This document shows positions 1-64,000 of a DNA stretch of 64,000 nt, in pieces. The stretch is from Minisyncoccota bacterium. GTDB lineage: Bacteria; Patescibacteriota; Minisyncoccia; Phycocordibacterales; UBA9973. How positions within the stretch are numbered: position 1 is the first letter of the stretch; every line of letters starts with the position of its first letter. The notes beneath the pieces were generated by a model. That model saw only the letters and a program-made list of their open reading frames with translations. It had not been told where the DNA came from and did no database searches. The position numbers and the translations under genes are program-made. The DNA is taken from positions 22,240 through 86,239 of the forward strand of contig JARLIG010000004.1 in assembly GCA_031291825.1 (NCBI GenBank). The letters run 5' to 3'.

Positions 1-2
1 GA

Positions 3-2315
3 ACTGGAACTTATCGGGTAACGATTTGTAATGCTGGTTATTCTGCCAGTGATTCTGTTTGTACCGTTAACTCTTTTAACATTACTTCTTCTGCTGGTGC
101 TGGAGGTTCTATCTCTCCATTAGGCACAACCTCTGAGAATTATGGAAGTAGTCAAACTTATACCATAACTCCCAATACTGGTGCGGGTTACAGTATAGCC
201 AATGTTTCGGTTGATGGTTCTTCTGTTGGCGCAGTTAGTACTTATACATTTTCAAATATCACAACCAATCATACTATCAGTGCAACTTTTAACTTAATGG
301 CTGGTACTCTCACAGCTAGTCCTACTTCTTGTAGTATCGCAGTTGGAGCAAGTAGCTGTAATGTAACTCTTACTTGGACCACCACTCACCCAGTTAGTAC
401 TTCCTGGATAACTTCTTCCGTAGATAATTCTGGAAATCCTTATACAAATTTTGATGTGTCTAGCCCAAATATTAATAATGGAAGTCAGTCTGTAGTTATT
501 CCATATAGCTCTAGTGGCTCTAGAACTTTTTATCTATATAATTATAACATTTCGCTGGTTCCAACTTCTCAATTTCCAAATGGTTCTGGTATAACTGTGG
601 CCTCAAGTTGTGTTCTCAATACTGTTTGGAATGGGAGTATTTGCGCGCAATATGCTCTTACCGTCAATAAAGCTGGTACTGGTTCTGGAACGGTAGGTGG
701 TGCTGGAATATATGCTTACAACACAGTTGCACCAGCCACAGAGTCACCTAATGGCGGCTCAACTTTTACTGGTTGGAGTGGAGATTGCAGTGGAACAAAT
801 CCAACTTATGGAGTTACGATGAGTGCTGCAAAATCTTGTACCGCGACGTTTACATTAATCCCAACTGCATCCTTCACAAACACTCCATCATGTACTATCC
901 CTGCAGGAAGTAGCGGCTGTAGTGCCAACATAACATGGACGTCGTCAAACACCAGTACAGTAAATCTAACGGACGGTGGTGACGGATTTTATGCACAAAC
1001 AGGTACAGGAGCACAGTCTGGGACTGTACACATACCTTACAATTCTGGAACTTATAATATACGAAATGTAGTTAGTGGTGTAGAAGTTCCTCCGCCTGCT
1101 GGTATCTTGGCTACAGTTACTGGTACCTCTGCTTGTGCTTCTGGTAGTACTTGGATTGTAAGCAGTGGTACTTGCGTGGCAGCTCCATATGGAAGTTTTG
1201 ACAACGCTAGTCCAAACCCAGTTTATAATAATGGAGTATTATCTATGAATGGTTGGGCAGCTGATATTCAGGACGGAGCACCTGTTTCTAGTGTGCAAAT
1301 ATACATTGATGGTACTTCAATTGGTAATGCCACCCTGGGAGGGTCTAGACCAGACGTACTTGCTGCCTACCCAAGTTATCCTAGCTGGGTTAATTCAGGT
1401 TGGAATATGAATTATACGATTCCAGCTAGTTTATCGACCGGAAGTCACACAGCCAAAGCCGTTGCCTCTGACAAGGAAGGTCTATCATCTACTTTTACTT
1501 ATAATTTTACGGTTGGCACATGCACTCTTCCTTCTGTCACCACAACTGCTTCCGTTTCAAATGTAACTCAAACGAGTGGAACAAGTGGTGGAAGCATAAC
1601 CTCAAACGGAGGATGCCCTGTTACTGTTAGTGGAATTACTTGGAGTACCTCCTCAGGAAACGAAACTTACACAGTAGGAAATACAGCAACTCAAACAACT
1701 GACGGCTGGCAATCTGGTGGTCCTTGGCTCGATATTGCTGGAGGTGTCAACACTTATGTAGCTAGTACTCCTTTAACTCCAGGGACTACATATTACATTA
1801 AAGCTTATGCAGAAAACAGTGTAGGTCCTTCTTTTGGTAATGAAATACATTTTACGACCAGCGCTCCGACTCCAGTGAATGGAGTTTGTGGTACAGCCAA
1901 TGGTAAAGCATATCCATATCCTTCAAGTAGCTATGGTTCAGACACACAATGTTCTTCTGGGACTCCAAGTCCTAATAATGCTTTTCCATCTGCAGGCAAT
2001 ACGGCCTATTGGCAATGTATGGAGGCGAATGGAGGAACAAATAGTTCCACATGTTCAGCATCTCAAGGTGCTCCGTCGGTTACTTTTTCAGCCAATCCAA
2101 CAACCATAGTAAGTGGCGGATCTTCAACTCTGACTTGGTCTTCTTCTGCTACTTCTTGTACGGGAACTAATTTCAGCACAGGCACAGGGAGTCCTAATTC
2201 TGGGAGTGTTTCAGTTACTCCATCTTCAACCACTCAATATACAGTAACTTGTGGTGGCTTCCCAGCAACTCAAACTGTCACAGTCGACAAAAAGCCAGTA
2301 TATAGAGAGCACTAA
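3..2315 (+). CDS. Surface/secreted S/T/G-rich protein with an InlB B-repeat-like domain, 5'-truncated by the window edge.
   Basis: The frame of ORF 297..2315 stays open back to nt 3 with no stop. One region (GSGTVGGAG...YAYNTVAPATESPNGGSTFTGWSGDCSG) matches the bacterial InlB B-repeat pattern. The C-terminal ~80 aa is shared with the next gene. Confidence 0.6.
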   Translation, partial: TGTYRVTICNAGYSASDSVCTVNSFNITSSAGAGGSISPLGTTSENYGSSQTYTITPNTGAGYSIANVSVDGSSVGAVSTYTFSNITTNHTISATFNLMAGTLTASPTSCSIAVGASSCNVTLTWTTTHPVSTSWITSSVDNSGNPYTNFDVSSPNINNGSQSVVIPYSSSGSRTFYLYNYNISLVPTSQFPNGSGITVASSCVLNTVWNGSICAQYALTVNKAGTGSGTVGGAGIYAYNTVAPATESPNGGSTFTGWSGDCSGTNPTYGVTMSAAKSCTATFTLIPTASFTNTPSCTIPAGSSGCSANITWTSSNTSTVNLTDGGDGFYAQTGTGAQSGTVHIPYNSGTYNIRNVVSGVEVPPPAGILATVTGTSACASGSTWIVSSGTCVAAPYGSFDNASPNPVYNNGVLSMNGWAADIQDGAPVSSVQIYIDGTSIGNATLGGSRPDVLAAYPSYPSWVNSGWNMNYTIPASLSTGSHTAKAVASDKEGLSSTFTYNFTVGTCTLPSVTTTASVSNVTQTSGTSGGSITSNGGCPVTVSGITWSTSSGNETYTVGNTATQTTDGWQSGGPWLDIAGGVNTYVASTPLTPGTTYYIKAYAENSVGPSFGNEIHFTTSAPTPVNGVCGTANGKAYPYPSSSYGSDTQCSSGTPSPNNAFPSAGNTAYWQCMEANGGTNSSTCSASQGAPSVTFSANPTTIVSGGSSTLTWSSSATSCTGTNFSTGTGSPNSGSVSVTPSSTTQYTVTCGGFPATQTVTVDKKPVYREH

Positions 2316-2386
2316 AAATATTTTCTTTGTGTTATAATATATTTGTTTGATTATTATCAACGATACATAATCGCAAATATATTGTT

Positions 2387-4042
2387 ATGAAAAAAAATAT
2401 TTTGATATCTCTAAAATTTTTATCTCTGCTTTTTGTTTTCGCAGGTTTACTTTTACTCAAATCAAGCGTTGCTTTTGCTCAAGATGCAGACCCTTCGGTT
2501 AACATTCAATCTGTCTCACCAAGTTCCGCAGATACTCAAATCACAGTCAGTGGTGGAGCCACTGGAGGAGAGAGCACCACAGATGTCAGATGTGGTCATG
2601 CTCCCTATATACTCATGCCAATTACCACCGTAACTCAGCTATCTACTACTGTAAATTATTCTATAGATGGAGGTACTGTATTTTCTGCTCCTGCTGCCAC
2701 AGTCTCAGTCACAGGACAATCAAGTAATGTTTGTTCAAGCCCAACGCCAGCAGTCGGTATACAGTGGGGCTACTCATTTAGTTTCACTGACTCCACTCAT
2801 GTTGCAGCACTTTCTAATGGAACTCACACCGTCGAGGCTTGTTTGGGAACTTGGGGAAGTTTGTGTGATACAGCGACTTTTATAGTGAGTCATCCTCTTC
2901 CTGACCTGACGGCTAATCCAGTGACCCCAACTTCTGCCATTGCTAGTATTGCTACAACTTTTTCTTCAACCATTTCAAACATCGGTAATGCTTCAACGGG
3001 GGGGTCATTTTCCAACTTTTTTCAAATTGCCACAGCTACGGGTGGCGGGGGAACAATTACTGACTTAGCTTCTACTTCTATGTCTACGCTGGCATCTGGG
3101 GCTACAAATACAGCCACTAAGTCTTATACTTTTCCATCATCTGGAACGTATTCAGTGCGTGCCTGTGCAGATAAAACTTCTTCGGCTGGTGGTGGAGTGA
3201 TTAATGAGTCAAACGAAAATAATAATTGTGGAGCTTGGGTAGATGTGACGGTCAATCCAGCTACTTGCTCAAATGGAGCAACCAATCCTTTGGCTTGTAC
3301 AACTTGTGCAGCTGGTTCAGCAATGATTGGTGGAATGTGTACCCCTGTTTCGGTTTCTGTTTCTGCAACAACTCCCTACAGTACTACTCCAAGCACTAAT
3401 GTAAGTTTTGCCTACAGCGCAAATACCAACTCCAATGCTGGTACGGAGTGTCGCTTGTTAAATTATAATCAAGACACAAACAACCCTCTGACTTCTTATC
3501 AAGCAAATAGTCCAATTACATATTCTTCTGCTAGCGTTGCTGGAACATATGCTTATTATGTAGAATGTCGTGATAAAACGACGACTTCAGCTACTGCTAC
3601 TTCTAATCAGATTATCGTAAATGTTTATGTGAACGGCGGATGGAGTGGGTGGAGTGGTTGGGGAACCTGCAGTATGAGTTGCGGTGGTGGAACACAGACA
3701 GCCACTCGCACCTGTACGCATCCAGCTCCACAAAATGGCGGACAAGGTTGTTCTGGTTCAGATACTGAATCTCAGTCTTGTAATGTCCAAGCTTGTACTA
3801 CTTCTTTAACTGCGAACCCAGCAAACTTGGTTTCAGGGTCCGGTATTTCTTCAATGTTAAGTTGGTCTTCTACTGCGCCTTATTGTACAAAGAGTACTAA
3901 CTTTACTCTTCCTAACGACAATCCATCCGGCAGTCTTGCTGTCACTCCAACTTCTACTACAACATATTCAGTTACTTGTGGTGGAGTTTCGGCGACTGCA
4001 ACTGTTTCAGTGAAGAAAAAACCGATATACATAGAGCATTAA
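2387..4042 (+). CDS. Secreted protein with a signal peptide, a thrombospondin type-1-like repeat and the same C-terminal module as the preceding gene.
   Basis: The N-terminus MKKNILISLKFLSLLFVFAGLLLLKSSVAFA reads as a signal peptide. The stretch WSGWSGWGTCSMSCGGGTQTATRTCTHP...CSGS...QSCNVQAC follows the TSP1 pattern. The C-terminus ...TYSVTCGG..ATATVSVKKKPIYIEH parallels ORF1's ...QYTVTCGGFPATQTVTVDKKPVYREH. Confidence 0.6.
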   Translation: MKKNILISLKFLSLLFVFAGLLLLKSSVAFAQDADPSVNIQSVSPSSADTQITVSGGATGGESTTDVRCGHAPYILMPITTVTQLSTTVNYSIDGGTVFSAPAATVSVTGQSSNVCSSPTPAVGIQWGYSFSFTDSTHVAALSNGTHTVEACLGTWGSLCDTATFIVSHPLPDLTANPVTPTSAIASIATTFSSTISNIGNASTGGSFSNFFQIATATGGGGTITDLASTSMSTLASGATNTATKSYTFPSSGTYSVRACADKTSSAGGGVINESNENNNCGAWVDVTVNPATCSNGATNPLACTTCAAGSAMIGGMCTPVSVSVSATTPYSTTPSTNVSFAYSANTNSNAGTECRLLNYNQDTNNPLTSYQANSPITYSSASVAGTYAYYVECRDKTTTSATATSNQIIVNVYVNGGWSGWSGWGTCSMSCGGGTQTATRTCTHPAPQNGGQGCSGSDTESQSCNVQACTTSLTANPANLVSGSGISSMLSWSSTAPYCTKSTNFTLPNDNPSGSLAVTPTSTTTYSVTCGGVSATATVSVKKKPIYIEH

Positions 4043-4056
4043 AATATATTAAAAAT

Positions 4057-4093
4057 AAGTTAGCAAAAAATCCCTCCAATTTTTATTTGAGGG
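4057..4093 (+). terminator. Rho-independent terminator hairpin (AAAAAATCCCTC...GAGGGATTTTTTGC) followed by a TATACT -10-like box upstream of pilB.
   Basis: An inverted repeat is followed by a T-run, directly after the stop at 4042. Confidence 0.6.
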
Positions 4094-4115
4094 ATTTTTT
4101 GCTATACTATAGTTA

Positions 4116-5873
4116 ATGGAAATTAACGATGCACAACTAAAGAAGTTCCTTTTAGATGGGGGGCTTGTTTCTAAGAAAGATTTTGAAGATGCTTCAGAAA
4201 AAGCTGAAACTAAAAAACAAAAAGTCAGCAATATTTTGCTTTCGGATGGAAAAATATCCGAAGAAGACCTAAAGCGTACGGAAGCTTTAGTATTGGGTAT
4301 TCCATTTATAAGTTTAACTAACCAGAAAATAGATTTCTCTGTACTTTCTTTGATTCCTGAGCCAATTGCGCGCAACTACAATATTGTTGCTTATAAAAAA
4401 ACTGAAAAAAGTTTAGAAGTGGCAATGTTGGATGTGGATGATTTACCAGTTATTGATTTTATCAAGAAACGTTCTGGATTAAAAATACTTCCTCGCCTTA
4501 CTGATACAGCGTCGATGAGATTTGTTCTGGTTCAATACAGACAAAGTCTTAAAGCTGAGTTCAAAGATATCATTGAGAAAGAATCTTCTTCATTGAAAGT
4601 TTCCGCAGAAGATGGCGAAAAATCAGGAGAAAAATCGGAATCAGAATTAAAAGAAATGGCGGAAGATTTGCCGGTGGTGAAAATCGTTGATTCTTTGATT
4701 TTTCATGCTATTTTGCAAAATGCGTCTGATATCCATATTGAACCAGGGGAAAACGAGCTCACTGTGCGATATCGAATCGATGGGATATTACATGATGCCA
4801 TGGTCTTGGATAAAAATGCTGGTTCTGGCATAACCGCTCGTATTAAAGTTTTGTCCAACCTAAAGCTTGATGAAAAAAGATTGCCACAAGATGGAAGATT
4901 TAAGATAGAACAAAATGGAGAAAAGATTTCCTTCCGTGTTTCCACTCTCCCGACATTTTTTGGTGAAAAAACTGTTATTCGAGTTTTAAAAGAAACTGCG
5001 CACGGTTTTTCTTTGGAAATTCTTGGTTTTCACGGGGAGGGATTGGAACGTATTCATAATTCCTTAAAATTAAAAACTGGAATGGTTTTGGCAACTGGAC
5101 CGACGGGTAGTGGAAAGACAACAACGCTTTACACGATGTTGGATATATTAAATAGGCCAGAAGTAAATATTTCTACAGTGGAAGACCCAGTGGAATATCA
5201 AATGCCGAGAGTTAATCAAACACAAGTAAAACCAGAAATTGGACTAACTTTTGCCAACGGCCTCCGTTCGCTTTTACGTCAGGACCCAGATGTCATCATG
5301 GTTGGAGAAATTCGAGATGGAGAAACAGTCTCGCTGGCGATTAATGCTTCACTGACTGGGCACTTAGTGCTTTCGACAATTCACACCAACTCAGCGGCTG
5401 GTGCCATCCCGAGATTGATGGATATGGGCGCGGAACCATTTTTAATTACTGCGACTGTAAAAACAATTATTGCGCAAAGACTAGTGCGTCGACTTACTTC
5501 TAACAAAGAAAAATATTTTCTTTCTCCAGCCGAAATACAAAATTTAGGTAAGATTGTTGACCTTAATCGCGCACTTGGTTTTTTACAAACTGAAAAAATT
5601 ATTGGGCCAGATGCAACTTGGGATAAAATCCCCTTTTATAAACCAGTTAAATCGGCGGAATCGGAAGATGGTTATTCGGGACGAGTTGGTATTCATGAGG
5701 TACTGACTGTCAGCGCCGTTATACGAGAAATGATTTTAAAACATAGCTCCCAAGATGAAATAGAGGCACAGGCAAAAAAAGAAGGGATGATGACAATGCT
5801 TGAAGACGGTGTTTTCCAGGCGGTTTTAGGGTTGATTTCATTAGAGGAAATATTCAGAGTTGTTTCAGAATAA
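4116..5873 (+). CDS. pilB: Type IV pilus assembly ATPase of the PilB / GspE family.
   Basis: There is a GspE-type N-terminal domain, a Walker A motif LATGPTGSGKTTTLY, the segment VGEIRDGET and the histidine box LSTIHTNSAAGAIPRL. Confidence 0.85.
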   Translation: MEINDAQLKKFLLDGGLVSKKDFEDASEKAETKKQKVSNILLSDGKISEEDLKRTEALVLGIPFISLTNQKIDFSVLSLIPEPIARNYNIVAYKKTEKSLEVAMLDVDDLPVIDFIKKRSGLKILPRLTDTASMRFVLVQYRQSLKAEFKDIIEKESSSLKVSAEDGEKSGEKSESELKEMAEDLPVVKIVDSLIFHAILQNASDIHIEPGENELTVRYRIDGILHDAMVLDKNAGSGITARIKVLSNLKLDEKRLPQDGRFKIEQNGEKISFRVSTLPTFFGEKTVIRVLKETAHGFSLEILGFHGEGLERIHNSLKLKTGMVLATGPTGSGKTTTLYTMLDILNRPEVNISTVEDPVEYQMPRVNQTQVKPEIGLTFANGLRSLLRQDPDVIMVGEIRDGETVSLAINASLTGHLVLSTIHTNSAAGAIPRLMDMGAEPFLITATVKTIIAQRLVRRLTSNKEKYFLSPAEIQNLGKIVDLNRALGFLQTEKIIGPDATWDKIPFYKPVKSAESEDGYSGRVGIHEVLTVSAVIREMILKHSSQDEIEAQAKKEGMMTMLEDGVFQAVLGLISLEEIFRVVSE

Positions 5874-5898
5874 TCGGGCGAACTCACTAAAAATAAAA

Positions 5899-7119
5899 AT
5901 GCTTTTTTCATATAGAGCAAAATCAAAAACAGGAGAAATAGTTGAAAACGTGTTAGATGCATCTGATCGCTTTGCACTTTCTCGTGACTTAAGGTCTCGT
6001 GGTTTTACTCCGCTTTCAGTCACCGAAAAAAACCAAGGACTTTCTGCTAAATTTTCCGTATTTTCCTCTAGTTTATTTTCTCGAATAAAATTATCAGAAC
6101 AAATTCTTTTTACAAAAAACTTAAGTGGTATGTTAAAAGCTGGGCTACCTTTGTCTCGAGCATTATTAGTTCTCAAGAAACAGACAAAAAATCCAAAACT
6201 CAATACAATCTTAACTTCTTTTACCACGGACATAAATGGAGGTGAAACATTTTCTGCTGCCTTGGCAAAATTTCCTGAAGTTTTTTCTAAGCTTTTTGTT
6301 TCAATGATTCGCGCAGGTGAAGAGTCTGGTAATCTTGCAAACGCACTCACAGATATTGGGATTAATTTAGAAAAATCCAATGCCTTAACAAAAAGAATTA
6401 AAGGAGCGCTCATATATCCAGGTATCATCATGTCGGCAATGATTGTTATTGGTGTATTGTTGTTTGCCTTTGTTGTTCCGACCTTGGCAAATACTTTTAA
6501 ATCACTTGGTGCTACCTTACCATGGTCTACTGAGTTGATTATCTTTCTAGGTAATTTTTTCTCGCATAATTTAATCTTATCCTTTGTGATTATATTCGGC
6601 GCAGCTCTTTGTATTTATCTATTGGCGCGTGCTAAATTTATGGGTAAATATGTTGATTTTTTTATTTTAAAAATTCCCGTTGTTGGTACTCTAACTAAAG
6701 AACTTAATACTGCTCGTACAGCGCGTACCATGTCCTCACTTTTATTTTCTGGAGTTTCCATAATTAGAGCAGTAGAAATTACTGAAGATGTTGTACAAAA
6801 TATATATTTCAAAAAAGTTTTGGAGCAGGCAAAGGCAGCGATAGAAAAAGGTTCACCCTTTTCGCAAGCTTTTGAAGAAAATACTAATCTTTACCCTATT
6901 ATGATGTCTGAAATGGTTCAGGTTGGAGAAGAAACAGGGAAATTGTCAGATATGTTGCTTCAGATAGCGTTGTTTTATGAAGAGGAAGTAGAAAATAAAA
7001 CAAAAAATATGTCCACAATTATTGAACCTGTATTAATGCTTTTCATAGGAGCTGGTGTTGGTTTCTTTGCTATCTCTATGATTTCACCGCTTTACACTAT
7101 CTTGGGTAGTATTAACTAA
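5899..7119 (+). CDS. pilC: Type IV pilus inner-membrane platform protein PilC (GspF family).
   Basis: The N-terminus MLFSYRAKSKTGEIVEN is typical of PilC. Two GspF-like repeats are present (...MIRAGEESGNL... and ...MVQVGEETGKL...). The protein has multiple TM helices. The ORF track starts at 5860; the first in-frame ATG at 5899 is the likely start. Confidence 0.8.
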   Translation: MLFSYRAKSKTGEIVENVLDASDRFALSRDLRSRGFTPLSVTEKNQGLSAKFSVFSSSLFSRIKLSEQILFTKNLSGMLKAGLPLSRALLVLKKQTKNPKLNTILTSFTTDINGGETFSAALAKFPEVFSKLFVSMIRAGEESGNLANALTDIGINLEKSNALTKRIKGALIYPGIIMSAMIVIGVLLFAFVVPTLANTFKSLGATLPWSTELIIFLGNFFSHNLILSFVIIFGAALCIYLLARAKFMGKYVDFFILKIPVVGTLTKELNTARTARTMSSLLFSGVSIIRAVEITEDVVQNIYFKKVLEQAKAAIEKGSPFSQAFEENTNLYPIMMSEMVQVGEETGKLSDMLLQIALFYEEEVENKTKNMSTIIEPVLMLFIGAGVGFFAISMISPLYTILGSIN

Positions 7120-7130
7120 TATTTATTTTT

Positions 7131-7391
7131 TTATTTTTTTAGTTTTTTATAGATTGTTATTATAATAACAACTATTACTAAAGTGATAAAATAAAATAAC
7201 CAATTATTTCCACCTGTCTTATCATTTACTGGCGGATTTATAGGAGAATTATTGTTTGTATTTAAAATACTCGTCGGGTTATTGCTGGAAATATTCGTGC
7301 TTGTATTGTTTGTATTGCCAGAGACATTTGCGTGAACATCTAGGGTTGGCATAGGTTGTAATGATTGTGAATTTGGAAATATTGCTTTCAT
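7131..7391 (-). CDS. Hypothetical small N/S/T-rich protein with a C-terminal TM anchor.
   Basis: It is the last ORF of the minus-strand pilin operon. The sequence is low-complexity with a hydrophobic tail LFYFITLVIVVIIITIY, so it could be spurious. Confidence 0.3.
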   Translation of the reverse strand: MKAIFPNSQSLQPMPTLDVHANVSGNTNNTSTNISSNNPTSILNTNNNSPINPPVNDKTGGNNWLFYFITLVIVVIIITIYKKLKK

Positions 7392-7409
7392 TTTATTTTG
7401 CTGTAATTT

Positions 7410-8804
7410 TTAATTACTAGTCCAACTTAATTGTTTATAACCAGAAGAAGAAAGGGGAAAACCAGGTGGCGGAGCATATAGCAGATTATTGTCGTATGTG
7501 TCACTGGTGGTAGCATAGCCAGAAACATTATTGTTGTTTCCATCAACCCAATTCCAAGTCCATTGACCGAAAGTCATAATTGAACCGAAAATCGAAATAG
7601 AATTTTTTATTGCACTCCCATCTGGATAATAATAAAATTCCGCACTTCCGTTTTGCGCTATCAACGCGCCATCGATTTCTAAATTATTCGGAGCATTATG
7701 GGCCACGACGATACTTTGCTGTGCTAGAAGTCCCAATACATCTGTACCATCTTTTGCTTGATAGGTGAGATTATTTTGAATATAAATATTGGGAGCAGTA
7801 CTGGCGACATAAGGCAAGCTAGCTGCTACAACCATTACTCGACCATTCACCACGCCTTCCACCCAAGTATTGTCTTCAATGTAGATTATTCCATTGCTTG
7901 GTATTGCTTTTGTGTATTGTAAACTTCGAGTGTTATAGTCAATATTTTCATTATGAGCATTGTTGTATACATCCCAACCTGTTGGGTCGTTTAAGAGCGA
8001 AGTCACTTTATAAACTGAAACAGTGCCATTACTGTTAAAAACTAAAGAATATCCATTTGTATTTGATGGCGGTAAATAAAGTCCAGAACTCTGCGCGCTG
8101 CTTTTTAGGGTGGCGAGATTTGAAGTAAGTGCAGAAAAATCAACCGCTGGAACGGGGAATTGCCAAAAACTTTTCACCGCTGAACTGGCACTGCCCCAGA
8201 CTCCATTTTCGGTCGTTGGGCATGGACTGCCTTGTCCGGCAGTACAAGTATAAGTAGATTTTGCAGAACCAATCGGTGCATTTCCGACTCCATCAAAACG
8301 TACTCCGCCATTTGATTGCATTTGTCCATTAACTGTTTCCGAAGGACCAATCCAAATCACATCGTTGCTTAAAAATGAATAAACCGCTAGAGATGGGATA
8401 CCATACTTAACGGTAATGGTTTTTTTTATGTTCGGATTGCTGCTGGTGTTTCCTGTAGACGCGATTGTTACTATTGTACTCCCATTGGATGGAGGGGTTA
8501 TGACCAAGCTGTACTGTCCTAAAATATTTTGCGTATCTGTATCCACATAATTGTGTACATAGGGACCAGCCGTGTTTGTGCCATCTTGGTAGTCGGTTGG
8601 GAAATGGGCCAAATGCCATTGATAATAATTTATTCCTGCTTCCGCAATTTGTAAAGCTTGTTCTTTGACAACAGTCTCCTTGATTAATTTATCTGTGGTT
8701 ATAGCCCAGCTTATAATCGGTGGCATGACTACGGCAAAAACAGCAATCACTATAAGTATCAATACTAACGTATCTCCCTTATTTAATTTATTTTTTTTAA
8801 ACAT
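7410..8804 (-). CDS. Pilus-associated protein with an N-terminal TM helix, possibly a minor pilin / PilX-like.
   Basis: The N-terminus KGDTLVLILIVIAVFAVV is hydrophobic and pilin-like but lacks the canonical G-F-T-L-E motif. The gene lies in an operon with two bona fide prepilin genes. Confidence 0.45.
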   Translation of the reverse strand: MFKKNKLNKGDTLVLILIVIAVFAVVMPPIISWAITTDKLIKETVVKEQALQIAEAGINYYQWHLAHFPTDYQDGTNTAGPYVHNYVDTDTQNILGQYSLVITPPSNGSTIVTIASTGNTSSNPNIKKTITVKYGIPSLAVYSFLSNDVIWIGPSETVNGQMQSNGGVRFDGVGNAPIGSAKSTYTCTAGQGSPCPTTENGVWGSASSAVKSFWQFPVPAVDFSALTSNLATLKSSAQSSGLYLPPSNTNGYSLVFNSNGTVSVYKVTSLLNDPTGWDVYNNAHNENIDYNTRSLQYTKAIPSNGIIYIEDNTWVEGVVNGRVMVVAASLPYVASTAPNIYIQNNLTYQAKDGTDVLGLLAQQSIVVAHNAPNNLEIDGALIAQNGSAEFYYYPDGSAIKNSISIFGSIMTFGQWTWNWVDGNNNNVSGYATTSDTYDNNLLYAPPPGFPLSSSGYKQLSWTSN

Positions 8805-8806
8805 TT

Positions 8807-9433
8807 TTAATTACCCAAATTGGTTTTTAAGTTTCTAAGACTTGCCCCAGAGGTTACACTAAAAGTACTGGTACCATTTCGAGTTGCGTCTTTTAAAACA
8901 GTAAGATTTATTTGTATAAATCTTACCACATTGATATTGACTGGCTGAGTTAAAGGATTTCCGCTTCCATTATAATTACCATCATAATAAGAGAACAAAG
9001 AATTTCCACCCATCGACATCTGAATCAGAAGAGGAGTTATGGTTTCGGGTTGTCCGACATAAGACAGTGGGTTGCCTGCTGGATTAGTTATACCTTTATA
9101 TAAGGTATTTCCAGAGATGTAATATCTAATCTGGGAAACAGTACCATTGTTTTTAGGTGTAGTTGAAAAGAAAATTAATTGATTACTTGTGGCTTGGTTT
9201 ATTGGATATGCGCCATTTGCGCCATAGGTTGCATTACGGAGCTCGTTCACAAAAGTGCTGGCAATTATTGTAGCTTGGTTGGTATTTGATAAGATTCCAT
9301 TCTGTTGTTCGCTCACTGTAAAAATATTTTGAATCATCAAAGTTATTCCTATCATTAGGATACTAAAGATGGCAATAGTTACAAGTGTTTCTACTAAAGT
9401 AAATCCAGATTTTTTTGTAAGTTTATTTTTCAT
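8807..9433 (-). CDS. Type IV prepilin / pseudopilin.
   Basis: The N-terminus MKNKLTKKSGFTLVETLVTIAIFSILMIG matches the prepilin cleavage/methylation motif G|FTLxE. Confidence 0.8.
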   Translation of the reverse strand: MKNKLTKKSGFTLVETLVTIAIFSILMIGITLMIQNIFTVSEQQNGILSNTNQATIIASTFVNELRNATYGANGAYPINQATSNQLIFFSTTPKNNGTVSQIRYYISGNTLYKGITNPAGNPLSYVGQPETITPLLIQMSMGGNSLFSYYDGNYNGSGNPLTQPVNINVVRFIQINLTVLKDATRNGTSTFSVTSGASLRNLKTNLGN

Positions 9434-9439
9434 TTAGAT

Positions 9440-11239
9440 TTAACTCGGAGTTAATAATATCTGTAAAACTTGATATCCACTAATGTTTAAACCAGAGACT
9501 GTCTTGGTGGTGTATCCTGCCATGCTCGCAGTGACTTGGTAGCCACTTGCAGAAGTTAATCCGGGGAAGAAAACTTGTCCTGGAGTAAAACATCCAGAAA
9601 CATAATTTACTCCGATGCTGGTGATGGTTGGATTTTTGGTATTGTTAGTTGTTGAAAGATAGGCGCGATATCTTACATACCTATTGCCATTGTTTGTCGA
9701 GCCGATGGTTCCACCAGGTGTCGTGTAATATGTTCCACTTGTTCCGTCTGGTCCGACAAAATTCCAAGTAGTGTTGTCGTTGTTTGTGGCGACTTGAAAT
9801 TTTACAGTTACCGCGGGGTCTTGCGAAGTCGGTTGCCAATTCAAAGTCGTATAAGTTGTTCCATTGCTTCCTGTGTCAAAAGTTGATGAATCTAAATAGG
9901 CAGAGTTGACTAAAGTGTTGCCTCCGCTGCTGGCCAGTCTTATTGCTAAGGGCATGGTGGTTGTGTCGATTCCTCCGCTGTCTGCCCAGTACTGTGTTGT
10001 GTTGCTCCAATTAGCTTGTCCAGAACCACCATTCCAATATTGCTGGCTCCATAAGCTTCCTCCAGTTACACTACTTAAGTTCACTGAAGGACTTGTGTTT
10101 GTTAAGTTTACTGTTGCGCCTTCAATTGGATTTCCAGTTGATGAATCTTTTACAATTACCAATAAACTATTAGTTGTTTTTGTTCCGAGAATTAAATTAA
10201 ATAGTTGGGTTGTGTTTGGTAATAAATTAATTTGTTGGATTGGGGAAGAACCATAAATCATATAAGTATTGCCAGTCAAAGCGGGCGTGTAATTATCCCA
10301 TTCAATATTGGTAAGTGGAACTTGTCCACTACCACTTGAAGTAAATGTATTGTCATATTTTACAACATTGGGAGTGCCAATTAATTTTGAACCTTTAATT
10401 TCCATTCCCACCCCAGAGATAGCTCCGCAAGTTTGATTTAGTGTATTAAAGGTTAAATTACTTGTTTGGTCTATGGCAAAACTTATTTTTGTAACTTGGC
10501 CATTGGCAATAGTTGCATCTGGTTTTGTTGGACTAGGATTTGGTACAGTTATTGGATAAGTTTGGTCCGTGGAGTAACCACTTTTTGTAACTACAACATG
10601 ATAACTATTTGCGCTGTCAGGCAAACCAACCTCCACCCAATTTCCATTTGCATCACTCATTCTAGATAAATCGATACTTGGATTCACGCTACTGTTTGTG
10701 ATATTGATAGTTGCGCCCGGAACTGGTTGACCAACAGCATTGATAACTGAAAGCGATAATGCTCCACCGTTTGTCATATTTTCCAGTCCACTTGGGACGA
10801 TGTTTGTCACGAAATTGTCTATCTCGCCGGTTGCTGTATTGTTTACTGATAATTTTACTTGTTTATAATCATCTGGTGCAGCATCGGTGCCGAGCAAGGC
10901 TGTTCCGTCTGCTGGATCATCTATGTATGTCACTTCGTAATATATTTTATAGGTTGTGTTGCTTACGACAACACTAGTTGGGTTAAAAACATCTGGTAAA
11001 TTTCCGTGTGGATTTCCTTGAATGGTTCCAATTTGTGCATAGGGAATATTTCTGGCACTTTCTAGATATTGTCTGGCGAGCGATGAAATGGTTACGTTTT
11101 GCCAGTTTAGTGCTGCATCTTTGTAAACTAGAAAAAATGCTTGAGTCACGACTGTGGCTATCATTACAAAAATTGCAATGGAGACCAAACTCTCTATTAG
11201 GGAAAATCCACCTTGATGCTTTTTCGCTACGTGAATCAT
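9440..11239 (-). CDS. Large type IV pilin-like protein (599 aa) with a prepilin N-terminus.
   Basis: The N-terminus is MIHVAKKHQGGFSLIESLVSIAIFVMIA (G|FSLIE). A long S/T/N-rich globular region follows. Confidence 0.75.
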   Translation of the reverse strand: MIHVAKKHQGGFSLIESLVSIAIFVMIATVVTQAFFLVYKDAALNWQNVTISSLARQYLESARNIPYAQIGTIQGNPHGNLPDVFNPTSVVVSNTTYKIYYEVTYIDDPADGTALLGTDAAPDDYKQVKLSVNNTATGEIDNFVTNIVPSGLENMTNGGALSLSVINAVGQPVPGATINITNSSVNPSIDLSRMSDANGNWVEVGLPDSANSYHVVVTKSGYSTDQTYPITVPNPSPTKPDATIANGQVTKISFAIDQTSNLTFNTLNQTCGAISGVGMEIKGSKLIGTPNVVKYDNTFTSSGSGQVPLTNIEWDNYTPALTGNTYMIYGSSPIQQINLLPNTTQLFNLILGTKTTNSLLVIVKDSSTGNPIEGATVNLTNTSPSVNLSSVTGGSLWSQQYWNGGSGQANWSNTTQYWADSGGIDTTTMPLAIRLASSGGNTLVNSAYLDSSTFDTGSNGTTYTTLNWQPTSQDPAVTVKFQVATNNDNTTWNFVGPDGTSGTYYTTPGGTIGSTNNGNRYVRYRAYLSTTNNTKNPTITSIGVNYVSGCFTPGQVFFPGLTSASGYQVTASMAGYTTKTVSGLNISGYQVLQILLTPS

Positions 11240-11308
11240 ATCGATATTACTTATATTCTATCATATAAAATATGTAAAAGTGCTATTTTTGTGATATACT
11301 TTTGATAT

Positions 11309-12082
11309 ATGGAGAAGGTTATCAAGAAAATAATTTGCGCAAATTGGAAAATGAACCCACTTACCTTAAAAGAAGCGGAAAAATTGGTTAATGATATTGC
11401 TAAAAATATTACTACGATTAAAAAGACAGAGATTGCTGTATGCCCTCCGTTTTTGTATTTAGAGAAACTTCGTAAAATATCTAAAAAAATAATTATTGGC
11501 GCGCAAGATGCCTTTCCCGGGGATGTGGGTGCTTTTACTGGAGAAGTTTCAGCAGAAATGCTGTATCTTCTTGGGACTAAGTATGTGATTTTAGGACATT
11601 CTGAGAGGCGAGCACTTGGCGAGACAAATGATGATGTAAACAAAAAGATAAAGGCCTCTATTGCTTCTGGACTGTATCCGATTTTATGTGTCGGGGAGCG
11701 GACGCGAGACGAGAGTCATGATTATTTTAATTTAATTAAAACACAATTAGAAGTTTGTCTTTCTGGAATTTCTAAAAATTCAACCGCCAAAATAATTGTT
11801 GCCTATGAACCAATCTGGGCGATTTCCACTACCCCTGACCGAAGAGATGCGACTGCAGATGATTCTCGGGAAATGGCCGTTTTCATTCGCAAAAATCTTT
11901 TTGATAAATTTGGCAAAGATGCTACGCAAATCAGAGTCCTTTATGGTGGTTCGGTGAATGAAAAAACCGCAGGAGATTTTTTGGAAAATGGAGGAGTTGA
12001 TGGGTTACTCGTTGGACAGGCCTCTTTGGATGCAAAAAAATTCAGTACAATTATAAAAACATGCGAAGCATTAAACAAATAA
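11309..12082 (+). CDS. tpiA: Triosephosphate isomerase.
   Basis: The motifs ANWKMN, AYEPIWAI and YGGSV are present. Confidence 0.85.
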   Translation: MEKVIKKIICANWKMNPLTLKEAEKLVNDIAKNITTIKKTEIAVCPPFLYLEKLRKISKKIIIGAQDAFPGDVGAFTGEVSAEMLYLLGTKYVILGHSERRALGETNDDVNKKIKASIASGLYPILCVGERTRDESHDYFNLIKTQLEVCLSGISKNSTAKIIVAYEPIWAISTTPDRRDATADDSREMAVFIRKNLFDKFGKDATQIRVLYGGSVNEKTAGDFLENGGVDGLLVGQASLDAKKFSTIIKTCEALNK

Positions 12083-13176
12083 AAAACTTGAAAGGCCAAG
12101 TGGTACTTTTACGAGTGGATTTTAATGTTCCCCTCAAAAATGGAAAAGTAGAAGATAATTTCAGGATTATTAAAGCTTTACCTACGATAAAGTTTTTACA
12201 AAAAAGGGGAGCAAAAATAATTTTGATTACCCATTTGGGCAAGGGTGGTGATACGCTTTTACCTGTCGCTAAAGCTCTGAATAAATTTATCAAAGCAAAA
12301 TTTATACCGGAAGTTATTGGCCCTAGTGTGAAGAGTGCTGTTTCTAAAATGAAAAATGGTGAAGTTATTTTACTACAAAACTTGAGAAACAATGAAGGCG
12401 AACAAAAATGTGATAAAATTTTTGCGACTGAACTAGCAAAACTCGCAAATATCTATATAAATGAATGTTTTTCTGTCGACCACAGAGAAGATACTTCAAT
12501 TGTTCTTTTACCAAAAATCTTGCCAGCTTATGCTGGATTTCAATTAGAAGAAGAAGTAGAAAATCTATCCCATGCTTTTAAAAATCCGAAACACCCATTT
12601 TTGTTTATTTTGGGCGGAGCAAAATTTTCTACCAAGATGCCGTTAATTAAAAAATATTTAAAGCTGGCTGACTATGTTTTTATCGGCGGAGCCTTGGCAG
12701 ATGATTTTTTGAAAGCTAAGGGCTATGAAGTGGGGGAATCTTTAGTGGATAATACGAATTATGGCATTACTGGAATTATAAAAAATAAAAAATTAATTTT
12801 ACCAGAAGATGTTGTCGTCAGGTCTGGCGGAAAGTTAGTTAATAGAAAAGTTGATGAAGTAAAAAAGGGTGAAATTATTTTAGATGTTGGTATAGAAACT
12901 ATTAAAAAAATAGAACTTTTAATTAAAAAATCAAAATTAATTCTTTGGAATGGTCCACTTGGTAAATACGAAGATGGCGGAGCAACAGGAACCAAAAAAA
13001 TATTAAAATTTATAGCGAACGGAAAAGCCGAAAGTATTATTGGCGGAGGAGATACGGTAGCTATCATTTCGGCAATGAAGTTGGAGAATAAATTTTCTTT
13101 TGTTTCTACTGGCGGTGGCGCCACCTTAGATTTTCTAGCCAACGGAACCTTGCCAGGAATCAAAGTGCTTGGATGA
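12061..13176 (+). CDS. pgk: Phosphoglycerate kinase.
   Basis: The N-terminal segment VLLRVDFNVPLKNGKV matches the PGK signature. The length of 371 aa fits, and the gene is adjacent to tpiA. Confidence 0.85.
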   Translation: MRSIKQIKNLKGQVVLLRVDFNVPLKNGKVEDNFRIIKALPTIKFLQKRGAKIILITHLGKGGDTLLPVAKALNKFIKAKFIPEVIGPSVKSAVSKMKNGEVILLQNLRNNEGEQKCDKIFATELAKLANIYINECFSVDHREDTSIVLLPKILPAYAGFQLEEEVENLSHAFKNPKHPFLFILGGAKFSTKMPLIKKYLKLADYVFIGGALADDFLKAKGYEVGESLVDNTNYGITGIIKNKKLILPEDVVVRSGGKLVNRKVDEVKKGEIILDVGIETIKKIELLIKKSKLILWNGPLGKYEDGGATGTKKILKFIANGKAESIIGGGDTVAIISAMKLENKFSFVSTGGGATLDFLANGTLPGIKVLG

Positions 13177-13558
13177 TTTTCTCAATGATTTCTTTTTCTT
13201 CGCCTTCTTTGTATTTTTTTGTTGGGAACCTAGAAAAGCCATCGTTAAAATATCGTGGAATCAAATGAACATGTAAATGTGGAACATCAGTTCCACTAAT
13301 GGATAACTGTACGTAATCGCAACCAGTTGCATTTCTAATTGCAATCATTAATTTTTTAGATAACTTAAAAATCTCTGAAATTATTTCATCATCCGCTTCG
13401 TGCATCCAGACTATGTGTTCCTTGGGTATTATTAAAGTGTGACCACTGGAAACTGGTTGAATATCAAGAAAGGCCAAAAATTTCACATCATCATAAATGA
13501 ATTTCTTTGGCATCTCTCCTTTTACAATTTTACAAAAAATGCAATTCTCCATATGCAT
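13160..13558 (-). CDS. HIT-family (histidine triad) nucleotide hydrolase.
   Basis: It carries the HIT motif HLHVHLIPR and a Cys-containing N-terminus CIFCKI. Confidence 0.8.
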   Translation of the reverse strand: MHMENCIFCKIVKGEMPKKFIYDDVKFLAFLDIQPVSSGHTLIIPKEHIVWMHEADDEIISEIFKLSKKLMIAIRNATGCDYVQLSISGTDVPHLHVHLIPRYFNDGFSRFPTKKYKEGEEKEIIEKIIQAL

Positions 13559-13582
13559 CTATTGTATGCTAAAATTGGATTT

Positions 13583-15322
13583 ATGCAAAAGTATGGGGAA
13601 TTATTGAGGACGCTTTTAGAAAAAAGAGGTATTGTGGACGAAGCGGGAGCTGGTATTTTTTTAAATCCAGATTACGAGCGTGATTTTCATGACCCATTTT
13701 TGATGAGAGATATGAAAATTGCCTGTGCTCGCATTTTAGATGCGATAGAAAAGGGTGAAAAAATAATTATTTATGCGGATTACGACTGTGATGGAATCCC
13801 TGGAGCCGTTATTTTAAGTGATTTTTTTAAGCAAATCGGCTATAAAAATTATGAAGTTTATATCCCTCAAAGAAATTCTGAGGGATATGGATTAAATCTC
13901 GAGGCAATAAAACAATTCAAAGAATCAAAGGTAAAACTTTTAATTACAATTGATCTAGGTATTACCGCAGTGGAAGAAGTCGCTCAAGCTAAAAAAGACG
14001 GTATTGATGTCATAGTTACCGACCATCACATTCCTCAGGCAATTTTACCCAAAGCTTGTGCAATTTTAAATCCAAAGGTGGATGATTATCCAGAAAAAAT
14101 GTTATGCGGAGCTGGCGTAGTTTTTAAATTAATACAAGGATTAATAAAGTTTACAGAAAACGGAGAGATTGCTATTTTAGCAGACGAGGACTGTTTGAGC
14201 GAAGCGAGTTACGCAGGCAAGAAAATAGCAAGCTCTCCGTTTTTTAAGGGTTTTGAAAAATGGATGCTTGATATGGCTGGCTTGGCGACACTCTCAGACA
14301 TGGTTCCACTGACTGGTGAAAATAGAGCTATCGCTTATTTTGGGATGAAAGTTTTAAAAAAATCTCCACGGCCAGGATTGCAAAAGTTGCTTTCGAAAAT
14401 GAACATTGACCAGAGATATTTGTCGGAAGATGATGTTGGATTCATGATTACTCCGCGACTCAATGCGGCTTCTAGGATGGACAATCCAATGCGAGCTTAT
14501 GAGGTTCTTTCGACGATTGATGCAGTAGAGGCTGGTATTTTAGCAGACCATTTATCAAAAATAAATGATGAGAGAAAAAGTATTGTCACGGGAATTATGC
14601 GTGAAGCAAATAAGACATTAGAAAGAAGTTTGACCGACACCGAGCGGGGACAAAGAGAAGTTATCGTTATCGGGAATCCTGAATGGCGAGTGGGGGTGCT
14701 TGGTTTGGTGGCTGGAAAAATATCTGACCAACACAAAAAACCGGTTTTCGTCTGGGGTAAAGACGAAAATGATTGCATTAAAGGTTCTTGCCGTAGTGAT
14801 GGTTCAGTTTCGATTATGGATTTAATGAATGACGCAAGTGAATCATTTTTGGATTATGGTGGGCATGAATTAGCGGGAGGTTTTACGGTGCAGAGTGACA
14901 AGATACATTTTCTAGAAGAGGCTTTAGCTAGTTCTTTTAATAAAGTTAAAAAAGAAAAAAAAGAAGAAAAAATTAATTATGATGTTCAGGCTGACTTAAG
15001 TGTCGTGAATATGAAAAATTGGCGAGAAATAAATAAGATGGCACCTTTTGGATTTGGAAACCCTAAACCAATTTTTCTTTTTGAAGGAGTAAAAATAGAG
15101 AAGCTAAAAAAGTTTGGTAAGAATGGCTCTGGTGAACATTTGGAAATTACTTTCTCAGACGCAAACAAAAACAAAGCAGTCGCGATTTCTTTTTTCAGCA
15201 ATATTGATTCTTTTAATAATCCTTTAGTGGAAGGTTTAAATGTAAATTTATTGGCGACTTTTGATCTGTCTAGATTTAGAGGCAGAGAAGAGTTAAGATT
15301 AAGAATAGAAGATATATTTTAA
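13583..15322 (+). CDS. recJ: RecJ-like single-stranded-DNA exonuclease (DHH/DHHA1 phosphoesterase).
   Basis: DHH motifs YADYDCDGI and VTDHH and the DHHA1 motif GGHELAGG are present. The ORF track start at 13439 overlaps the HIT gene on the opposite strand, so the likely start is 13583 (MQKYGELL...) or 13553. Confidence 0.8.
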   Translation: MQKYGELLRTLLEKRGIVDEAGAGIFLNPDYERDFHDPFLMRDMKIACARILDAIEKGEKIIIYADYDCDGIPGAVILSDFFKQIGYKNYEVYIPQRNSEGYGLNLEAIKQFKESKVKLLITIDLGITAVEEVAQAKKDGIDVIVTDHHIPQAILPKACAILNPKVDDYPEKMLCGAGVVFKLIQGLIKFTENGEIAILADEDCLSEASYAGKKIASSPFFKGFEKWMLDMAGLATLSDMVPLTGENRAIAYFGMKVLKKSPRPGLQKLLSKMNIDQRYLSEDDVGFMITPRLNAASRMDNPMRAYEVLSTIDAVEAGILADHLSKINDERKSIVTGIMREANKTLERSLTDTERGQREVIVIGNPEWRVGVLGLVAGKISDQHKKPVFVWGKDENDCIKGSCRSDGSVSIMDLMNDASESFLDYGGHELAGGFTVQSDKIHFLEEALASSFNKVKKEKKEEKINYDVQADLSVVNMKNWREINKMAPFGFGNPKPIFLFEGVKIEKLKKFGKNGSGEHLEITFSDANKNKAVAISFFSNIDSFNNPLVEGLNVNLLATFDLSRFRGREELRLRIEDIF

Positions 15323-15323
15323 C

Positions 15324-15788
15324 ATGAAAAAAGGTGAAATACAGATTTATACCGACGGCGCAGCCAAGGGAAACCCCGGGAGTGCTGGTTGGGGCGCCAT
15401 TATTCTTTCGGGGAAAGATATCTTTGAAATTGGCGGAGGAGTGGACCATGCGACAAACAATCAAATGGAATTGATGGCACCAATTGAGGCATTGAAATAT
15501 GTAAAAAAGCACAAGATTACACATCCCATCGAATTTTTTTCTGATTCGAAATATGTAATTTTGGGAATTACTGAATGGATTTTTAATTGGCAAAAAAATA
15601 ATTGGCGTAATGCTGCTAAGAAGCCAGTTTTAAACCGCGAACTTTGGGAAGAACTTTACGAATTAACCAGAGAGCTAAAACCTAAGTGGACTTATGTGAA
15701 AGGGCACAATGAAGATCATTGGAACGAGCGAGCGGACGAGATAGCGACAAGTTTTGCAGAAGGTTTTCCAGTAGAACTTAAAAAATAA
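15324..15788 (+). CDS. rnhA: Ribonuclease HI.
   Basis: The segments IYTDGAAKGNPGSAGWGAI and NNQMELMA and a C-terminal H..N are present. Confidence 0.8.
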   Translation: MKKGEIQIYTDGAAKGNPGSAGWGAIILSGKDIFEIGGGVDHATNNQMELMAPIEALKYVKKHKITHPIEFFSDSKYVILGITEWIFNWQKNNWRNAAKKPVLNRELWEELYELTRELKPKWTYVKGHNEDHWNERADEIATSFAEGFPVELKK

Positions 15789-15799
15789 AGTGGAATAGA

Positions 15800-17275
15800 A
15801 TGCGTGATAGAATTTTCTACACAATCTGTTTTGGATTTTTATTTGGAGTATTGTTACGGTCTTTCATCGGCATAGATTTATATCTGACTATTTTATTTTC
15901 TGTAATTTCTCTGGCGTTAATTTTATTTTTCTCTTTAATATCTAAAAACGAATTTGGCATCTTAGCTTCTATTTTTGTTTTGACATTTTGTTTTGGTATT
16001 TTTCGATTTCATCTAGCCGATGTCGGAGCGCCGAATGTTTTTGAGTCGCAGGTTGGGCAGAAGAATACTTTTTCTGGAGTAATTGTGGATGAGCCAGATG
16101 TTCGTCCCAATGACCAATTATTGACAGTAGAAACTATTTCTGGCGCTGATAAAACAAAAGTTTTAATTTCTAGTGACTTGGACCAAGATTTTAAATATGG
16201 TGATGAGATAAATTTCACGGGTAAATTAACAAAACCCAAGAATTTTTTAACGGACCAAGGAAAAACTTTTGATTATATAAATTATTTACGCAAAGACGGA
16301 ATTTTATACACGATGAGCTATCCAGTGACAGACATCGTCTCGCGCGGCAATGGAAACAAAATAAAGGCGATGCTGTTCTTTGCAAAAGAAAAATTTCTGG
16401 ATAAAATAAATTTTTTGTTGCCTAGTCCAGAGTCCATCTTTGCCAGTGGTTTGATGTTGGGAGACAGGTCTGATTTTGACCAAACTTTAAAACAAAATTT
16501 TGTAAACACGGGAATGATTCACCTCGTCACACTTTCTGGCTATAAGGTGACGATGGTCGCTGGTTGGTTTATACAATTATTTTCCTTTTTACCGCTTGGT
16601 GTGGCCATCGGTATAGGTGTTTTAGCTGTGTGGTGTTTCGTTTTGATGACTGGAGGTATCGCGAGTGCGATTCGAGCTGGAACAATGGCTACTTTAGCAT
16701 TGATTGCTCGCGCTACCGGGAGAAATTATGATGTCGCACGGGCGCTTATCCTAACAGCTGTTCTGATGGTTCTATTTAACCCATTTATTTTATTTTATGA
16801 TGTTTCTTTTCAGCTTTCTTTTCTTGGCACCATCGCTATAATCTTTTTTACTCCAAAAATTGAGAAATATTTTACTTGGATAACACGCCGTTTTTACTTG
16901 CAAGAAATTATTACGATGACTTGCGCTATATATATTTTTGTTTTTCCTTACATCCTGTACAAAATGGGAGATTTTTCCCTCGTGACCTTACCAGCAAATA
17001 TTTTTACTATGCCTCTTTTCCCACTGACTATTATGTTTGGATTCTTGACCGGTTTTGTTGGACTTTTTTCTAACATTTTAGCGTCGCCTTTTGCCTACAT
17101 GACATATTTCTCACTTCACTACCAACTTTTTGTAATTAATTTCTTTGCCAACTTACAATTTGCCGCTTTTAATATCCCCAATTTTCCTTTATGGCTGACA
17201 CTTTTAATCTACGCATGTTTAACCTACATACTTTTTTGTAAAAATATTAAGAATTTCTTTACTGAGCGTTTTTAA
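15800..17275 (+). CDS. comEC: ComEC/Rec2-family DNA-uptake channel protein (competence domain only, no beta-lactamase domain).
   Basis: The protein is polytopic. The segment LMLGDRSDFDQTLKQNFVNTGMIHLVTLSGYKVTMVAGW matches the ComEC core. Confidence 0.7.
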   Translation: MRDRIFYTICFGFLFGVLLRSFIGIDLYLTILFSVISLALILFFSLISKNEFGILASIFVLTFCFGIFRFHLADVGAPNVFESQVGQKNTFSGVIVDEPDVRPNDQLLTVETISGADKTKVLISSDLDQDFKYGDEINFTGKLTKPKNFLTDQGKTFDYINYLRKDGILYTMSYPVTDIVSRGNGNKIKAMLFFAKEKFLDKINFLLPSPESIFASGLMLGDRSDFDQTLKQNFVNTGMIHLVTLSGYKVTMVAGWFIQLFSFLPLGVAIGIGVLAVWCFVLMTGGIASAIRAGTMATLALIARATGRNYDVARALILTAVLMVLFNPFILFYDVSFQLSFLGTIAIIFFTPKIEKYFTWITRRFYLQEIITMTCAIYIFVFPYILYKMGDFSLVTLPANIFTMPLFPLTIMFGFLTGFVGLFSNILASPFAYMTYFSLHYQLFVINFFANLQFAAFNIPNFPLWLTLLIYACLTYILFCKNIKNFFTERF

Positions 17276-17855
17276 AATTTTCTTCAATTACTTCCCAGTT
17301 TAAATTTTCAAAAAAATCTTCAACATATTGTTTCTTGCCACTTGGTTGATAGTCAGCTACATATGAATGTTCCCACATATCAAGAGCTAAAATCATTTTA
17401 CAGCCGTTTAGCTGGCCTATGTGTTGCTCATCTATCCATGAAGCTAGCACACGATTATCTTTTTTGTCATACCAAAGCACAGCCCAACCAATTCCGCGTG
17501 TTGTGGTTGCCATACTTTTAAAAGTATTTAGCCATTCTTCAAAAGACCCCCAAGCGTCAATAATTGATTTTTTAAGAGAACTTGAATCAGTAATTTTTTT
17601 TGGTCCACCTTCGAGCGAAGCAAAATATACTTCATGGTTGCGTATTCCGTTATATTCGAAACTAAATCTACGTCCAAGTTCACCCAGGATATAAGAGGTT
17701 GCTGCAGGGTCAGCATTATATTTACCAAACATTTCTATGATGCTGTTTGCATTTTTCACATAACCAGCGTATAGCTTTAAATGCTCTTCGATATTCTTCG
17801 CGGAGATGCCTTTTAGTTCTACTATATTAAATTTTTGTTCTATAAATTTTTCCAT
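17259..17855 (-). CDS. sodA: Fe/Mn-family superoxide dismutase.
   Basis: The C-terminal motif LALDMWEHSYVADYQ matches D-x-W-E-H-x-Y-Y, and NGIRNHEVYF is present. Confidence 0.7.
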   Translation of the reverse strand: MEKFIEQKFNIVELKGISAKNIEEHLKLYAGYVKNANSIIEMFGKYNADPAATSYILGELGRRFSFEYNGIRNHEVYFASLEGGPKKITDSSSLKKSIIDAWGSFEEWLNTFKSMATTTRGIGWAVLWYDKKDNRVLASWIDEQHIGQLNGCKMILALDMWEHSYVADYQPSGKKQYVEDFFENLNWEVIEENFKNAQ

Positions 17856-17942
17856 AAATTTGTCCTTATTAATTGATAATTATAGTGAAATTGTAGCATA
17901 CTTCATGATTGCAAAAAACAAGTGGGGTGGTAAACTGTAATT

Positions 17943-19199
17943 ATGCAAACTAAACTACATGATAAACTCGTTGAGAAGTTAATTAGAGGTGAGGAGAAGA
18001 GACAAGCCGAAGGGTTAGAGCTCATTCCTTCCGAAAACTATGTCTCTGAAGATGTATTAAAAGCTAATGGTTCTGTTTTTACAAATAAATATTCCGAAGG
18101 TTATCCGGGTAAGCGTTATTATGGCGGACAAGATTGGACTGACCAAGTCGAAAGATTGGCGATTGAACGTGTTTGTAAACTATTTAAATGCAAGTTTGCC
18201 AACGTGCAACCACATTCTGGTGCTCCCGCTAACTTGGCTGTTTATGCGGCGCTCCTAGAACCTGGCGATACGGTGCTTGGCATGGACTTATCACATGGCG
18301 GACACTTAACACACGGACATCCGCTGACACTTCCCGCAAAAATATATAAATTTATCGGTTATAAAATGAAAGACCCTGATACGGGCGAAATTGATTACGA
18401 TGAACTTCGTAAGTTGGCGAAAGAACACAAGCCAAAAATCATTCTGGCTGGATTTTCTGCTTATCCAAAAACTTTGGACTATAAAAAATTCGTTGATATT
18501 GCGCATGAAGTCGGAGCTATTACGATGGCTGACATGGCGCACATCGCAGGATTGATTGCTACGGGAGTTTTGCGTAATCCATTTGATGATGGTTTTGATA
18601 TCATCACTTCCACGACTCACAAGACACTTCGTGGTCCACGTGGGGGAATAATTCTTACTCGCGAAAATGAAGAGATTGCGAAAAAAATTGATAAATCTAT
18701 TTTTCCTGGCATTCAAGGCGGTCCGCATATGCATACCATTGCCGCGAAAGCTGTGGCTTTTGGAGAAGCTATGACTCCAAAATATAAAGCTTACGCAAAA
18801 CAAATTTTGAAAAATGCGAAAGCAATGGCGGAAGTTTTCAAAAAGAATAAAATTCGCATGATTGGCGGTGGTACCGAAAATCACCTTATTCTAGCTGATG
18901 TTTTTGGATCTTTAGGGGTGACCGGCAAAGAAGCGCAGACAGTGCTTGATGAAGTCGGTATTACTTTAAACATGAATTCAATTGCGGGCGACGTACGCAA
19001 ACCGATGGATCCATCTGGTATTCGTTTCGGAACTCCGGCTATCACTACTCGTGGTTTTAAAGAGAAAGATTGTAAACGTGTAGCAGAGCTGATGATAATG
19101 ACACTCAAAAATAAAGACGATAAAAAAATAAAAGAAAAAGTACACAAAGAAATTAAATCTTTGGCGAAAAAGTTTCCAATTCCAAAAAAGTTTGTTTAA
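17943..19199 (+). CDS. glyA: Serine hydroxymethyltransferase.
   Basis: The segment LELIPSENYVS and the PLP-Lys region TSTTHKTLRGPRGG are present. Confidence 0.9.
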   Translation: MQTKLHDKLVEKLIRGEEKRQAEGLELIPSENYVSEDVLKANGSVFTNKYSEGYPGKRYYGGQDWTDQVERLAIERVCKLFKCKFANVQPHSGAPANLAVYAALLEPGDTVLGMDLSHGGHLTHGHPLTLPAKIYKFIGYKMKDPDTGEIDYDELRKLAKEHKPKIILAGFSAYPKTLDYKKFVDIAHEVGAITMADMAHIAGLIATGVLRNPFDDGFDIITSTTHKTLRGPRGGIILTRENEEIAKKIDKSIFPGIQGGPHMHTIAAKAVAFGEAMTPKYKAYAKQILKNAKAMAEVFKKNKIRMIGGGTENHLILADVFGSLGVTGKEAQTVLDEVGITLNMNSIAGDVRKPMDPSGIRFGTPAITTRGFKEKDCKRVAELMIMTLKNKDDKKIKEKVHKEIKSLAKKFPIPKKFV

Positions 19200-19205
19200 A
19201 AAATT

Positions 19206-19886
19206 ATGTTAAAAAATAAAGTTGTAGTTATAACGGGGTCAACGAAAGGACTTGGTAGAGCAACCGCTTGTGCTTTTTTAAGCGAGGGCGCCAAAGTCAT
19301 TATCAATTCTCGGGATAAAAAAGAACTTGAAGCAGTATGTAAGGAGATGGGAGTAATTGGTTACGCTGGCAATGTCACAAAAGAAGCTGATATGAAAAAG
19401 CTGGTGAATTTTGCGGTGAAAAAATTCGGAAAACTAGATGTCTGGGTTAATAATGCTGGCATATGGCTACCTCATTTACCGATAGAGCAAACTGATTGGA
19501 AAAGAGCTCATGACCTAATCGAAGTTAATTTATTTGGAACAGTTTATGGCTCAAAGTCAGCCTTAGCTCAAATGCGCAAGCAGGGTTTTGGAACAATTGT
19601 TAATATTATTTCAACTAGTGGGCTTGATGGGAAAATAAACGAGACAGCTTATTGCTCCAGTAAATTTGCGGTCAGAGGATTTACTGAAGCTCTCATGAAA
19701 GAAGTAGATGAAAAGAAAATTAAAGTACTCGGAGTTTACCCTGGTGGTATGCAAACAAATTTATTTGATGAAAAAAGACCAAAAAAATATAAAGAGTTTA
19801 TGGAACCAAGTTTTGTGGCTCAAAAAATAATTCAGAACTTAAAACTAGCTAAACCAAAAGAAAAACTAGTTATAAGAAGGAAATAA
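19206..19886 (+). CDS. Short-chain dehydrogenase/reductase (SDR).
   Basis: There is a TGSTKGLGRA Rossmann motif, an NNAG segment and the catalytic YCSSK (YxxxK). Confidence 0.75.
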   Translation: MLKNKVVVITGSTKGLGRATACAFLSEGAKVIINSRDKKELEAVCKEMGVIGYAGNVTKEADMKKLVNFAVKKFGKLDVWVNNAGIWLPHLPIEQTDWKRAHDLIEVNLFGTVYGSKSALAQMRKQGFGTIVNIISTSGLDGKINETAYCSSKFAVRGFTEALMKEVDEKKIKVLGVYPGGMQTNLFDEKRPKKYKEFMEPSFVAQKIIQNLKLAKPKEKLVIRRK

Positions 19887-19922
19887 TTTTCTATTTAAGC
19901 TATTTTTTGCTATATTTCATAT

Positions 19923-20618
19923 ATGGCTAAAAGAGGAAAATTGATAGTAATAGACGGCACAGACGGCTCTGGGAAGGCGACACAGGTCGCGCTTTTGGCG
20001 AAGAAATTAAAGAAGGAAGGGCGTACAGTCAAAATTATTGATTTTCCAGAATACTATAAAAATTTCTTCGGAGCTTTTATCGGACATTGTCTCTCTGAAC
20101 AGTATTATAATTTTCTTAATGTTCATCCGAAGATAGCTTCAGTCCTTTATGCTGCGGACCGCTACGAATCTAGTGGAGAGGTAAGAGATTGGCTGAAAAA
20201 AGGATATATCGTGATTGCCAACCGCTATGTTTCTGCGAACCAGATTCACCAAGGCGGAAAAATCAAGAGCGCCAAAAAGAGAAATGACTTTATAAAGTGG
20301 TTAGATGAAATGGAATATGGAGTTTTTAAAATTCCGCATCCAGACATAACTTTATATTTGAGTTTGCCGATAAATATTGTCTTACAACTTTTGAAAGAAC
20401 GCGACAGTAGTAAAATGAAGCGTGCTTATCTAAAAAAGAAAAAAGATGTGCACGAAGCCGATGTGAATTTTCTTAAAAATTCCATCAAAAGCGCCTTGAA
20501 GCTAGAAAAAGAAGTTCCAAACTTTATAAAAGTGGAATGTTCAGAGGCAGGAAAGATTTTATCACGTGAACAAATTCACGAAATGATTTATGCCAAAGTT
20601 AAAAAAGTTATCAAATGA
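19923..20618 (+). CDS. tmk: Thymidylate kinase-like (dTMP kinase family).
   Basis: The P-loop IVIDGTDGSGKATQ and a DRY motif are present. The gene is adjacent to dut. Confidence 0.65.
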   Translation: MAKRGKLIVIDGTDGSGKATQVALLAKKLKKEGRTVKIIDFPEYYKNFFGAFIGHCLSEQYYNFLNVHPKIASVLYAADRYESSGEVRDWLKKGYIVIANRYVSANQIHQGGKIKSAKKRNDFIKWLDEMEYGVFKIPHPDITLYLSLPINIVLQLLKERDSSKMKRAYLKKKKDVHEADVNFLKNSIKSALKLEKEVPNFIKVECSEAGKILSREQIHEMIYAKVKKVIK

Positions 20619-21037
20619 AAATAAAGGTTAAAAAATTAAAAGAAGGTGCAAAGTTGCCGACATATCATCATCCTGGGGATATCGGTATGGATTTGTATTC
20701 AATGGAAACAGTGACCGTAAAACCCAGGGAACATTATCGTTTCTGGCACGGATTCGCGCTTGAATTCCCCGAAGGATATGGAGCTTTTATAAAAGATAAG
20801 TCTAGTATTTCTAAAGCTGGGCTACATCAATTGGGTGGAGTTTTTGACGCTGGCTATCGAGGAGAATACAATACGCATTTGGTAAATTTGTCTGATGCAT
20901 CGTATACTTTTGAAGAAGGAGACAAAGTTGCGCAGCTGGTTATTTTGCCAGTTGAAATAGTAGAGCTAGAAGAAACAGATGTTTTAAGTGACTCAGCTCG
21001 TGGAGAAGGAAAATTTGGAAGCACGGGAAAGAAATAA
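20615..21037 (+). CDS. dut: dUTP diphosphatase.
   Basis: The segments GDIGMDLYS and VFDAGYRGE and motif V SARGEGKFGSTGK are present. Confidence 0.85.
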   Translation: MKIKVKKLKEGAKLPTYHHPGDIGMDLYSMETVTVKPREHYRFWHGFALEFPEGYGAFIKDKSSISKAGLHQLGGVFDAGYRGEYNTHLVNLSDASYTFEEGDKVAQLVILPVEIVELEETDVLSDSARGEGKFGSTGKK

Positions 21038-21058
21038 ATTACGAATTGATAATTACGA

Positions 21059-22774
21059 ATGGAATCAGAAATCAAAAAATTAATAAAAGATGCGCTGAAA
21101 AATTTAGATATTGAAACCAATTCAATTGTTTTGGAACACCCGGAAGATTTGAAGAATGGAGACTATTCAACCAACGTGGCCCTGGCTATTGCCAAAGGAG
21201 TCGAAAGAAATCCCAGAGAGCTCGCAGAGAAAATAGTTGAGGAAATAAAAAGACTAAATGTAGATAAAAATATAGAAAAAGTTGAAGTCGCTGGCGCAGG
21301 ATTTATAAATTTTCACTTATCTCGAAAATTTTTTAGTCAGAGTGTGGAAGAAATTTTAAACCAAGCAGCCGATTTTGGAAAAAATAAAATCCTAGAAGGA
21401 CAAAAGATTATGGTTGAATACACTCAGCCAAATCCATTTAAGCCTTTTCATATAGGGCATCTAATGAGTAATGCTATTGGTGAATCCATCTCTCGTATTG
21501 TAGAGTTTTCTGGAGCATATACAGCACGAGCAAACTATCAAGGAGATGTTGGGCTTCATGTGGCCAAAGCCATCTACGGTCTTTTGCAAAAAGAAGAATT
21601 GCAGGGTAAAGCAGGCACTCACAATTTACAAGCATCCAATATCGGACAAGCATATATCTATGGAGCGAATACTTACGAGAACGATGAAAAAGCCAAAAAA
21701 GAAATTGATGAGTTAAATAAGAAAATTTATGATAGAACTGACAATAAAATAAATGAAATTTATGCTTGGGGTTTTGATGTGACGATGGAAGCTTTTGAAG
21801 ATTTATATGAAATGCTTGGCACAAAGTTTGATTATTATTTCTTGGAAAGTGCGATGGCAGACAGTGGACGAGAGATTGTTAATGCAAATATGGATAAGGT
21901 GTTTGAAAAATCTGATGGGGCCGTTGTTTTCAAGGCAGAGAAATACGACCTGAAGCTTCATACTAGAGTTTTTATAACTTCCACTGGTTTGCCGACCTAT
22001 GAGACAAAAGAACTTGGTTTGACTGAGGAGAAATTTAAAACCGAGCCAGAAATGAATTTATCTATAGTCGTGACGGCAAGTGAACAGTTGGATTATATGC
22101 GTGTTGTTGCAAAGGCAATCTCAATAATACATCCAGAGTTTGAAAATAAAATGAAACACATTACGCATGGGATGATGCGTCTGGCGACTGGAAAAATGGG
22201 TTCTCGTAAAGGCAATGCAATCACTGGTGAATCATTAATCAATGATTCACGTGAAGCTGTTTTTGAAAAAATGAAAGACCGTGAATTTGGAGAGGTAGAA
22301 AGAGAAAAAATTGTTTCTGATGTGGCTGTGGCAGCGATAAAATATTCCGTGCTGAAACAAGGGACTGGTGGAGACATCATTTATGATTTTGAAAAATCAA
22401 TTTCTTTTGAGGGAGATTCTGGTCCATACTTGCAATATTCCTATACTCGCGCAAATTCAGTTTTAGAAAAAGCACAAAAGGAAAATATTTTTCCAGATTT
22501 TGAAAATGTGCCTGCTGAAATTTTTGAAGTGGAAAAAATGTTATATAAATTTCCGGAAGTTGTTCTGCGTTCTGTCTCCGAATATGAACCGCATTATATT
22601 GCAAATTATCTTATCGAAGTCGCTCGCGCTTACAACAGCTTTTATGGGAATAATGTCATAGTGAACAAAGAGGATAAAACCTCGCCATACAAAGTGGCTC
22701 TGACCTATGCTTTTTCTTTTGTGATGAAAACTGGTTTGCATCTTCTCGGCATCGAAGCACCAAAGAAAATGTAG
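21059..22774 (+). CDS. argS: Arginyl-tRNA synthetase.
   Basis: The HIGH region PFHIGHLMSNAIGESISRI and NYQGDVGLHV are present, together with a C-terminal DALR-type region YEPHYIANYLIEVARAYNSFY. Confidence 0.8.
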   Translation: MESEIKKLIKDALKNLDIETNSIVLEHPEDLKNGDYSTNVALAIAKGVERNPRELAEKIVEEIKRLNVDKNIEKVEVAGAGFINFHLSRKFFSQSVEEILNQAADFGKNKILEGQKIMVEYTQPNPFKPFHIGHLMSNAIGESISRIVEFSGAYTARANYQGDVGLHVAKAIYGLLQKEELQGKAGTHNLQASNIGQAYIYGANTYENDEKAKKEIDELNKKIYDRTDNKINEIYAWGFDVTMEAFEDLYEMLGTKFDYYFLESAMADSGREIVNANMDKVFEKSDGAVVFKAEKYDLKLHTRVFITSTGLPTYETKELGLTEEKFKTEPEMNLSIVVTASEQLDYMRVVAKAISIIHPEFENKMKHITHGMMRLATGKMGSRKGNAITGESLINDSREAVFEKMKDREFGEVEREKIVSDVAVAAIKYSVLKQGTGGDIIYDFEKSISFEGDSGPYLQYSYTRANSVLEKAQKENIFPDFENVPAEIFEVEKMLYKFPEVVLRSVSEYEPHYIANYLIEVARAYNSFYGNNVIVNKEDKTSPYKVALTYAFSFVMKTGLHLLGIEAPKKM

Positions 22775-22785
22775 TAGAATGGGGT

Positions 22786-24204
22786 GTGACTCAAGAACAA
22801 GCTTTAGATATTTTAAAAACTGGCGCGAATGTTTTTCTCACAGGCGAGCCGGGGGCTGGGAAGACGCATACCATAAATACTTTTGTGGATTATTTGCATA
22901 GATGTGGTGTCGAGCCGGCGGTGACAGCTTCGACGGGTATTGCTGCCACGCATATCGGCGGAATGACTATTCATTCTTGGAGTGGAATCGGAATTAAAAC
23001 AAAATTGGATAAATACGATTTGGATAAAATTGCGAGCAGTGAATATATTGCCAAGCGCATTAATCGCACGAAAGTATTAATCATTGACGAGGTGTCGATG
23101 TTGTCTGCAAATACACTAGATATGGTGGATATGGTTTGTCGGGAGGTGAAACAAAGCGGTGAACCTTTTGGCGGCATCCAGATTGTTTTAGTTGGTGATT
23201 TTTTTCAATTACCACCAATCATTAAAACAGATTTTACGCAAAATAAACAAAGTTCATTTATTTCTGACAATGGAGGTTCTAAAATTTTTGCCTGTGATAG
23301 CGGAGCATGGCAGAGGGCACGGCTCGTCGTGTGCTATCTGACCGAACAACATAGACAAGACGATAAAGATTTTCTGTCGGTGCTTTCAGCTATCCGTGGC
23401 AATAATGTTTTGGAAGAGCATAGAAATTATATAAATTCTAGGCAAATTGATAATTATGATATGCCAGAAAATACCACAAAGCTTTTTTCGCACAATTTTA
23501 ATGTAGACAAAGTGAATGATGCGGAACTTTCGAAAATAGAAGATGTATCGAAGAATTTTGAAATGATTTCAACTGGGAATGACAAATTGGTAGAAATTTT
23601 AAAGAAGGGATGTTTGTCTCCAGAAAATTTAGAACTGAAAGTCGGAGCGGTGGTCATGTGTACAAAAAATAACCAGAAAGAACATTTTGTTAATGGGACG
23701 CTGGGAATTGTCATAGAATTTGATGAATTTAGCGGGTATCCAATTATCAAAACCAGAAGTGGATACAAGGTGACTATCTCGCCGATGGATTGGGCGGTTG
23801 AAGAAAATGGAAAAATTCGAGCGCAGATAACTCAAGTGCCACTCCGTTTGGCTTGGGCGATAACCGTGCACAAAAGCCAAGGCATGAGTCTAGACGCGGC
23901 AGTCATGGATTTATCGCAAGTGTTTGAATACGGGCAGGGGTATGTGGCGCTGTCTCGCGTGCGCAGACTTTCTGGGCTATACATTCTCGGCATAAATGAA
24001 CAAGCTTTAAAAGTTAGCCCAAAAATCTTAGAAAAAGATATTGATTTTAAAAAACAATCCAAAGAAGCAGTAAAAGTTTTTGGAAAATTGTCGGCAGATG
24101 AACTCAAAAAAATGCATGAGAATTTTGTCATTGCTTGTGGAGGAAAAAAGCAAAAAAGAGGAATAATGAAAAAAGAAAAATTTTATGCTAAAATCAGCAA
24201 ATAA
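22786..24204 (+). CDS. PIF1/RecD-family ATP-dependent DNA helicase; a GTG start is predicted.
   Basis: Walker A LTGEPGAGKTHT, Walker B LIIDEVSML and the segment ITVHKSQGMSLD are present. Confidence 0.65.
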   Translation: MTQEQALDILKTGANVFLTGEPGAGKTHTINTFVDYLHRCGVEPAVTASTGIAATHIGGMTIHSWSGIGIKTKLDKYDLDKIASSEYIAKRINRTKVLIIDEVSMLSANTLDMVDMVCREVKQSGEPFGGIQIVLVGDFFQLPPIIKTDFTQNKQSSFISDNGGSKIFACDSGAWQRARLVVCYLTEQHRQDDKDFLSVLSAIRGNNVLEEHRNYINSRQIDNYDMPENTTKLFSHNFNVDKVNDAELSKIEDVSKNFEMISTGNDKLVEILKKGCLSPENLELKVGAVVMCTKNNQKEHFVNGTLGIVIEFDEFSGYPIIKTRSGYKVTISPMDWAVEENGKIRAQITQVPLRLAWAITVHKSQGMSLDAAVMDLSQVFEYGQGYVALSRVRRLSGLYILGINEQALKVSPKILEKDIDFKKQSKEAVKVFGKLSADELKKMHENFVIACGGKKQKRGIMKKEKFYAKISK

Positions 24205-27200
24205 TGGCTGAAAACATAGAACACAATAAATCAGAAGCAGCTTTGCGCGAAGAACGCATTTTGGAGTTTTGGAAAGAAAATAAAATTTTTGAGAAATCTT
24301 TAAAGCAAACAGAGGGAGAAAAGGAATTTATTTTTTACGAAGGTCCACCGACAGCAAATGGAAAGCCAGGGATACATCACTTAGAAGCTCGAGCTTTTAA
24401 GGATGCGATTCCGAGATATAAAACAATGCAAGGTTTTCATGTGCGTCGCAAGGGTGGATGGGATACGCACGGTTTGCCAGTGGAACTGCAAGTGGAAAAA
24501 AAGCTTGGCTTAAATTCAAAAAAGGGAATCGAAGAATATGGCATCGCGAAATTCAATCAAGAATGTAAAGAATCCGTTTGGGAATATTTGGAAGTTTGGA
24601 ATAAATTTACCAAACGTATTGGCTATTGGGTAGACCAAGAGAATGCTTATGTCACTTATCACAATGATTACATTGAATCAGTCTGGAATATCGTCAAAAA
24701 AATAAACGAACAAAAATTACTTTATAAAGATTATAAAGTTGTGCCATGGTGTCCGCGTTGTGGCACCGCGCTTTCTTCACACGAGCTCGCGCAAGGGTAT
24801 GAAGAAGTGAAAGATTTGTCGGTGACAGCAAAATTTAAAGTTGTTCCGTCGGCACAAAAGAATCCTTCGGCATTACTCCACCCTATGGGCGGAACCTTCC
24901 GCCTTCAGGATTCTTCTGTGCCGACTTACATACTGGCTTGGACGACCACTCCGTGGACTTTACCAGGCAATGTTGCTCTTGCTGTCGGGGAAAAACTTGA
25001 TTATGTAAAAATAAAAGTTGGAAATGAATTTTTTATTCTAGCCAAAGCACGACTTTCTGTAGTGGAAGGTGAGTATGAAATTATAGAAGAAATAAAAGGT
25101 AAGGATTTGCTTGGTTTAGAATACGAACCACTTTATCCATTTCTTTCAAATACGGTTTTTGAAACTGAAAAATGGAAAATGGAAAAAGCCTACAAAGTTT
25201 ACGGAGCAGGTTTCGTGACGACCGAAGACGGTACGGGTGTGGTACACACCGCCGTGATGTATGGGCAGGACGATTTTGTCTTAGGAACAAAGGTTGGTTT
25301 GCCGAAACATCATTTGGTTGGTTTGGACGGAAGATTTTTAGCTGGCACAGGAATTTTTGAAGGTCGCTTTGTTCGCGACGAAGACGTGGCGGTGGATGTC
25401 ATTAAAGATTTAGCGCATCGCGGACTTTTATTTAAGAAAGAAAAATATGAGCACTCTTATCCGCATTGTTGGCGATGTAAAACAGCGCTGATTTATTACG
25501 CGCGAGATTCATGGTATATAAAAGTTTCCGACCCATTGATAAAAGACAAAATGATTTCCGAAAATAAAACAATCAATTGGGAGCCTTCACATATTCGCGA
25601 TGGACGTTTTGGCGAATGGTTGCGCGAGATAAAAGATTGGGCGGTTTCTCGCGAAAGATATTGGGGAACGCCGCTACCGGTTTGGACTTGTGAAGACTGC
25701 AAGACAGTCGAAGTCATCGGCAGCGTGGAGGAAATAAAAGATAAAACAAAAAAGTCTGGCAATAAGTATTTTGTGATACGTCATGGCGAAGCGGAAAACA
25801 ATGCGAAAAATATTTATTCTTCCGACCCAAATATAAATCATCTAACTGAAAAAGGAAAAGAGCAGGTTTTAAAAACAGCGAAAGAGCTTATAAATAAAAA
25901 AGTTAGTATAGTTTATTGTTCGCCCTTTTTGCGAACACGAGAAACAGTGGAAATTGTCTCGGAAAAAATTGGTTTTCCAAAAGATAAAATTATTTATGAT
26001 GACAGAATCCGTGAATTAGGACTTGGTGATTTTTCTGGAAAGTCTTCTGAGAAATATTTAGATTTTGCTGAAGGAAAAACTTGGACTTTTGATGAGAAAA
26101 TTCCAGGAGGAGAAAGTTATCAAGACACGAAGAATCGTTTCGGAGAATTTTTGTATGAAATTGATCAAAAACATCACAATGAGACAATTTTAATTGTTTC
26201 TCATGGATTGGCAGTGGAAGTAATTCCAAGCATCATTGAAGGAGCCGACAAAAAACGTTCATTAGAAATTTTTACTGCACAAGAAAGCAATAAGACCGCT
26301 TCTTTGCATAAAGAACATAATTTTATTCCAATTCCGCACAACGAAAATTACGAACTAGATTTACATCGACCATATATTGATGAAGTGAAGCTTGTTTGTT
26401 CTTGTGGTGGGAATTTGGTGCGCACCAAAGAAGTTATGGATGTCTGGCTAGATTCTGGCGCTATGCCTTTTGCTCAAGACCACTATCCTTTTGAAAACAA
26501 AAAATGGGTGGATGGAGTGGGATATCCGGCGGATTTTATTTCCGAAGCCATTGACCAAACGCGCGGATGGTTTTACACCTTGCATGCCGTCGGTGTGTTG
26601 ATGGGGCGGGGTAAGGCGTATAAAAATGTAATTTGTCTTGGGCATTTGCTTGATGCAAAGGGTAAAAAGATGTCCAAATCCTTGGGCAATATTGTGGATC
26701 CTTGGGAAGCGATGGATAAATATGGTGCGGACACACTTCGTCTTTGGATGTATTCCGTCAATCAGCCTGGCGAATCTAAAAATTTTGATGAAAAAACAGT
26801 TGCACTGCTCCACCAGCAAGTTTTTGGTTTGCTTTACAATGTTTTAGCATTCTATGAGCTTTATCGAGACAAAGAAGCAGAGAGGTCGTACCTTGAGAAT
26901 TCAAAAAGGTACAACCTCGAGAATTTAAATGTTCTAGACCAATGGATTTTGGCCAGACTCGATGAATTGATAAAAATTTCTACAGATAACTTAGACAATT
27001 ATAAACTTCTTGAACCAACGCGCGCGATTCGTGACTTTGTTGGCGACCTTTCCACTTGGTATCTACGACGCTCTCGAGACAGAATAAAAGATGCAAATAA
27101 TGAAGACAGTAAAGAAGCCAAACAAACTTTGTATTTCGTTTTAAAGACTCTTGTAAAAGTCATGGCACCATTTGCGCCCCTAGCGGCTGAAGATATTTGG

Positions 27201-27755
27201 TTGAAATTAAAAAATGAGCAAGATGTGGAAAGTGTGCATCTGACCGAATGGCCAAAAACTGAGAAAGTAAATACCCAGATTCTTGATGATATGAAAAAAG
27301 TTCGAGAAATCGTGACGCTTGGTCTTGAGGCTCGCCAAAAAGCTGGAATAAAAGTGCGTCAGCCACTAAATCAATTACAAATCAAGAATTACGAACTAGG
27401 AATTGAATACACAGAATTGATTAAAGAAGAATTGAATGTAAAAGAAATAAAAGAAAATAAAAACATCGAAAACGAAGTTTTGTTGGATGTGAAAATTGAT
27501 GAAGAATTAAAACAAGAGGGAGATTACCGTGAATTGATGCGCGCTCTGCAAGATATGCGCAAGAAAATGGGACTTACCCCAAGTGATGTTGTTTCAGTGG
27601 TTTTTGAAACCGACGAAGCAGGTAAAAATTTAATTGAAAAATTTGAAGCAGATATGAAAAAAACCATACTAGCGTCAAAAATAAAATTCAAAGAAAGCGG
27701 TGGTGAGGAAATAAAAATAGATGAGTTGGTTTTTAAAGTAAAAATAGAAAAATAA
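24204..27755 (+). CDS. ileS: Isoleucyl-tRNA synthetase (type-2/eukaryote-like) carrying an inserted histidine-phosphatase (PGAM-like) domain.
   Basis: Catalytic-core motifs PPTANGKPGIHHLEAR...GWDTHGLPVE, Zn knuckles WCPRCG and CEDCK, and DQTRGWFYTL are present. The editing domain contains TTPWTLPGN. KMSKS is present; the segment DLHRPYID is normally found in type-2 IleRS. The insert spans roughly nt 25764-26300 and contains VIRHGEAENN, SPFLRTRET, PGGES and IVSHG. Confidence 0.8.
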   Translation: MAENIEHNKSEAALREERILEFWKENKIFEKSLKQTEGEKEFIFYEGPPTANGKPGIHHLEARAFKDAIPRYKTMQGFHVRRKGGWDTHGLPVELQVEKKLGLNSKKGIEEYGIAKFNQECKESVWEYLEVWNKFTKRIGYWVDQENAYVTYHNDYIESVWNIVKKINEQKLLYKDYKVVPWCPRCGTALSSHELAQGYEEVKDLSVTAKFKVVPSAQKNPSALLHPMGGTFRLQDSSVPTYILAWTTTPWTLPGNVALAVGEKLDYVKIKVGNEFFILAKARLSVVEGEYEIIEEIKGKDLLGLEYEPLYPFLSNTVFETEKWKMEKAYKVYGAGFVTTEDGTGVVHTAVMYGQDDFVLGTKVGLPKHHLVGLDGRFLAGTGIFEGRFVRDEDVAVDVIKDLAHRGLLFKKEKYEHSYPHCWRCKTALIYYARDSWYIKVSDPLIKDKMISENKTINWEPSHIRDGRFGEWLREIKDWAVSRERYWGTPLPVWTCEDCKTVEVIGSVEEIKDKTKKSGNKYFVIRHGEAENNAKNIYSSDPNINHLTEKGKEQVLKTAKELINKKVSIVYCSPFLRTRETVEIVSEKIGFPKDKIIYDDRIRELGLGDFSGKSSEKYLDFAEGKTWTFDEKIPGGESYQDTKNRFGEFLYEIDQKHHNETILIVSHGLAVEVIPSIIEGADKKRSLEIFTAQESNKTASLHKEHNFIPIPHNENYELDLHRPYIDEVKLVCSCGGNLVRTKEVMDVWLDSGAMPFAQDHYPFENKKWVDGVGYPADFISEAIDQTRGWFYTLHAVGVLMGRGKAYKNVICLGHLLDAKGKKMSKSLGNIVDPWEAMDKYGADTLRLWMYSVNQPGESKNFDEKTVALLHQQVFGLLYNVLAFYELYRDKEAERSYLENSKRYNLENLNVLDQWILARLDELIKISTDNLDNYKLLEPTRAIRDFVGDLSTWYLRRSRDRIKDANNEDSKEAKQTLYFVLKTLVKVMAPFAPLAAEDIWLKLKNEQDVESVHLTEWPKTEKVNTQILDDMKKVREIVTLGLEARQKAGIKVRQPLNQLQIKNYELGIEYTELIKEELNVKEIKENKNIENEVLLDVKIDEELKQEGDYRELMRALQDMRKKMGLTPSDVVSVVFETDEAGKNLIEKFEADMKKTILASKIKFKESGGEEIKIDELVFKVKIEK

Positions 27756-27790
27756 TTCTTTGTGTTAAAATATCTTTAAGCTAAATAAAG

Positions 27791-28372
27791 ATGCATCATA
27801 TCTATCACACCGAAGGCTTAATATTGGGTAGTAAAAATTCTGGCGAGGCTGGAAAATATTATTCTATTTTTACTCGCGACCTTGGGATGGTTTATGCGAC
27901 AGCACAGGGGGTGAGAAAAATGTCTTCAAAGTTGCGTTTTGTTCTGCAAGATTTTTCTTATGTAAAAATTGACTTAGTTCAAGGTCGCGACTTTTGGCGA
28001 GTGACCAGCGCCTCCAAGACCAATATGCTGGAACAGGTTGTAAAAAATCGAGAAACTTTTGAAGTTTTTTATAATATTGGAAATTTATTGAAAAGATTGC
28101 TGGCAGGCGTGGAGCCGAACGAAGCCTTATTTACTGATTTAGTGAGTGGTTTATCCCTTTTAGAAAAAGTAGAGAATCAAAATGATTTAAGAAATATTGA
28201 AGCAGTTATTGTTTTACGTATCTTAAGCAATCTAGGATATATTGGCGGCAATGAGGCATTACAAAGCTTGATCAAGTCTCCATTTGAAGCTGAATTACTG
28301 TTTGAAATTTCTAAATCCAGAATAGAAGTATTACGGCAGATAAACAAAGCTCTAAAAGAGACACATCTATAA
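27791..28372 (+). CDS. recO: DNA repair protein RecO (short form).
   Basis: The N-terminal OB-fold pattern EGLILGSKNSGEAGKYYSIFTRDLGMVYATAQGVRK matches RecO. Confidence 0.65.
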   Translation: MHHIYHTEGLILGSKNSGEAGKYYSIFTRDLGMVYATAQGVRKMSSKLRFVLQDFSYVKIDLVQGRDFWRVTSASKTNMLEQVVKNRETFEVFYNIGNLLKRLLAGVEPNEALFTDLVSGLSLLEKVENQNDLRNIEAVIVLRILSNLGYIGGNEALQSLIKSPFEAELLFEISKSRIEVLRQINKALKETHL

Positions 28373-28391
28373 AAAGTATATCTTCTAATTT

Positions 28392-30344
28392 TTGCACTTA
28401 GATGATACAATTCTACATATGCCGTCTGACGACAAGAACAATCTCAATCGACTTGAAGAGCTAAAGAGTAAACTCTTTAGTAAAAATTATCAGACCAAGA
28501 TAGAACATAGAGACGTTTTTTCTCATGCGCAAAGAAATGACCTAGAGGATTCTTGGGAAAAAGTTGAAAAAGATAGTAGTGGGGTGGCGAGCAGATTTTT
28601 TATGAATACATCTCTTTTTAAAAAATTCTTTTTTTTCTCTGTCGGTGTTTTTATTTTAGCCTTGGTTTATGTCGGTTATATTTCTTTTATTGGAGGCAAT
28701 ACGGTTTCGAATAACAATATTGATATTTCTGTGGTTGGTAATAATTTTACGGCTGGCGGAGAAGCACTGCCATTGATTGTTCAGGTTACCAATAGAAATA
28801 ATTCAGCACTCGAATTAGCGGATTTGGTAATGCAATATCCAAACGGGAGCTCTTCTGATGCGTCTTCTACCTTACGCGAATCTCTGGGCACGATTGGCGC
28901 GGGGGCAGTTGTAAATGAAAATTTAAAACCTGTGCTATATGGCGAGCAGGGTAGCACCGCTACCATAACCTTTTCTTTGGAATATCATATTCCTGGCTCC
29001 AATGCGATTATCGTAAAAAGCCAACCTTACGTTGTTACTATAAATTCCACGCCGATAAATATTTCTGTAGATGCTCCACCCACCCTAAGTCCAAATCAGG
29101 CTATTGCTTTAAATGTGAAAACTACACTCAATTCCACCACTACCATTCCAAATGTTCTAGTAAAGGTTGATTATCCGATTGGATTTCAATTTTCTTCTGC
29201 TACGCCCGCTCCTTCTTTTGGCAATAACGTTTGGAGCTTGGGTGACTTAGCTCCTGGCGCAGAGCACGATATTTCTATTTCTGGAACCATGGTTGGTGTT
29301 TTTAGTGGAGACCAAAAAACTTTCAATATTTCAAGTGGTTCACAGTCTAGCACCGACAAGTCTGCAATTGACGTAGTTTTTAATTCTGTACAGCAGACGG
29401 TTGCAATACAAAAACCTTTCATCGAAGCAGACCTTGCGGTGAATGGTGTTTCAGGAAATTCTTTTACGACAACTTCTAAGACACCTATTAATGCGACCAT
29501 CAATTATGTAAATAATTTAGACACGACGGTTGATAATGTGCAAATTGTTGCCAAGATATCAGGCAATGCTTTTGATCCAAGCACTATAAATGCGTCACAG
29601 GGTTTTTATGATTCTTCAGCCAATACAATAACTTGGGATAAAAACTATCAAAAACAACTCGCTCAAGTAAATCCTGGTGATTCTGGTTCTTTGAATTTTT
29701 CTCTTAACCCTCTTTCTTTATTCTCTGCTAGGGGAGGTCTGTTACCCACGCCGACCATTAACGTGGAAATAGATATTTCAGGGCAACAGGCAAATTCTGG
29801 TTTTGCGGTGAACAATATAACTAACTCTTCTTCAGCTACAGTGAAAGTTATTTCTGATGTCGGATTTTCCGATAAAGCACTATATTATTCTGGACCTTTT
29901 ACCAATACTGGTCCGATACCTCCAGACGTTGGCAAAATTACGACTTATACTATAGTTTGGACACTTTCCAATACTGCTAATAGTATTTCCAATGCGCAAG
30001 TTATTTCGTCTCTGCCAGAATGGATAAATTTTGTTGGACCCATATCACCAACGAGTGAAAACTTAACTTATAATTCCACTACTAGACAATTAATTTGGAA
30101 TGCCGATAGAATTCCTTCTGGCGCAGGTCTCACTGGGACGGCACGCTCAGTTTCTTTTCAGGTTTCTTTTAATCCTTCACTCTCACAAGTCAGCACTACT
30201 CCGATTATTCTCAATGGTGCTGTTTTGACGGGGCACGATGATTTTGCTAATGTGGACTTAACGGTCAGCAAAGCCGCGCTCAGTACCAATTTATCCAACG
30301 ACACTGCTTTCCCGGGAGGCGGGGGGAACGTGGTAAGTAATTAA
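28392..30344 (+). CDS. Hypothetical membrane-anchored surface protein (single TM, large S/T/N-rich ectodomain).
   Basis: A TM helix FFFFSVGVFILALVYVGYISFIGG comes after about 70 aa. No recognisable catalytic motifs were seen. An alternative start is at 28419. Confidence 0.4.
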   Translation: MHLDDTILHMPSDDKNNLNRLEELKSKLFSKNYQTKIEHRDVFSHAQRNDLEDSWEKVEKDSSGVASRFFMNTSLFKKFFFFSVGVFILALVYVGYISFIGGNTVSNNNIDISVVGNNFTAGGEALPLIVQVTNRNNSALELADLVMQYPNGSSSDASSTLRESLGTIGAGAVVNENLKPVLYGEQGSTATITFSLEYHIPGSNAIIVKSQPYVVTINSTPINISVDAPPTLSPNQAIALNVKTTLNSTTTIPNVLVKVDYPIGFQFSSATPAPSFGNNVWSLGDLAPGAEHDISISGTMVGVFSGDQKTFNISSGSQSSTDKSAIDVVFNSVQQTVAIQKPFIEADLAVNGVSGNSFTTTSKTPINATINYVNNLDTTVDNVQIVAKISGNAFDPSTINASQGFYDSSANTITWDKNYQKQLAQVNPGDSGSLNFSLNPLSLFSARGGLLPTPTINVEIDISGQQANSGFAVNNITNSSSATVKVISDVGFSDKALYYSGPFTNTGPIPPDVGKITTYTIVWTLSNTANSISNAQVISSLPEWINFVGPISPTSENLTYNSTTRQLIWNADRIPSGAGLTGTARSVSFQVSFNPSLSQVSTTPIILNGAVLTGHDDFANVDLTVSKAALSTNLSNDTAFPGGGGNVVSN

Positions 30345-30372
30345 ATTACGAATTAAGAATTACGAATTAACA

Positions 30373-31716
30373 ATGAAAAGCACAGAAAAAAATAAAAAAG
30401 AAGATGATTTGATGGAAAAGATAGTCTCGCTCTGCAAGAGAAGAGGATTTATTTTTCAGGGTTCGGAAATTTACGGAGGGCTCGGTGGAACTTTTGATTG
30501 GGGTCATTTTGGCGTCGCCTTAAAAAACAATATCAAACAAAATTGGTGGAAAAAATTTGTCGAATCTCGCACCGATATGTATGGAGTGGATGCGGCGATT
30601 TTGATGCGCCAAGAAGTCTGGCAAGCTTCTGGTCACGTGGCTGGTTTTGCTGATCCGATGGTGGAATGTGAAAAATGCCACTCTAAATTTAGAGCAGACC
30701 AAATACAGGTAGAGACGTCCAATGCCTCCGGAGACGCTTCACGTCTGGCCTGCCCGAACTGTGGAGGAAAATTAGGCGAAGCGAAACAATTCAACATGAT
30801 GTTTAAGACGCATGTCGGTGCAGGAGAAGACAGTAGTTCTATTTCTTATCTTCGTCCCGAAACAGCGCAAGGTATGTTTGTTAATTTTAAAAATACGGTA
30901 GACGCTTTTCATCCAAAACTTCCTTTTGGTATGGCGCAAATAGGTAAAGCTTTCCGCAATGAAATAGCTCCGCGCGATTTTGTTTTTCGCGCTCGAGAAT
31001 TTGAGCAAATGGAAATAGAATATTTTGTTCGCTCAGCTGATTGGGAAAAATATTTTGAATATTGGAAGGGCGAGATGCTGGATTGGATGGAAGAAGTTGG
31101 AATTGATATGGGAAAAGTTCATGAGCTTGAAGTGGACAAGGAAGACCGAGCGCATTATTCTAGTCGTACAGTGGATTTTGAGTTTGATTTTCCTTTCGGC
31201 AAGAAAGAATTATTCGGTTTGGCCTATCGAACAGATTTTGATTTAAAACAACACAAACTAGAATACATCGACGAAGAAGCCAAAGAAAAGATGGTTCCGC
31301 ATGTCATCGAGCCAACCTTCGGCGTTGACCGAGCAGTGTTGACAATACTTTTATCAGCTTATACCGAAGATGATAGTGGAGAAGAAATGCGTTCCTATTT
31401 AAAACTTAAGCCAAATATTGCCCCAGTTATTTGCGCTGTTTCTCCGTTATTAAAAAACAAACTAGAATTAGTTGAATATGCTAATACAAAAGTCTATGCT
31501 CCACTCAAAGCAGAATTTGGTAAAGTTGCTTGGGATGACAACGGCAACATCGGTAAACGCTATCGCCGTCAAGATGAAATCGGCACACCATTTTGTATTG
31601 TAGTTGATTTCGATACGCTTACTGACAACACTGTGACAGTTCGCGACCGTGATACAGGTAAGCAAGAGAGAATAAAAGTAGTGGATTTGAAAAAGTATAT
31701 TCAAGAAAAAATATAA
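30373..31716 (+). CDS. glyQS: Glycyl-tRNA synthetase, alpha2 (GlyQS) type.
   Basis: The segment GSEIYGGLGGTFDWGHFGVALKNNIKQNWW is present. Class II motifs and a C-terminal anticodon-binding domain are present. Confidence 0.85.
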   Translation: MKSTEKNKKEDDLMEKIVSLCKRRGFIFQGSEIYGGLGGTFDWGHFGVALKNNIKQNWWKKFVESRTDMYGVDAAILMRQEVWQASGHVAGFADPMVECEKCHSKFRADQIQVETSNASGDASRLACPNCGGKLGEAKQFNMMFKTHVGAGEDSSSISYLRPETAQGMFVNFKNTVDAFHPKLPFGMAQIGKAFRNEIAPRDFVFRAREFEQMEIEYFVRSADWEKYFEYWKGEMLDWMEEVGIDMGKVHELEVDKEDRAHYSSRTVDFEFDFPFGKKELFGLAYRTDFDLKQHKLEYIDEEAKEKMVPHVIEPTFGVDRAVLTILLSAYTEDDSGEEMRSYLKLKPNIAPVICAVSPLLKNKLELVEYANTKVYAPLKAEFGKVAWDDNGNIGKRYRRQDEIGTPFCIVVDFDTLTDNTVTVRDRDTGKQERIKVVDLKKYIQEKI

Positions 31717-32984
31717 TGAAGTTTTCAAAAAAAGTTTTAAAAAACGGATTGCGGGTCGTGACGATTCCAATGAAAGATAATCCGACCGCGACGGTCTTGG
31801 TGTTGGTGGAAGCTGGTTCAAAATACGAGACAAAAGAAGTGAATGGAATTTCACACTTTTTAGAGCATATGTGTTTTAAAGGAACAATAAAAAGACCCAA
31901 GGCAATTGATATATCTAAAGAATTGGATGCGCTGGGAAGCCAATACAATGCCTTTACGGCGCAGGAATATACAGGATATTATGCGAAGTCTGACGCGAAA
32001 CACTTCAAGAAAATTTTTGATGTTGTTTCTGATATTTACTTAAATTCTACTTTTCCCGAAGCAGAAATGCAAAAAGAAAAAGGGGTAATTATCGAAGAGA
32101 TAAATATGTACGAAGATATGCCACAAAGGCACGTGCAAGATTTGTTGATGAAACTACTTTACGGTGACCAGCCTGCCGGGTGGAATATTGCTGGAGAAAA
32201 GAAAAATATTTTGGAAATGAAACGCGACGATTTTGTGACTTATAAGGCATCTCACTACTTACCAGAAGCGACTGTTTTAATCGTGTCGGGAGCAGTGACA
32301 GAGCGTGAAGTGATGAACGAAGTGAATAAAATTTTTGGAAAAGTTCCACGTGGTAAAAAAGATGGAAAGTTAAAAATAAAAGAAAATCAAAAGCATCCGG
32401 AGGTATTGATTAAATTTAAAGAGACTGACCAGACGCATTTTGTTTTGGGAGTACGCAGTTTTGGTCTAGTGAATAAGAATAATGCAATTTTGACTGTTTT
32501 GGGATGTATCTTGGGCGGGGGAATGAGTTCAAGGCTTTTTCAAAAACTGCGTGAGGAGATGGGCGTCGGATATTATGTGCGCGCTTATAATGATGCTTAT
32601 ACGGACCATGGATTTTTCCAGATTTCCGCCGGAGTCGATAATAAAAGAATTGAGGAAGTTATCGAGGCAGTACTCTTTGAATGTAATAAATTAAAGATAG
32701 AATTGGTAAGCGTTGATGAATTAAATAAAGTTAAAGAATATTTAGTTGGAAATATGAAACTCTCGCTAGAGTCTAGCGATGATATTGCAAATTTTTACGG
32801 CGGACAAGAACTTTTAAAGCGGGAACTGAAAAATGCGGAAGAGAAGGCAAAAGAGATACGTAAAGTTACCGCAAGTCAGATTCAAAATCTCGCTAAGAAA
32901 ATTTTTAAAAATGAAAAGCTTAATTTGGCCCTGATTGGACCATTTAAAGATAAATCCAATTTCATCAAGATGCTCAAGTTCTAG
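31716..32984 (+). CDS. M16-family (insulinase-like) zinc peptidase.
   Basis: The inverted zinc motif HFLEHMCFKGT (HxxEH) and a downstream E are present. Confidence 0.75.
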   Translation: MKFSKKVLKNGLRVVTIPMKDNPTATVLVLVEAGSKYETKEVNGISHFLEHMCFKGTIKRPKAIDISKELDALGSQYNAFTAQEYTGYYAKSDAKHFKKIFDVVSDIYLNSTFPEAEMQKEKGVIIEEINMYEDMPQRHVQDLLMKLLYGDQPAGWNIAGEKKNILEMKRDDFVTYKASHYLPEATVLIVSGAVTEREVMNEVNKIFGKVPRGKKDGKLKIKENQKHPEVLIKFKETDQTHFVLGVRSFGLVNKNNAILTVLGCILGGGMSSRLFQKLREEMGVGYYVRAYNDAYTDHGFFQISAGVDNKRIEEVIEAVLFECNKLKIELVSVDELNKVKEYLVGNMKLSLESSDDIANFYGGQELLKRELKNAEEKAKEIRKVTASQIQNLAKKIFKNEKLNLALIGPFKDKSNFIKMLKF

Positions 32985-33023
32985 ATATTTTTAGGTTGTT
33001 TATTTTTATGCTATTATGTTCAT

Positions 33024-34103
33024 ATGTTTGAAAAGAATGGTGCAAACCCTATATCAATATCTCTCGGGACGATAATCAAGTTTTTTTTGGTTGCCTTGGC
33101 TTTTTATTTGTGTTGGTATTTGCGAGAAATAATTCTTGTTCTTTTGACCGCGATAATTATCGCTTCCTTTGTGGAGTCTGGTATTCCCTACTTCAAGAAA
33201 CTAAAAATTAACAGAGTTTTAGCAGTGGTGGTTTTATATATTTTAACAATTTTGTTTTTAGCTCTTTTGTTTTATCTTTTTGCTCCACTTTTGATAACAG
33301 AAGTTTATAATTTTTCTGTTTTCTTATCTTCTTATGTTCCGAATTCTCCAGTTTTAAATTATTTCAGTAATGACGCTTTTGGTGGCGCAAAAGACATCGT
33401 GAACAATCTTTCACATAGTTTGTCTCTGACGACTCTCATCTACACCTCCAATACCTTTATCAGCAATCTTTCCGGTGGTTTTTTCCAAGTGCTTTCAGTT
33501 GCCTTTGGAAGCATCTTTAACGTAGTGCTTATTGTTTTGATTTCTTTTTATATGTCTATTCAAGAAAATGGTATGGAACATTTTCTTCGAACTATTTTCC
33601 CCTTGGAACACGAAGAATATGTTGTAGATTTATGGTTACGTTCACGCCGAAAGATTGCTTTATGGATGAAAGGACAGATGTTGCTTGGTGTTTTGATTGC
33701 TATTTTGACGTATCTAATGCTCTCTCTTTTAGGAATACAATATGCTCTTCTTTTGGCTCTTATCGCTGGAGTGATGGAATTAATCCCATATGGTATTCTT
33801 ATTGCGCTTATTCCGGCTGTTTATTTTTCTTATCTTTCTGGGGGTACCGGAAGTGCGCTCGAGGTGGCAGCAGCTTATATTATCTTGCATCAATTTGAAG
33901 TTTTTCTTTTTTCTCCTTTAGTTATTAAAAGTGTAGTTGGGCTGTCTCCACTTGTTGTAATTCTTGCTGCCTTGGTTGGTTTCAAGTTAGGTGGTCTTTG
34001 GGGTTTAGTCCTAGCAATTCCAGTTTCTGTTTTCTTGATGGAATTTCTCAGTGACCTTGAAAAAAGAAAAGTAGGCAGAAGACACAACGATTCATCCCGT
34101 TAG
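33024..34103 (+). CDS. AI-2E-family (PerM/UPF0118) membrane transporter.
   Basis: The protein is polytopic and has an ELIPYG motif region near the C-terminus. Confidence 0.5.
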   Translation: MFEKNGANPISISLGTIIKFFLVALAFYLCWYLREIILVLLTAIIIASFVESGIPYFKKLKINRVLAVVVLYILTILFLALLFYLFAPLLITEVYNFSVFLSSYVPNSPVLNYFSNDAFGGAKDIVNNLSHSLSLTTLIYTSNTFISNLSGGFFQVLSVAFGSIFNVVLIVLISFYMSIQENGMEHFLRTIFPLEHEEYVVDLWLRSRRKIALWMKGQMLLGVLIAILTYLMLSLLGIQYALLLALIAGVMELIPYGILIALIPAVYFSYLSGGTGSALEVAAAYIILHQFEVFLFSPLVIKSVVGLSPLVVILAALVGFKLGGLWGLVLAIPVSVFLMEFLSDLEKRKVGRRHNDSSR

Positions 34104-34152
34104 AAATAACATAATTCACATTCCATTTTAAAAAGATAATAATAATTTATTT

Positions 34153-35616
34153 ATGAAAATTTCTAACGGGAGGGGAAAAAATAGTTTTTACATTACCACA
34201 ACCTTGCCTTACGTGAATGCTCCACTACATATGGGGCATGCTCTTGAGTTGGTGCGTGCAGATGCGATTGCGCGTTATAAAAAACTTATCGGATGTGACG
34301 TGTATTTTAATACAGGTACCGATGAGCATGGAATCAAAATATACGAAAAAGCAGCTGAAAATAATTTAAAAGTTCAAGATTTTGTTGACCAAGGCTTTAC
34401 CACTTTTAAAGAACAGTTGAAAATGTTTGGAATCAGTGGAGATGCTCATTTTGTTCGCACGACTGACTTACACCACGAAAGTGCAGCGCAGGAATTTTGG
34501 CAGAGAGTAAATAAAAATGGTTTTATTTACAAAAAAAATTATGAATCAAAATACTGCGTCGGTTGTGAAAGTGAAAAAACTGACTCAGAGCTGGACCAAA
34601 ACGGAGAGTGTTTACTGCATCCTGGTCGCAAGGTTGAAATAATCAAGGAAGAAAATTATTTTTTTAAATATTCAGCATTTACGGAAAGGCTTTTAGAATT
34701 TTATGAAAAGAATCCAAATTTTGTGGTGCCTGATTTCCGTTACAATGAAATAAAAAGTTTTGTGAAGAATGGTTTGCAAGATTTTTCAATTTCTAGGTTG
34801 AAGTCCAAAATGCCTTGGGGGATACCCGTGCCCGGGAACTCTGAGCATGTAATGTATGTCTGGTTTGATGCTCTTACAAATTATATTTCTACGCTTGGTT
34901 GGCCAGAAAATACCGAGCAATTTGAAAAATATTGGATCAATGGCACTCCGACGCAGTATTGCGGAAAAGACAACACTCGTTTTCAGGCTGCAATGTGGCA
35001 AGCGATGTTGATGGCAGCAGAATTGCCAAATTCTTATCAGATAGTGGTGGACGGTTTTATTACTGGCGAGGGCGGAGTCCGAATGTCTAAAACTTTAGGC
35101 AATGTGATTGACCCGCGAGATGTTGTGGCCGAATACGGTGTTGAAGCACTCCGATATTTTTTATTAAAAGAAGTCAGCAGTTTTGAAGACAGTCCATTTA
35201 CGATGGAAAGATTTAAAGATGCTTACAATTCTGGCTTGGCAAATGGTCTGGGAAATCTAACGAGCCGCATTTTAACTTTGTCAGAAAAATATTTAGAAAA
35301 GTGTCCAGAAATTCCAGAGAAGTCTGATTTTACAAAATATTTTAGTTTTTACGAAAAATTTGATGTTAAACAGGCAGCAGATTTTGTTTGGAATGAAATA
35401 GCAGAATTGGATAAATTTATCCAAAAAACAGAACCGTTTAAGGTTATAAAAGTAGATGAAAAAAAAGGAAAAGAATTGATTTCAGATATGGTTGTTCGTT
35501 TATATGAAATTGCTCGAATGTTAAATCCCATTATGCCAGAAACAAATATTTTACTTAAAAAATTAATAAAAGAAAATAAAAAACCAGAACATCCATTATT
35601 CTTAAGGAAAGACTAA
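34153..35616 (+). CDS. metG: Methionyl-tRNA synthetase (short form).
   Basis: The HIGH-like motif PYVNAPLHMGHALE, the KMSKS variant RMSKTLGN and the Zn knuckle CVGCES...C are present. Confidence 0.85.
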   Translation: MKISNGRGKNSFYITTTLPYVNAPLHMGHALELVRADAIARYKKLIGCDVYFNTGTDEHGIKIYEKAAENNLKVQDFVDQGFTTFKEQLKMFGISGDAHFVRTTDLHHESAAQEFWQRVNKNGFIYKKNYESKYCVGCESEKTDSELDQNGECLLHPGRKVEIIKEENYFFKYSAFTERLLEFYEKNPNFVVPDFRYNEIKSFVKNGLQDFSISRLKSKMPWGIPVPGNSEHVMYVWFDALTNYISTLGWPENTEQFEKYWINGTPTQYCGKDNTRFQAAMWQAMLMAAELPNSYQIVVDGFITGEGGVRMSKTLGNVIDPRDVVAEYGVEALRYFLLKEVSSFEDSPFTMERFKDAYNSGLANGLGNLTSRILTLSEKYLEKCPEIPEKSDFTKYFSFYEKFDVKQAADFVWNEIAELDKFIQKTEPFKVIKVDEKKGKELISDMVVRLYEIARMLNPIMPETNILLKKLIKENKKPEHPLFLRKD

Positions 35617-35617
35617 G

Positions 35618-36460
35618 ATGAATCCTAAATATATCGATATTCATAGCCATGTTAATTTTAAAGCCTTTGACGAAGATAGAGAGGCAGTGATTGAGCGCGC
35701 TTTTGAGAATGATACTTGGGTTATCAATGTCGGCACACAAGTAGATACTTCTAAAGCAGCGATAGCATTAGCACATAAATACAAGGAGGGGGTTTATGCA
35801 ATTATTGGATTGCATCCGATTCACACTGGTGCTTCTTTTCATGATGAAAAAGAATTAGGAGAAGAAGGCGGAGAATTTACTTCGCGAGGAGAAGTTTTTG
35901 ATAAAAATATTTATCGAGAACTTTTAAAAGACGAGAAAGTTGTGGCGATTGGGGAGTGTGGACTGGACTATTACCACACTGAAAAAGAATCCATTGAAAA
36001 ACAGAAAGAAGCTTTTGTTGCACAGATAGAATTGGCGAATGAGTTTAACAAACCGCTAATGTTGCACATCCGTAATAATCCAAAAGATAAAAGCATAGAC
36101 GCCTATTTTGACTCTTTAGAACTTTTAAAAAAACATTCTAAAGTTAAAGGTGACGTTCATTTTTTTGCGGGCAACATGGAAGTGGCCAAAGCATTTTTAG
36201 ATTTCGGTTTCACTTTATCGTTTACAGGCGTCGTCACTTTTACTCATGACTATGATGAAGTCATCAGAAATACTCCACTTGATATGATTATGTCCGAGAC
36301 GGATTCTCCGTATGTTTCACCTGTGCCACATCGTGGCAAGCGCAATGAGCCGTCTTATGTCAAAGAAATTGTTAAAAAAATCGCAGAAATTAAAAATTTG
36401 CCTGAAAAAGAAGTAGCGCAGGCGATGATAGCAAACGCCAAAAGAGTCTTTGGAATTTAA
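35618..36460 (+). CDS. tatD: TatD-family metal-dependent hydrolase/DNase.
   Basis: The segments IDIHSHVNF and GECGLDYY and downstream His/Asp ligands are present. Confidence 0.8.
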   Translation: MNPKYIDIHSHVNFKAFDEDREAVIERAFENDTWVINVGTQVDTSKAAIALAHKYKEGVYAIIGLHPIHTGASFHDEKELGEEGGEFTSRGEVFDKNIYRELLKDEKVVAIGECGLDYYHTEKESIEKQKEAFVAQIELANEFNKPLMLHIRNNPKDKSIDAYFDSLELLKKHSKVKGDVHFFAGNMEVAKAFLDFGFTLSFTGVVTFTHDYDEVIRNTPLDMIMSETDSPYVSPVPHRGKRNEPSYVKEIVKKIAEIKNLPEKEVAQAMIANAKRVFGI

Positions 36461-36463
36461 ATT

Positions 36464-36507
36464 CCCAGACGTCCAACGTCTGGAAGGTTCCAGACGTTGG
36501 ACGTCTG
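36464..36507. repeat. REP-like palindromic element, a double unit: CCCAGACGTCCAACGTCTGG-AAGGTT-CCAGACGTTGGACGTCTG.
   Basis: Two inverted copies of the 19-nt hairpin unit CCAGACGTTGGACGTCTGG are seen directly. The element is intergenic between tatD and rpsF. Confidence 0.8.
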
Positions 36508-36547
36508 TAGACTAATAAACTTTACTTTTCAGCATCCTTTTGCTAAT

Positions 36548-37072
36548 ATGAATCCCATGCAAGTAAGTGAAAAAGATATTGAATTAAAAGACGAAAACGA
36601 AATGACTGAAGGTGACGGCAGAGTCTACGAGGTAGGCTACTTGTTGGCTTCCACCATTACCGAGGAAAATCTTCCGGTTGTTTTTGGTAATTTAAAGGAA
36701 TTGGTTTCTTCTCTTGGAGGAATTGCGATTGCTGACGAAATGCCAAGAATGATTCAGCTTGCTTATCCGATGGTTAAAGTTGTTGCCAATGTTCGCAATA
36801 AGTTTAACACCGCCTATTTTGGTTGGGTCAAATTTACGATGGATTCCGACAAGATTTTGGAATTAAAAAAGAAACTTGACCTTGATCCAAATTATATTCG
36901 ATTTTTAATCTTAAAAACAGTTAAAGAAAATACTATCGCCGCTAAGAGATTTGTGGGTAGGGATATGGCTCATAGGAAACCAAAGACAGAAAAAGGTGAA
37001 GACGCTGGAGTCGCTGTTCCAATAAACAAAGAAGAGATTGATAAGGAAATAGATGCGTTAGTAGAAGCTTAG
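36548..37072 (+). CDS. rpsF: Ribosomal protein S6 with a C-terminal extension.
   Basis: S6-like features (YEVGYLL..., LAYPM) are present. The gene follows the conserved rpsF-ssb-rpsR order. The ORF track start at 36497 overlaps the repeat; 36548 (MNPMQV) is more likely. Confidence 0.65.
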   Translation: MNPMQVSEKDIELKDENEMTEGDGRVYEVGYLLASTITEENLPVVFGNLKELVSSLGGIAIADEMPRMIQLAYPMVKVVANVRNKFNTAYFGWVKFTMDSDKILELKKKLDLDPNYIRFLILKTVKENTIAAKRFVGRDMAHRKPKTEKGEDAGVAVPINKEEIDKEIDALVEA

Positions 37073-37106
37073 TTAAATTACGAATTTTTAATTACGAATT
37101 ACGAAA

Positions 37107-37556
37107 ATGTATTTAAACAAAGCAATCGTTATAGGAAATCTTACTCGCGACCCAGAGCTTCGCTCTCTTCCTTCTGGTATAAAAGTTTGTACTTTTTCTT
37201 TAGCTACGAATCGTGTTTGGAAAGATAAGAACGGCGCACGCCAAGAATCAGCTGATTATCACAATATCGTAGTCTTCGGACGCCAAGCGGAAACAGTTGC
37301 TCTGTATATGAAAAAAGGAAGTTCAATATTAGTCGAAGGTAGAATGCAGACGAGAAGTTGGGATGACAAGACAAGCGGAGAAAAGAAGTACCGTACCGAG
37401 ATAGTCGCTGACCGCACCCAGTTTGGTCCTAAAGGAGGTAGCGCGCCGAGTGGAGGAACAAACAGTGTTGGTAGCAAGGCTCCATCCGCCGAAGGTGAAG
37501 TTGACGCAATCGAGTATCCAGAAGAAGACATTAATCCAGAAGACATTCCATTTTAA
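37107..37556 (+). CDS. ssb: Single-stranded DNA-binding protein.
   Basis: There is an OB fold (IGNLTRDPELR...). A Gly-rich linker and an acidic C-terminal tail ending DIPF are present. Confidence 0.85.
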   Translation: MYLNKAIVIGNLTRDPELRSLPSGIKVCTFSLATNRVWKDKNGARQESADYHNIVVFGRQAETVALYMKKGSSILVEGRMQTRSWDDKTSGEKKYRTEIVADRTQFGPKGGSAPSGGTNSVGSKAPSAEGEVDAIEYPEEDINPEDIPF

Positions 37557-37570
37557 ATTATTATAAATTT

Positions 37571-37611
37571 CCAGACGTTGGACGTCTGCAAAGCAAGACG
37601 TACAACGTCTC
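37571..37611. repeat. REP-like element: CCAGACGTTGGACGTCTG plus AAGCAAGACGTACAACGTCT.
   Basis: It is near-identical to the copy at 44710-44752. Confidence 0.8.
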
Positions 37612-37617
37612 AAAATT

Positions 37618-37818
37618 ATGAAACAAGATTATTTTTCAGCCAACAATATAAAGTATATCGATTATAAGGATGTAGAAATTCTAAAGAAATTTTTAAATCC
37701 GAACGGTAAAATCGTAAGTCACAAGCGTAGTGGTGTTACTTCCAAGAACCAACGTGCTTTGGCTTCTGCCATCAAACACGCTCGATTCCTCGGATTGCTT
37801 CCTTTCGTAATAAAATAA
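37618..37818 (+). CDS. rpsR: Ribosomal protein S18.
   Basis: The segment IDYKDVEILKKFLNPNGKI...KNQRALASAIKHARFLGLLPF matches S18. Confidence 0.85.
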   Translation: MKQDYFSANNIKYIDYKDVEILKKFLNPNGKIVSHKRSGVTSKNQRALASAIKHARFLGLLPFVIK

Positions 37819-37870
37819 AATTAAAAGTCCCCAGAAGGGGATTTTTAATTATTAATGCTATAGTGATAAT

Positions 37871-38869
37871 GTGATGAATTTTAATTCTAATTCTATTGAG
37901 GGGAAACCCACAACAGCAAAATCATGCGTTGAACTCTTGGTTGAGTATAGAAAAATGGAGGTAGAAAAAGAGATTAAACCAGAAGGAATCAAACTGAAGT
38001 TTTTAGGTGTGGAACCAAAAGATGTTTATAACATTACCCCTCCATTTTTAGTTTCTATTGAAGGGGTTGAGATTGAAGTAATCGCTGGACGCGTCGAAGC
38101 AGAAAAAGATTTTGCTAAATCTGAAGCGTATTTTTTTAAACAGCAAGATGAAAATACGTGGATTAAAATAGATGATACTCCATTTTTTCCACTCGAGGAC
38201 CCTTTTGTCACGACGGTAAATGGTGAAATTATTTTTGGTGGAGTAAGAGTTGTGCACTTAGACACGACTATAGCTGAAAAGGATCCAATTATTTTTAATA
38301 CCACATTTTATAAATGTAAAAATGGTAAAAATTTAAATGACTTAGAAGAATTTGCTGTTGGTCCGGAAGGCATGAAAGATATCAGAATTATTGATTTAAA
38401 TAACGGTAAAATTGGAGTCTTTACAAGACCACGGCTCGGGGAATTTGGTTTGGGTCAAATTGGCTACATGGAATTGAATGATTCTTCTCAAATAACTCCT
38501 GAAAAACTTATGGAAGCAAAAATTATTGAAGGTATTTTCTTGGACAAAGAATGGGGTGGTGCCAACCAATTACATTTATTAGAAGGTGGCAAGATTGGTG
38601 TTATTGGTCATATTGCTTGTCGTGATGACGACGATAATAGACATTATTATGCAACCAGTTTTATTTTTAATCCTAAAACGCGTAAAGTTGAACGGCCCAT
38701 TAAACTTATCGCAGTGAGAAATAATTTTCCGAAAGGGAAAACAAAAAGACCTGACCTTGAAGATGTCATTTTTGTCGGTGGTATTAAAAAAGAATCCGAT
38801 AAATGGTATCTTTACGCTGGTTTGAGCGATGCTGAGTCGGGGAAAATAGAAATTGATTATCCGTTTTAG
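37871..38869 (+). CDS. Hypothetical protein (332 aa).
   Basis: It is a long intact ORF with no motif I can place confidently. Confidence 0.35.
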   Translation: MMNFNSNSIEGKPTTAKSCVELLVEYRKMEVEKEIKPEGIKLKFLGVEPKDVYNITPPFLVSIEGVEIEVIAGRVEAEKDFAKSEAYFFKQQDENTWIKIDDTPFFPLEDPFVTTVNGEIIFGGVRVVHLDTTIAEKDPIIFNTTFYKCKNGKNLNDLEEFAVGPEGMKDIRIIDLNNGKIGVFTRPRLGEFGLGQIGYMELNDSSQITPEKLMEAKIIEGIFLDKEWGGANQLHLLEGGKIGVIGHIACRDDDDNRHYYATSFIFNPKTRKVERPIKLIAVRNNFPKGKTKRPDLEDVIFVGGIKKESDKWYLYAGLSDAESGKIEIDYPF

Positions 38870-38956
38870 AAGTAAAAAAAATAGGTAAAAATAATTTTGG
38901 GCGGAAGGTTCCAATCTTTAGATTGGAGTAAGACCAATATTATTTTTACCTATTTT

Positions 38957-39538
38957 CTAGACCCGTTCCACGTAGTCTCCAGTTTCAGTGTTTACACTTA
39001 TTTTATCTCCCTCTTTGATGAACATCGGAGCATTGAGAGTTGCTCCATTTTCTAGGATGATTACTTTGATTCCTCCTTTGGAAGTATCTCCACGCACTGC
39101 TGGCGGAGCTTCTTTCACGATAAATTCCATTTTAATCGGCAAACTCAATTTAATTATTCGCTCTTCGTCCTCATCATTCGTCCAAACGAGCGCTGTGACG
39201 TTCCCATTTTGTTTTAAAAATTTTCCAGACACGCCGATAAGCGCTTCGTCCAATTTAAATCTTTTACTTTTATCTTCAGGGTCGCAGAACCAGTATTCTC
39301 CTTTATTTTGATATAAAAATGTAATATCACGTTTGGTGATATCCGCTTCGTCGGCTGAGTCGGAAACGTGGTAGGTGGCAGGGAAGACCTTGCCGGAGAT
39401 GAGGCTTCGTAGCTTTACTTGGTTCTGAGGTTTACGTTGCTGAGTTCGGGCGACATGAGACTCGACGACTTCACAAGGTTCATCGGCATGAATGATAATT
39501 TTCTTTTCGCGAATTTCGCTATATTGTAATTGAGCCAT
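38957..39538 (-). CDS. efp: Elongation factor P.
   Basis: It has a three-domain EF-P pattern and a C-terminal GDKISVNTETGDYVERV. The N-terminal loop is VARTQQRKPQNQ instead of the canonical KPGKG. Confidence 0.75.
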   Translation of the reverse strand: MAQLQYSEIREKKIIIHADEPCEVVESHVARTQQRKPQNQVKLRSLISGKVFPATYHVSDSADEADITKRDITFLYQNKGEYWFCDPEDKSKRFKLDEALIGVSGKFLKQNGNVTALVWTNDEDEERIIKLSLPIKMEFIVKEAPPAVRGDTSKGGIKVIILENGATLNAPMFIKEGDKISVNTETGDYVERV

Positions 39539-39595
39539 GTTTTTTATACTAGCAGAATTTTTGCTTTTGGCAAATTTACTTTTTAAATTATTAAG

Positions 39596-39883
39596 TTAAT
39601 GACCTCCCGATTTGGAATCTATTCCAGCCTCTTTTTTGTATATGATAGTATTAGCTGCCTCCAAAGCCTCTTTTTTTGAAATTTCACCATTTTGAAATTT
39701 TTTTATTAATTCCTCAACTTCTGAAGTTTCACTACTGTTGTTTCCCAATCTATAAATTTCTTGTTTTAAAAATTTAAGTTGTAAAATTGTTTCGTCAAAA
39801 TCTTTTTTGGTAAATATTCTTTGCTCTTCTTGAGCTTTCATTATGTGGTTACTGTCAAACATATATTTATACCTCTTCCGCAA
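39596..39883 (-). CDS. Hypothetical small protein.
   Basis: It is an intact ORF between recA and efp. Confidence 0.3.
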
Positions 39884-40916
39884 ATTTCTTTTTAATCTCT
39901 TTTAGAATTTGCTCGGAGACCTTCTTTTCTTCCTTTAAGAATTTGCGAGTAGAATCATAACCTACGCCGAGTTTTATCTTTTCCTTGCCTTCGCCCTCCG
40001 GTGTAAAGAAATATGAATTGCCACTTTTTTCCACGATTTTAAATTTTTCTCCCAAGGCAATCAATTCTCCCTCTCTCGAAATACCTTCGTTGAAAATGAT
40101 ATCAAATTCTGTCTGCTTAAATGGCGCAGCGATTTTGTTTTTTACGACTTTTACGCGAGTGCGGCCGCCAACGACTTCTTCGCCCTTTTTAATTTGCGCG
40201 ATTTTGCGAATGTCGAGTCGTACAGAAGTATAAAACTTTAAAGCCTTACCTCCTGGAGTGGTTTCTGGATTGCCAAACATCACGCCGATTTGCATACGGA
40301 TTTGGTTGATGAAAATTACAACCGTCTTAGAACGCGCGACGATGGCGGTCAATTTACGAAGCGCTTGGGACATCAGTCTGGCCTGCTTGCCGACATGATA
40401 AGCTCCCATATCTCCTTCGATTTCATCTTTTGGTGTGAGCGCGGCGACAGAGTCGATGACGATGACATCAATTTTTCCAGTTCGTACCAAACTTTCCACT
40501 ATCTCTAGAGCTTGTTCTCCGTTGTCTGGTTGAGATATGAGTAAGTCATTAATATTTACTCCAAGCTTTTTGGTGTAGTCTGGGTCCATCGCATGTTCAG
40601 CATCGATGTATGCGCAGACGCCGCCTTTCTTTTGAGCTTCCGCGACGATGTGCAGTGAGAGAGTAGTTTTACCAGAAGATTCTGGTCCAAAGATTTCAAT
40701 AATTCTGCCGCGAGGTATTCCGCCGATGCCTAGAGCCATATCTAGACCGATAGAGCCAGTCGGTATGACATTGATGTCCACTTTTGGTGAATCGCCAAAT
40801 TTCATGATTGCGCCTTCTCCGAATTTTGTCTGGATGGCTTTCAGTGTGTCGTTTAGTACTGATGCATCTCCACCCACTGTTTTATCTTCTTTCTTTTCTT
40901 TTTTCTTTAGTGCCAT
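39867..40916 (-). CDS. recA: Recombinase RecA.
   Basis: The Walker A motif [10 protein letters not shown] and typical RecA core blocks are present. Confidence 0.9.
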
Positions 40917-40926
40917 AAATTTCTAG

Positions 40927-41286
40927 CTAATGCATTAATTGATAATTTTTTTCATCCACTTTCCCAAATTTATCTTGAGCTCTTAAGTTGATTATATTAT
41001 ATCCTGTTAGAAGCGCAATTGTCTCGTCAAAGTCTCCTGCTTGGTCTATTGATATTTCTCTTCCGTCCAAGGTCAGATCTACCGCATTTCTGGCAACGCC
41101 TGTTATTTCAATACTATTTGAGGTAATTGTAGCGCCATCTTGTATTGGTGCGCCATTTATTTCCACATTCCTAATTTTTACCCCAAGAATTAAATCTTTA
41201 GAACGAAAGATAGCGTAAATTATTATGAGTAGAAAAAAAATAGAAAGTCCGATTATTTTTACTACCTTTTTTATATTAGTAGTCAT
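40927..41286 (-). CDS. Hypothetical membrane-anchored protein.
   Basis: There is an N-terminal TM helix. It sits between ftsK and recA on the same strand. Confidence 0.35.
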   Translation of the reverse strand: MTTNIKKVVKIIGLSIFFLLIIIYAIFRSKDLILGVKIRNVEINGAPIQDGATITSNSIEITGVARNAVDLTLDGREISIDQAGDFDETIALLTGYNIINLRAQDKFGKVDEKNYQLMH

Positions 41287-43493
41287 ATTACATTCTCCCC
41301 ACTTTCTGTTCTTTCAATTTTTTCTAAAACCTCTCTCGGCTTAGCGCCGTCGCCTGGGCCGATGACTCCACGTTCTTCCAGCACATCCATCAGTCTGGCC
41401 GCCCTCGCATATCCCAGTTTCAATTTTCTTTGTAGGTAAGAAGTCGATGCTTTGCCAGCTTCTATCACACAAGCTCTCGCTTCTTCGTACATCTCATCAT
41501 CGTCTTCGCCGTCTTCGAGCGAAGCTTCAAAAATACTTTTATCGGCTGAGATAGAGCCAGCCGTCAAAGTTATTTCTTCGGACACTTCGTCTTTGTATGC
41601 CTCCGATAAATATTTTACGACTTTCTTTACTTCCGTCTCGGAAATGAACGCGCTCTGGAGTCTTTCTGGCTGAGCTTCGCCGGAGGAATACAGCATGTCG
41701 CCAGCGCCTAGGAGTTTTTCCGCACCGCCAGCATCCAAAATCGTGCGTGAGTCTACTTGCGATGACACCTTGAGGGCGATACGAGCAGGTATGTTTGCTT
41801 TGATGAGTCCAGTAATGACATTTACTTCTGGACGTTGAGTGGATAAGATTAAATGAATACCGACAGCTCGAGACATTTGCGCTAAGCGTACAATTGCAGA
41901 TTCTAGCTCTCTAGGATAACTGCTCATAATATCTGCCAGCTCGTCTATGATGATGACAATATAAGGCATGCGGTCTGCATTTATTTCTTCTTCTACGCCG
42001 TCGCTATTCTTTTTAGTTTTCTTTTGGTTCTTTTCGAAAACATTATTGTGATAAGACTCGATATCTCGCACAGACTCGGCTTCCAAGATATCATAACGGC
42101 GGTCCATTTCTTTTGCCGCCCACTTCAAAGCTAAAATTGTTTTTTTAGCTTCGGTGATGACTGGTGTCAGCAAGTGCGGGATATTGTTATAAAGTGTCAG
42201 CTCGACACGTTTTGGGTCTATCAAAATAAGCTTTAAATCATCGGGACCATTTCGATACAAGAGAGAAGTGACGATGGAGTGAATGGTGACTGATTTTCCA
42301 GAGCCAGTTGTTCCGGCGACTAAGGCATGTGGCATTTTCGCCAAGTTTCCAAAGGTGGCCCGTCCTGAAATATTTCGCCCCAAGGCAATCGTCAGTGGCT
42401 TTGGAGAATTTTGGAATTTTTCATCCCCCAAAAGAGTTGCCAAGCCGACGATTGATTTTGATTTGTTTGGAATCTCAATTCCAACTAAACTTTTTCCAGG
42501 GATTGGCGCTTCGATGCGTATCGGATGCGCCGCTAGTGAAAGCGAGAGGTCATTTTGCAATCCGACGATGCGTGAGAGCTTTACTCCCTCGGCTGGCTTC
42601 AGCGCATAACGGGTGACGGTCGGTCCGACGGTTATCTCGTCCATCTCCACTTCAATACCGAAGTTGGCGAGCGTTCGCTTGATGATGTTTGCATTGGCTT
42701 TAATATCTCCAGTGTTTGGTTTGCCTTTGTCTTCTTCGAGGAGTGAGAGCGGGGGAGGGACATAGGAACTAAGGATATTTTTTCTCTTTCTGATTGGCAT
42801 TTCTTCTTCTTCCACTTTCTCCTCCTTCTTCTTACCTACGCCGAGAGCATTCTTTATTTTTTCCACAGAAGAACTTTGTTCTTCTGTGTCCTGCGTAGCT
42901 TTTAGCGAAGTAGGATTTTCCTCTTCCTCTTCCTCGGCTTCTTTATTCTTAGTATCATCGAGGGATTTCTTTTTGTGAATCATTGACCAAAGTTTTTGCA
43001 AAAATGGTATTGGGTCAAACTTCGCATCAAACATTATTAAAATTGAGATGACCAAGATTGCACCGAGAAAAACGAGGCTGGCATAGATATCAAATAGCGC
43101 GACGAACGGTGTCGATAAAATTTCTCCGCACAGCCCGCCTCCATGATTGCCTGCGCCGGAAGCAATGTCAATAATTCCCAAACTGGAAAGCAGAAACATT
43201 ACTGCACTAATCACACGCCTCCATCCGATGTCTGGCACTTCGGATTTTATAAAGGAGATGCCGAGTAAAATAAAAAGAATTGGCAAAAGAATATAACCAT
43301 AGCCGAAGAGAATATCTAAAAATTCGTAAACATTTTTTCCTGCGACTCCGGCGACGTTAAATATCGACATCGACATCAAGAGAAATATTGCGAGGACAAA
43401 GGAGATGACTGCGATGATTCCGTGTTTAGTTTGAGTTTTTAATCCAGTAGATTTTTTATCATTTTTTTTCTTTCCGTTTTCTTTTTTTGCCAT
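41283..43493 (-). CDS. ftsK: DNA translocase FtsK/SpoIIIE.
   Basis: An N-terminal TM region is present. The motor domain carries Walker A VAGTTGSGKS. The C-terminal gamma (winged-helix) domain is ...TSYLQRKLKLGYARAARLMDVLEERGVIGP. Confidence 0.85.
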   Translation of the reverse strand: MAKKENGKKKNDKKSTGLKTQTKHGIIAVISFVLAIFLLMSMSIFNVAGVAGKNVYEFLDILFGYGYILLPILFILLGISFIKSEVPDIGWRRVISAVMFLLSSLGIIDIASGAGNHGGGLCGEILSTPFVALFDIYASLVFLGAILVISILIMFDAKFDPIPFLQKLWSMIHKKKSLDDTKNKEAEEEEEENPTSLKATQDTEEQSSSVEKIKNALGVGKKKEEKVEEEEMPIRKRKNILSSYVPPPLSLLEEDKGKPNTGDIKANANIIKRTLANFGIEVEMDEITVGPTVTRYALKPAEGVKLSRIVGLQNDLSLSLAAHPIRIEAPIPGKSLVGIEIPNKSKSIVGLATLLGDEKFQNSPKPLTIALGRNISGRATFGNLAKMPHALVAGTTGSGKSVTIHSIVTSLLYRNGPDDLKLILIDPKRVELTLYNNIPHLLTPVITEAKKTILALKWAAKEMDRRYDILEAESVRDIESYHNNVFEKNQKKTKKNSDGVEEEINADRMPYIVIIIDELADIMSSYPRELESAIVRLAQMSRAVGIHLILSTQRPEVNVITGLIKANIPARIALKVSSQVDSRTILDAGGAEKLLGAGDMLYSSGEAQPERLQSAFISETEVKKVVKYLSEAYKDEVSEEITLTAGSISADKSIFEASLEDGEDDDEMYEEARACVIEAGKASTSYLQRKLKLGYARAARLMDVLEERGVIGPGDGAKPREVLEKIERTESGENVI

Positions 43494-43527
43494 ACGAATA
43501 TATTAACACAAAAATTCAATTTATTTT

Positions 43528-43623
43528 AGAGACGTCCAACACCTGCTTTAGCAGATGTTGGACGTCTAGAGATTTAATTTTTCCCAGACGTTGGACATCC
43601 GCAGAGCGGGTGTCCAACGTCTG
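43528..43623. repeat. Two REP-like hairpins: AGACGTCCAACACCTGCTTTAGCAGATGTTGGACGTCT and CCCAGACGTTGGACATCCGCAGAGCGGGTGTCCAACGTCTG.
   Basis: Long imperfect palindromes are seen directly. They lie in the divergent intergenic region upstream of the ftsK start. Confidence 0.8.
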
Positions 43624-43815
43624 AAGCAAGTCATTTTAAAAATTATTCCGGAGATATCTCAAAGCAAAGAAAAAAGAGTTTTTAGAAAGCCTTGCGCAGG
43701 CGGGTAGCCGAGCAGTTCGCTCCGCAAGCTTGCGGAGATAGATTGCTTTATAAAAACCCTTTTTGTCTTTGTCCGAGTAGTTGCATTTTTATCCTGTCCG
43801 ATATATATTGGACAA

Positions 43816-44697
43816 ATGTTTGGAGAAGAAAAAAATCTCAAAGACAGTCAAAAAAGTTCTGAAAAAGACACCTTCTTTATACCGACTCTTTACGGACAAA
43901 CCGGAGCCTTTCATCTCGGCTCTTACACTAAAACTCACAAGCTTATTACCGCGCTTTACATGGTCACAGACATCATAGACAAAGACGAACCACTCAGAAA
44001 TAAATTAAGGACACTTGGCACCGGAATTATATCGGACATGCATTTGGTTCAGCAAAATAATACTGGATATACTATGTCCTTTATCTTCAACAAGGTCTCG
44101 GAAATCATGTATTTCTTGGACATTGCTTCCGCAGTGAATATTATTTCCGAAATGAATTGCAATATCTTGAGAAAAGAATTTTTTGAATTAAACGAAGCTA
44201 TAAAACAATCTATTGATAAAGACGAAATCGCAGACAGGCGTCAGATTGATTTGTCAGAATTTTTCAAAGAAGAAGTTTCTCCTCTCTTTAAGGAAGAAGA
44301 TATCCGACGTCGTACACCTGCTTTAGCAGATGTCCGACGTCAGGTTATTGGACATCATGCTTCCACCAGAATCGGAGTGCAGAAGGGTAGCACTTTAATG
44401 AAAGCTTTGAACGAAAAAATGTCCAAAAGAAATGAGACTAGTCACAATACGAGTGATGTCTTTGATGAACTAAAAAAAGAACGACGAGATAGTATCATAA
44501 GCATCATCAAGACCATCGGCACTGGTGCCACGATAAAGGACATAAAGGACAAAGCACATGCTATGCCTGAACAATTCAAATCCCTCATGTCCGTTAGCGA
44601 AAAAACTCTCCAAAGAGAACTCGTTTCTATGGTTCAAAACGGTGTCCTTAATAAGACTGGAGAAAAGCGCTGGAGCCGCTATTTCATTAAAAATTAG
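43816..44697 (+). CDS. Hypothetical protein with a C-terminal winged-helix-like region. It contains an in-frame REP-like insertion.
   Basis: A palindrome is embedded at 44303-44344 and translates to IRRRTPALADVRRQ. The C-terminus ...TLQRELVSMVQNGVLNKTGEKRWSRY resembles a wHTH domain. Confidence 0.45.
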   Translation: MFGEEKNLKDSQKSSEKDTFFIPTLYGQTGAFHLGSYTKTHKLITALYMVTDIIDKDEPLRNKLRTLGTGIISDMHLVQQNNTGYTMSFIFNKVSEIMYFLDIASAVNIISEMNCNILRKEFFELNEAIKQSIDKDEIADRRQIDLSEFFKEEVSPLFKEEDIRRRTPALADVRRQVIGHHASTRIGVQKGSTLMKALNEKMSKRNETSHNTSDVFDELKKERRDSIISIIKTIGTGATIKDIKDKAHAMPEQFKSLMSVSEKTLQRELVSMVQNGVLNKTGEKRWSRYFIKN

Positions 44698-44709
44698 AGA
44701 CGTTTAAAA

Positions 44710-44752
44710 TCAGACGTTGGACGTCTACTAAAGCAAGACGTACAACGTCTGA
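44710..44752. repeat. REP-like element: TCAGACGTTGGACGTCT...AAGCAAGACGTACAACGTCTGA.
   Basis: It is a sibling of the 37571 copy. It lies directly after the stop of ORF 43816..44697 and probably acts as a terminator. Confidence 0.8.
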
Positions 44753-45314
44753 TTTTTCTCTTTAGGCACCATTTTCTACTTGCAATTCGTATAAAAATAT
44801 GAGAACATATATGCGTGATAACTTTTCTCGCCCTTGAGTCTCTTGGGCGAGTAACTCAAATTTTATAAGCATTTTGCTTAGCAAAATTTGGCGAGTTATC
44901 CACATAATATATTGCTCTATTTTGGAGCTATATATTATAATGTGTTTGTGTCTATAGGAATGCACAAAGTTGTGTTTTCTATATTCGCGAATATTTATTT
45001 TCACCTTAATTATTGTTTGTAATTTCGTCGAAAAAATTGCAAATGATAACCTGGAGAAAATAGATATCCCGACCGAGTCGGGATTATGAAAGGTCATTGA
45101 AAACTAAATATCAATTTTGCTTCTGCATCTAAACGTGCGGATCTAGAATTGTTGTTTTTTGTTTTCAACGTTTGCTTATCTCTGTTCGTTTTTTATTTTT
45201 TCCGCTTCATTATTAAAATTTATTAGTCATTAGCGGCGGATAAAAAACGATAGGAAAAAATACGCTTTTAGTTTTGTCGAAACTAATTAATGGCGTAGAA
45301 ATTAGAAAAAATTT

Positions 45315-48300
45315 ATGAGTAATTTATTTAAATCAAAATTCTTTCTTGGAGTTATGATTGTATCAGTTTTACTCGTAGGAGGTTCTGTTGCTGTTAAGAC
45401 AGCCGCAGCCGCTACGGTAACACCTGCTACTGCAATCACACACACTTTGAAAGTAGGTTCCACATACAAGTCTGAAGTTGCATTACTTCAAACTGATTTG
45501 GGTCTTACTGCTGATGGTAGCTTCGGTCCTAAGACCAAGGCTGCTGTTGAAGCTTGGCAGACAAGCAAGGGTTTAACAGCCGATGGAGTATTTGGTCCTA
45601 AGTCAGCCGCTGCACTTGCAGGTGGTATGACTATGACTTACCCAGCAGGTTGTACTTCAGGTACAGGCTTCAGTTCTACAACTGGTCAACCATGTACTGG
45701 AACAGTCACTACGACTTACCCAGCAGGTTGTACTTCAGCTGTCGGATTCAGTCCTACTACTGGCGCATCATGTGCTACTGGTGTAGTTACTACTCCTCAA
45801 GGAACTGGCCCTCTATCAGTATCATTAGCTACAGACAACCCAGCAGCTGGAAACCTTATCCAAGGTCAAGCTACTGCTGACTTAGCTCACTACGAATTCA
45901 CTGGAACAGGTACACTTACACAGTTGACCTTACATCGAACAGGAATCTCAGATAACTCTGTCTTCCCAAACGTATACCTATACAATGGTAATACTCGTTT
46001 GACAGACTCAGCTTCTGTAAATTCAAGTGGTCAAATCATTTTCAATGGTCTTAACATCGCTGTAAATGGTTCACTTGATCTTTCTGTAAAGGCTGACATT
46101 GTTGGCGGTACTACAACAGAATCAACAGTTCAAGTTACTCTTACCAGTTATATGGTAAGTGGTGGCGCTGCTGCTACTTCTGTAAGTCTCGCTGGTAATT
46201 TGTTTTACGTAAACTCTGGTACAGGTATCCTTTCAACAGTTACTGTTGGAACAAACACTGTAGCTGTTCAAAGTATTTCAGCAGGAACTCAACAGCTTGC
46301 TCTCTGGTCAGCACCAATAAATGTTTCCCTTCACCCAGTATGGTTGAAGAGTGCATCTTTTGATGTTATCGGTTCAGCTCCATCAAATGCATTAGCAAAC
46401 GTTGGTTTGTTTGCAAATGGTGTTCAGGTTGCAACATCAACTGGTATTAACTCAATGGGTTACCTTACCTTTGATTTGTCAGCTGCTCCATTCTCAATGA
46501 CTACTGGCTCTACAACTCTTGAAGTTCGAGCTGACGTTGTAAATGGTTCATCTCGCAATATACAAGTTTCACTTCAACATGCATCTGACCTTATGGTTAC
46601 AGATTCACAAGTTGGCGTAAACATTGCTATTACGAATCTTAGTTCAACAACTTTCTCTATTAACCAAGGCGGTTTGATCACTATTCAGCAAGGTTCTCTT
46701 GTTGCTCAAAGTGATCCTACTTTCAACTCACAGACTAACGTTACTGGTGGCGCATCAAATGTCACTATCGCTAGTTACAAGTTGACTTCTTATGGAGAAG
46801 ACGTAAAAGTTAACACTGTATATGTAACTCCAACCATTTCTGGTAGTCCAGCAGCATGTAGTGCTCTCTCATCAGGTAATGTTGGATTGGAAAATGTTAC
46901 TCTCTACTACAACGGTTCTGCGATTGGCTCAAGTCAACCTGGAACAGTAAGTAGTGGTTGTACATTTAATCAATTGACATTTACTCCGGGTTCTAACCTA
47001 ACCATTTCAGGCGGCACAACTGGTACATTCCAGGTTCATGCTGACCTTATTAATGGTTCAGGTACCCCTCAGTATTCTTCAGGTACAATCGGTGCAACTA
47101 TTGTCGTTCAACAATATCAAGGAATCACTTCTGGACAAGTTAACACTTCTCCTTTGACATTGAGCGGTTCTAATACTCAAACTATTGCAACTGGTTCATT
47201 GTCAATTGCTCAGAATGCAAACTTCTTGAGTCAAACAGTCAATCCAAACAGCTCAGCTGTTCAGATTGGTTCTTTCACTCTTCAAAACCAGAGTACTTCT
47301 GAAGGTGTTGATGTTAATAGTTTGAACGTTGGCTTGTACACAAACAGTGGTTTGGGTACTGTCCTTACAAGTGGTAGCCCTGTTCCAATAACTGACATCT
47401 CAACCTTAACGTTGACTGGCATTACTGGAACTGTTACTCCTGTTGGTCAACCTACTGGATCAAACGTGTTCTCAACAAACTTCACGATTCCTGCAGGTGG
47501 CTCAGTTACTGTTGGCGTAGTTGCTAACGTTGGTTCCACAAACGGAGCTTCATTCGTTACAGCTTTGCAGCCAGTTGCTGTTGGTCATAGTTCACGTGTA
47601 ACTATTACTTCAGCAAATACTGCTGGTCAGACAATAACTCTTGGCGTAGGCGCATTGTCTACTCCAACTCTTGTTGCCAGTGGAGCAACAAATGCTCAAT
47701 TCATTTCAACAGCTGGTGCTGGTGCTCCTAATGCAGCTACAGAAACTTATAACTTCGTTTCTACTTCAGGTTCAGCAAACATTGTTGGTTTGAAGTTCGC
47801 TGCATTGTCTGGTAACTCAGGTACAGCTGGAGCACTTCCAGTTTCTGATTTCGCTGCTCCTACACTTCCTGAAACAGCATTAGTAGTAGGTTCAAACGCT
47901 GCTTCTTTTGCAGCTTGTCCTGTAGCTACCCCTTGTACATTCTTAGTTACTACTAACGGTGTTGTTGGTGGTACTAACGCTGTTGTCACTGGATACTACA
48001 ATGATGCAACTCACTTCAATGTGACTGCAATCACGACTCCAATGGTAGCAGGATGTACAACAACTGGTACATGTACTCCTGGAGTTCCTACAACTATTTA
48101 CCAGCTTGCAACTACTGGCGTAACTGGTGTTGCTCTAAACAGTCCTGGTGTTGCTACAGGTAGTGCTTCCTTCAGTGGAGGTATCGCTTATATCTCATCC
48201 ATCTCTGGTGCAACTCTTGGTACTGGTACAGCTAGTTACATTGCTGTTCCTAATAGTCCTTCCGGTATTACTATTCCTGCATTTATGTCATTCGGACCTG

Positions 48301-49022
48301 TTAACTCTGCTACAAGTGGAGGTGTCGCTTCCGGTACTAATGGACAAATTCTTCTTGAATACGTCCAATACCAGACTGGTAGTAACACATCTTACCTTGC
48401 TCCAGCAGTTCCAGGTACTGTCTTGACTCTTGTTGGTTCAAAGCCAAATATCTCTCTAACCTCTTCAGGTTCTGCTCTTACTAATAGTGCTACTGCATTC
48501 ATTGGTACATTGACAGTTACTGCAGACAATAGTGGTGATATCGCTTTGGATAAACTTCCATTATCTGTTTCTGTAAGCGTAGGTAATGGTGGTACTATCG
48601 GTACTGGCGTAGGTGTAGTTAAACTTACTGACACCAACGGTGTATCTCTTGGTTCCAACTTTACAGCTAACGCTGTATCCAGTGGTGAGTACGCAGAAGT
48701 ATTCGGTTCTGCACTTGCTAACCACTACAGAATTGCAGCTGGTCAATCAAAGACCTTTGAAATTCACGCAGACCTTAGTGGTATTACCACTTTTGGTTCA
48801 AGTGCAACTGTATCTGTTTCCCTTGGTGCTCCTGGTCACTTTGTCTGGGATGATATCAATGGTAACGATATCGCTAACGTATCAACAACTGGTACTGTAA
48901 CTGCAGTCGCTACTCCAACTCTATTCGGAGATGGTGTTAGTGCTCCAAGTTCAGCTTCAGATCTTGCTGCTGGTGGTATCTACAGTTACCCAAGTGGATC
49001 TTCAGCATCAATTCATAACTAA
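45315..49022 (+). CDS. Giant secreted surface protein (1235 aa). It has a signal peptide, two peptidoglycan-binding-like repeats, two Cys-pair mini-motifs and a long T/S/G/V-rich region.
   Basis: The signal peptide is MSNLFKSKFFLGVMIVSVLLVGGSVAV. There are two repeats of the form LxTDLGLTADGxFGPKTKAAVEAWQ. The motif YPAGCTS.(T/V)GFS.TTG..C occurs twice. Confidence 0.6.
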   Translation: MSNLFKSKFFLGVMIVSVLLVGGSVAVKTAAAATVTPATAITHTLKVGSTYKSEVALLQTDLGLTADGSFGPKTKAAVEAWQTSKGLTADGVFGPKSAAALAGGMTMTYPAGCTSGTGFSSTTGQPCTGTVTTTYPAGCTSAVGFSPTTGASCATGVVTTPQGTGPLSVSLATDNPAAGNLIQGQATADLAHYEFTGTGTLTQLTLHRTGISDNSVFPNVYLYNGNTRLTDSASVNSSGQIIFNGLNIAVNGSLDLSVKADIVGGTTTESTVQVTLTSYMVSGGAAATSVSLAGNLFYVNSGTGILSTVTVGTNTVAVQSISAGTQQLALWSAPINVSLHPVWLKSASFDVIGSAPSNALANVGLFANGVQVATSTGINSMGYLTFDLSAAPFSMTTGSTTLEVRADVVNGSSRNIQVSLQHASDLMVTDSQVGVNIAITNLSSTTFSINQGGLITIQQGSLVAQSDPTFNSQTNVTGGASNVTIASYKLTSYGEDVKVNTVYVTPTISGSPAACSALSSGNVGLENVTLYYNGSAIGSSQPGTVSSGCTFNQLTFTPGSNLTISGGTTGTFQVHADLINGSGTPQYSSGTIGATIVVQQYQGITSGQVNTSPLTLSGSNTQTIATGSLSIAQNANFLSQTVNPNSSAVQIGSFTLQNQSTSEGVDVNSLNVGLYTNSGLGTVLTSGSPVPITDISTLTLTGITGTVTPVGQPTGSNVFSTNFTIPAGGSVTVGVVANVGSTNGASFVTALQPVAVGHSSRVTITSANTAGQTITLGVGALSTPTLVASGATNAQFISTAGAGAPNAATETYNFVSTSGSANIVGLKFAALSGNSGTAGALPVSDFAAPTLPETALVVGSNAASFAACPVATPCTFLVTTNGVVGGTNAVVTGYYNDATHFNVTAITTPMVAGCTTTGTCTPGVPTTIYQLATTGVTGVALNSPGVATGSASFSGGIAYISSISGATLGTGTASYIAVPNSPSGITIPAFMSFGPVNSATSGGVASGTNGQILLEYVQYQTGSNTSYLAPAVPGTVLTLVGSKPNISLTSSGSALTNSATAFIGTLTVTADNSGDIALDKLPLSVSVSVGNGGTIGTGVGVVKLTDTNGVSLGSNFTANAVSSGEYAEVFGSALANHYRIAAGQSKTFEIHADLSGITTFGSSATVSVSLGAPGHFVWDDINGNDIANVSTTGTVTAVATPTLFGDGVSAPSSASDLAAGGIYSYPSGSSASIHN

Positions 49023-49067
49023 TAGAAGGTCGAATATTCTATTGGTCTAATCTCTTAAACGAGATTC

Positions 49068-49112
49068 AAAAAACCACTCCTCACGGAGTGGTTTTTTGTT
49101 GCCAATTTTTCC
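49068..49112 (+). terminator. Terminator-like hairpin AAAAACCACTCCTCACGGAGTGGTTTTTTGTTGCCAATTTTTC; this is copy 1 of an identical direct repeat.
   Basis: An identical ~45-nt sequence recurs at 49691-49735. It has a stem-loop plus a T-run. Confidence 0.7.
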
Positions 49113-49229
49113 AATTCACCTCACCCCAACCCCTCTCCAAAAAACTTTCTCCTTTTTGGAGAGGGGAAAAAGGGGAGAGGCAATTTTTGTTTGCATTTTT
49201 TCTTTGCCGTATGTTATAATATTTTGGAA

Positions 49230-49457
49230 ATGATTTATACACAGCATGCTAGAGAAAGGATGAGCTTGAGGGGTATTACGGAAGAAATGGTAAAGAAAGC
49301 CCTACTTGAGCCAGATGTGACTGGTGTGGGTTATCAAGGTAAGAACTTAGTGTTTAAGAAATTTAGTAAAGGGACAATTAAGGTTGTCTTTATAAAGAAA
49401 AAAAGTTCTGAGATTATTATTTCTGTTATTTGGGAATTAATAAATAATAAGAATTAA
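49230..49457 (+). CDS. DUF4258-family small protein (toxin-like partner of DUF2283).
   Basis: The N-terminus is MIYTQHARERMSLRGITEEMV. A TATAAT box lies at 49215-49220. The ORF track start at 49191 is probably too far upstream. Confidence 0.6.
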   Translation: MIYTQHARERMSLRGITEEMVKKALLEPDVTGVGYQGKNLVFKKFSKGTIKVVFIKKKSSEIIISVIWELINNKN

Positions 49458-49462
49458 AAAAT

Positions 49463-49678
49463 ATGAAAATTACTTACGACAAAACAGTGGATGTGCTATA
49501 TCTTTATTTCCAAGATGGTGTTTTTGCGCGCAATAAAGAAGTCGAAGAAGGTATCATTTTAGATATAGGCAAAGGAAATAAAGTTCTTGGTATTGAGATA
49601 CTAAATGCAAGTAAGAAAATAAAACCAAAAAATATGAATTACTTAAATTTTCAAATTCCTGTTGGAATGCCAATATAA
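49463..49678 (+). CDS. DUF2283-family small protein (antitoxin-like partner).
   Basis: The sequence is MKITYDKTVDVLYLYFQDG...GIEILNASKK. It is 71 aa and lies 5 nt downstream of its partner. Confidence 0.6.
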   Translation: MKITYDKTVDVLYLYFQDGVFARNKEVEEGIILDIGKGNKVLGIEILNASKKIKPKNMNYLNFQIPVGMPI

Positions 49679-49690
49679 TTTAATTTCTCT

Positions 49691-49735
49691 AAAAAAACCA
49701 CTCCTCACGGAGTGGTTTTTTGTTGCCAATTTTTC
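49691..49735 (+). terminator. Copy 2 of the identical terminator-like direct repeat.
   Basis: It matches 49068-49112 exactly. Confidence 0.7.
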
Positions 49736-49741
49736 TATTTT

Positions 49742-49816
49742 TGACGTTGGACATCCGCCAAAGGCGGATGTCCAACGTCGGCTCCAGACGTGGAGCGTCT
49801 TGGAGGTTTATCCACA
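49742..49816. repeat. Composite REP-like element with a TTTATCCACA tail: GACGTTGGACATCCGCCAAAGGCGGATGTCCAACGTC + GGCTCCAGACGTGGAGCGTCTTGGAGG + TTTATCCACAG.
   Basis: The same architecture recurs at 51511-51598. Confidence 0.8.
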
Positions 49817-49896
49817 GTGCATATTGTAATATGAAGACATCTGGTTCGGCATATGTGATAATGAAAGAGCTTTATTATTAATATCTTTATAATTTT

Positions 49897-50388
49897 ATGG
49901 AAAACAAAAAGAAAATGGCGGTGTATATTGTCTTGGGAGTTCTTTTAGTTGTTGTCGCTGGTTTTATTTTTTGGTCTATCGTAGTTTCTACGAGACCGCA
50001 ACCTGCTTCGACTGGCACACCTGTAGCTCTTACTCCTGCTGTAACGCCTACTCCTACAGAAGATACAACGACTGGTAGTGTACACACTGGTTCTGCTGTT
50101 ACTCTTGCTTACGCAGATGCACTAATTACATATGCAAATGCTCGTCTTCAACTCGACACGAATTGTCAGGCGTTAGCTAGTCCTTCCAACTTAGTTTTCA
50201 GAAATAACTCATTACTAATGGTTGATAATCGTGCTCCCGTCACTCGTACTGTTCACATCGGTTCGGTGTTCACGATTAAACCTTATGGTTTTAAAATTGT
50301 AAAACTTTCCAGCTCGACTCTTCCGGCCACTTGGCTCGTAGATTGTGACGCATCTCAAAACGTCGCCACGATTACTATTGAAAAATAA
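49897..50388 (+). CDS. Hypothetical membrane-anchored protein with a P/T-rich linker.
   Basis: An N-terminal TM helix is present. No catalytic motifs were recognised. Confidence 0.4.
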   Translation: MENKKKMAVYIVLGVLLVVVAGFIFWSIVVSTRPQPASTGTPVALTPAVTPTPTEDTTTGSVHTGSAVTLAYADALITYANARLQLDTNCQALASPSNLVFRNNSLLMVDNRAPVTRTVHIGSVFTIKPYGFKIVKLSSSTLPATWLVDCDASQNVATITIEK

Positions 50389-50432
50389 AATAGTCTAGAA
50401 AACGGTCAAAAAACATACGTCAGACACTTCAA

Positions 50433-50479
50433 AAACCGACGTTGTACACCCGCAAGGCGGATGTCCAACGTCGGTTTTT
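50433..50479. repeat. REP-like hairpin in a terminator configuration: AAAAACCGACGTTGTACACCCGCAAGGCGGATGTCCAACGTCGGTTTTTGTTTTT.
   Basis: A long GC-rich stem is flanked by A- and T-runs. Confidence 0.8.
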
Positions 50480-50529
50480 GTTTTTCGGAACGTCTTTATG
50501 TTTTAACCTAGTTTTGCTAAACTATATCC

Positions 50530-50715
50530 ATGTTTGACCTTTTGCTAAAAGTTGCTTTTCTGATATTTATCTTGCCTATTTACATCGCGCAGGAAGCTTA
50601 TGCAAAGTTCAAGAAACACATGAGCAAAGGGAACCGCTGGCATTATTTTCCCTATGTGCTTTTAGCTATTCTCCTAATTCTCCTTATAATCTTGCTTATT
50701 ATAGGCTACAAATAA
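50530..50715 (+). CDS. Hypothetical small two-TM membrane protein (61 aa).
   Basis: It is a short hydrophobic ORF and may not be real. Confidence 0.25.
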   Translation: MFDLLLKVAFLIFILPIYIAQEAYAKFKKHMSKGNRWHYFPYVLLAILLILLIILLIIGYK

Positions 50716-50789
50716 CTCCAGACATTCCCAGACGTTGGACGTCTGTATCCTTACAGACGTCCAACGTCTGGAGGTTTATCCACATCCGC
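50716..50789. repeat. Composite REP-like element immediately upstream of the RAYT gene: CTCCAGACATTCCCAGACGTTGGACGTCTG-TATCCTTA-CAGACGTCCAACGTCTGGAGGTTTATCCACA.
   Basis: It is a double hairpin with a TTATCCACA tail. Confidence 0.8.
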
Positions 50790-50836
50790 TTCATGAAGTA
50801 TGTATGAGATAATAAAACTGTAATTTTTATTATTTT

Positions 50837-51502
50837 ATGAGAAAACATCCACTCGTAACTAATCAATATTATCATATATACAACAGGGGAGTTGATAAAC
50901 GAGATATCTTTTCAGACAAGAAAGATCTCAATCGTTTTATTTTGAGTATCAAGCAATTCAATAAAATTTATCCAGTTGGCAGTATCCGAGACAACGTGCG
51001 AGATAAAATAGTTTCTAAATATTTAAAACGACGAGGCAAAGATGCTGATGCCTTGGTTTCTATTGTTTGTTTTTGTTTAAATCCAAATCATTTTCATTTT
51101 ATTTTAAAGCAAGAAGCTGATGGTGGTATTTCTGAATTTCTAAAACGTCTTTTGGGTGGATATACAAAATATTTTAATTTAACCCACAAACGTAGTGGCG
51201 CCCTGTTTCAGGGTAGGTTTAAATCACGCTTGATAGACAGTGAACAATATTTTTTGAAAATTTTTCCATACGTGAATATCAACCACATGATTCATGACAT
51301 ACCGGAAGAAAAAAGATTTTTGGTTTCTTCTAGTGACGTTGAATACGAAAAAATGGTCTTTGATATTGTCTCTAAAAAAGAAGCTGAAAATCTCCTCGCT
51401 TTTTATGGCAATAAAAACAATTTTAAAAATGAATGCCTAAAAGTATCTTCAATAATTAGAGAACAAAGAGAAGAGGTGTCTTCATTTCTAGAAGAAGAGT
51501 AG
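50837..51502 (+). CDS. IS200/IS605-like HuH tyrosine transposase, probably a REP-associated tyrosine transposase (RAYT / TnpA_REP).
   Basis: Motifs present are YYHIYNRGVDKRDIF, the HuH motif NPNHFHFILK, the Tyr region GGYTKYFNLTHKRSGALFQGRFKSRLI and YFLKIFPYVNINHM. The gene is flanked on both sides by REP-like elements. Confidence 0.7.
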   Translation: MRKHPLVTNQYYHIYNRGVDKRDIFSDKKDLNRFILSIKQFNKIYPVGSIRDNVRDKIVSKYLKRRGKDADALVSIVCFCLNPNHFHFILKQEADGGISEFLKRLLGGYTKYFNLTHKRSGALFQGRFKSRLIDSEQYFLKIFPYVNINHMIHDIPEEKRFLVSSSDVEYEKMVFDIVSKKEAENLLAFYGNKNNFKNECLKVSSIIREQREEVSSFLEEE

Positions 51503-51510
51503 ATTTCGTG

Positions 51511-51598
51511 TTCCAGACGTTGGACTGACGTTGTACACCCGCAAGGCGGATGTCCAACGTCGGCTCCAGACGTCCAACGTCTGGAGGGTTATCCACTT
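51511..51598. repeat. Composite REP-like element immediately downstream of the RAYT gene, ending in GGTTATCCACT.
   Basis: The sequence is TTCCAGACGTTGGACTGACGTTGTACACCCGCAAGGCGGATGTCCAACGTCGGCTCCAGACGTCCAACGTCTGGAGGGTTATCCAC. Confidence 0.8.
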
Positions 51599-51630
51599 TT
51601 ACAAATTTTTCTTAGGCATACAATTAAATC

Positions 51631-52275
51631 ATGGAAAATATAAAAACCACATGGGTCCGCAAAATTTTTAAAATTTTAAAGTGGACTTTTTTAGTTTTAA
51701 TCTGTTTATTTATTGTTGCTTGTGTTTGGCGCGGTATTTATCTTTCTAATAAAAAGAAAGAACAAGCAAAAACAGACGCCGAAGTGGAAAAAATTCATAA
51801 CACCAAACTTACATTGGCTGATGTGATGGGTACGAATCTTCCGCCTGACCCTGGAGCATTGGCTGACCAGACTATTGCCGGTGTAGATGCCAACAATAAT
51901 GGCATTCGTGACGATGTCGAGTTAGCTATTTTTAATGCTTATCCAAAATCTGCAAAAACTAGAGCCGTGCTTTTACAACTTGCCCTAGCAATGGAAATGG
52001 AAAATAAACAATCGTTCATTAATAGTGAAATAGTTGATGCTGTTCTTGATAAAGAAGACAGTGCTATTTTTTGTTCAGCAGATCTTATTCCCGGAGATGG
52101 TGCAACTGAATCAAGAATATTCTTAACTACAAATAGATATTTACGTACGCTAGCAAAGGAGCAATATAATACTGATAGTAGAATCCAAGCAGAAAAAAAA
52201 TTTATATCTTATTCGAAAAGTAAAACAGAATTAACACCATTTTGTGATATAGATTTATCTACTTTATCAAACTAA
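51631..52275 (+). CDS. Hypothetical membrane-anchored protein (214 aa).
   Basis: An N-terminal TM helix is present. No motifs were recognised. Confidence 0.35.
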   Translation: MENIKTTWVRKIFKILKWTFLVLICLFIVACVWRGIYLSNKKKEQAKTDAEVEKIHNTKLTLADVMGTNLPPDPGALADQTIAGVDANNNGIRDDVELAIFNAYPKSAKTRAVLLQLALAMEMENKQSFINSEIVDAVLDKEDSAIFCSADLIPGDGATESRIFLTTNRYLRTLAKEQYNTDSRIQAEKKFISYSKSKTELTPFCDIDLSTLSN

Positions 52276-52284
52276 AGTAAAAAT

Positions 52285-55200
52285 ATGAAGAACAATTTTA
52301 TAAAAGAATACGGCAAAGTTGTTGTATGTTTTATGTTTCTTGTTGTTTTTCTGATACCCAAGTTCTCTTTTGCTTCTGGTCAGTGCTCTAAGAGTGGATA
52401 TACGGTTTTAGTTATTAATGGAGTAAATACCACTCAACAGGAGGCTGAAAACAATGCAACTAATCTAGAATCTAAATTTAAACCAACATATAATGGAGAA
52501 AACCTTAATATTAAATATCTTTATAACCCTACTCATACTGCAATAGCCGATCTTCTTGATGCAGGAGTGCAAAAAACCGATGACCAGTCTATGTCTGACC
52601 TTCAAGATTCAGATTTTGCGCAGATGTTAAATGATGCTAGTAATAAAGTTAAAACACAGAAACTTTTACTAGTTGGTCATTCTCAGGGAAATTTTTATGC
52701 CAATACTTTTTACGATACAGTTGTTGATGCTACTGGCGGTATTCCGAGTCAGTCTATTGGTGTTTATGCGGTGGCTACGCCAGCTAACCGTGTTTCCGGA
52801 ATAAATAGTGCAAATTATATAACTTCTGACACAGACCAAGTGATAGACCATATTCCTGGCATTTTAAAACCAAATGTCCACATAGATTTTAAAGCCAGTG
52901 ACGGTGATTTAATGGGCCATGATTTTTCTAAAATATATTTAAAATATGAAGGTGCAAAAATTGTTTCCGATATAGATACCTCACTTAATAAACTAAAAAC
53001 CAACGATATTCAAAATGAAAACGTTGCTTGTATTAATCCACCGAAATTAACTTTGCCACAAAAAATACAAGGAACGATTTTGTCTACGCTTGACCATGTG
53101 ACGCTTCCATTTCAAGATGCTCTTGTTTATGTTGCTACTGGTGTAACTAATGTTACTGTCGCTATCGCTAATACGACGGTAAATCTTACCGGCTCAGCTA
53201 TTTCTGCTGTTTCTTCTTTGTTTAACCAAACTGTCAGCAATACCAATACTTTGGCGACAAGTGGCGGAGGGGATGTAATAAATTCGATAGAACCCACAAC
53301 ACTAAGTAATTCTACAAGTACTCAACTGACAGAAAATTTACAACCAACTCCACAATTTACATCACCACAAAATGTTTCAATTATAAATTCTTCACCGACG
53401 ACCGAAACCACTTCTTCAAATTCAGCAGCATCATTTGTCGGTAGGGGTGGCGGTGGAGAAGTTGCTATGGCAGAGGAAAATGACGAAGGAGCAATAATTC
53501 CACCAACCATTCCACCGATAGATAATAATCCACCATCTACTGATGTTACTCCTCCCGTCATCACTGTTTTGGGAGACAATCCTGCAGTGGTTGTGCAATA
53601 TGATACTTACACCGATGCTGGGGCTACTGCCACTGACGACGTTGATGGTGCTATTAATGTTGTTGCCAGCGGAACAGTTGATACGACAACGGTTGGCATT
53701 TACACTATTACTTACACGGCGACAGATTCCTCAGGAAATATTGCAACGGCGACTCGTAGTGTAACAGTAGTTGCTTCACAGTCCACTACGAATCCTCCTC
53801 CGTCACCACTCAGTACTTTTACGATTGATAAAGATACAACTCTGACTGCTGGTGAGTACAATTATGAAAATTTATTAATAACCAATAACGCAATATTAAC
53901 CTTACAAGGAGACCCTACTTCCTCGAGTGCTTTCAAGGGAGTAAAAATTAACGCAGATAATATTACTATCGATCCTGGTTCTTCTATTTCTGCAGATGGA
54001 GAGGGTTATGCAGGAGGTGATGGACCAGGAAATTCTTCAGTGTACTATGTCGGGGCAAGTTATGGAGGACTTAGTTATAATGGAGCTACGTATTCGCAAA
54101 CTTATGGTTCAGCTATAAAGCCTACAGACTTAGGCAGCGGAGGACATAGTTCTGGCGGTGGGGCGATTGAGCTAAATGTCTCAAATACTTTTACCGATGA
54201 TGGTACTGTCTCTGCTGATGGTAATATTTCTAGCAGTGGTGGAAGTATTTATGTGACAGCTCAAAATATTACTGGTAGTGGAATATTGCAAGCTGATGGT
54301 GGAAATCTTTTTGGGAGCGGTTATTTCCAAAGTCCAGGAGGGGGTGGAAGAATTGCCGTTTATTATCAAACATCCACTTTTAGCGGAACAGCAGAAGCAA
54401 AAGGTGGATGTGGTAGTTACGATAGTTCGACTAATTCTTGCGCGGGCGACGGAACGGTTGGTTTTTTTAACACGAGTACTAATGATTTATATCTAAACAA
54501 CTCTTGGGAATTTCTACAAGCAGATGCACCCTTTTTATTTAATAATATTTATATTTCAAATGGTGCCAAGGTAACATCGGAAAATGATGTAACGATAACA
54601 ACCAAAAATAATTTTATCGTTGATAAAAATTCTTCTTTTGCTTTAGCTGATAATCAAATATTAAATTCTCCGACACTTATAATTAGCAGTAATTCAACTT
54701 TAACTCTTTCGGGAACTGAAAAAATTACTTCCAACGACCTTATTCTTACTGGAAATTCCACTTTAACTATCGTTCCTCAAAAAATACTTTCTTTAACGAT
54801 TCCAAATATTCATATTGATTCTGGTTCTTCTATTTCTGCAGACGGAAAAGGTTATGGTCAAAGTGAAGGTCCAGGAGAACCAGCGGTAAGTGGTGCTGGC
54901 GCAAGTTATGGTGGTGTCGGTTATCAAAATTCTTTAACCTCAACATATGGATCTCAAACAAATCCAGTCGATTTAGGAAGCGGTGCGGCGTTGAGTGGTG
55001 GCGGAGCCATACAACTTATTGTTTCAAATACTTTTGAAAATGATGGAATAGTTTCTGCTTCTGGTAGCGCTTCTGGTAGTGGAGGAAGTATAAATATAAA
55101 TACAAACAGCTTGTCTGGTACTGGTGCATTTAGTGCGGACGGTGGAGGACTTTACGGCAATGGTTATTTTCAGGGCCCAGGTGGAGGGGGACGGGTTGCT

Positions 55201-55998
55201 ATTTCTTACAACGCCACTTCTTTTAGCGGAACAGTAGAAGCTAAAGGAGGATGTGGCAGTTATGATGGTTGGAGTAGTTCTTGCGCAGGTGGTGGGACGG
55301 TTTATATTCTAAATGAATCAGTTCCAGTCCAGAGTTCTTTAAAAACAATTACAGCATTTGATTTTTCAAATTTAACGCCGATTGTTTCTGGTGTTGTTGA
55401 TGAAACGAACCATGCTATTTCTTTGACTGTCCCTTATGGAACGGATATAACGACTCTCGTGCCTATGATTACTATTTCAGATAAAGCATCAATTAGTCCA
55501 ACCACAAACACGTCTCAAGATTTTACGAATCCAGTTACTTATAAAATTACTGCAGAAGATGGATCAACACAAAATTATGTTGTGAATGTGACCGTAGCGC
55601 CCAACCCAGATCCTCCAGTGACACCGCCTCAAACACCAAGCACGACACTACCTTCAATCACAAGTTATACATTTAATGGTACGGCTGGAAACATAATAAT
55701 AAATCCGACAGCAATAACCCCTTTTTCTTTAATGATGACTGCTAGTGAAAATGTAAATTGGATGTCTATAAAAATTGAAAATCAAAACGATTCAAGCACT
55801 TATAAAATTTTTCAGTCTGGGGCAGGCTGTGTGGATGGCACAAATACTTGCACAAAAAGTTGGGACGGTGCTTTGTCAAAAGGGGGGTTGTTGCAAAATG
55901 GAACTTTTCGAATAAAGGTTCATGTCAAAGACAGCGCGGGCAATGAATACGACGATTATCTTACCCCATATATAATTACAGTTGACACTTCGTTGTAA
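52285..55998 (+). CDS. Giant secreted protein (1237 aa). It has an N-terminal alpha/beta-hydrolase (lipase-like GHSQG) domain, an Ig-like domain, two tandem ~190-aa Gly-rich beta-helix-like repeats and C-terminal Ig-like domains.
   Basis: A signal peptide is present. The nucleophile elbow is LLVGHSQGNFY. The two repeats are GSGGHSSGGGAIELNVSNTF...KGGCGSYDSSTNSCAGDGTV and GSGAALSGGGAIQLIVSNTF...KGGCGSYDGWSSSCAGGGTV. Confidence 0.6.
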   Translation: MKNNFIKEYGKVVVCFMFLVVFLIPKFSFASGQCSKSGYTVLVINGVNTTQQEAENNATNLESKFKPTYNGENLNIKYLYNPTHTAIADLLDAGVQKTDDQSMSDLQDSDFAQMLNDASNKVKTQKLLLVGHSQGNFYANTFYDTVVDATGGIPSQSIGVYAVATPANRVSGINSANYITSDTDQVIDHIPGILKPNVHIDFKASDGDLMGHDFSKIYLKYEGAKIVSDIDTSLNKLKTNDIQNENVACINPPKLTLPQKIQGTILSTLDHVTLPFQDALVYVATGVTNVTVAIANTTVNLTGSAISAVSSLFNQTVSNTNTLATSGGGDVINSIEPTTLSNSTSTQLTENLQPTPQFTSPQNVSIINSSPTTETTSSNSAASFVGRGGGGEVAMAEENDEGAIIPPTIPPIDNNPPSTDVTPPVITVLGDNPAVVVQYDTYTDAGATATDDVDGAINVVASGTVDTTTVGIYTITYTATDSSGNIATATRSVTVVASQSTTNPPPSPLSTFTIDKDTTLTAGEYNYENLLITNNAILTLQGDPTSSSAFKGVKINADNITIDPGSSISADGEGYAGGDGPGNSSVYYVGASYGGLSYNGATYSQTYGSAIKPTDLGSGGHSSGGGAIELNVSNTFTDDGTVSADGNISSSGGSIYVTAQNITGSGILQADGGNLFGSGYFQSPGGGGRIAVYYQTSTFSGTAEAKGGCGSYDSSTNSCAGDGTVGFFNTSTNDLYLNNSWEFLQADAPFLFNNIYISNGAKVTSENDVTITTKNNFIVDKNSSFALADNQILNSPTLIISSNSTLTLSGTEKITSNDLILTGNSTLTIVPQKILSLTIPNIHIDSGSSISADGKGYGQSEGPGEPAVSGAGASYGGVGYQNSLTSTYGSQTNPVDLGSGAALSGGGAIQLIVSNTFENDGIVSASGSASGSGGSININTNSLSGTGAFSADGGGLYGNGYFQGPGGGGRVAISYNATSFSGTVEAKGGCGSYDGWSSSCAGGGTVYILNESVPVQSSLKTITAFDFSNLTPIVSGVVDETNHAISLTVPYGTDITTLVPMITISDKASISPTTNTSQDFTNPVTYKITAEDGSTQNYVVNVTVAPNPDPPVTPPQTPSTTLPSITSYTFNGTAGNIIINPTAITPFSLMMTASENVNWMSIKIENQNDSSTYKIFQSGAGCVDGTNTCTKSWDGALSKGGLLQNGTFRIKVHVKDSAGNEYDDYLTPYIITVDTSL

Positions 55999-56001
55999 TT
56001 T

Positions 56002-56046
56002 CTCAGACGTTGGACTGACGTTGGACGTCTGGAGGGTTATGCACAG
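56002..56046. repeat. REP-like element (deletion variant): CTCAGACGTTGGACTGACGTTGGACGTCTGGAGGGTTATGCACAG.
   Basis: It shares its 5' half with the 51511 copy and has the TTATGCACA tail. Confidence 0.8.
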
Positions 56047-56334
56047 TATGCTATAATACGCCGATGATATCTAAACATTTTTTTAAAGCACTGACAGCCT
56101 TTTTGACTATAATCGTTATTGGATTGATTAGTTTTATTATCATAAATTCTTTAAGTCAAAACAGCGGAGCATCCACTATTCCAGCTAGCCAAGTTCAGGT
56201 TGCAAAATAGCATATATGTGCTATATTATAAATACCGCAGAGAAAGTAGGCAAACATTAAGTCCTATTTAGTGGGTCGATATTTTGCGGCCTATTGGCCG
56301 TTTTTTATTTTATAGTAAAAGACAAAACAAATTT

Positions 56335-56823
56335 ATGTTACAAAAATCAAAAAAAGAAGAAATGATCAAAGACTTCGAGAAAGCCATCAAGGGCTCTCAG
56401 TCTATGGTCTTTGTTAACTTTCATGGTTTGAAAGTTAAAGACGAGACTAGCTTGCGAAGCGCCTTGCGTGGACAGGGGGTAGACTACAAAGTTGGACGAA
56501 AGACTTTGCTCAAGCGTGCACTGACCGGTAAAGCAAAAGGAGAAATTCCAGAGCTTGCTGGAGAAGTCGCGGTGGCATATTCTGCTGACCAAACAGCTTC
56601 CGCTCGTGAAATTTATAATTTCCAAAAAGCACACAAAGGACTTTTGGAAATTATCGGAGGAATTTTTGATGGAAACTTTCTTAGCAAAGAAGCCATGACT
56701 GAAATCGCCATGATTCCAAGTCGTGAAGTTCTTTACGCTCAGTTCGTCAACCTTATCAATTCACCAATTCAACGTTTCGCGGTTGTCTTGGATCAAATCG
56801 CAAACAAAAGCTCCGCTTCTTAA
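56335..56823 (+). CDS. rplJ: Ribosomal protein L10.
   Basis: The N-terminus is MLQKSKKEEMIKDFEKAIKGSQSMVFVNFHGLKVKDETSLRSALR. The gene is followed by rplL. The likely start is 56335 rather than 56284. Confidence 0.8.
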   Translation: MLQKSKKEEMIKDFEKAIKGSQSMVFVNFHGLKVKDETSLRSALRGQGVDYKVGRKTLLKRALTGKAKGEIPELAGEVAVAYSADQTASAREIYNFQKAHKGLLEIIGGIFDGNFLSKEAMTEIAMIPSREVLYAQFVNLINSPIQRFAVVLDQIANKSSAS

Positions 56824-56919
56824 AATTTTTCTCGCTCCTCCCAATCTAAAGTTGGGTCCCACGCGAATAAAAATTTTAAGAAACTACGCTTTTAATTATT
56901 AAATTAATAATATAATCAT

Positions 56920-57288
56920 ATGGAAAAATTTGCAGACCTTATAAAACAAATAGAAACTATGTCCGTCGCTGACCTTCATGCGCTCGTCAAAGCACTCGAA
57001 GAAAAGTTCGGAGTCTCGGCTGCAGCTGTCGCGGTAGCGGGTCCTGCTGCTGGAGCAGCGGATGCAGCTGAAGAGAAAGATGCATTTACTGTCGTGCTAG
57101 CCTCAGCTGGTGAACAAAAAATCGCAGTTATGAAAGTCGTAAAAGAAGCTCTTGGTCTTGGACTCAAAGATGCAAAAGATTTAGTTGATGCTGCGCCTTC
57201 CACCTTGAAAGATGGAATGAAGAAAGCTGAAGCTGAAGCTTTGAAGAAGCAGATAGAAACTGCTGGTGGCAAAGTTGAGTTGAAATAA
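56920..57288 (+). CDS. rplL: Ribosomal protein L7/L12.
   Basis: There is an Ala-rich hinge. The C-terminal domain is [27 protein letters not shown]...GGKVELK. Confidence 0.9.
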
Positions 57289-57308
57289 TAAATAGGAAAG
57301 TTTACAAT

Positions 57309-57338
57309 AAAAGCACTCCCCTCGGAGTGCTTTTAATT
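57309..57338 (+). terminator. Rho-independent terminator AAAAGCACTCCCCTCGGAGTGCTTTT after rplL.
   Basis: A 7-bp GC stem, a 4-nt loop and a T-run are present. Confidence 0.7.
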
Positions 57339-57340
57339 TT

Positions 57341-59098
57341 ATGGACAATAAATCATCTAGACAAAAAGTAGCGCTTATCTCTGTATATGACAAGACGGGC
57401 ATTAAAGAATTTGCAAAAAATCTAGTAGATTTGGGCTGGAAAATAGTCTCTTCTGGTGGCACAGCTAAACATTTAACAGAAGCGGGTATGCCCGTGACTG
57501 ACGTAGCGGAAATTACCGGCATGCCACCAATTCTTTCACACCGAGTTTTGACGCTACATCCGAAAATCCATGGCGGGCTTTTGGCGCTTGATACATCGGA
57601 GCATTTAGCAGAGCTGGAAAAATATGGGATTCCTTGGATTGATTTAGTTTGTTGTGATTTATATCCACTGGAGGAGGAAATAAAAAACTCTAGCGCGACG
57701 CGAGAATCAGTTATTGAAAAAACAGATATTGGTGGACCGACAATGCTTCGTTCGGGGGCAAAAGGGAGGCGCATAACTATTTGTGACCCGAGCGATAGAG
57801 AAAAAGTAATTGAGTGGTTAAAAAAAGGCGAGCCTGAACGTGAAGAATTTTTAAATAATTTAGCAGCTAAGGCGGAAGCAGTAATTGCAAAATACTGTTC
57901 TGCTTCTGCCGAGTATCACAGTAAAGGAGAGCTCAAAGGAATTTTTGGAAAGAAAGAAATAGAATGCGCATATGGGGAAAATGCATATCAAAAACCAGCC
58001 AGCTTATATAGAAATTTAAATGTGCATAACACTCCAGACGGTGGACGTCTGGAAGCTACCAGACGTCCAACGTCTGGAGACCCATTAGCCATACATAATT
58101 GGCAACTCGTGGCAGGCAGTCCGCTTTCCTATAATAATATTTGCGATGTGGATAGAATGATGCAAACGATGACACATATTGGCGCTGGTTTTGAGAAAAA
58201 TTTTGGAAAAGTTCCAGACATCGCGATTGGCGCAAAGCATGGCAATGCTTGTGGGGCAGCGTTTGCTGAAGAAGAAATTAATGCGATTGATAATATGCTC
58301 TTGGGAGACTTGCGCGCAATTTTCGGCGGTTCGGTGATGCTAAATTTTAATGTAGATGAAAAAATTGCGGAAGAATTAATCCATAAATATGCAGGTGCTG
58401 GGAGACGATTGCTGGACATTGTCGCGGCACCATCTTTTTCTGCCGAGGCTATAGAGATTTTATCTCGCAAAAAAGGTAAATGCAGAATTTTAGTAAATCC
58501 AAACATTTTGAAAGCAGGATTATCTTCTTTGGATACAACTTCTAGGTTTCGTTACGTGCGTGGGGGATTTTTGACTCAACCGAATTATACTTTTGTTCCA
58601 AGATTGCAAGAGCCAGAGATGTCGGTATTCCGCCAAGGCGGAAGCCCGACACCTGTGGCGATTATACAAGATGTCATTCTCGCTTGGGCTGTCGGATGCA
58701 CATCAAATAGCAATACAATTACAATTGTGAAAGATGGCAGACTTTATGGCAATGGCGTAGGACAACAAGACCGTGTAGGGGCCGCCAAGCTTGCAATTTT
58801 TCGCGCAGACGATGCCACCGCTTTTGCTGTGGATAACCCTCCAGACGTTGGACGTCTGGAAGCTTCCAGACGTCCAACGTCTGGGACAGGGGCTGATTTA
58901 GAAGGGGCTGTAGCTTGCAGTGATAGCTTCTTTCCTTTCCCAGATGCGCCGGAAGTACTAATAAATCGGGGGATAAAGACCATCTTTTCCACTAGTGGCT
59001 CAGTAAATGACGATAAAATTATAGAACTTTGCAAGACAAAAAACGTAAATCTAATAATGCTTCCAGACTCTGAAGCCAGGGGATTCTACCAGCATTAA
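57341..59098 (+). CDS. purH: Bifunctional AICAR transformylase / IMP cyclohydrolase (PurH) carrying two in-frame REP-like insertions.
   Basis: The N-terminal MGS-like motifs are ALISVYDKTGI...SSGGTAKHL...RVLTLHPKIHGG. The C-terminal AICARFT motifs are SPLSYNNICD, ACSDSFFPFPD and FYQH. The inserted peptides are PDGGRLEATRRPTSGD and PDVGRLEASRRPTSGT. Confidence 0.75.
   Translation: MDNKSSRQKVALISVYDKTGIKEFAKNLVDLGWKIVSSGGTAKHLTEAGMPVTDVAEITGMPPILSHRVLTLHPKIHGGLLALDTSEHLAELEKYGIPWIDLVCCDLYPLEEEIKNSSATRESVIEKTDIGGPTMLRSGAKGRRITICDPSDREKVIEWLKKGEPEREEFLNNLAAKAEAVIAKYCSASAEYHSKGELKGIFGKKEIECAYGENAYQKPASLYRNLNVHNTPDGGRLEATRRPTSGDPLAIHNWQLVAGSPLSYNNICDVDRMMQTMTHIGAGFEKNFGKVPDIAIGAKHGNACGAAFAEEEINAIDNMLLGDLRAIFGGSVMLNFNVDEKIAEELIHKYAGAGRRLLDIVAAPSFSAEAIEILSRKKGKCRILVNPNILKAGLSSLDTTSRFRYVRGGFLTQPNYTFVPRLQEPEMSVFRQGGSPTPVAIIQDVILAWAVGCTSNSNTITIVKDGRLYGNGVGQQDRVGAAKLAIFRADDATAFAVDNPPDVGRLEASRRPTSGTGADLEGAVACSDSFFPFPDAPEVLINRGIKTIFSTSGSVNDDKIIELCKTKNVNLIMLPDSEARGFYQH
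58024..58081. repeat. REP-like element inside purH: TGTGCATAAC-ACTCCAGACGGTGGACGTCTGG-AAGCTA-CCAGACGTCCAACGTCTGGAG.
   Basis: It is a double hairpin plus a TGTGCATAAC tail, and it is in-frame in the CDS. Confidence 0.8.
58828..58887. repeat. REP-like element inside purH: GTGGATAACC-CTCCAGACGTTGGACGTCTGG-AAGCTT-CCAGACGTCCAACGTCTGGG.
   Basis: It is a double hairpin plus a GTGGATAACC tail, and it is in-frame in the CDS. Confidence 0.8.
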
Positions 59099-59170
59099 TT
59101 TATCCCCAGACATTCCACGTCTAGAGCTCCGCGCTGTTGATTTTTTTATAAAAAGCATTACAATACAAGG

Positions 59171-59755
59171 ATGGAAATTCTAGAAAAAATATTGGGTAAT
59201 TCAGCACGAGTAAAAATCATGCGGCTTTTTCTGCTCAATAAAAACAAGATTTTTACGAATAAAGATATTGTGCAACGTAGCCGAGTAAGTGCCCAAGTTG
59301 TCCGTCGAGAGCTCAAGCTGCTTTTATCGGTTGGTTTTATAAAAAAGCGTGGTGATGCAAATTGGTCTTTTAATTTTTCTTTCAAATACGGCGAAGAATT
59401 TCAAGATTTACTAGTCAGGTCTGATAGTTTGAACAGCGAAACTATTTTAAACAATTTTAAAAAAGTCGGACGAGTGAAGTTGGTGGTTGCGGCTGGACTT
59501 TTTATCAAAAATGAAGACAGTCGAGTTGACCTGCTGATTGTCGGAGATAAATTGAGTAAGGCTAAAATCGAAGAAGGAATGCATAGACTCGAAGCTGAGA
59601 TTGGCGCTGAGTTAGTTTATGCAGTTTTCGATACAAAAGAATTTATGTATAGATTAAATATGTATGACAAGCTTGTGCGGGACATTCTGGACTATCCACA
59701 CGAGATTCTTTTGCAGGCCAAGGAGTTATCCACACAGGCTCTTAAAAAGGTTTAA
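59171..59755 (+). CDS. Hypothetical protein with an N-terminal winged-helix-like DNA-binding region.
   Basis: The N-terminus ...NKDIVQRSRVSAQVVRRELKLLLSVGFIKKRG resembles an ArsR/MarR-type wHTH domain. Confidence 0.4.
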   Translation: MEILEKILGNSARVKIMRLFLLNKNKIFTNKDIVQRSRVSAQVVRRELKLLLSVGFIKKRGDANWSFNFSFKYGEEFQDLLVRSDSLNSETILNNFKKVGRVKLVVAAGLFIKNEDSRVDLLIVGDKLSKAKIEEGMHRLEAEIGAELVYAVFDTKEFMYRLNMYDKLVRDILDYPHEILLQAKELSTQALKKV

Positions 59756-59829
59756 AAGCTGGTATAATATAGTTATAACTTTGATAAGGTCGAACTTAAA
59801 AAAGAATTTATTAGTTAAATATTTTATTT

Positions 59830-60525
59830 ATGAGTAATATTTGGATGTCATGGGGCGATGTTTTTAATACCTCGTTCCAAGGTTTGTGGTTTGGTTTTGT
59901 GCAATTTGCACCAAGACTCGTTTTGGCAATTATTTTCTTTATTATTGGTTGGATTTTGGGATCTTTGATTTCCAAAGCCATTCAACAAGTTTTCACTAGT
60001 TTAAAAATCGATAGTCTCTTTTCTTCTATCGGTGCAGATAGTGCCTTTAAAAAGGCAGGACTAACTTTAAACTCTGGATATTTTGTCGGCGAAGTCGCAC
60101 GATGGTTTGTGATTATCGTTTTCCTTCTGCCTTCACTTTCTTTGGTTGGTTTGACGGACGTAGCTTCTTATTTGACTGATGGTGTTCTTGGATTTTTACC
60201 ACAGGTGATAATTGCTGCTTTCGTTTTGATTATTTCTGCGGTTGTGTCTGAAGGGCTAGAAAAAGTTGTCTTGGCTACCGCAAAATCAGTTAACCTAAAA
60301 TCAGCTCGTGTTCTTAGCTTGGTTGCAAAATATGCTATTTGGATTTTTGCAATTATTATTGTGCTTGGCAAGCTCGGACTTGGAGACTACATGAGTGTTC
60401 TCTTCACTGGCATTGTTGCAATGCTTGCACTCGGAGGCGCCCTAGCTTTTGGTTTGGGTGGTAGAGAGGCTGCCGCAAGGTTGCTTGCAAGGCTTGGAGA
60501 AGAAGTTCCTCCTTCTCATAAGTAA
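59830..60525 (+). CDS. Hypothetical polytopic membrane protein with repeated TM-helix modules, possibly small-conductance channel-like.
   Basis: It has four to five TM helices with a repeating pattern. Confidence 0.4.
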   Translation: MSNIWMSWGDVFNTSFQGLWFGFVQFAPRLVLAIIFFIIGWILGSLISKAIQQVFTSLKIDSLFSSIGADSAFKKAGLTLNSGYFVGEVARWFVIIVFLLPSLSLVGLTDVASYLTDGVLGFLPQVIIAAFVLIISAVVSEGLEKVVLATAKSVNLKSARVLSLVAKYAIWIFAIIIVLGKLGLGDYMSVLFTGIVAMLALGGALAFGLGGREAAARLLARLGEEVPPSHK

Positions 60526-60544
60526 AAAGTTTCAATAGAATTTT

Positions 60545-60617
60545 AGACGTCGGATATCCGCTACTACGGGTGTCCGATGTCTCTGTAAAAAAGATGTCAT
60601 TTATTGACATCTTTTTT
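60545..60617. terminator. Degenerate REP-like hairpin (AGACGTCGGATATCCGCTACTACGGGTGTCCGATGTCT) followed by the terminator AAAAAAGATGTCATTTATTGACATCTTTTTT.
   Basis: Inverted repeats are seen directly after the stop at 60525. Confidence 0.65.
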
Positions 60618-60676
60618 AGTTGTTTTATAAAGCAATTCATGTTATATTCATAATCGTTAGATAGACTAGACCAGTC

Positions 60677-62038
60677 GTGTTTAGTATTATAAACGTTAAG
60701 TCTTATATAGAAATTATGAAAAAATATCTAGTTTTATTTGCTTTTGTCTTTGTTTTTGCCTTGTTTGGTTTTAATACCAAACCAGTCAGTGCTTATGATG
60801 CAGGCTGTATGCCTGGCGACCTGTTTAGCCGAACAACTGGTCAGTCATGCAGTGCTCTTCCTCCTGCTTGTTCTCCGGGAGATTTATTTAGTTCCTTAAC
60901 CGGTCAACCTTGTAGCCCGACTACGATTGGCTCAACTTCTTCTGTTGTGGTTTCTTCTGTTTCTCCAACATCTGGAGCTGTCGGTACTAGTGTCGTTATA
61001 ACTGGTAGTGGATTTACTTCTACTAACAACACCGTTGATTTTGGCGGAGGTTATCTAAATGGTTTTAGCTCAACCAATGGAAGCACTATAACTTTCACAG
61101 TGCCTAGTTCTATTTCTGGCTGTCCTTCACCAAGCTTTGGGTCACAGGCAGTGACTGCTTGTCCAGACATGCTTCGGGTCGTGACTGCTGGTAATTATGA
61201 TGTGTCTGTAATTAATGCCAACGGTAAAAGTCAGACTATTTCTTTTTCCGTGACTGGTCTTGGCACTTTACCTGAACCGCAACCAATACAGCCGACAAAG
61301 ATAAATCCTCTCGCTCCAGTCGTCAGTGGAGTAAGTGGACCTCAAACCTTGAATGTTGGCGCACCAGGCACTTGGACAGTTTCGGCCTCAGATCCAAGTA
61401 AGGGAAATCTTTCTTATTCAGTAAGTTGGGGTGACTCAGTGACTATCACTCCAGTGAGTGCAGCTATAATTGCACCTGTTACTCAACAGTCTGCAACTTT
61501 TACTCATACATACACAGCCGCAGGAATTTACAATCCGATATTTACAGTGACGGATGTCAGTGGCTTAACCGCACAGACAAGTTTGAGTGTAAATGTGGGA
61601 GGAGTGATAACTCCAGTATCATCTCCAACGTCTCCAGCACAACCATGTAATAATCTTTTTGGAAGCACTTGTCCACCAACACAATCTCCAACGTCTCCAG
61701 CACAACCACAACCAGTAGAAACAAATGGTGGCTCTGGTTCGGGTTCAGCTTCTGGAAATGGAACTCCGTCGACACAAACTTCTTCTAATAGTACAAGTCC
61801 ACTTACTATTCCATCTCCAAATTGTACGATAAGTGGAGTTCTTGGATTGGGTTCAACTGGCACCAACGTCGCTTGTTTACAAGAAAGATTAGGTTTACAG
61901 GTAGATGGAAAATTTGGTCCTCAAACCAAAGCCGCTGTCTCTGCTTTTCAGAGTAAGATGGGCTTAACACCAGATGGAATTTTTGGTCCAAAATCAATTC
62001 CAGTTCTCTTGAATAGTGCTTCAACTACAACTCAATAA
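60677..62038 (+). CDS. Secreted protein with a signal peptide, two Cys-pair mini-motifs, IPT/TIG-like and PKD-like domains, and a C-terminal peptidoglycan-binding-like domain.
   Basis: The signal peptide is MKKYLVLFAFVFVFALFG. The mini-motifs are CMPGDLFSRTTGQSC and CSPGDLFSSLTGQPC. The PKD-like segment is SYSVSWGDS...HTYTAAGIYNPIFTVTDVSG. The C-terminus is LQVDGKFGPQTKAAVSAFQSKMGLTPDGIFGPKS. Confidence 0.6.
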   Translation: MFSIINVKSYIEIMKKYLVLFAFVFVFALFGFNTKPVSAYDAGCMPGDLFSRTTGQSCSALPPACSPGDLFSSLTGQPCSPTTIGSTSSVVVSSVSPTSGAVGTSVVITGSGFTSTNNTVDFGGGYLNGFSSTNGSTITFTVPSSISGCPSPSFGSQAVTACPDMLRVVTAGNYDVSVINANGKSQTISFSVTGLGTLPEPQPIQPTKINPLAPVVSGVSGPQTLNVGAPGTWTVSASDPSKGNLSYSVSWGDSVTITPVSAAIIAPVTQQSATFTHTYTAAGIYNPIFTVTDVSGLTAQTSLSVNVGGVITPVSSPTSPAQPCNNLFGSTCPPTQSPTSPAQPQPVETNGGSGSGSASGNGTPSTQTSSNSTSPLTIPSPNCTISGVLGLGSTGTNVACLQERLGLQVDGKFGPQTKAAVSAFQSKMGLTPDGIFGPKSIPVLLNSASTTTQ

Positions 62039-62063
62039 ATTAAAATAAATAATAGTTTTTCTC

Positions 62064-62104
62064 AAAAAAGATGTCCCCAGTTAAGACTGGTTGACATCTT
62101 TTTT
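62064..62104 (+). terminator. Terminator hairpin AAAAAAGATGTC-CCCAGTTAAGACTGG-TTGACATCTTTTTT.
   Basis: It shares stem sequence with the 60587 terminator. Confidence 0.65.
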
Positions 62105-62119
62105 GTTATAGTCTATACT
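62091..62119 (+). promoter_or_regulatory. Sigma-70-type promoter TTGACA-N17-TATACT, probably the rRNA promoter.
   Basis: A consensus -35 TTGACA at 62091-62096, a 17-nt spacer and a TATACT at 62114-62119 lie about 330 nt upstream of the 23S 5' end. The promoter overlaps the 3' arm of the terminator. Confidence 0.55.
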
Positions 62120-62946
62120 CGTTTAATCAGTATGATAATCACAAGAAACAGTTTAAGAAGGCGGCGCTAAGAGCAGACTTTCTTTGTCTGTTAGGGCCGC
62201 TCAAAAAGCGGTTTTTTTTGTGGAAAAATCAGGACGAATGACACTTTGAAAACTTAATCCCTGTTCTAAAACTTTTAAGGGGTCTTTGTTGTGACGGTCA
62301 AACGTTACAGGAAGGGTCTTCCTCTTAAAAATTAGAGATAGGAAAAATTCTTTTTATTTAATTACCAGAGCGGTCTGGAATTATAATTAATTCAAAAGGA
62401 TTTGTTTTATCCCGGCGTAAAGTCGGGATTGTGATTTATAAATTTCTTAACAGGAAATTTAAGGGCGTACGGTGGATGCCTAGACTTTAAGAAGCGATGA
62501 AGGACGTGGCGTTGCTGCGATAAGCTTCGGGGAGGTGCTTAGCAACCTTTGATCCGGAGATTTCCGAATGGGGAAACCCTATCAAGTAAACCTTGATAAT
62601 TTTTATCTTTATGATAAAAGAGCGCACCCTGGGAAGTGAAACATCTCAGTACCAGGAGGAGTAGAAACAAATATGCATTTCCTTAGTAGCGGCGAGCGAA
62701 AAGGAAGAAGTCCAAACCGTTCTCGCAAGAGGGCGGGGTTGTAAGATGACAATTTTTATTTAATTAAAGAGGAGTCAAAAAATAAGTTATTAGCTTAAGT
62801 TGCTGGAAAGCAACACCATAGGAGGTGATAGTCCCGTGAGCGAAAATTTCTTATCTCTTTTATTGTTATTCTTGAGTACCCCAGGACATGAATGGCCGGG
62901 GGGAATCCAGCGGAACTAACCGCTAAGACTAAATATTCTTAAAGAT

Positions 62947-62983
<37 letters not shown>

Positions 62984-63713
62984 CAGCCCGATTAGGGCGG
63001 TGAAATAGACCTGAAACCGTATGTCTACAAGGAGTTGAAGCAGGTATTTATATCTGCGACAGCGTGCCTATTGAAGAATGAGCCAACGAGTTTATTCATG
63101 CTGCTGGTGAAGTGGACTAAAACCACAGAACCAAAGGGAAACCGAGTGTTAATAGCGCGAAATAATAGTAGCATGCATAAGACCCGAAGCCAGGTGAGCT
63201 TGCCATGAGCAGGATGAAGGAGGTCGAAAGATCTCTGGAGGTCCGAACGGGTAGATCGTACAACGTCTTCCGATGACTTGTGGTAAGGAGTGAAAAGCTA
63301 ATCGAACCTGGTAATAGCTGGTTCTCTCCGAAATAGCTTTAGGGCTAGCGTCGTATGTTTTTTCTGGGGGTAGAGCACTGGAAGGTTTCGACAGGGAGCA
63401 ATCTCGCGAAACCTATCAAACTCCGAATACCAGAGACCATAGCGCGGCAGTTAGGCCATGGGGGCGAAGCTCCATTGGCCAAAAGGGAAACAGCCCGGAT
63501 CTCAAAATAAGGTCCCTAAATATATACTAAGTGTAAGACAAGAAGGTGAGATTTCTTTAACAATGAGGAGGTTGGCTTAGAAGCAGCCATCCTTTAAAGA
63601 TAGCGTAACAGCTCACTCATCTAGAGATTTTGCGTCGAAAATAATTGGGGCTAAGTATATTACCGAATTTGAGGATTCGTAGACTTCATACAGATTTTTT
63701 GTACATTGTTTTA

Positions 63714-63790
63714 GCGGGAGTAACGAAAAGCACTCAAACAGGAGTGCCAGGCGTTAATAATTTGGGGTTCAATTCCCCCCTCCTGCGCCA
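63714..63790 (+). ncRNA. Second, non-canonical 77-nt tRNA-like element (acceptor plus T arm plus CCA; the D arm is not foldable).
   Basis: The acceptor is GCGGGAG/CTCCTGC (6 Watson-Crick pairs plus one GU). The T arm is GGGG-TTCAATT-CCCC. The discriminator is G, followed by CCA. An internal hairpin GCACTC-AAACAG-GAGTGC replaces the normal D/anticodon arms. Confidence 0.2.
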
Positions 63791-63797
63791 AGTGTGT

Positions 63798-63908
63798 CGA
63801 GACGTAGCGCAGCCCGGTAGCGCATCAGACAAGAGTAAAGTGTCTAGCTTAATCAAAGGCACTGCACCTATCTGAGGGTCGGAGGTTCAAATCCTCCCGT
63901 CTCGACCA
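63798..63908 (+). tRNA. tRNA-like element with a perfect acceptor, D and T arms and encoded CCA, but a 41-nt anticodon loop (possible ~34-nt intron).
   Basis: The acceptor is CGAGACG/CGTCTCG (7/7). The D arm is GCGC-AGCCCGGTA-GCGC. The anticodon stem is TCAGA/TCTGA. The variable region is GGGTC. The T arm is GGAGG-TTCAAAT-CCTCC. The discriminator is A, followed by CCA. Confidence 0.35.
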
Positions 63909-64000
63909 TCTTTCTCAAGTGAGAGAGTATTTGTTTTTCCCAAGCGGGATTTTAAGATTTCGTTTGGGGTCTGTATGAAGTCTACGAGTGGTAGGAGAGT

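What the first reader, a model, noticed from the sequence alone, without database searches (positions are those of the whole stretch)
49068..49735. DUF4258/DUF2283 toxin-antitoxin-like pair bracketed by identical 45-bp direct repeats
Two small ORFs lie 5 nt apart (49230-49457 and 49463-49678). The first carries MIYTQHARERMxxRGI, characteristic of DUF4258. The second carries MKITYDKTVDVLYLYF...GIEILNAS, characteristic of DUF2283. These two families are recurrently paired as putative TA modules. The pair is flanked by exact copies of AAAAACCACTCCTCACGGAGTGGTTTTTTGTTGCCAATTTTTC at 49068 and 49691. A CCCCTCTCC/GGAGAGGGG inverted-repeat cluster (49128-49180) lies upstream and a composite REP follows. 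The repeats suggest a cassette insertion or duplication event.
Basis: partly seen in the sequence, partly recalled or inferred. Interest (0 to 1): 0.5.

Follow-up and report, generated by a model that had tools for sequence, protein, structure and literature searches.

The report
Toxin-antitoxin cassette flanked by duplicated terminator
A small two-gene toxin-antitoxin module was recently inserted just after the transcription terminator of a surface-protein gene in an ultra-small (Patescibacteria) bacterium, duplicating that terminator; this is a clear but fairly ordinary case of a mobile addiction or defence module landing in a variable spot of the genome.

Summary

Each repeat copy is an intrinsic-terminator hairpin plus 14 nt. 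The left copy is the native terminator of the upstream surface-protein gene. It sits at the same position in a Ca. Nomurabacteria relative, with a compensatory stem change.

The cassette plus the right copy is 100% identical in a second lineage, and that identity ends 2 nt after the repeat. The adjacent gene there is only 74% identical and saturated at third codon positions. Other relatives carry different small genes at this locus, or none, and some of those are also bracketed by duplicated intergenic modules.

The window has no integrase. It does encode RecA, ComEC and pilus genes.

Best reading: a recently acquired type II toxin-antitoxin cassette in a fast-turnover islet, probably inserted by homologous recombination at the terminator. 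It is a new member of known kinds and of modest interest.

The parts
45315..49022 (+). Upstream gene: a 1235-aa surface protein with an N-terminal PG_binding_1 domain. Its 3' UTR leads into the left repeat copy.
   Evidence: ORF list. Pfam PG_binding_1 E 6e-9. The stop codon plus 3' UTR aligns with the orthologous gene end in L002.
49068..49111 (+). Left repeat copy (T_L). It is an intrinsic, bidirectional-looking terminator hairpin (A6-CCACTCC-TCAC-GGAGTGG-T6, 49068-49097) plus a 14-nt tail GTTGCCAATTTTTC. This is the native terminator of the surface-protein gene.
   Evidence: Exact repeat. Hairpin -20.8 kcal/mol, z -5.5. Terminator scan hit. Positional orthology and a compensatory stem change against L002.
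49112..49180 (+). Left end of the inserted segment. It holds a remnant of a C/T-rich repeat element (CAATTCACCTCACCCCAACCCCTCTCC), a 14-bp GC-rich hairpin (49130-49143 and 49153-49166), and a third GGGGAGAGG.
   Evidence: motif unique in the window. Fold -32.9 kcal/mol. The 19-mer at 49117-49135 is shared with L010, where it flanks the pair on both sides.
49191..49220 (+). Putative promoter of the pair: TTGCAT, 18 nt, then an extended -10 TGTTATAAT. The -10 ends 9 nt before the ATG, so the leader is very short or absent.
   Evidence: Read from the sequence. A comparable -35/-10 pair sits at the same distance in all five contexts. It was not listed by the strict consensus scan.
49230..49457 (+). 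Toxin gene: 75 aa, DUF4258, BECR (RelE/ParE/BrnT-like) fold.
49463..49678 (+). Antitoxin candidate: 71 aa, DUF2283/YuzE-like. It has a five-strand beta domain and a disordered C-terminal tail.
   Evidence: Pfam. AF2 pLDDT 82 with residues 56-71 disordered. It always lies immediately downstream of the DUF4258 gene.
49692..49735 (+). Right repeat copy (T_R). It is an identical terminator module that now terminates the toxin-antitoxin operon. The 100% identity tract shared with the L001 lineage ends at 49737.
49743..49816 (+). Composite REP element: an 18-bp hairpin, a partial second hairpin, and GGTTTATCCACA. This is the native right flank of the insertion site.
   Evidence: Fold -48.8 kcal/mol, z -8.9. 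It differs from the L001 lineage's REP from 49738 onward.
49897..50388 (+). Downstream conserved gene (DG): a 163-aa membrane-anchored protein. It was used as the anchor to find the locus in relatives.
50837..51502 (+). RAYT-like Y1 (IS200-like) transposase gene, a conserved neighbour of the locus. It is context only and not shown to act on the cassette.
   Evidence: Pfam Y1_Tnp at 26.4 bits (cutoff 23). NCBIfam REP_Tyr_transpos E 4e-7, below cutoff. Orthologues in L002 and L010.

Best explanation
The segment 49112-49691, together with one copy of the 44-nt terminator module, is a self-contained type II toxin-antitoxin cassette. It has its own promoter, a BECR-fold (RelE/ParE/BrnT-like) RNase toxin of family DUF4258, a cognate DUF2283 antitoxin 5 nt downstream, and a terminator.

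The cassette was recently acquired by this Paceibacteria genome. It landed in a fast-turnover islet between a surface-protein gene and a conserved 163-aa gene.

It went in exactly at the surface-protein gene's intrinsic terminator. The most likely route is RecA-type recombination between the terminator module carried by the incoming DNA and the resident terminator. The incoming DNA could have been a circularised cassette (Campbell-type single crossover) or a transformed fragment. Either way the product is terminator-cassette-terminator.

Both terminator copies remain functional. The left one ends surface-protein transcription. The right one ends the toxin-antitoxin operon and shields the downstream gene.

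Shown: the repeat, the family memberships, the toxin fold, the recurrent pairing, that the left copy is the native terminator, the recent horizontal origin, and the variability of the locus.

Inferred: toxicity and neutralisation, RNase activity, the recombination route, and the physiological role (addiction or stabilisation, or abortive-infection-type defence).
For: Repeat and hairpin.

Family membership.

Toxin fold:
- Foldseek gives HigB2 probability 1.0 and BrnT TM 0.70.

Conserved operon: the 75-aa plus 71-aa pair with its own promoter occurs in five contexts. These are this locus, alaS/ftsA-like, beside a PIN toxin-antitoxin pair, and beside HepT/MNT.

The left copy is the native terminator: the surface-protein stop, 3' UTR and hairpin align at 83% with L002, with a compensatory U-A to C-G stem change.

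Recent acquisition:
- Window 49308-49737 is 100% identical to L001, L003 and L024. The identity stops 2 nt after the repeat.
- The adjacent gene there is 74% identical at the nucleotide level, with 52% identity at third codon positions.
- Against L010, the toxin is 92% and the antitoxin 95% identical at the nucleotide level, but DG is 72% and RAYT 79%.
- Cassette GC is 27-29%, against 40-45% in the flanks.

Variable locus:
- L006 and L008 have no cassette.
- L002 and L004 carry other small genes.
- L002 and L004 differ in content although their DG genes are 98% identical.

Recurrent duplication of junction modules:
- In L002 a terminator+REP module is repeated at 78% around a 96-aa gene.
- In L010 exact 73-nt repeats flank gene 1, and a terminator plus C/T-rich element lies on both sides of the toxin-antitoxin pair.

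Recombination route:
- No integrase or site-specific recombinase was found among the ORFs of at least 100 aa in the 64-kb window.
- ComEC, type IV pilus-type genes, RecJ, RecO, RecA and SSB are present.
- Competence and homologous recombination in Patescibacteria are supported in the literature (PMC12455944).
Against: - Nothing about toxicity or neutralisation was tested. DUF4258 has no experimentally characterised member according to the table in PMC11980606. That table lists the usual gene order as antitoxin-toxin, whereas here the toxin comes first.
- The antitoxin model has no significant structural match, and no DNA-binding domain was recognised.
- 44 nt is close to the lower limit for efficient RecA-dependent recombination.
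- The sharp coincidence of the identity breakpoint with the repeat end is also what a site-specific mechanism would give.
- No empty site with a single identical 44-mer, no circular form, and no left flank of the cassette in the L001 lineage could be obtained.
- In other contexts the pair has no flanking repeats, so the repeats are not a property of the cassette itself.
- In L003 an IS3-family element abuts a truncated antitoxin gene. This shows the module can be lost.
Confidence: 0.55

Rival explanations
1. Site-specific, hairpin-directed cassette exchange. The terminator hairpin module acts like an attC-type site, or a RAYT or other HUH-enzyme substrate, and a dedicated enzyme encoded elsewhere inserts and excises promoter-gene-terminator cassettes. 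The conserved Y1 RAYT-like protein 1.1 kb downstream is one candidate. The result would be an integrase-less cassette array.
For: - The identity tract shared with the L001 lineage ends within 2 nt of the repeat end.
- Cassettes at this locus in three lineages each end in a homologous hairpin module.
- Arrays of two cassettes occur in L002 and L010.
- The RAYT-like gene is a conserved neighbour in the window, L002 and L010.
- 44 nt is short for RecA-dependent recombination.
Against: - No tyrosine or serine recombinase is present in the 64-kb window.
- The hairpin is a perfect palindrome. It lacks the extrahelical bases and the RYYYAAC/GTTRRRY cores of attC sites (read).
- The REP sequences that a RAYT would recognise lie only on the right side of the cassette.
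- The duplicated module differs between lineages: terminator only, terminator+REP, or terminator plus C/T-rich element. This fits homology-driven events better than a fixed site.
- The 44-mer core was found nowhere else in JGI metagenomes or viral contigs, apart from the same cassette.
Confidence: 0.12
2. Old resident cassette with local homogenisation. On this view the T-cassette-T arrangement is ancestral to these lineages. The exact identity of the two copies, and of the cassette between lineages, reflects later gene conversion or allelic replacement of the whole islet. It would not be a fresh insertion at the terminator.
For: - L010 has the same overall order, terminator - C/T-rich element - hairpin - promoter - pair - terminator. 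Its two terminators have diverged and carry indels, which suggests the arrangement predates the window's event.
- The pair sits at the same locus in three lineages.
Against: - Allelic replacement still requires recent horizontal import of the cassette (100% against 74%). This rival therefore differs only in where the crossovers lay.
- L002, L004, L006 and L008 lack the pair at the locus.
- Nothing to the left of the hairpin is duplicated.
Confidence: 0.18
3. Assembly artefact. The metagenome assembler may have threaded a cassette from a co-occurring strain into this contig through the shared 44-nt terminator.
For: - The source is a MAG.
- The identical cassette exists in another lineage found in bog or peat-type metagenomes.
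- Contigs of that lineage break inside or next to the cassette.
Against: - 44 nt is shorter than the final k-mers of the usual assemblers, so k-mers spanning cassette-T-REP(window type) must exist in the reads.
- The right flank after T_R is the window's own REP variant, not the L001 type.
- An independent contig of a third lineage (L010) spans the T-cassette-T-DG arrangement. The L001, L003 and L024 contigs independently span only the right half, cassette-T-REP-DG.
Confidence: 0.05
4. Not a toxin-antitoxin pair. The two genes may be a small regulator (DUF2283, as in the transcriptional activator FseA) and an inactive BECR-fold protein with some other role.
For: - DUF2283 domains act as transcription activators or anti-activators in ICEMlSym-R7A (PMC4755241).
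- No DUF4258 member has been tested.
- PADLOC finds no match.
- The module is disrupted in L003.
Against: - There is strict two-gene synteny with 1-5 nt spacing across diverged contexts.
- H, R and R residues are invariant in the toxin family.
- The fold matches are almost exclusively toxins.
- The pair neighbours other toxin-antitoxin modules (PIN, HepT/MNT) in L019 and L021.
Confidence: 0.1

Closest known systems
Toxin-first type II toxin-antitoxin systems of the RelE/ParE (BECR) superfamily, such as BrnT-BrnA and HigB-HigA
   Same: - Two small adjacent genes with the toxin upstream.
- The pair has its own promoter and a short leader.
   Different: - Sequence identity to solved toxins is only 2-20%.
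- The antitoxin is a DUF2283 beta-domain protein rather than an RHH, HTH or Phd-type DNA binder, and it has no significant structural match.
- Activity and target are untested.
Pfam DUF4258 (PF14076), overlapping Ntox49 in the colicin-like BECR branch
   Different: The published table gives antitoxin-toxin as the family's gene order and names MqsA or HicB partners in some genomes. Here the partner is DUF2283 and the toxin comes first. No paper in the searched library mentions both DUF names together.
Integron gene cassettes, including toxin-antitoxin cassettes of chromosomal integrons
   Same: - Small units of about 0.6 kb, each ending in a palindromic element.
- Arrayed head to tail at one locus, with content differing between relatives.
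- A toxin-antitoxin pair as cargo that carries its own promoter.
   Different: - There is no IntI or any tyrosine recombinase in the window.
- There is no attI.
- The palindrome is a perfect intrinsic terminator without attC core sites or extrahelical bases.
- The duplicated junction module varies between lineages.
Minimal mobile elements of Neisseria (Saunders and Snyder 2002, cited in PMC1538595)
   Same: A fixed chromosomal position holds different small gene sets in different strains. There are no mobility genes, and exchange is presumably by natural transformation plus homologous recombination. The window encodes ComEC, pilus genes and RecA.
   Different: Here the flanking genes are too diverged (about 72-74% nucleotide identity) to serve as recombination arms. 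The usable homology is the short intergenic modules: the terminator, REP and the C/T-rich element. The insertion also leaves a direct duplication, which classical allelic replacement does not.
REP/RAYT (REPIN) systems
   Same: A REP family with 20 half-sites in the window and a Y1 RAYT-like gene 1.1 kb away. A composite REP lies immediately right of T_R.
   Different: The cassette is not REP-flanked on both sides, and the duplicated sequence is not a REP. No evidence links the RAYT to the insertion.

Membership tests
Pfam DUF4258 (PF14076) | Score above the gathering cutoff over most of the model | tested here: met
   35.6 bits against 25, model positions 1-71 of 71.
Pfam DUF2283 (PF10049) | Score above the gathering cutoff over most of the model | tested here: met
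   59.6 bits against 23, model positions 1-49 of 49. Homologues are annotated DUF2283/YuzE.
RelE/ParE (BECR-fold) toxin superfamily | Compact alpha/beta fold: two N-terminal helices packed on a four-strand antiparallel sheet | tested here: met
Type II toxin-antitoxin system | Two small co-oriented genes in one operon, with the pairing conserved across unrelated genomic contexts | tested here: met
   5-nt gap in the window. The same order and sizes occur in L010, L011-L018, L019/L020 and L021/L022.
Type II toxin-antitoxin system | The toxin arrests growth and the antitoxin protein neutralises it by direct binding | not testable with these tools
   Needs expression and rescue assays. No complex prediction was available.
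Type II toxin-antitoxin system | The antitoxin has a DNA-binding domain that autoregulates the operon | tested here: inconclusive
   No HTH, RHH or AbrB domain by Pfam. The fold search was uninformative. DUF2283 proteins can be transcription regulators (PMC4755241).
Integron gene cassette | An IntI tyrosine recombinase and attI adjacent to the array | tested here: not met
   Pfam scans of the large ORFs (at least 100 aa, non-overlapping) across the 64-kb window found no integrase.
Integron gene cassette | An attC site: an imperfect palindrome with RYYYAAC ... GTTRRRY cores and extrahelical bases | tested here: not met
   The repeat is a perfect 13-14 bp stem with A/T runs. The tail GTTGCCA does not fit GTTRRRY.
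Transposon or IS insertion with target-site duplication | Terminal inverted repeats, a transposase, and a short (2-15 bp) duplication | tested here: not met
   No inverted repeats at 49112 and 49691. No transposase lies inside the segment. The duplication is 44 bp.
REP/RAYT-mobilised unit (REPIN-like) | REP hairpins on both ends of the mobilised segment | tested here: not met
   REP half-sites lie only to the right of T_R, at 49743-49779. There are none at 49000-49691.
Rho-independent terminator (for the repeat itself) | A GC-containing stem-loop followed by a U-tract, placed just after a stop codon, with the structure conserved in orthologues | tested here: met
   The hairpin starts 46 nt after the surface-protein stop and 14 nt after the antitoxin stop. 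A compensatory change is seen against L002. Termination itself was not assayed.
Known RNA families (Rfam 15) | A match at the gathering score | tested here: not met
   All 19 matches in 48800-51700 fall far below their gathering scores.

The most novel reading that the evidence does not exclude
The terminator hairpin module may be more than a passive homology patch. It could be the dedicated recombination site of an integrase-independent cassette system in Paceibacteria. In that system, promoter-gene-terminator units would be excised as small circles and re-inserted at terminators next to a conserved RAYT gene, building arrays such as those seen in L002 and L010. This would be a hairpin-directed, possibly HUH/Y1-mediated, analogue of integrons.
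Probability: 0.1. Interest if true: 0.7.

Novelty: new member of a known kind. Interest (0 to 1): 0.35.

Why it matters
The finding gives a clean natural example of a toxin-antitoxin module moving between clearly diverged, co-occurring Patescibacteria lineages into the same chromosomal spot. Streamlined genomes of this group are often said to lack such systems.

The DUF4258-DUF2283 pair is a good candidate for first experimental characterisation. It is a small BECR-fold toxin with an unusual beta-domain antitoxin.

The terminator duplication, together with the neighbouring cassette arrays, suggests that short intergenic modules (terminators, REPs) act as portable recombination arms in these naturally competent bacteria. 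If a dedicated mechanism were involved, that would be considerably more interesting.

Tried and rejected
- Exact-protein look-ups of the toxin (75-aa and 88-aa versions) and of the 163-aa downstream protein found nothing on record. The left flank of the cassette in the L001 lineage therefore stayed unknown. A look-up of that lineage's downstream protein gave only short contigs.
- A scan of JGI metagenomes for the hairpin plus tail found only the same cassette (L003). Viral contigs gave none for either the DNA or the protein. Plasmids gave none. No empty site with an identical single copy was found.
- I tested whether the duplication extends left of the hairpin into the surface-protein 3' UTR. 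Local alignments were no better than shuffles, so this was rejected.
- I tested whether the GC-rich hairpin upstream of the promoter is a conserved operator of the pair. It is absent from the pair's other contexts. It belongs to a local C/T-rich repeat element that is shared with L010.
- Rfam gave only sub-threshold hairpin noise.
- PADLOC and NCBIfam gave no hits for either protein.
- Sequence search of the PDB gave no relatives for either protein.
- The antitoxin fold search had no significant match. The best hit was a chain of an EF-Tu/CdiA/CdiI complex at E 1.2.
- I checked whether L003 is a simple IS insertion into the antitoxin gene. The sequence left of the IS is unrelated to the cassette, so it is a rearrangement or deletion and gives no left junction.
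- The integron, transposon target-site duplication and REPIN readings were each rejected on defining features (see the membership tests).
Full report
**1. Observation**

The repeat is real. AAAAAACCACTCCTCACGGAGTGGTTTTTTGTTGCCAATTTTTC occurs exactly twice in the 64-kb window, at 49068-49111 and 49692-49735. Shuffled sequence gives no matches. It is 44 nt rather than 45, and the second copy starts at 49692. With five more bases the similarity reaches 49 nt at 96%.

Each copy is an A6-CCACTCC-TCAC-GGAGTGG-T6 hairpin followed by GTTGCCAATTTTTC. Folding energy is -18.5 to -20.8 kcal/mol, z about -5.5. The left copy was picked up by the terminator scan.

Both pass Pfam's curated cutoffs: DUF4258 at 35.6 bits against 25, and DUF2283 at 59.6 bits against 23.

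The CCCCTCTCC/GGAGAGGGG hairpin (49130-49166) and the composite REP (49743-49816) are also real.

**2. Source and context**

The 163-aa downstream protein is identical to an NCBI MAG protein of 'Candidatus Pacebacteria bacterium' on an 87.5-kb contig.

The window is ordinary chromosome. It carries aminoacyl-tRNA synthetases, ribosomal proteins, RecA, FtsK and EF-P. It also carries ComEC, type IV pilus-type genes, RecJ, RecO and SSB.

None of the scanned large ORFs is an integrase or other site-specific recombinase. The only transposase-like gene is a RAYT-like Y1 protein at 50837-51502. It goes with a REP family that has 20 half-sites in the window.

**3. The two genes**

Homologues of the toxin (26 aligned, 61-91% identical) keep H6, R10 and R14 invariant, among other residues.

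An AlphaFold model built on that alignment is confident (pLDDT 90.9).
- Foldseek agrees in ranking, although its E-values are weak.

The literature lists DUF4258 as a BECR toxin family with unknown target and no experimental reference (PMC11980606). A 2026 preprint moves it to the colicin-like branch.

The antitoxin candidate is a five-strand beta domain with a disordered C-terminal tail. It has no significant structural match. DUF2283 domains are known from the regulators FseA and QseM (PMC4755241).

The 75-aa plus 71-aa pair, toxin first and with 1-5 nt spacing, recurs in at least five contexts in Patescibacteria:
- this locus (window, L001, L010);
- between alaS and an ftsA-like gene (L011-L018);
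- beside a PIN toxin-antitoxin pair (L019, L020);
- beside HepT/MNT (L021, L022).

Each has a promoter ending 8-12 nt before the ATG.

I conclude it is very probably a type II toxin-antitoxin module of the RelE/ParE superfamily. Toxicity, target and neutralisation are inferred, not shown.

**4. What the repeat is**

The surface-protein gene's stop codon, 3' UTR and hairpin align at 83% with the orthologous gene end in a Ca. Nomurabacteria MAG (L002). The stem there carries a compensatory change, CCACTCC/GGAGTGG against CCACCCC/GGGGTGG.

The left copy is therefore that gene's own intrinsic terminator. The right copy is a duplicate that now follows the antitoxin stop by 13 nt. Nothing to the left of the hairpin is duplicated.

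**5. Evidence for recent insertion**

A second lineage was recovered from several metagenome assemblies (L001, L003/L023, L024). It carries DNA 100% identical to window 49308-49737, which covers most of the toxin gene, the antitoxin gene and the right repeat. The identity stops 2 nt past the repeat.

From there on the REP and the downstream gene are only about 74% identical. Third-codon-position identity is 52%, which is saturation.

A third lineage (L010) has the pair at the same locus. The toxin is 92% and the antitoxin 95% identical at the nucleotide level, while the flanking DG gene is 72% and the RAYT gene 79% identical.

The cassette is also AT-richer than its flanks, 27-29% against 40-45% GC.

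The cassette is therefore much younger than the genomes that hold it, and it has moved horizontally into the same locus.

**6. The locus is a variable islet**

Content at the locus differs between relatives.

| Locus | Content upstream of the 163-aa gene orthologue |
|---|---|
| L006, L008 | The preceding gene abuts the orthologue directly; no cassette |
| L002 | Two unrelated small coiled-coil genes |
| L004 | A 55-aa gene plus one of the L002 genes |
| L010 | One of the L002 genes followed by the toxin-antitoxin pair |

The DG genes of L002 and L004 are 98% identical, yet the content of the islet differs between them.

Duplicated junction modules recur:
- In L002 a terminator+REP module of about 120 nt is repeated at 78% around the first gene.
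- In L010 the first gene is bracketed by exact 73-nt copies of a C/T-rich element.
- In L010 the pair has a terminator plus the C/T-rich element on both sides. The 19-mer CACCTCACCCCAACCCCTC, which also lies at window 49117-49135, is part of that element.

In the pair's other genomic contexts there are no flanking repeats. The repeats are therefore a property of this islet, not of the module.

**7. Mechanism**

The anatomy is what a single crossover between a resident terminator and a terminator carried on incoming DNA would give. The resident arrangement would be surface-protein gene, T, REP. The incoming DNA would carry T, the C/T-rich remnant, the hairpin, the promoter and the pair. The product is T_L, cassette, T_R, REP.

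The extent of the duplication in each lineage matches the sequence that donor and target would have shared. That is T only in the window, T plus the C/T-rich element in L010, and T plus REP in L002. This favours homology-driven recombination over a fixed site.

The genome encodes the uptake and recombination machinery. Competence is well supported for this phylum (PMC12455944).

Three things count against this reading. 44 nt is short for RecA. The breakpoint sits exactly at the repeat end. Neither an empty site nor a circular form could be observed. I give the overall reading 0.55.

The rivals and their confidences are:
- a dedicated hairpin-directed mechanism, possibly involving the conserved RAYT neighbour: 0.12;
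- an older resident arrangement with later conversion: 0.18;
- an assembly artefact: 0.05;
- 'not a toxin-antitoxin pair': 0.10.

**8. Comparison with known systems**

As a gene pair it is a member of Pfam DUF4258 and DUF2283. It works most like toxin-first RelE/ParE-superfamily systems such as BrnTA and HigBA.

As a genomic feature it resembles Neisseria minimal mobile elements (PMC1538595) and, superficially, integron cassettes. It fails the defining integron features: there is no IntI, no attC cores, and the palindrome is perfect. It also fails those of transposon target duplications and of REPIN mobilisation.

Rfam, PADLOC, plasmid, phage and viral searches added nothing.

**9. Verdict**

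One copy is the upstream gene's terminator, and the event is an insertion with terminator duplication.

It is a new member of known kinds. Interest is modest, at 0.35. The main reasons for interest are the clean evidence of recent cassette exchange between diverged Patescibacteria, and the small chance (about 0.1) that the terminator-bounded arrays reflect a dedicated mechanism.

Noticed in passing
window 57341-59098 (REP doublets at 58021-58089 and 58828-58884): The purH-like ORF (Pfam MGS + AICARFT_IMPCHas, 585 aa) contains two REP doublets in frame. They are translated as ..HNTPDGGRLEATRRPTSG.. and ..DNPPDVGRLEASRRPTSG.. and the ORF stays open. This resembles Rickettsia palindromic elements inserted into coding genes.
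   Followed up: partly
window 49808-49816, 50775-50783, 51588-51596, 58828-58837 and others: The outer ends of the full REP doublet (GTGGATAAC ... GTTATCCAC) match the DnaA-box consensus TTATCCACA. Copies sit just upstream of several promoters in the window, L002, L004 and L010.
   Followed up: no
window 24204-27755: A class I aminoacyl-tRNA synthetase (IleRS-like, 1183 aa) appears to carry a histidine-phosphatase (His_Phos_1) domain inserted at residues 523-685, inside the catalytic domain.
   Followed up: no
L010 1-73 and 592-664; L002 6782-6900 and 7269-7384: Other small genes at the same islet are also bracketed by duplicated intergenic modules. In L010, exact 73-nt copies of a C/T-rich element flank a 119-aa coiled-coil gene. 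In L002, a terminator+REP module is repeated at 78% around its 96-aa homologue.
   Followed up: partly
L003 (= L023) 185-1343: An IS3-family element (HTH_Tnp_1 plus rve ORFs) abuts the antitoxin gene, truncated at the equivalent of window 49513. The DNA to the left of the IS is unrelated to the cassette. In that population variant the toxin and the 5' part of the antitoxin are missing at this junction, and the most likely reading is an IS-associated rearrangement or deletion.
   Followed up: partly
L002 7992-8489 versus L004 5001-5492: The 163-aa gene orthologues are 98% identical, but the upstream neighbours differ completely. L002 has the surface-protein gene plus two small genes. L004 has a beta-lactamase-like gene, a 55-aa Cys-rich ORF and one small gene. 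This shows very fast turnover at the islet.
   Followed up: partly
window 4116-7119, 8807-11239, 13439-17275, 27791-28372, 37107-37556, 39867-40916: A dense set of DNA-uptake and recombination genes lies in one 64-kb window. It includes T2SS/T4P ATPase and platform proteins, pseudopilins, RecJ, ComEC, RecO, SSB and RecA.
   Followed up: no
L002 3182-6700: The orthologue of the large surface protein is split into several ORFs in this MAG. This points to frameshifts from long-read sequencing errors or to a pseudogene.
   Followed up: no
window 53959-55313: The 1237-aa surface protein (52285-55998; Bact_surface_Ig-like and DUF5018 domains) contains an internal tandem duplication of about 845 nt at 71-81% identity.
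   Followed up: no

Follow-up and report, generated by a model that had tools for sequence, protein, structure and literature searches.

A probable REPtron-like system in Paceibacteria: a Y1 HUH enzyme gene bracketed by its cognate DNA hairpins

One gene in the 64,000-nucleotide stretch of DNA analysed here (the window) encodes a predicted Y1 HUH tyrosine nuclease or transposase and is bracketed by members of a recurrent family of DNA hairpins. We consider it likely that gene and hairpins form a REPtron-like system, that is, a Y1 HUH enzyme of the TnpAREP/RAYT type, domesticated and inherited vertically, together with its cognate hairpin family. Comparison with 80 related loci supports a functional association between the hairpins and the gene. 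The DNA belongs to a MAG of the Paceibacteria (CPR), in keeping with the CPR-like host that had been guessed from the letters alone.

Results

The product of the open reading frame is 221 amino acids long and carries the HFHFIL motif to which the original prediction had drawn attention, at residues 85-90, followed by YTKYFN (109-114) and LFQGRFKSR (123-131). The HUH motif is H85-F-H87 and the 'FQ' motif F124-Q125. As had been proposed, the protein matches the Y1 model of Pfam, PF01797 (Y1_Tnp; 26.4 bits against a curated cut-off of 23 bits, E 8.1e-6, residues 71-146), and a Pfam scan found Y1_Tnp in 61 of 61 aligned family members. Close homologues number 3440 in Paceibacteria. The AF2 model of the whole protein (pLDDT 86.4) has as its best PDB match in Foldseek 4ER8, the E. 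coli protein TnpAREP with its REP hairpin (E 3.5e-6), and the matches ranked after it are 2A6M, 2VJV and 2XMA, structures of IS608 and ISDra2 TnpA. A sequence search of the family profile against the PDB gave no meaningful match, and the relationship to TnpAREP suggested by the model is visible through fold comparison only. Identification as RAYT-like, proposed at the outset, is supported, the best fold match speaking for it, with the caveat that the NCBIfam model for the RAYT equivalog, NF047646, gives 30 bits where its cut-off is 80. Judged by its motifs and modelled fold, the product is a Y1 HUH enzyme with predicted catalysis.

The Tyr-containing block had been placed at YTKYFN...LFQGRFKSR. 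This was probably a misassignment, as YTKYFN forms helix alpha-C and LFQGRF is the 'W/FQ' motif. The catalytic residue is probably Y145 (Y145-V-N-I-N149-H), which lies on helix alpha-D and, like H85-F-H87, is invariant across the aligned family. This stretch would correspond to the class-2 tyrosine motif, Y-x-x-x-N-P (PMC6006769); here the residue after Y145-V-N-I-N149 is H or Y, not P. Residues 157-219 make up a C-terminal helical extension.

Both flanks of the gene hold composite copies of the hairpin CCAGACGT-TGG/CCA-ACGTCTGG, and the predicted bracketing was borne out at the distances given in Table 1. The upstream composite starts with a partial copy, CTCCAGAC (50716-50723), continues as an inverted doublet of the short hairpins CCAGACGTTGGACGTCTG and CAGACGTCCAACGTCTGG (50728-50772; loops TGG, then CCA) and closes with the tail GTTTATCCACA (50774-50784); it folds into a 20-bp hairpin (dG -25.5 kcal/mol, z -10.4). 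Downstream, a truncated short hairpin (51511-51525) is followed by the long hairpin TGACGTTGTACACCCGC-AAG-GCGGATGTCCAACGTCGG (51526-51563), a full short hairpin with loop CCA (51564-51586) and the tail GGTTATCCACT (51587-51597), all in a nested fold (dG -27.7 kcal/mol, z -6.1). Scanning for promoters and terminators around the gene was uninformative: it gave 11 promoter-like sites where 6.3 were expected, and no terminator.

Table 1. Position of the gene and of hairpin copies in the window
Feature	Coordinates	Strand	Setting
Inverted doublet, loops CCA then TGG	36465-36508		intergenic
Short hairpin and degenerate second copy	37571-37611		intergenic
Two long-hairpin variants (43530-43567, 43584-43623)	43530-43623		between divergent genes
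Doublet with degenerate second copy	44710-44752		intergenic
Long hairpin (49743-49779), degenerate short hairpin and tail GTTTATCCACA (49806-49816)	49743-49816		
Long hairpin with A-run and T-run at its sides	50435-50474		
Upstream composite	50716-50784		ends 52 nt 5' of ATG
Y1 HUH tyrosine nuclease/transposase gene	50837-51502	+	221 aa; one copy in window
Downstream composite	51511-51597		begins 9 nt past stop codon
Truncated copy abutting full short hairpin, then tail GGTTATGCACA	56004-56045		
purH doublet 1 with reversed tail TGTGCATAA	58021-58079		in frame; translated ..VHNTPDGGRLEATRRPTSG..
purH doublet 2 with reversed tail TGTGGATAA	58828-58886		in frame; translated ..VDNPPDVGRLEASRRPTSG..

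Members of the family share a design of 5-9 variable stem pairs, a nearly invariant G-T...A-C and a 3-nt loop, TGG or CCA. That such palindromes recur through the window is evident from the core 10-mer GACGTTGGAC, which occurs 19 times, on both strands, where 100 dinucleotide-preserving shuffles lead one to expect 0.04. About 25 hairpins are present at 12 sites, confined to 36.4-59 kb and all lying between -14.4 and +8 kb relative to the gene. The doublets fold as 19-20 bp hairpins of single-strand DNA (dG -24 to -28 kcal/mol, z -9 to -10), and the copy at 49743-49816 reaches -30.6 kcal/mol (z -9.7). The copy at 50435-50474 resembles a terminator because an A-run and a T-run flank its long hairpin. 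The copy at 56004-56045 sits 3' of a 1237-aa gene and 5' of rplJ. Rfam matched only the 23S rRNA in the window and none of the hairpins. A GT[AG]G tetranucleotide (GTAG-type foot) abutting the stems was not found. Beyond the window, an exact 19-mer of the repeat turns up on 50 metagenome stretches, as a doublet in about half of them, without a nearby gene in 45 of the 50 and in many unrelated contexts.

Two of the doublets in the window are translated as part of purH. Both are insertions relative to solved PurH structures. The 16-aa segment of the first is missing from three orthologues that are 70-74% identical (L001, L020 and L029), and the purH of L020 has its own hairpin type where the second doublet sits. 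Further in-frame copies occur in at least six unrelated long ORFs of related metagenome contigs. The unit inserted in coding DNA measures 48-60 nt.

The gene occupies a fixed chromosomal position, 5' of rplJ-rplL, in about 20 Paceibacteria loci that share the order o293-big1235-up163-gene-dn214-big1237-rplJ-rplL. These conserved neighbours, together with the single gene copy in the window, are the basis for proposing vertical inheritance and domestication. The flanking palindromes are no coincidence of the window, since orthologues at 57-80% protein identity in other genomes show hairpins of this design to either side of the gene. In most genomes one hairpin precedes the start codon by ~10-45 nt and a second is placed at the stop. 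Under a strict criterion that required perfect stems, a cognate hairpin is found both upstream and at the stop in 27 of the 40 clade-A loci and on both flanks in 18 of the 40 clade-B loci; inspection of the flanks by eye revealed hairpins in nearly all loci. A third cognate hairpin lies in frame within the gene itself in 20/40 clade-A loci (at +164 to +193 nt, strict criterion) and about 17/40 clade-B loci. Its place is fixed, ahead of the HuH motif at codons about 55-68, and corresponds to the low-confidence loop 60-69 of the AF2 model. This internal hairpin is common to both paralogous clades and matches the flanking copies. It is absent from the window's own gene.

Changes on both sides, that is, compensatory ones, are seen at 8 of 10 stem pairs, and pairing holds in 90.6% of cells, against 71% in shuffles and 28-46% with the partners slid, a count in which only the outer pairs are unbiased because the hairpins were chosen for having three or more pairs beyond GT/AC. 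Identity of the stem arms is 90% (72% exact) when copies of one genome are compared and 53% (7% exact) across genomes. Clade-B genes, which are about 52% identical to those of clade A, are flanked by a different hairpin, CAGATAGAG..yTWAr..CTCTATCTG, and six genomes carry both genes, a single one per clade. At 25 of 37 clade-A loci, and at nearly all clade-B loci, the surrounding 10-20 kb contains no further copy. Proliferation therefore appears specific to some lineages, and in most genomes the hairpins may be only gene-linked. Of the expected signature, a single-copy gene amid many repeats, the window shows one gene and 12 repeat sites, and many relatives show gene-linked copies only. The flanking loops were checked for a fixed inverted orientation and showed none; orientation is mixed and bears no relation to the tail (17 TGG vs 12 CCA).

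The tail that often follows the hairpin reads TT[AT]TCCACA and lies 1-7 nt from the stem; it is present at only about 15-20% of hairpin sites. The GTGG/CCAC inside it lies 5-12 nt from the stem, again at about 15-20% of sites, and at one locus (L017) the palindrome has a GTGG-type foot on both sides. The tail is conserved while the stems vary. At clade-A genes its density per kb is 1.28 in the DNA immediately upstream and 0.81 in that immediately downstream, over a background of ~0.1; clade-B genes have hairpins but no tail box. As a fixed promoter element the tail was rejected, the next -10-like box being about 21 to 41 nt away depending on the locus. The region was likewise rejected as an oriC, with no box cluster in a single spacer and a cumulative GC skew that does not turn, and the ORFs tested in the region included no dnaA. 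The idea of a DnaA_C-like HTH in the C-terminal domain was taken from PMC6006769. A C-terminal HTH resembling DnaA domain IV and reading the tail was not supported for the present family: the Pfam scan of the 61 members returned no Bac_DnaA_C or HTH family, and residues 150-221 modelled alone (AF2, pLDDT 74.5) had only PDB matches with E >= 2.

Discussion

In the REPtron-like system that we favour, the hairpin would be extruded on single-stranded DNA and recognised by the enzyme, which would use Y145 and the HUH metal site to cut and rejoin the DNA beside the hairpin. Such cutting and rejoining would keep the gene-linked copies identical within a genome. In some lineages, the present one among them, it would also seed further copies at other places. 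These would mostly be inverted doublets (REPIN-like) and would land in intergenic DNA or, now and then, in frame in coding loops. We infer catalysis, the single-stranded substrate, the cleavage site and mobilisation by the present protein rather than another. It is conceivable, if on balance doubtful, that an ancient, domesticated Y1 nuclease found throughout Paceibacteria acts as a minimal self-editing REPtron with its own 5', in-frame surface-loop and 3' hairpins. The enzyme's cut-and-rejoin would then keep the three gene hairpins identical, some lineages would burst into REP/REPIN-like copies that add 16-20-residue peptides to housekeeping proteins in genomes that are otherwise strongly streamlined, and the TT[AT]TCCACA tail would serve as the element's link either with the enzyme, in the role of a displaced GTGG 'foot', or with DnaA.

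The hairpins might instead be mainly cis-regulatory, serving as operator, internal attenuator or roadblock and 3' terminator or mRNA stabiliser, bound by the protein or another factor and not moved, with the extra copies having arisen otherwise. We think this unlikely. It would suit the fact that most related loci hold just two or three gene-linked copies, the placing of the upstream copy at many loci where a leaderless-type promoter has its -35 position, just 5' of a TAnAnT box that ends 6-8 nt before ATG, and the intrinsic-terminator-like A and T tracts of the 50435-50474 copy. However, most copies have no T-tract, the terminator scan found 0, and the dispersal of exact copies over many unrelated contexts points away from a fixed regulatory role, as do the in-frame copies in purH and other ORFs, one of them missing from close orthologues. 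Doublets and nested or truncated copies are, moreover, typical of mobile REP/REPIN elements. To our knowledge, Y1 HUH enzymes are nucleases and not known repressors, which also counts against regulation. The tail invites a different view, namely that it is a genuine DnaA box and that DnaA titration or control of neighbouring genes, not the Y1 protein, conserves the modules; we regard this as quite improbable. The tail does equal the high-affinity DnaA-box consensus, TT[AT]TNCACA (PMC6006769), is enriched beside clade-A genes and stays constant as the stems vary. Yet clade-B hairpins are without the box, and a DnaA box therefore fails to explain the hairpins; nor does it account for the large majority of hairpin sites, at which the box is missing. 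The tail also accompanies hairpins at unrelated sites to which they have travelled and is read through as part of purH, the window has neither a box cluster in one spacer nor a GC-skew turn, and no resemblance to DnaA domain IV was found in the protein's C-terminal domain. The CCAC of the tail is the reverse complement of GTGG and fits the GT[AG]G REP 'foot', and with such a foot on both sides at L017 the tail may therefore belong to the recognition sequence.

The unit of hairpin, gene and hairpin could also be read as an autonomous IS200/IS605-type insertion sequence with the flanking hairpins as its left and right ends, which we judge very improbable. The Y1_Tnp domain, the hairpins in subterminal position on both gene sides and the presence of IS608 and ISDra2 TnpA among the fold matches agree with it, and the Y1 HUH fold is common to both. 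Recognition of subterminal hairpins on single-stranded DNA, a feature of IS200/IS605 (PMC6006769), is here predicted only. Against this reading, the gene is single-copy in the window and has kept its chromosomal surroundings in about 20 genomes whose proteins are 57-80% identical; no tnpB-like Pfam match was found among the ten neighbouring ORFs tested; the hairpins are widespread and spread without the gene; and where a genome has two of the genes, they share only about 52% identity. The tyrosine motif also differs, being Y-x3-N where IS200 has Y-x3-Q (PMC6006769).

The system has close known counterparts in the proteobacterial REP/RAYT 'REPtrons', such as E. coli YafM/TnpAREP and the Pseudomonas REPIN-RAYT systems. 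Both have a Y1 HUH gene that is present in one or few copies, passes on vertically and is flanked by its own palindromes, one hairpin family per paralogue, inverted doublets that can fold into one long hairpin, as in REPINs, and copies scattered through intergenic DNA, seen here within the window (PMC6006769, PMC5581495). The canonical RAYT/REP arrangement announced in the original prediction is matched in the cognate palindromes on both sides. The present protein is very distant in sequence and is not the canonical equivalog, as its NF047646 score indicates; its hairpin has no GTAG foot at the stem and offers a near-invariant GT-NNN-AC and an optional tail instead; many genomes have gene-linked copies only; copies are frequently intragenic and in frame; and the CPR bacterium that is the host has a very small genome.

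By tabulated motifs alone (PMC6006769), the family seems to fit best TnpAY1 subclass 2.1 (Quentin et al. 2018, PMC6006769), which equals RAYT Group 1 (Bertels et al. 2017, PMC5581495) and includes 'TIRYT'. The HuH motif is NH[YF]H there and NHFH here, 'FQ' replaces W and Y[IV]xxN occurs in both, the proximal tail with conserved serines has a counterpart in S166 of LVSSS, and length (about 220-240 aa) and copy number (about 2 per genome at about 50% identity) agree (PMC6006769). Subclass 2.1 was reported to be without REP-like sequences near the gene and to have TIRs GGGG[AT][CG]A[CG] instead (PMC6006769). Here, in contrast, cognate hairpins flank nearly every gene, and that TIR occurs within 300 nt of the gene at 2/40 and 2/41 loci, which is chance level. 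The DnaA_C-like HTH of some subclass 2.1 members was not found here. A family whose motifs fit a group previously reported not to be REP-associated would thus be accompanied by hairpins of its own. In subclass 2.4 of Cyanobacteria and Bacteroidetes, a cognate REP likewise lies in frame within the transposase gene (PMC6006769), but here the insert takes a single fixed pre-HuH position and matches the flanking copies. Rickettsia palindromic elements (RPE) also add a short peptide to housekeeping proteins through in-frame palindromes (PMC10969869); they are about 150 bp long and have no known cognate enzyme, whereas the present units are 48-60 nt with a candidate enzyme encoded nearby.

Searches combining RAYT or 'repetitive extragenic palindromic' with CPR, Patescibacteria, Parcubacteria or Paceibacteria found no paper in the literature searched, and a system of the REP/RAYT type has apparently been undescribed in CPR until now. 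Earlier work on REP/RAYT systems has, as far as we know, dealt almost entirely with Proteobacteria and Cyanobacteria. The genome-specific series of stems around an invariant GT-NNN-AC makes the specificity of the enzyme testable with simple oligonucleotides, and the in-frame gene hairpin and the optional DnaA-box-like tail likewise lend themselves to tests of specificity and activity. For the annotation of CPR proteins, short repeated peptides like PDVGRLEA..RRPTSG are to be taken as repeat-derived and not as protein motifs. A related pairing of gene and hairpin is conserved, at a fixed chromosomal position, across a class of ultra-small, streamlined CPR bacteria. Its persistence in genomes with little spare DNA argues that the cell benefits from the system or can hardly shed it.

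Results

The RAYT-like gene lies between two composite palindromes (see the table), as the original prediction had it, in a 64-kb window of 38.7% G+C. Their common 10-mer, GACGTTGGAC, occurs 19 times over both strands, where shuffles expect 0.04. By our own reading the hairpins number about 25 and occupy 12 sites, ten intergenic and two inside an ORF; within the window the anticipated imbalance of a single gene copy and many repeats is present. All sites are confined to 36.4-59 kb. The two copies of each doublet are asymmetric only in the 3-nt loop, which is inverted from one copy to the other (TGG/CCA). As single-stranded DNA, doublets fold into one hairpin of 19-20 bp (z-scores -9 to -10), which is the REPIN arrangement. 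Composites on both sides, the excess of the 10-mer and REPIN-like doublets together confirm the initial observation. At one junction, GACGTTGGAC|TGACGTTG, seen twice, a copy truncated directly after GTTGGAC adjoins another; this could be a preferred element breakpoint or replication slippage.

Features of the window and their coordinates
Feature	Coordinates	Composition or position
RAYT-like gene	50837-51502 (+)	
Upstream composite	50716-50784	CTCCAGAC-ATTC-CCAGACGTTGGACGTCTG-TATCCTTA-CAGACGTCCAACGTCTGG-AG-GTTTATCCACA; ends 52 nt 5' of ATG
Downstream composite	51511-51597	truncated short hairpin, 38-nt long hairpin, complete short hairpin, tail GGTTATCCACT; begins 9 nt past stop
Junction GACGTTGGAC|TGACGTTG	51516-51533; 56006-56023	
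purH	57341-59098	two in-frame doublets, ..NTPDGGRLEATRRPTSG.. and ..NPPDVGRLEASRRPTSG..
Surface protein gene	52285-55998	1237 aa; Ig-like and DUF5018 domains
AAATTACGAAT-N4/5-AATTACGAAT direct repeat	21025-21060; 27361-27396; 30332-30367; 37064-37099	three copies stop no more than 8 nt from an ORF start (21059, 30373, 37107)
CAAAAAACCACTCCTCACGGAGTGGTTTTTT unit	49067-49097; 49692-49722	31 nt, identical; 3' of two different genes
23S rRNA gene	62449-64000	begins at 62449

The 221-aa product carries NPNHFHFIL and LFQGRFKS, and the HUH motif foreseen for this ORF is H85-F-H87 in the former. In the proposed check the protein passes the Pfam Y1_Tnp model (26.4 bits, cut-off 23), and it falls short of NCBIfam's curated REP-associated tyrosine transposase model (30 bits, cut-off 80). 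An AlphaFold2 model built from 61 relatives has a mean pLDDT of 86.4, with residues 60-69 the sole poorly defined stretch. Its top match among solved structures is 4ER8 (E 3.5e-6), the E. coli REP-associated tyrosine transposase with bound REP hairpin, followed by the IS608 and ISDra2 TnpA structures. Residues unchanged across relatives include H85, H87, F124-Q125, Y138, Y145, N149 and S166. Set against the motif table of Quentin et al. 2018 (PMC6006769), in which the class 2 tyrosine motif is Y-x-x-x-N-P, these indicate that the catalytic tyrosine should be Y145, in Y-V-N-I-N, and not the one in the YTKYFN block favored originally.

By tabulated motifs only, the protein appears to fit TnpAY1 subclass 2.1 (Group 1 of Bertels), which it resembles in NHFH, in FQ replacing W and in a proximal tail rich in serine; the family is likewise about 220 aa long, and each genome has two copies, about 50% identical. 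Because some subclass-2.1 proteins have a DnaA_C-like domain (PMC6006769), we looked for one. Pfam found none in the window protein family, and a separate model of residues 150-221 had no DnaA_C-like similarity in the PDB.

A word-indexed search returned 3440 relatives, of which the top 120 show 60-100% identity; where sources are named, these are Paceibacterota, Nomurabacteria and Parcubacteria MAGs, in agreement with the CPR-like host that had been surmised. Databases already call the family RayT-like, some entries being labeled 'REP element-mobilizing transposase RayT' or 'REP-associated tyrosine transposase'. An exhaustive search of clusters at 50% identity gave 140 at E <= 1e-30, rising to 3569 at E <= 1e-10. 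From 341 loci found by scanning one genome per species, 80 (L001-L080) were kept, which a midpoint-rooted NJ tree divides 40/40 into clade A, which includes the window gene (57-80% identical to the window protein), and the paralogous clade B (about 52%). Six genomes have one gene of each (L020/L078, L004/L051, L029/L042, L028/L044, L023/L049 and L018/L064).

In every clade-A locus we read 140 nt 5' of the ATG and 150 nt 3' of the stop. These stretches show a hairpin of a single design, N(4-9)-GT-[TGG|CCA]-AC-N'(4-9), with TCG/CGA and TTA/TAA as uncommon loops and an altered core in L004. With perfect stems as a strict criterion, hairpins occur both upstream and at the stop in 27/40 loci, and 20/40 also have a third, in-frame copy within the coding sequence (+164 to +193 nt). 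The proximal upstream copy usually stops 8-35 nt short of the ATG. The internal copy is translated as SGVGHP, SDVQRP or DVGRL and falls exactly in the loop undefined in the AlphaFold2 model. Clade-B genes have a different hairpin, e.g. CAGATAGAG(C/G)-yTWAr-..CTCTATCTG, at the same three positions, and in many of their loci the upstream copy is the reverse complement of the downstream one. The flanking copies are thus no coincidence of this window. One design around clade-A genes and another around clade-B genes show that the gene-hairpin pairing is an ancient, conserved family property, specific to each paralogue.

Stems vary between genomes (CAGAC, CGGAC, CAGGT, CGGGT, TAGAC, CAGGG, GTAGAG, ATCG). 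In the 78 different hairpins linked to the gene, G9, T10, A14 and C15 never vary, and eight of ten stem pairs have changes on both sides. Of all cells, 90.6% pair, compared with 71% in shuffles and 28-46% with slid partners; as hairpins entered this set by having three or more pairs beyond GT/AC, the outer pairs alone escape ascertainment. Between 6-nt arms of one genome, identity is 90% (72% exact), but across genomes it drops to 53% (7% exact), a pattern of concerted evolution.

Further copies are absent from the 10-20 kb read in 25/37 clade-A loci and in almost all clade-B loci, whereas several are present in the window, L001, L006, L011 and L020; hairpin proliferation is therefore limited to some lineages. 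L001, the closest relative, shares the CCAGACGT..ACGTCTGG sequence and the tails of the window. Window positions 1-36400 hold no copy of the family despite several intergenic gaps of 70-290 nt, and where a genome has both paralogues, hairpins of the clade-A type abound around its clade-A gene but are almost missing from the 20 kb around its clade-B gene (e.g. L020 vs L078). Copies thus seem to cluster near their gene. The exact 19-mer CCAGACGTTGGACGTCTGG is found on 50 metagenome stretches, in about half of them as a doublet. In 45 of the 50, relatives of the gene or its neighbors were not seen, and the family is therefore dispersed in some genomes at least.

The clearest sign of hairpin movement comes from purH, where solved PurH structures mark both doublets as insertions. 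The first, of 16 aa, is cleanly missing from purH of L001, L020 and L029 (70-74% identical). L020 has a version with its own stem type at the second site. Other lineage-specific purH insertions are one of 23 aa (FPQSLGTSLRSATPSEKHTAEATL) in L001 (19400-19500) and GPSLRGDLRGDL in L029. Across clade-A and metagenome loci, 34/220 hairpins lie inside long stop-free stretches; 14 of them represent the internal copy of the RAYT-like gene, and the others fall mostly in at least 6 unrelated ORFs. Metagenome contigs L081/L118, L098, L107, L116, L122/L124 and L095/L105 have same-hairpin doublets in stop-free stretches of unrelated 210-943-codon ORFs, encoding e.g. PDVGRL..RRPTS and DVQRL..PDVGRL.

The neighbor order of the window is repeated in about 20 clade-A loci: 293-aa protein, large PG_binding protein, 163-aa protein, RAYT-like gene, 214-aa protein, large surface protein, rplJ, rplL, 194-aa protein and MscS-like protein, with purH after rplL in three. 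Neither tnpB nor another mobile-element gene was found among ten neighboring ORFs. Given these conserved neighbors, the single window copy and the lack of mobile-element genes among those ORFs, the gene holds a fixed position, is not mobile and behaves as a domesticated gene, as RAYTs have been described (PMC5581495). Synteny and copy number rule out an autonomous IS. The surface protein gene has an internal duplication (period about 843 nt, 70-80% identity). No 16S rRNA was found upstream of the 23S rRNA gene, and ARAGORN found no tRNA gene across the 64 kb.

Discussion

That the hairpins are chiefly regulatory has support. The 30 nt leading up to the ATG were compared in 81 genes (window plus L001-L080). 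In 52 of them the end of a TAnAnT box is 6-8 nt (at times as much as 13 nt) from the start codon, and a Shine-Dalgarno-like motif is present in 0/81, which suggests leaderless transcripts for this family. The upstream hairpin adjoins this -10-like box, in many loci at the position of a would-be -35 element, and many genomes have only gene-linked copies. However, regulation leaves in-frame insertions, doublets and dispersal unaccounted for. Separately, the AAATTACGAAT-N4/5-AATTACGAAT repeat could be a regulatory or translation-initiation element, and the CAAAAAACCACTCCTCACGGAGTGGTTTTTT unit (A-tract, GC hairpin, T-tract), similar to units like AAAAACCACCC..GGGTGGTTTTT in related loci, looks like a bidirectional intrinsic terminator.

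The tail TT[AT]TCCACA matches the DnaA-box consensus as quoted in PMC6006769. In clade-A loci it lies 1-7 nt past the hairpin at 32 sites, in clade-B loci at none; its presence does not depend on loop orientation, and it accompanies about a fifth of dispersed copies. Its density is 1.28/kb just upstream and 0.81/kb just downstream of clade-A genes, against about 0.1/kb elsewhere. The DnaA-box reading can account at most for the tail and leaves the hairpins unexplained. The tail also contains CCAC, the complement of GTGG, fitting the REP 'foot' GT[AG]G, and in L017 a palindrome has a GTGG-type foot on both sides.

REP/RAYT systems (PMC6006769, PMC5581495), REP copies within a RAYT gene of subclass 2.4 (PMC6006769) and in-frame palindromic repeats in genes, the RPE of Rickettsia (PMC10969869), have been described; in the literature searched we found no paper linking REP/RAYT with CPR bacteria. 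Several points are new as far as can be told. One is the family of cognate hairpins, built on a GT-NNN-AC core with stems that vary by genome, and a second is that Paceibacteria conserve it around both paralogues. The in-frame copy fixed ahead of the HUH motif and the DnaA-box-like tail also belong here. New on the same footing is a hairpin system in a 2.1-like subclass: subclass 2.1 is reported as not REP-associated, whereas this family, 2.1-like by tabulated motifs only, has cognate hairpins. Taken together, the best-supported explanation is that a domesticated Y1 HUH enzyme and its cognate hairpins form a REPtron-like pair, in which the enzyme would be the likely agent that homogenizes hairpin copies within a genome and, occasionally, spreads them.

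Follow-up and report, generated by a model that had tools for sequence, protein, structure and literature searches.

The purH gene analysed here, from an uncultured bacterium of the Patescibacteria (CPR), contains two copies of the hairpin-forming repeat of its own genome, and both are read through in frame. In the window, that is the whole stretch of 64,000 nucleotides considered in the current analysis, the same repeat occurs mostly between genes and flanks a transposase gene on both sides. We consider it likely that the purH segments are copies of a non-autonomous element of the REP/REPIN type, which has been spread in trans by a RAYT-like transposase and is tolerated in loops of the enzyme.

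Two copies of the repeat inside purH

The gene and the two copies are located as follows.

57341-59098, plus strand: purH (bifunctional AICAR formyltransferase / IMP cyclohydrolase), an intact ORF of 585 residues that hosts the palindromic inserts
58021-58080, minus strand (antisense to purH): element copy 1, at site 1; tail TTATGCACA...GGAG at 58021-58035, arms at 58034-58052 and 58059-58077; encodes VHNTPDGGRLEATRRPTSG
58828-58886, minus strand (antisense to purH): element copy 2, at site 2; tail at 58828-58842, arms at 58841-58859 and 58866-58884; encodes VDNPPDVGRLEASRRPTSG

The initial annotation had proposed two in-frame copies of a palindromic family within purH, and the searches bear this out. 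The 44-nt core of the family (CCAGACGTTGGACGTCTGGAAGCTTCCAGACGTCCAACGTCTGG) matches 58841-58884 without a mismatch and 58034-58077 with two mismatches, with no match expected from shuffled sequences. Alignment with the intergenic copies of the window and of one related genome agrees with the proposal that both are full-length copies inclusive of the tail; the segments had been rightly placed, with boundaries that shift by 1-3 nt. The arms are complementary over 100% of their length in the site-2 copy and over 92% in the site-1 copy. Those of the site-2 copy form a perfect palindrome of 22 bp and are both identical to the family consensus. The RNA hairpins predicted for the two copies have energies of -39.2 kcal/mol (site 1, z = -8.1) and -43.6 kcal/mol (site 2). 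A T run is lacking from the in-gene copies according to a terminator scan, and their sense strand is not terminator-like.

In the frame of purH the two copies are translated as VHNTPDGGRLEATRRPTSGD and VDNPPDVGRLEASRRPTSG, immediately before the SPLSYNNICD and ACSDSFFPFPD blocks as had been noted, and the opposite strand reads VPDVGRLEASRRPTSGG, the similar RRPTSG peptide that had been anticipated there. The inserts are expected to be translated and retained in PurH, and the junction peptides predicted for them include NLNVHNTPDGGR and PTSGTGADLEGAVACSDSFFPFPDAPEVLINR.

Comparison with 120 relatives (69-81% identity) gives a modal loop length of 12 residues at site 1 and 16 residues at site 2, against 28 and 31 residues in the window. 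The net gain is therefore 16 and 15 residues, and not the peptides of about 17 residues suggested previously. Two relatives, P0003 and P0004, lack both inserts of this family at the DNA level and retain an unbroken ENL(N/D)IKND at site 1, which together with the short modal loops supports the lineage-specific nature of the insertions. In one unrelated PurH of known structure (PDB 9ou7) site 2 is occupied by a segment of comparable length, but this segment is unrelated in sequence and the close relatives have short loops, so the lineage specificity is not refuted.

The gains of 48 and 45 nt are smaller than the element of about 58 nt; hence either 9-13 nt of host sequence have been lost or the boundaries are ambiguous. 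Insertions of the IS200/IS605 type are not known to be accompanied by deletion of target DNA. No target-site duplication is seen in the flanks of site 1 (..AATTTAAA | GACCCATT..) or of site 2 (..GCTTTTGC | GACAGGGG..).

Site 1 corresponds to the linker between the two enzyme domains of PurH. The alignment to the solved PurH structure 4ehi is interrupted exactly at both inserts, and the AlphaFold model has pLDDT values below 50 at residues 201-245 and of 58 at residues 501-510 with confident flanks. The earlier suggestion that both sites behave as loops is thus supported by the alignment and by the predicted model.

Integrity of the purH gene

Both domains of the family, MGS and AICARFT_IMPCHas, are recognised by Pfam search in the 585-residue protein, and in the fold comparison all PurH/ATIC entries are matched. 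The catalytic Lys-His pair (K299-H300) and every invariant residue of an alignment of 111 sequences are retained, and dN/dS against relatives is about 0.07. Judged by these comparisons purH is a gene of functional type under purifying selection and not a pseudogene, in keeping with the read-through that had been proposed for it. The nearest relatives share 78-79% identity over the whole protein. The score of 359 bits is below the NCBIfam equivalog cut-offs (402), as are the scores of the relatives, which are labelled 'hypothetical' at NCBI. The inserts depress scores against curated models; the window PurH, too, is named hypothetical at NCBI and falls under the cut-offs.

That purH is a pseudogene, or that the inserts are artefacts of the assembly, is extremely unlikely. 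The source is a metagenome-assembled genome, repeats are a classic cause of misassembly, and the protein, 100% identical to an NCBI entry from a 'Candidatus Pacebacteria' MAG, is known from a single contig. Against this, the ORF is intact with its invariant residues and low dN/dS, the sequence on either side of each insert is collinear with that of orthologous purH genes, and analogous in-frame elements occur in independently assembled relatives, of which P0002 is the same in a JGI and a Logan assembly.

The repeat family in the window

The repeat is a 58-nt element made up of a 19-nt inverted doublet and a tail, GGAGGGTTATCCACA (consensus CTCCAGACGTTGGACGTCTGGAAGCTTCCAGACGTCCAACGTCTGGAGGTTTATCCACA). 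The arm is a 19-nt near-palindrome, CCAGACGT-YSR-ACGTCTGG, that usually occurs as an inverted doublet capable of forming a hairpin about 20 bp long, and the tail is conserved on one side of the doublet. With up to 3 mismatches allowed, the single arm is matched 20 times in the window, where none is expected, and the core 10-mers number 30. Fold energies of the doublets range from -37 to -44 kcal/mol (z < -7), and five of the six reading frames of the element are free of stop codons. The following copies have been identified outside purH (strand given where assigned).

36465-36508: intergenic doublet without tail, 4 nt past a stop codon
37566-37617: diverged intergenic doublet, 9 nt past a stop codon
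43518-43623: two adjacent intergenic family hairpins (43518-43579 and 43585-43623)
44296-44345: type-B hairpin in frame (DIRRRTPALADVRRQ), inside the conserved ORF 43816-44697, in the variable linker of that family
44706-44756: diverged intergenic doublet between convergent ORFs
49743-49815, plus strand: intergenic type-B hairpin with a single arm and tail
50430-50480: intergenic type-B hairpin with A and T runs on its flanks (terminator-like)
50728-50784, plus strand: full-length intergenic copy (doublet and tail), directly upstream of the transposase gene
51513-51596, plus strand: composite copy (partial arm, type-B hairpin, arm and tail GGAGGGTTATCCAC), directly downstream of the transposase gene
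56000-56045, plus strand: intergenic partial copy with tail GGAGGGTTATGCACA, 1 nt past a stop codon and upstream of rplJ
59103-59124: degenerate arm, 4 nt past the stop codon of purH

Eleven of the 14 family loci in the window are intergenic, and seven of these start 1-11 nt past a stop codon. The copies are confined to the region between 36 and 59 kb, with none in the first 36 kb. The DnaA-box consensus TTATNCACA, to which the tail (TTATCCACA/TTATGCACA) conforms, occurs 9 times in the window against 3.4 expected; five of the nine occurrences are in element tails. No RNA family in Rfam matches any of the copies. The GTAG and CGTC tags of the classified REP super-families, as these are defined in PMC3733652, are absent from the copies, the conserved flank being GGAGGGTTATCCACA.

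The ORF that carries the type-B hairpin, a candidate insertion, in frame (43816-44697) belongs to a real protein family (2673 hits), all members of which vary in the hairpin-bearing linker. A segment of the GlyRS gene (30713-30746) was rejected as an in-frame copy, as the region is no longer than in solved GlyRS structures and the resemblance is only partial. The ileS gene of the window contains a second palindrome family.

A Y1 transposase associated with the repeat

The gene flanked by element copies on both sides, which the initial annotation had not mentioned, is the following.

50837-51502, plus strand: single-copy, RAYT-like Y1 (HUH) tyrosine transposase gene, 221 residues

The window protein matches the Pfam family Y1_Tnp (26.4 bits, cut-off 23), as do all 27 aligned homologues, in which the HUH motif (H85-F86-H87) and Y109/Y112 are invariant. 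Homologues are named 'REP element-mobilizing transposase RayT' or 'REP-associated tyrosine transposase' by JGI and NCBI. The NCBIfam model REP_Tyr_transpos (NF047646) gives 30 bits, under its cut-off of 80, and the protein is therefore referred to here as RAYT-like. The best 25 Foldseek hits are TnpA proteins of the IS200/IS605 group, among them those of IS608 and ISDra2, and the E. coli RAYT 4er8, for a query model with a pLDDT of only 59.8; a sequence search of the PDB, aimed at solved RAYT and IS200 structures, gave no hit with either the single sequence or a profile of 27 sequences.

Loci were also fetched from 185,579 genomes by a 17-mer of the repeat alone, and orthologues of the transposase (61-80% identity) have been found among them (L004/L094, L026, L051, L034 and L072). 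Doublet and tail are present on both sides of the orthologue in L026 and L051, a copy lies upstream of it in L004/L094, and the L072 orthologue has on both sides a hairpin of different sequence but with the tail conserved. A second Y1_Tnp gene of L004 (16604-17263) has no flanking palindromes and is not regarded as linked to the element. The L026 transposase has 74% identity and flanks similar to those of the window, which makes the 'Saccharibacteria' labels of several TPA assemblies doubtful. Many of the transposase homologues are on contigs of 1-3 kb, which points to assemblies broken by repeats. From these associations we infer that the Y1 transposase is the enzyme mobilising the repeat.

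It is highly unlikely that the repeat is instead a sequence signal, for DNA uptake or for binding of a protein, that owes its spread to recombination and mutation and, like the DUS of Neisseria and the USS of Haemophilus, is put up with inside genes. The presence of the core arm in many genomes of Patescibacteria, the inverted pairs just downstream of genes and the excess of DnaA-box matches are compatible with such a signal. Against it, the repeat brackets the Y1 transposase gene in several genomes, its density is uneven, and whole blocks of 45-48 nt have been added to genes in comparison with relatives; uptake signals are not known to originate in this manner. DUS and USS are words of 9-12 nt that occur evenly at about one per kb with no transposase, in contrast to the structured, transposase-linked element of 58 nt.

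The same family in other Patescibacteria

The 17-mer scan shows that the core arm is common to many genomes of Patescibacteria. Single 17-mer hits in 25 genomes outside this group have been disregarded, since chance alone would yield about 70 matches in 596 Gb. Viral contigs gave three single hits only, with no sign of phage carriage.

Among the loci from other Patescibacteria, nine of 34 doublets (26%) and six of 51 single arms are inside long ORFs. The in-frame copies have been identified in genes for Mur ligase (2 cases), class-V aminotransferase (2 cases), an ABC transporter, TopA, GatB, TsaD and a protein with an LTD domain (L050). Peptides of the DVGRLE...RRPTS type are encoded in the LTD-domain protein, TopA, the ABC transporter and others. 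For TopA and GatB, comparison with solved structures confirms that the element is an insertion. A peptide search with three frames of the element in a collection of 5.8 billion proteins gave no candidates with shared 5-residue words.

A third insert and turnover at the purH loops

Two further observations on purH, which are absent from the initial annotation, are a third insert and the recurrence of insertion at the same loops in relatives.

58612-58659: third palindromic insert in purH (site 3), of a different hairpin type; encodes EMSVFRQGGSPTP

The fold energy of this insert is -32 to -37 kcal/mol, and the minimal loop of relatives at site 3 is about 17 residues shorter. The segment is probably a further copy of the REP/REPIN type.

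In many relatives the same loops of purH hold palindromes of other kinds. Parsimony applied to a tree of 120 sequences requires the repeat family of the window to have been gained or lost at least 5 times at each site, and long inserts of any kind at site 2 to have changed at least 33 times. In P0002 the centre TCGAA/TTCGA is common to the site-1 copy and the intergenic copy on the same contig; the in-gene copy thus follows the variant of its own genome. A search of about 90 kb of the P0004 genome found no other copies of the two palindromes in its purH, and these inserts therefore cannot be called repeats. The recurrence at the same loops appears to reflect tolerance rather than targeting.

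We regard as unlikely the explanation that the inserts are old and vertically inherited, kept similar by gene conversion, concerted evolution or selection on the hairpin, with the hot spots being single ancient events followed by losses and replacements. Such an origin could account for the 3' junction of site 1 (ACGTCTGGA|GACCCA), which the window and P0002 share despite saturated synonymous sites (dS 1.8), and for the 35 identical nucleotides of the site-3 insert common to the purH genes of the window and P0025, whose third codon positions are 50% identical. In the genes for Mur ligase and cysteine desulfurase, too, the element is at the same position in two genomes each. The short loop in most relatives and the numbers of changes on the tree speak against it, as does site 2, where the window, P0002 and P0004 have palindromes of unrelated families. 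A precise loss at site 1 would moreover need to have restored the ENL(N/D)IKND of P0003 and P0004.

A role of the hairpins or peptides in purH itself would make the inserts adaptive and not merely tolerated; they could cause translational pausing at the domain boundary, provide an RNase III site that tunes expression or form an interaction surface. The position of site 1 between the domains, the stable stems of 20-22 bp (-39 and -44 kcal/mol) and the retention of some palindrome at the same three loops in many lineages would fit such a recruitment. It is nevertheless very unlikely, for the sequences inserted at each site are wholly different between lineages, many relatives have none and the same element is found in unrelated proteins. 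Adaptation at the codon level is not seen, the arms of copy 2 being those of the family consensus.

The PurH proteins of this clade represent a natural experiment in which different palindromes have entered at least three of the loops on repeated, independent occasions. They could be used to map the insertion-tolerant positions of an enzyme and to find out if new protein surface arises from elements of this kind.

Proposed mode of spread

The reading preferred here, spread of a REP/REPIN-type element in trans, involves mobility of the element, which is deduced from sequence comparison. The RAYT-like Y1/HUH transposase (50837-51502) would spread the element as single-stranded DNA, and most copies would persist just past stop codons. 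A copy within a gene would survive only if it alters the net length by a multiple of three, its frame has no stop and the loop tolerates extra residues. In purH this would be so at the linker preceding the SPLSYNN strand and at the loop preceding the SDSFFPF motif, and PurH would be made with the hydrophilic extra loops PDGGRLEATRRPTSG and PDVGRLEASRRPTSG.

A wider proposal, which we consider doubtful, is that palindromes linked to RAYTs still generate a large share of the lineage-specific loop insertions seen in essential enzymes of Patescibacteria. They would hit the same few loops repeatedly, either for want of other permissive sites or through some form of targeting, with structured single-stranded DNA as one example of a target. 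Copies may also persist through a role of the hairpin and tail at the level of DNA or RNA, which is considered since the tail is a perfect DnaA-box consensus.

Relation to known palindromic elements

The initial annotation had compared the inserts with the palindromic elements of Rickettsia (RPEs). According to the summaries of Ogata et al. 2000 in PMC10969869 and PMC3733652, RPEs are palindromic and occur both between genes and inside unrelated housekeeping genes; those of the RPE-1 type are described as about 100-150 bp long and encode 30-50 residues (PMC10969869). The comparison holds for the manner in which the elements work, as both systems, so far as these summaries describe RPEs, have in-frame read-through of a hydrophilic peptide at fold-compatible sites in a small reduced genome. 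It does not extend to membership of the family. The element of the window, with 58 nt and 15-19 residues, is set apart from the RPEs of these summaries by size and by a host from another phylum. Copies of the element bracket a Y1 transposase gene, whereas PMC3733652 links no transposase to RPEs or CGTC REPs. The occurrence of selfish DNA within protein-coding genes, for which Rickettsia is the best-known case, extends to the tiny genomes of Patescibacteria, where it comes with an identifiable candidate for the mobilising enzyme.

The REP/REPIN-RAYT systems of E. coli and Pseudomonas (PMC5581495; 4er8) are similar in that short palindromes form inverted doublets with a long hairpin, are mostly extragenic and near the 3' ends of genes, and flank a single-copy, vertically inherited Y1/HUH transposase gene (PMC5581495). 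PMC3733652 likewise describes REPs as sitting just past stop codons. The window element differs in its tag, the 3' tail GGAGGGTTATCCACA in place of the GTAG tetranucleotide, and in a transposase too diverged for the NCBIfam RAYT cut-off. About a quarter of the sampled doublets of Patescibacteria are intragenic, which is far from the description of REPs as extragenic.

Small non-autonomous repeats readable within ORFs are also known among MITEs (ERIC, BOX and Correia-type; PMC10969869). MITEs have terminal inverted repeats matching those of an IS and target-site duplications, whereas the purH copies show no duplication and the partner enzyme is a Y1 and not a DDE transposase.

REPs within reading frames have already been described in other phyla, and the purH case adds a further instance to what is already known. 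Di Nocera et al. 2013 (PMC3733652) report GTAG and CGTC REPs of Opitutus terrae, Thauera, Rickettsia conorii and others as monomers and dimers wholly inside ORFs. These add 20-30 residues, sometimes with two per gene, and their hosts are often related to DNA repair or tRNA. Such host types match the TopA, GatB, TsaD and IleRS cases of the current analysis, with a different sequence family and host phylum from those in that paper. Repeated hits on the same enzyme loops by different families, as seen here, are not among the cases reported in the parts of PMC3733652 consulted.

In-frame repeat copies within purH

Two members of a family of 58-nt elements (consensus CTCCAGACGTTGGACGTCTGGAAGCTTCCAGACGTCCAACGTCTGGAGGTTTATCCACA), made up of 19-nt arms, usually in an inverted doublet, and a conserved tail, have been identified within the purH gene. 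The encoded protein has an MGS-like cyclohydrolase and an AICARFT domain (Pfam), its predicted fold resembles every solved PurH/ATIC structure (AlphaFold model, structure comparison), and a protein from a 'Candidatus Pacebacteria' MAG is 100% identical to it, which places the window in a bacterium of the Patescibacteria (CPR).

57341-59098, plus strand: purH, uninterrupted ORF of 585 aa
58021-58080, minus strand: repeat copy in purH (site 1)
58612-58659: third palindromic insert in purH (site 3), reading EMSVFRQGGSPTP, -32 to -37 kcal/mol
58828-58886, minus strand: repeat copy in purH (site 2)

The copies at sites 1 and 2 form near-perfect palindromes with arms 58032-58055/58056-58079 (92% complementary) and 58841-58862/58863-58884 (100%). 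These are the sole matches of a 44-nt core in the window (0 expected by chance), where the 19-nt single arm has 20 matches against 0 expected. Alignment with intergenic copies of the window and of one related genome confirms the initial annotation in that both are full-length members of the family, tail included. Both are antisense to the gene and are read through in the same frame, giving the peptides ..PDGGRLEATRRPTSG.. and ..PDVGRLEASRRPTSG.. Their predicted RNA folds are very stable (-39.2 kcal/mol, z = -8.1, at site 1; -43.6 kcal/mol, z = -7.2, at site 2), and a terminator scan of the two copies detected no T run and no terminator-like character of the sense strand.

The inserts are specific to some lineages, as had been supposed. 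In comparison with 120 PurH relatives (69-81% identity, 521-601 aa) the loop at site 1 has 28 residues against a modal 12 and that at site 2 has 31 against a modal 16. The DNA of two relatives, P0003 and P0004, is uninterrupted at site 1 (..AAT TTA (A/G)AT ATA AAA AAT GAC..), and P0003 has the short loop at site 2 as well. The in-frame addition of about 17 residues per copy proposed earlier is slightly too large, the net gain being 48 nt at site 1 and 45 nt at site 2; the shortfall from the ~58-nt element reflects either a loss of host codons or ambiguous boundaries. The predicted placement in loops agrees with the alignment to a solved PurH (4ehi), which breaks exactly at both inserts, and with the AlphaFold model, in which, between confident flanks, pLDDT is below 50 for residues 201-245 and 58 for residues 501-510.

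A decayed gene or an assembly artefact is among the less likely explanations of these inserts. Disruption of the ORF, raised earlier as the alternative to read-through, is not observed; because all invariant residues of a 111-sequence alignment are retained, including K299-H300, and dN/dS against three relatives is ~0.07 (synonymous sites being saturated), pseudogene status is excluded at the level of sequence. In the stretch 56284-59098 the gene directly follows rplJ-rplL, the usual position of rpoB, and the same order occurs in all the relatives examined (loci L001, L004, L097, L098 and L100).

Distribution of the repeat family

Copies are confined to 36.4-59.2 kb of the window, none being found within 1-36000. 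Apart from those in purH, all loci are intergenic except a related hairpin variant, type B, within an ORF (43816-44697) that lacks a Pfam domain and belongs to a real protein family (2673 matches). Positions right after genes are preferred, 7 of the 11 intergenic loci beginning 1-11 nt past a stop codon. Stops occur in just one of the element's six reading frames.

44296-44345: type-B hairpin in ORF 43816-44697, reading DIRRRTPALADVRRQ, in a linker variable in all members of the protein family

Two mismatches (GTTGTACACC opposite GATGTCCAAC) are conserved among this hairpin and those at 50438-50472 and 51527-51561, which may mean that an imperfect hairpin is recognised on one strand, by analogy with IS200/IS605 ends. 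Tail-bearing intergenic copies (49802-56045) are all on the plus strand, like the genes around them; inside genes, the three copies with a tail (two in purH, 58021-58842, and one at L050:380-447 in another genome) are all antisense to their host.

The tail contains a perfect DnaA-box consensus, TTATNCACA, at 49808, 50776 and 56037 (plus strand) and at 58021 and 58828 (minus strand). The window has nine matches to this consensus against 3.4 expected, five of them in element tails. A role of the repeat as an uptake signal or binding site is nevertheless considered less likely than mobilisation by a transposase.

Association with a Y1 transposase

A Y1 transposase gene is bracketed by copies of the repeat.

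50728-50784: full-length repeat copy upstream of the transposase gene
50837-51502: Y1 transposase gene, 221 aa, Pfam Y1_Tnp above cut-off
51513-51596: composite repeat copy downstream of the transposase gene

Among its 3439 homologues some are named 'REP element-mobilizing transposase RayT' or 'REP-associated tyrosine transposase' (JGI, NCBI). In 27 aligned homologues, all matched by Y1_Tnp, H85-F86-H87 and Y109/Y112 are invariant. A sequence-level PDB search gave no match; the best 25 structural matches of the predicted model are TnpA proteins (IS608, ISDra2, IS200) and the E. coli RAYT (4er8).

An exact scan of 185,579 species genomes with a 17-mer of the arm retrieved 92 loci. The 25 outside Patescibacteria are single matches and are consistent with chance, as a collection this large should give ~70 chance matches. 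Five or six of the Patescibacteria loci, retrieved by the repeat alone, encode an orthologue of the transposase (61-80% identity). Doublet and tail flank it both upstream and downstream in L026 and L051, and upstream in L004; the L072 locus has a diverged hairpin but retains the tail GGTTATCCACA. The family is thus linked to the Y1/HUH transposase gene across genomes. L004 also has a second, distant Y1_Tnp gene (16604-17263, 34% identity), with no palindromes beside it.

A transposase gene bracketed by repeats, the REPtron, is the defining trait of REP/RAYT systems (PMC5581495; PMC3733652), and is the arrangement seen here. However, the repeat has neither the GTAG nor the CGTC tag of classified REP families, and the transposase falls below the cut-off of the NCBIfam model REP_Tyr_transpos; we therefore call this a RAYT-like system, a putative new family outside the classified ones.

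Palindromes within genes are known as a kind of feature, from the in-frame palindromic elements of Rickettsia (PMC10969869) and from REP monomers and dimers within ORFs of several phyla, encoding 20-30 residues and sometimes two per gene (PMC3733652). For Patescibacteria, neither REP/RAYT elements nor in-frame palindromes were found described in a literature thinly sampled for subscription journals. The novelty seems to lie in the family with its unusual conserved tail, in the host phylum, in the large proportion of copies within genes, and in the way several families have repeatedly filled the same loops of one enzyme.

Recurrent palindromes at the PurH loops

Palindrome-like peptides occur in many relatives at the same three PurH loops and at several further ones; at site 3 the minimal loop of relatives is ~17 residues shorter than that of the window. 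Perfect palindromes at the DNA level are seen at site 2 in P0022, P0061 and P0018 and at site 1 in P0060, with a shared core GACGTTGGACGTC...GACGTCCAACGTC and differing outer arms. P0002 has at site 1 a family member with a compensated centre (TCGAA/TTCGA), the same variant as in the intergenic copy on its own contig. Unrelated, very stable palindromes (-37 to -62 kcal/mol) occupy site 2 in P0002, P0004 and P0060. Parsimony requires at least 5 changes at site 1 and at least 5 at site 2 for the repeat family, and at least 33 at site 2 when long inserts of every kind are included, counts that are indicative only since they rest on a rough neighbour-joining tree of 120 PurH proteins.

The main rival is an ancient insertion whose similarity has been maintained by conversion. 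It would account for the 3' junction at site 1 common to the window and P0002, and for the 35 identical nt of the site-3 palindrome between the window and P0025, whose third codon positions are just 50% identical; it leaves unexplained the patchy distribution and the presence of different families at one site. We infer that the repeat is mobile and that the inserts are translated. The transposase would mobilise units of hairpin plus tail in single-stranded form, the mode established for IS200/IS605 TnpA and proposed for RAYTs (PMC5581495; PMC6006769), and selection would purge intragenic copies unless the frame is kept and the loop is permissive. The encoded peptides would then be passengers, an adaptive role being less likely.

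In-frame palindromes in other genes

In-frame occurrence at variable loops of constrained genes is repeated elsewhere. The same doublet has been identified in frame in other Patescibacteria in two Mur ligases (at one shared position), an ABC transporter, TopA, GatB and TsaD, in two class-V aminotransferases (again at one shared position, with the element read in its other frame), and with tail and antisense in the LTD-domain protein of L050. The TopA and GatB copies are insertions relative to solved structures. Long ORFs contain 9 of 34 doublets and 6 of 51 single arms, as counted on ORF spans rather than curated gene calls in loci chosen by the exact 17-mer.

24848-24925: palindrome of a second family in ileS (24204-27755), in frame, reading SAQKNPSALLHPMGGTFRLQDSS, 19-nt arms around an inner hairpin

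The segment SAQKNPSALLHPMGGTFRLQDSS is absent from a solved IleRS (8c8w), and its family is that of the site-2 inserts in the PurH of P0002, P0048, P0060 and P0097.

Single arms encoding SDVGRLE-type peptides are present in other Patescibacteria in genes that by their translations look MutY-like (L016:6334-6350), CysRS-like (L022:4564-4580), copper-ATPase-like (L040:3008-3024) and MiaA-like (L057:3697-3713), the MutY-like host showing no obvious increase in length. A partial resemblance to the repeat in the glyQS-type GlyRS gene (30713-30746 within 30373-31716; AGACGTCCAA...) is probably not an insertion, the region being no longer than in solved GlyRS. A recJ-like ORF (13439-15322) has a palindrome at 14157-14243 (22-nt arms, 95% complementary, -37.8 kcal/mol), in frame between DHH and DHHA1 (ENGEIAIL...KKIASSPF). 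A 23S rRNA gene runs from 62449 past the window end at 64000. In IleRS, residues 523-685 match Pfam His_Phos_1 (114 bits), an entire histidine-phosphatase domain set inside the class-I tRNA-synthetase domain.
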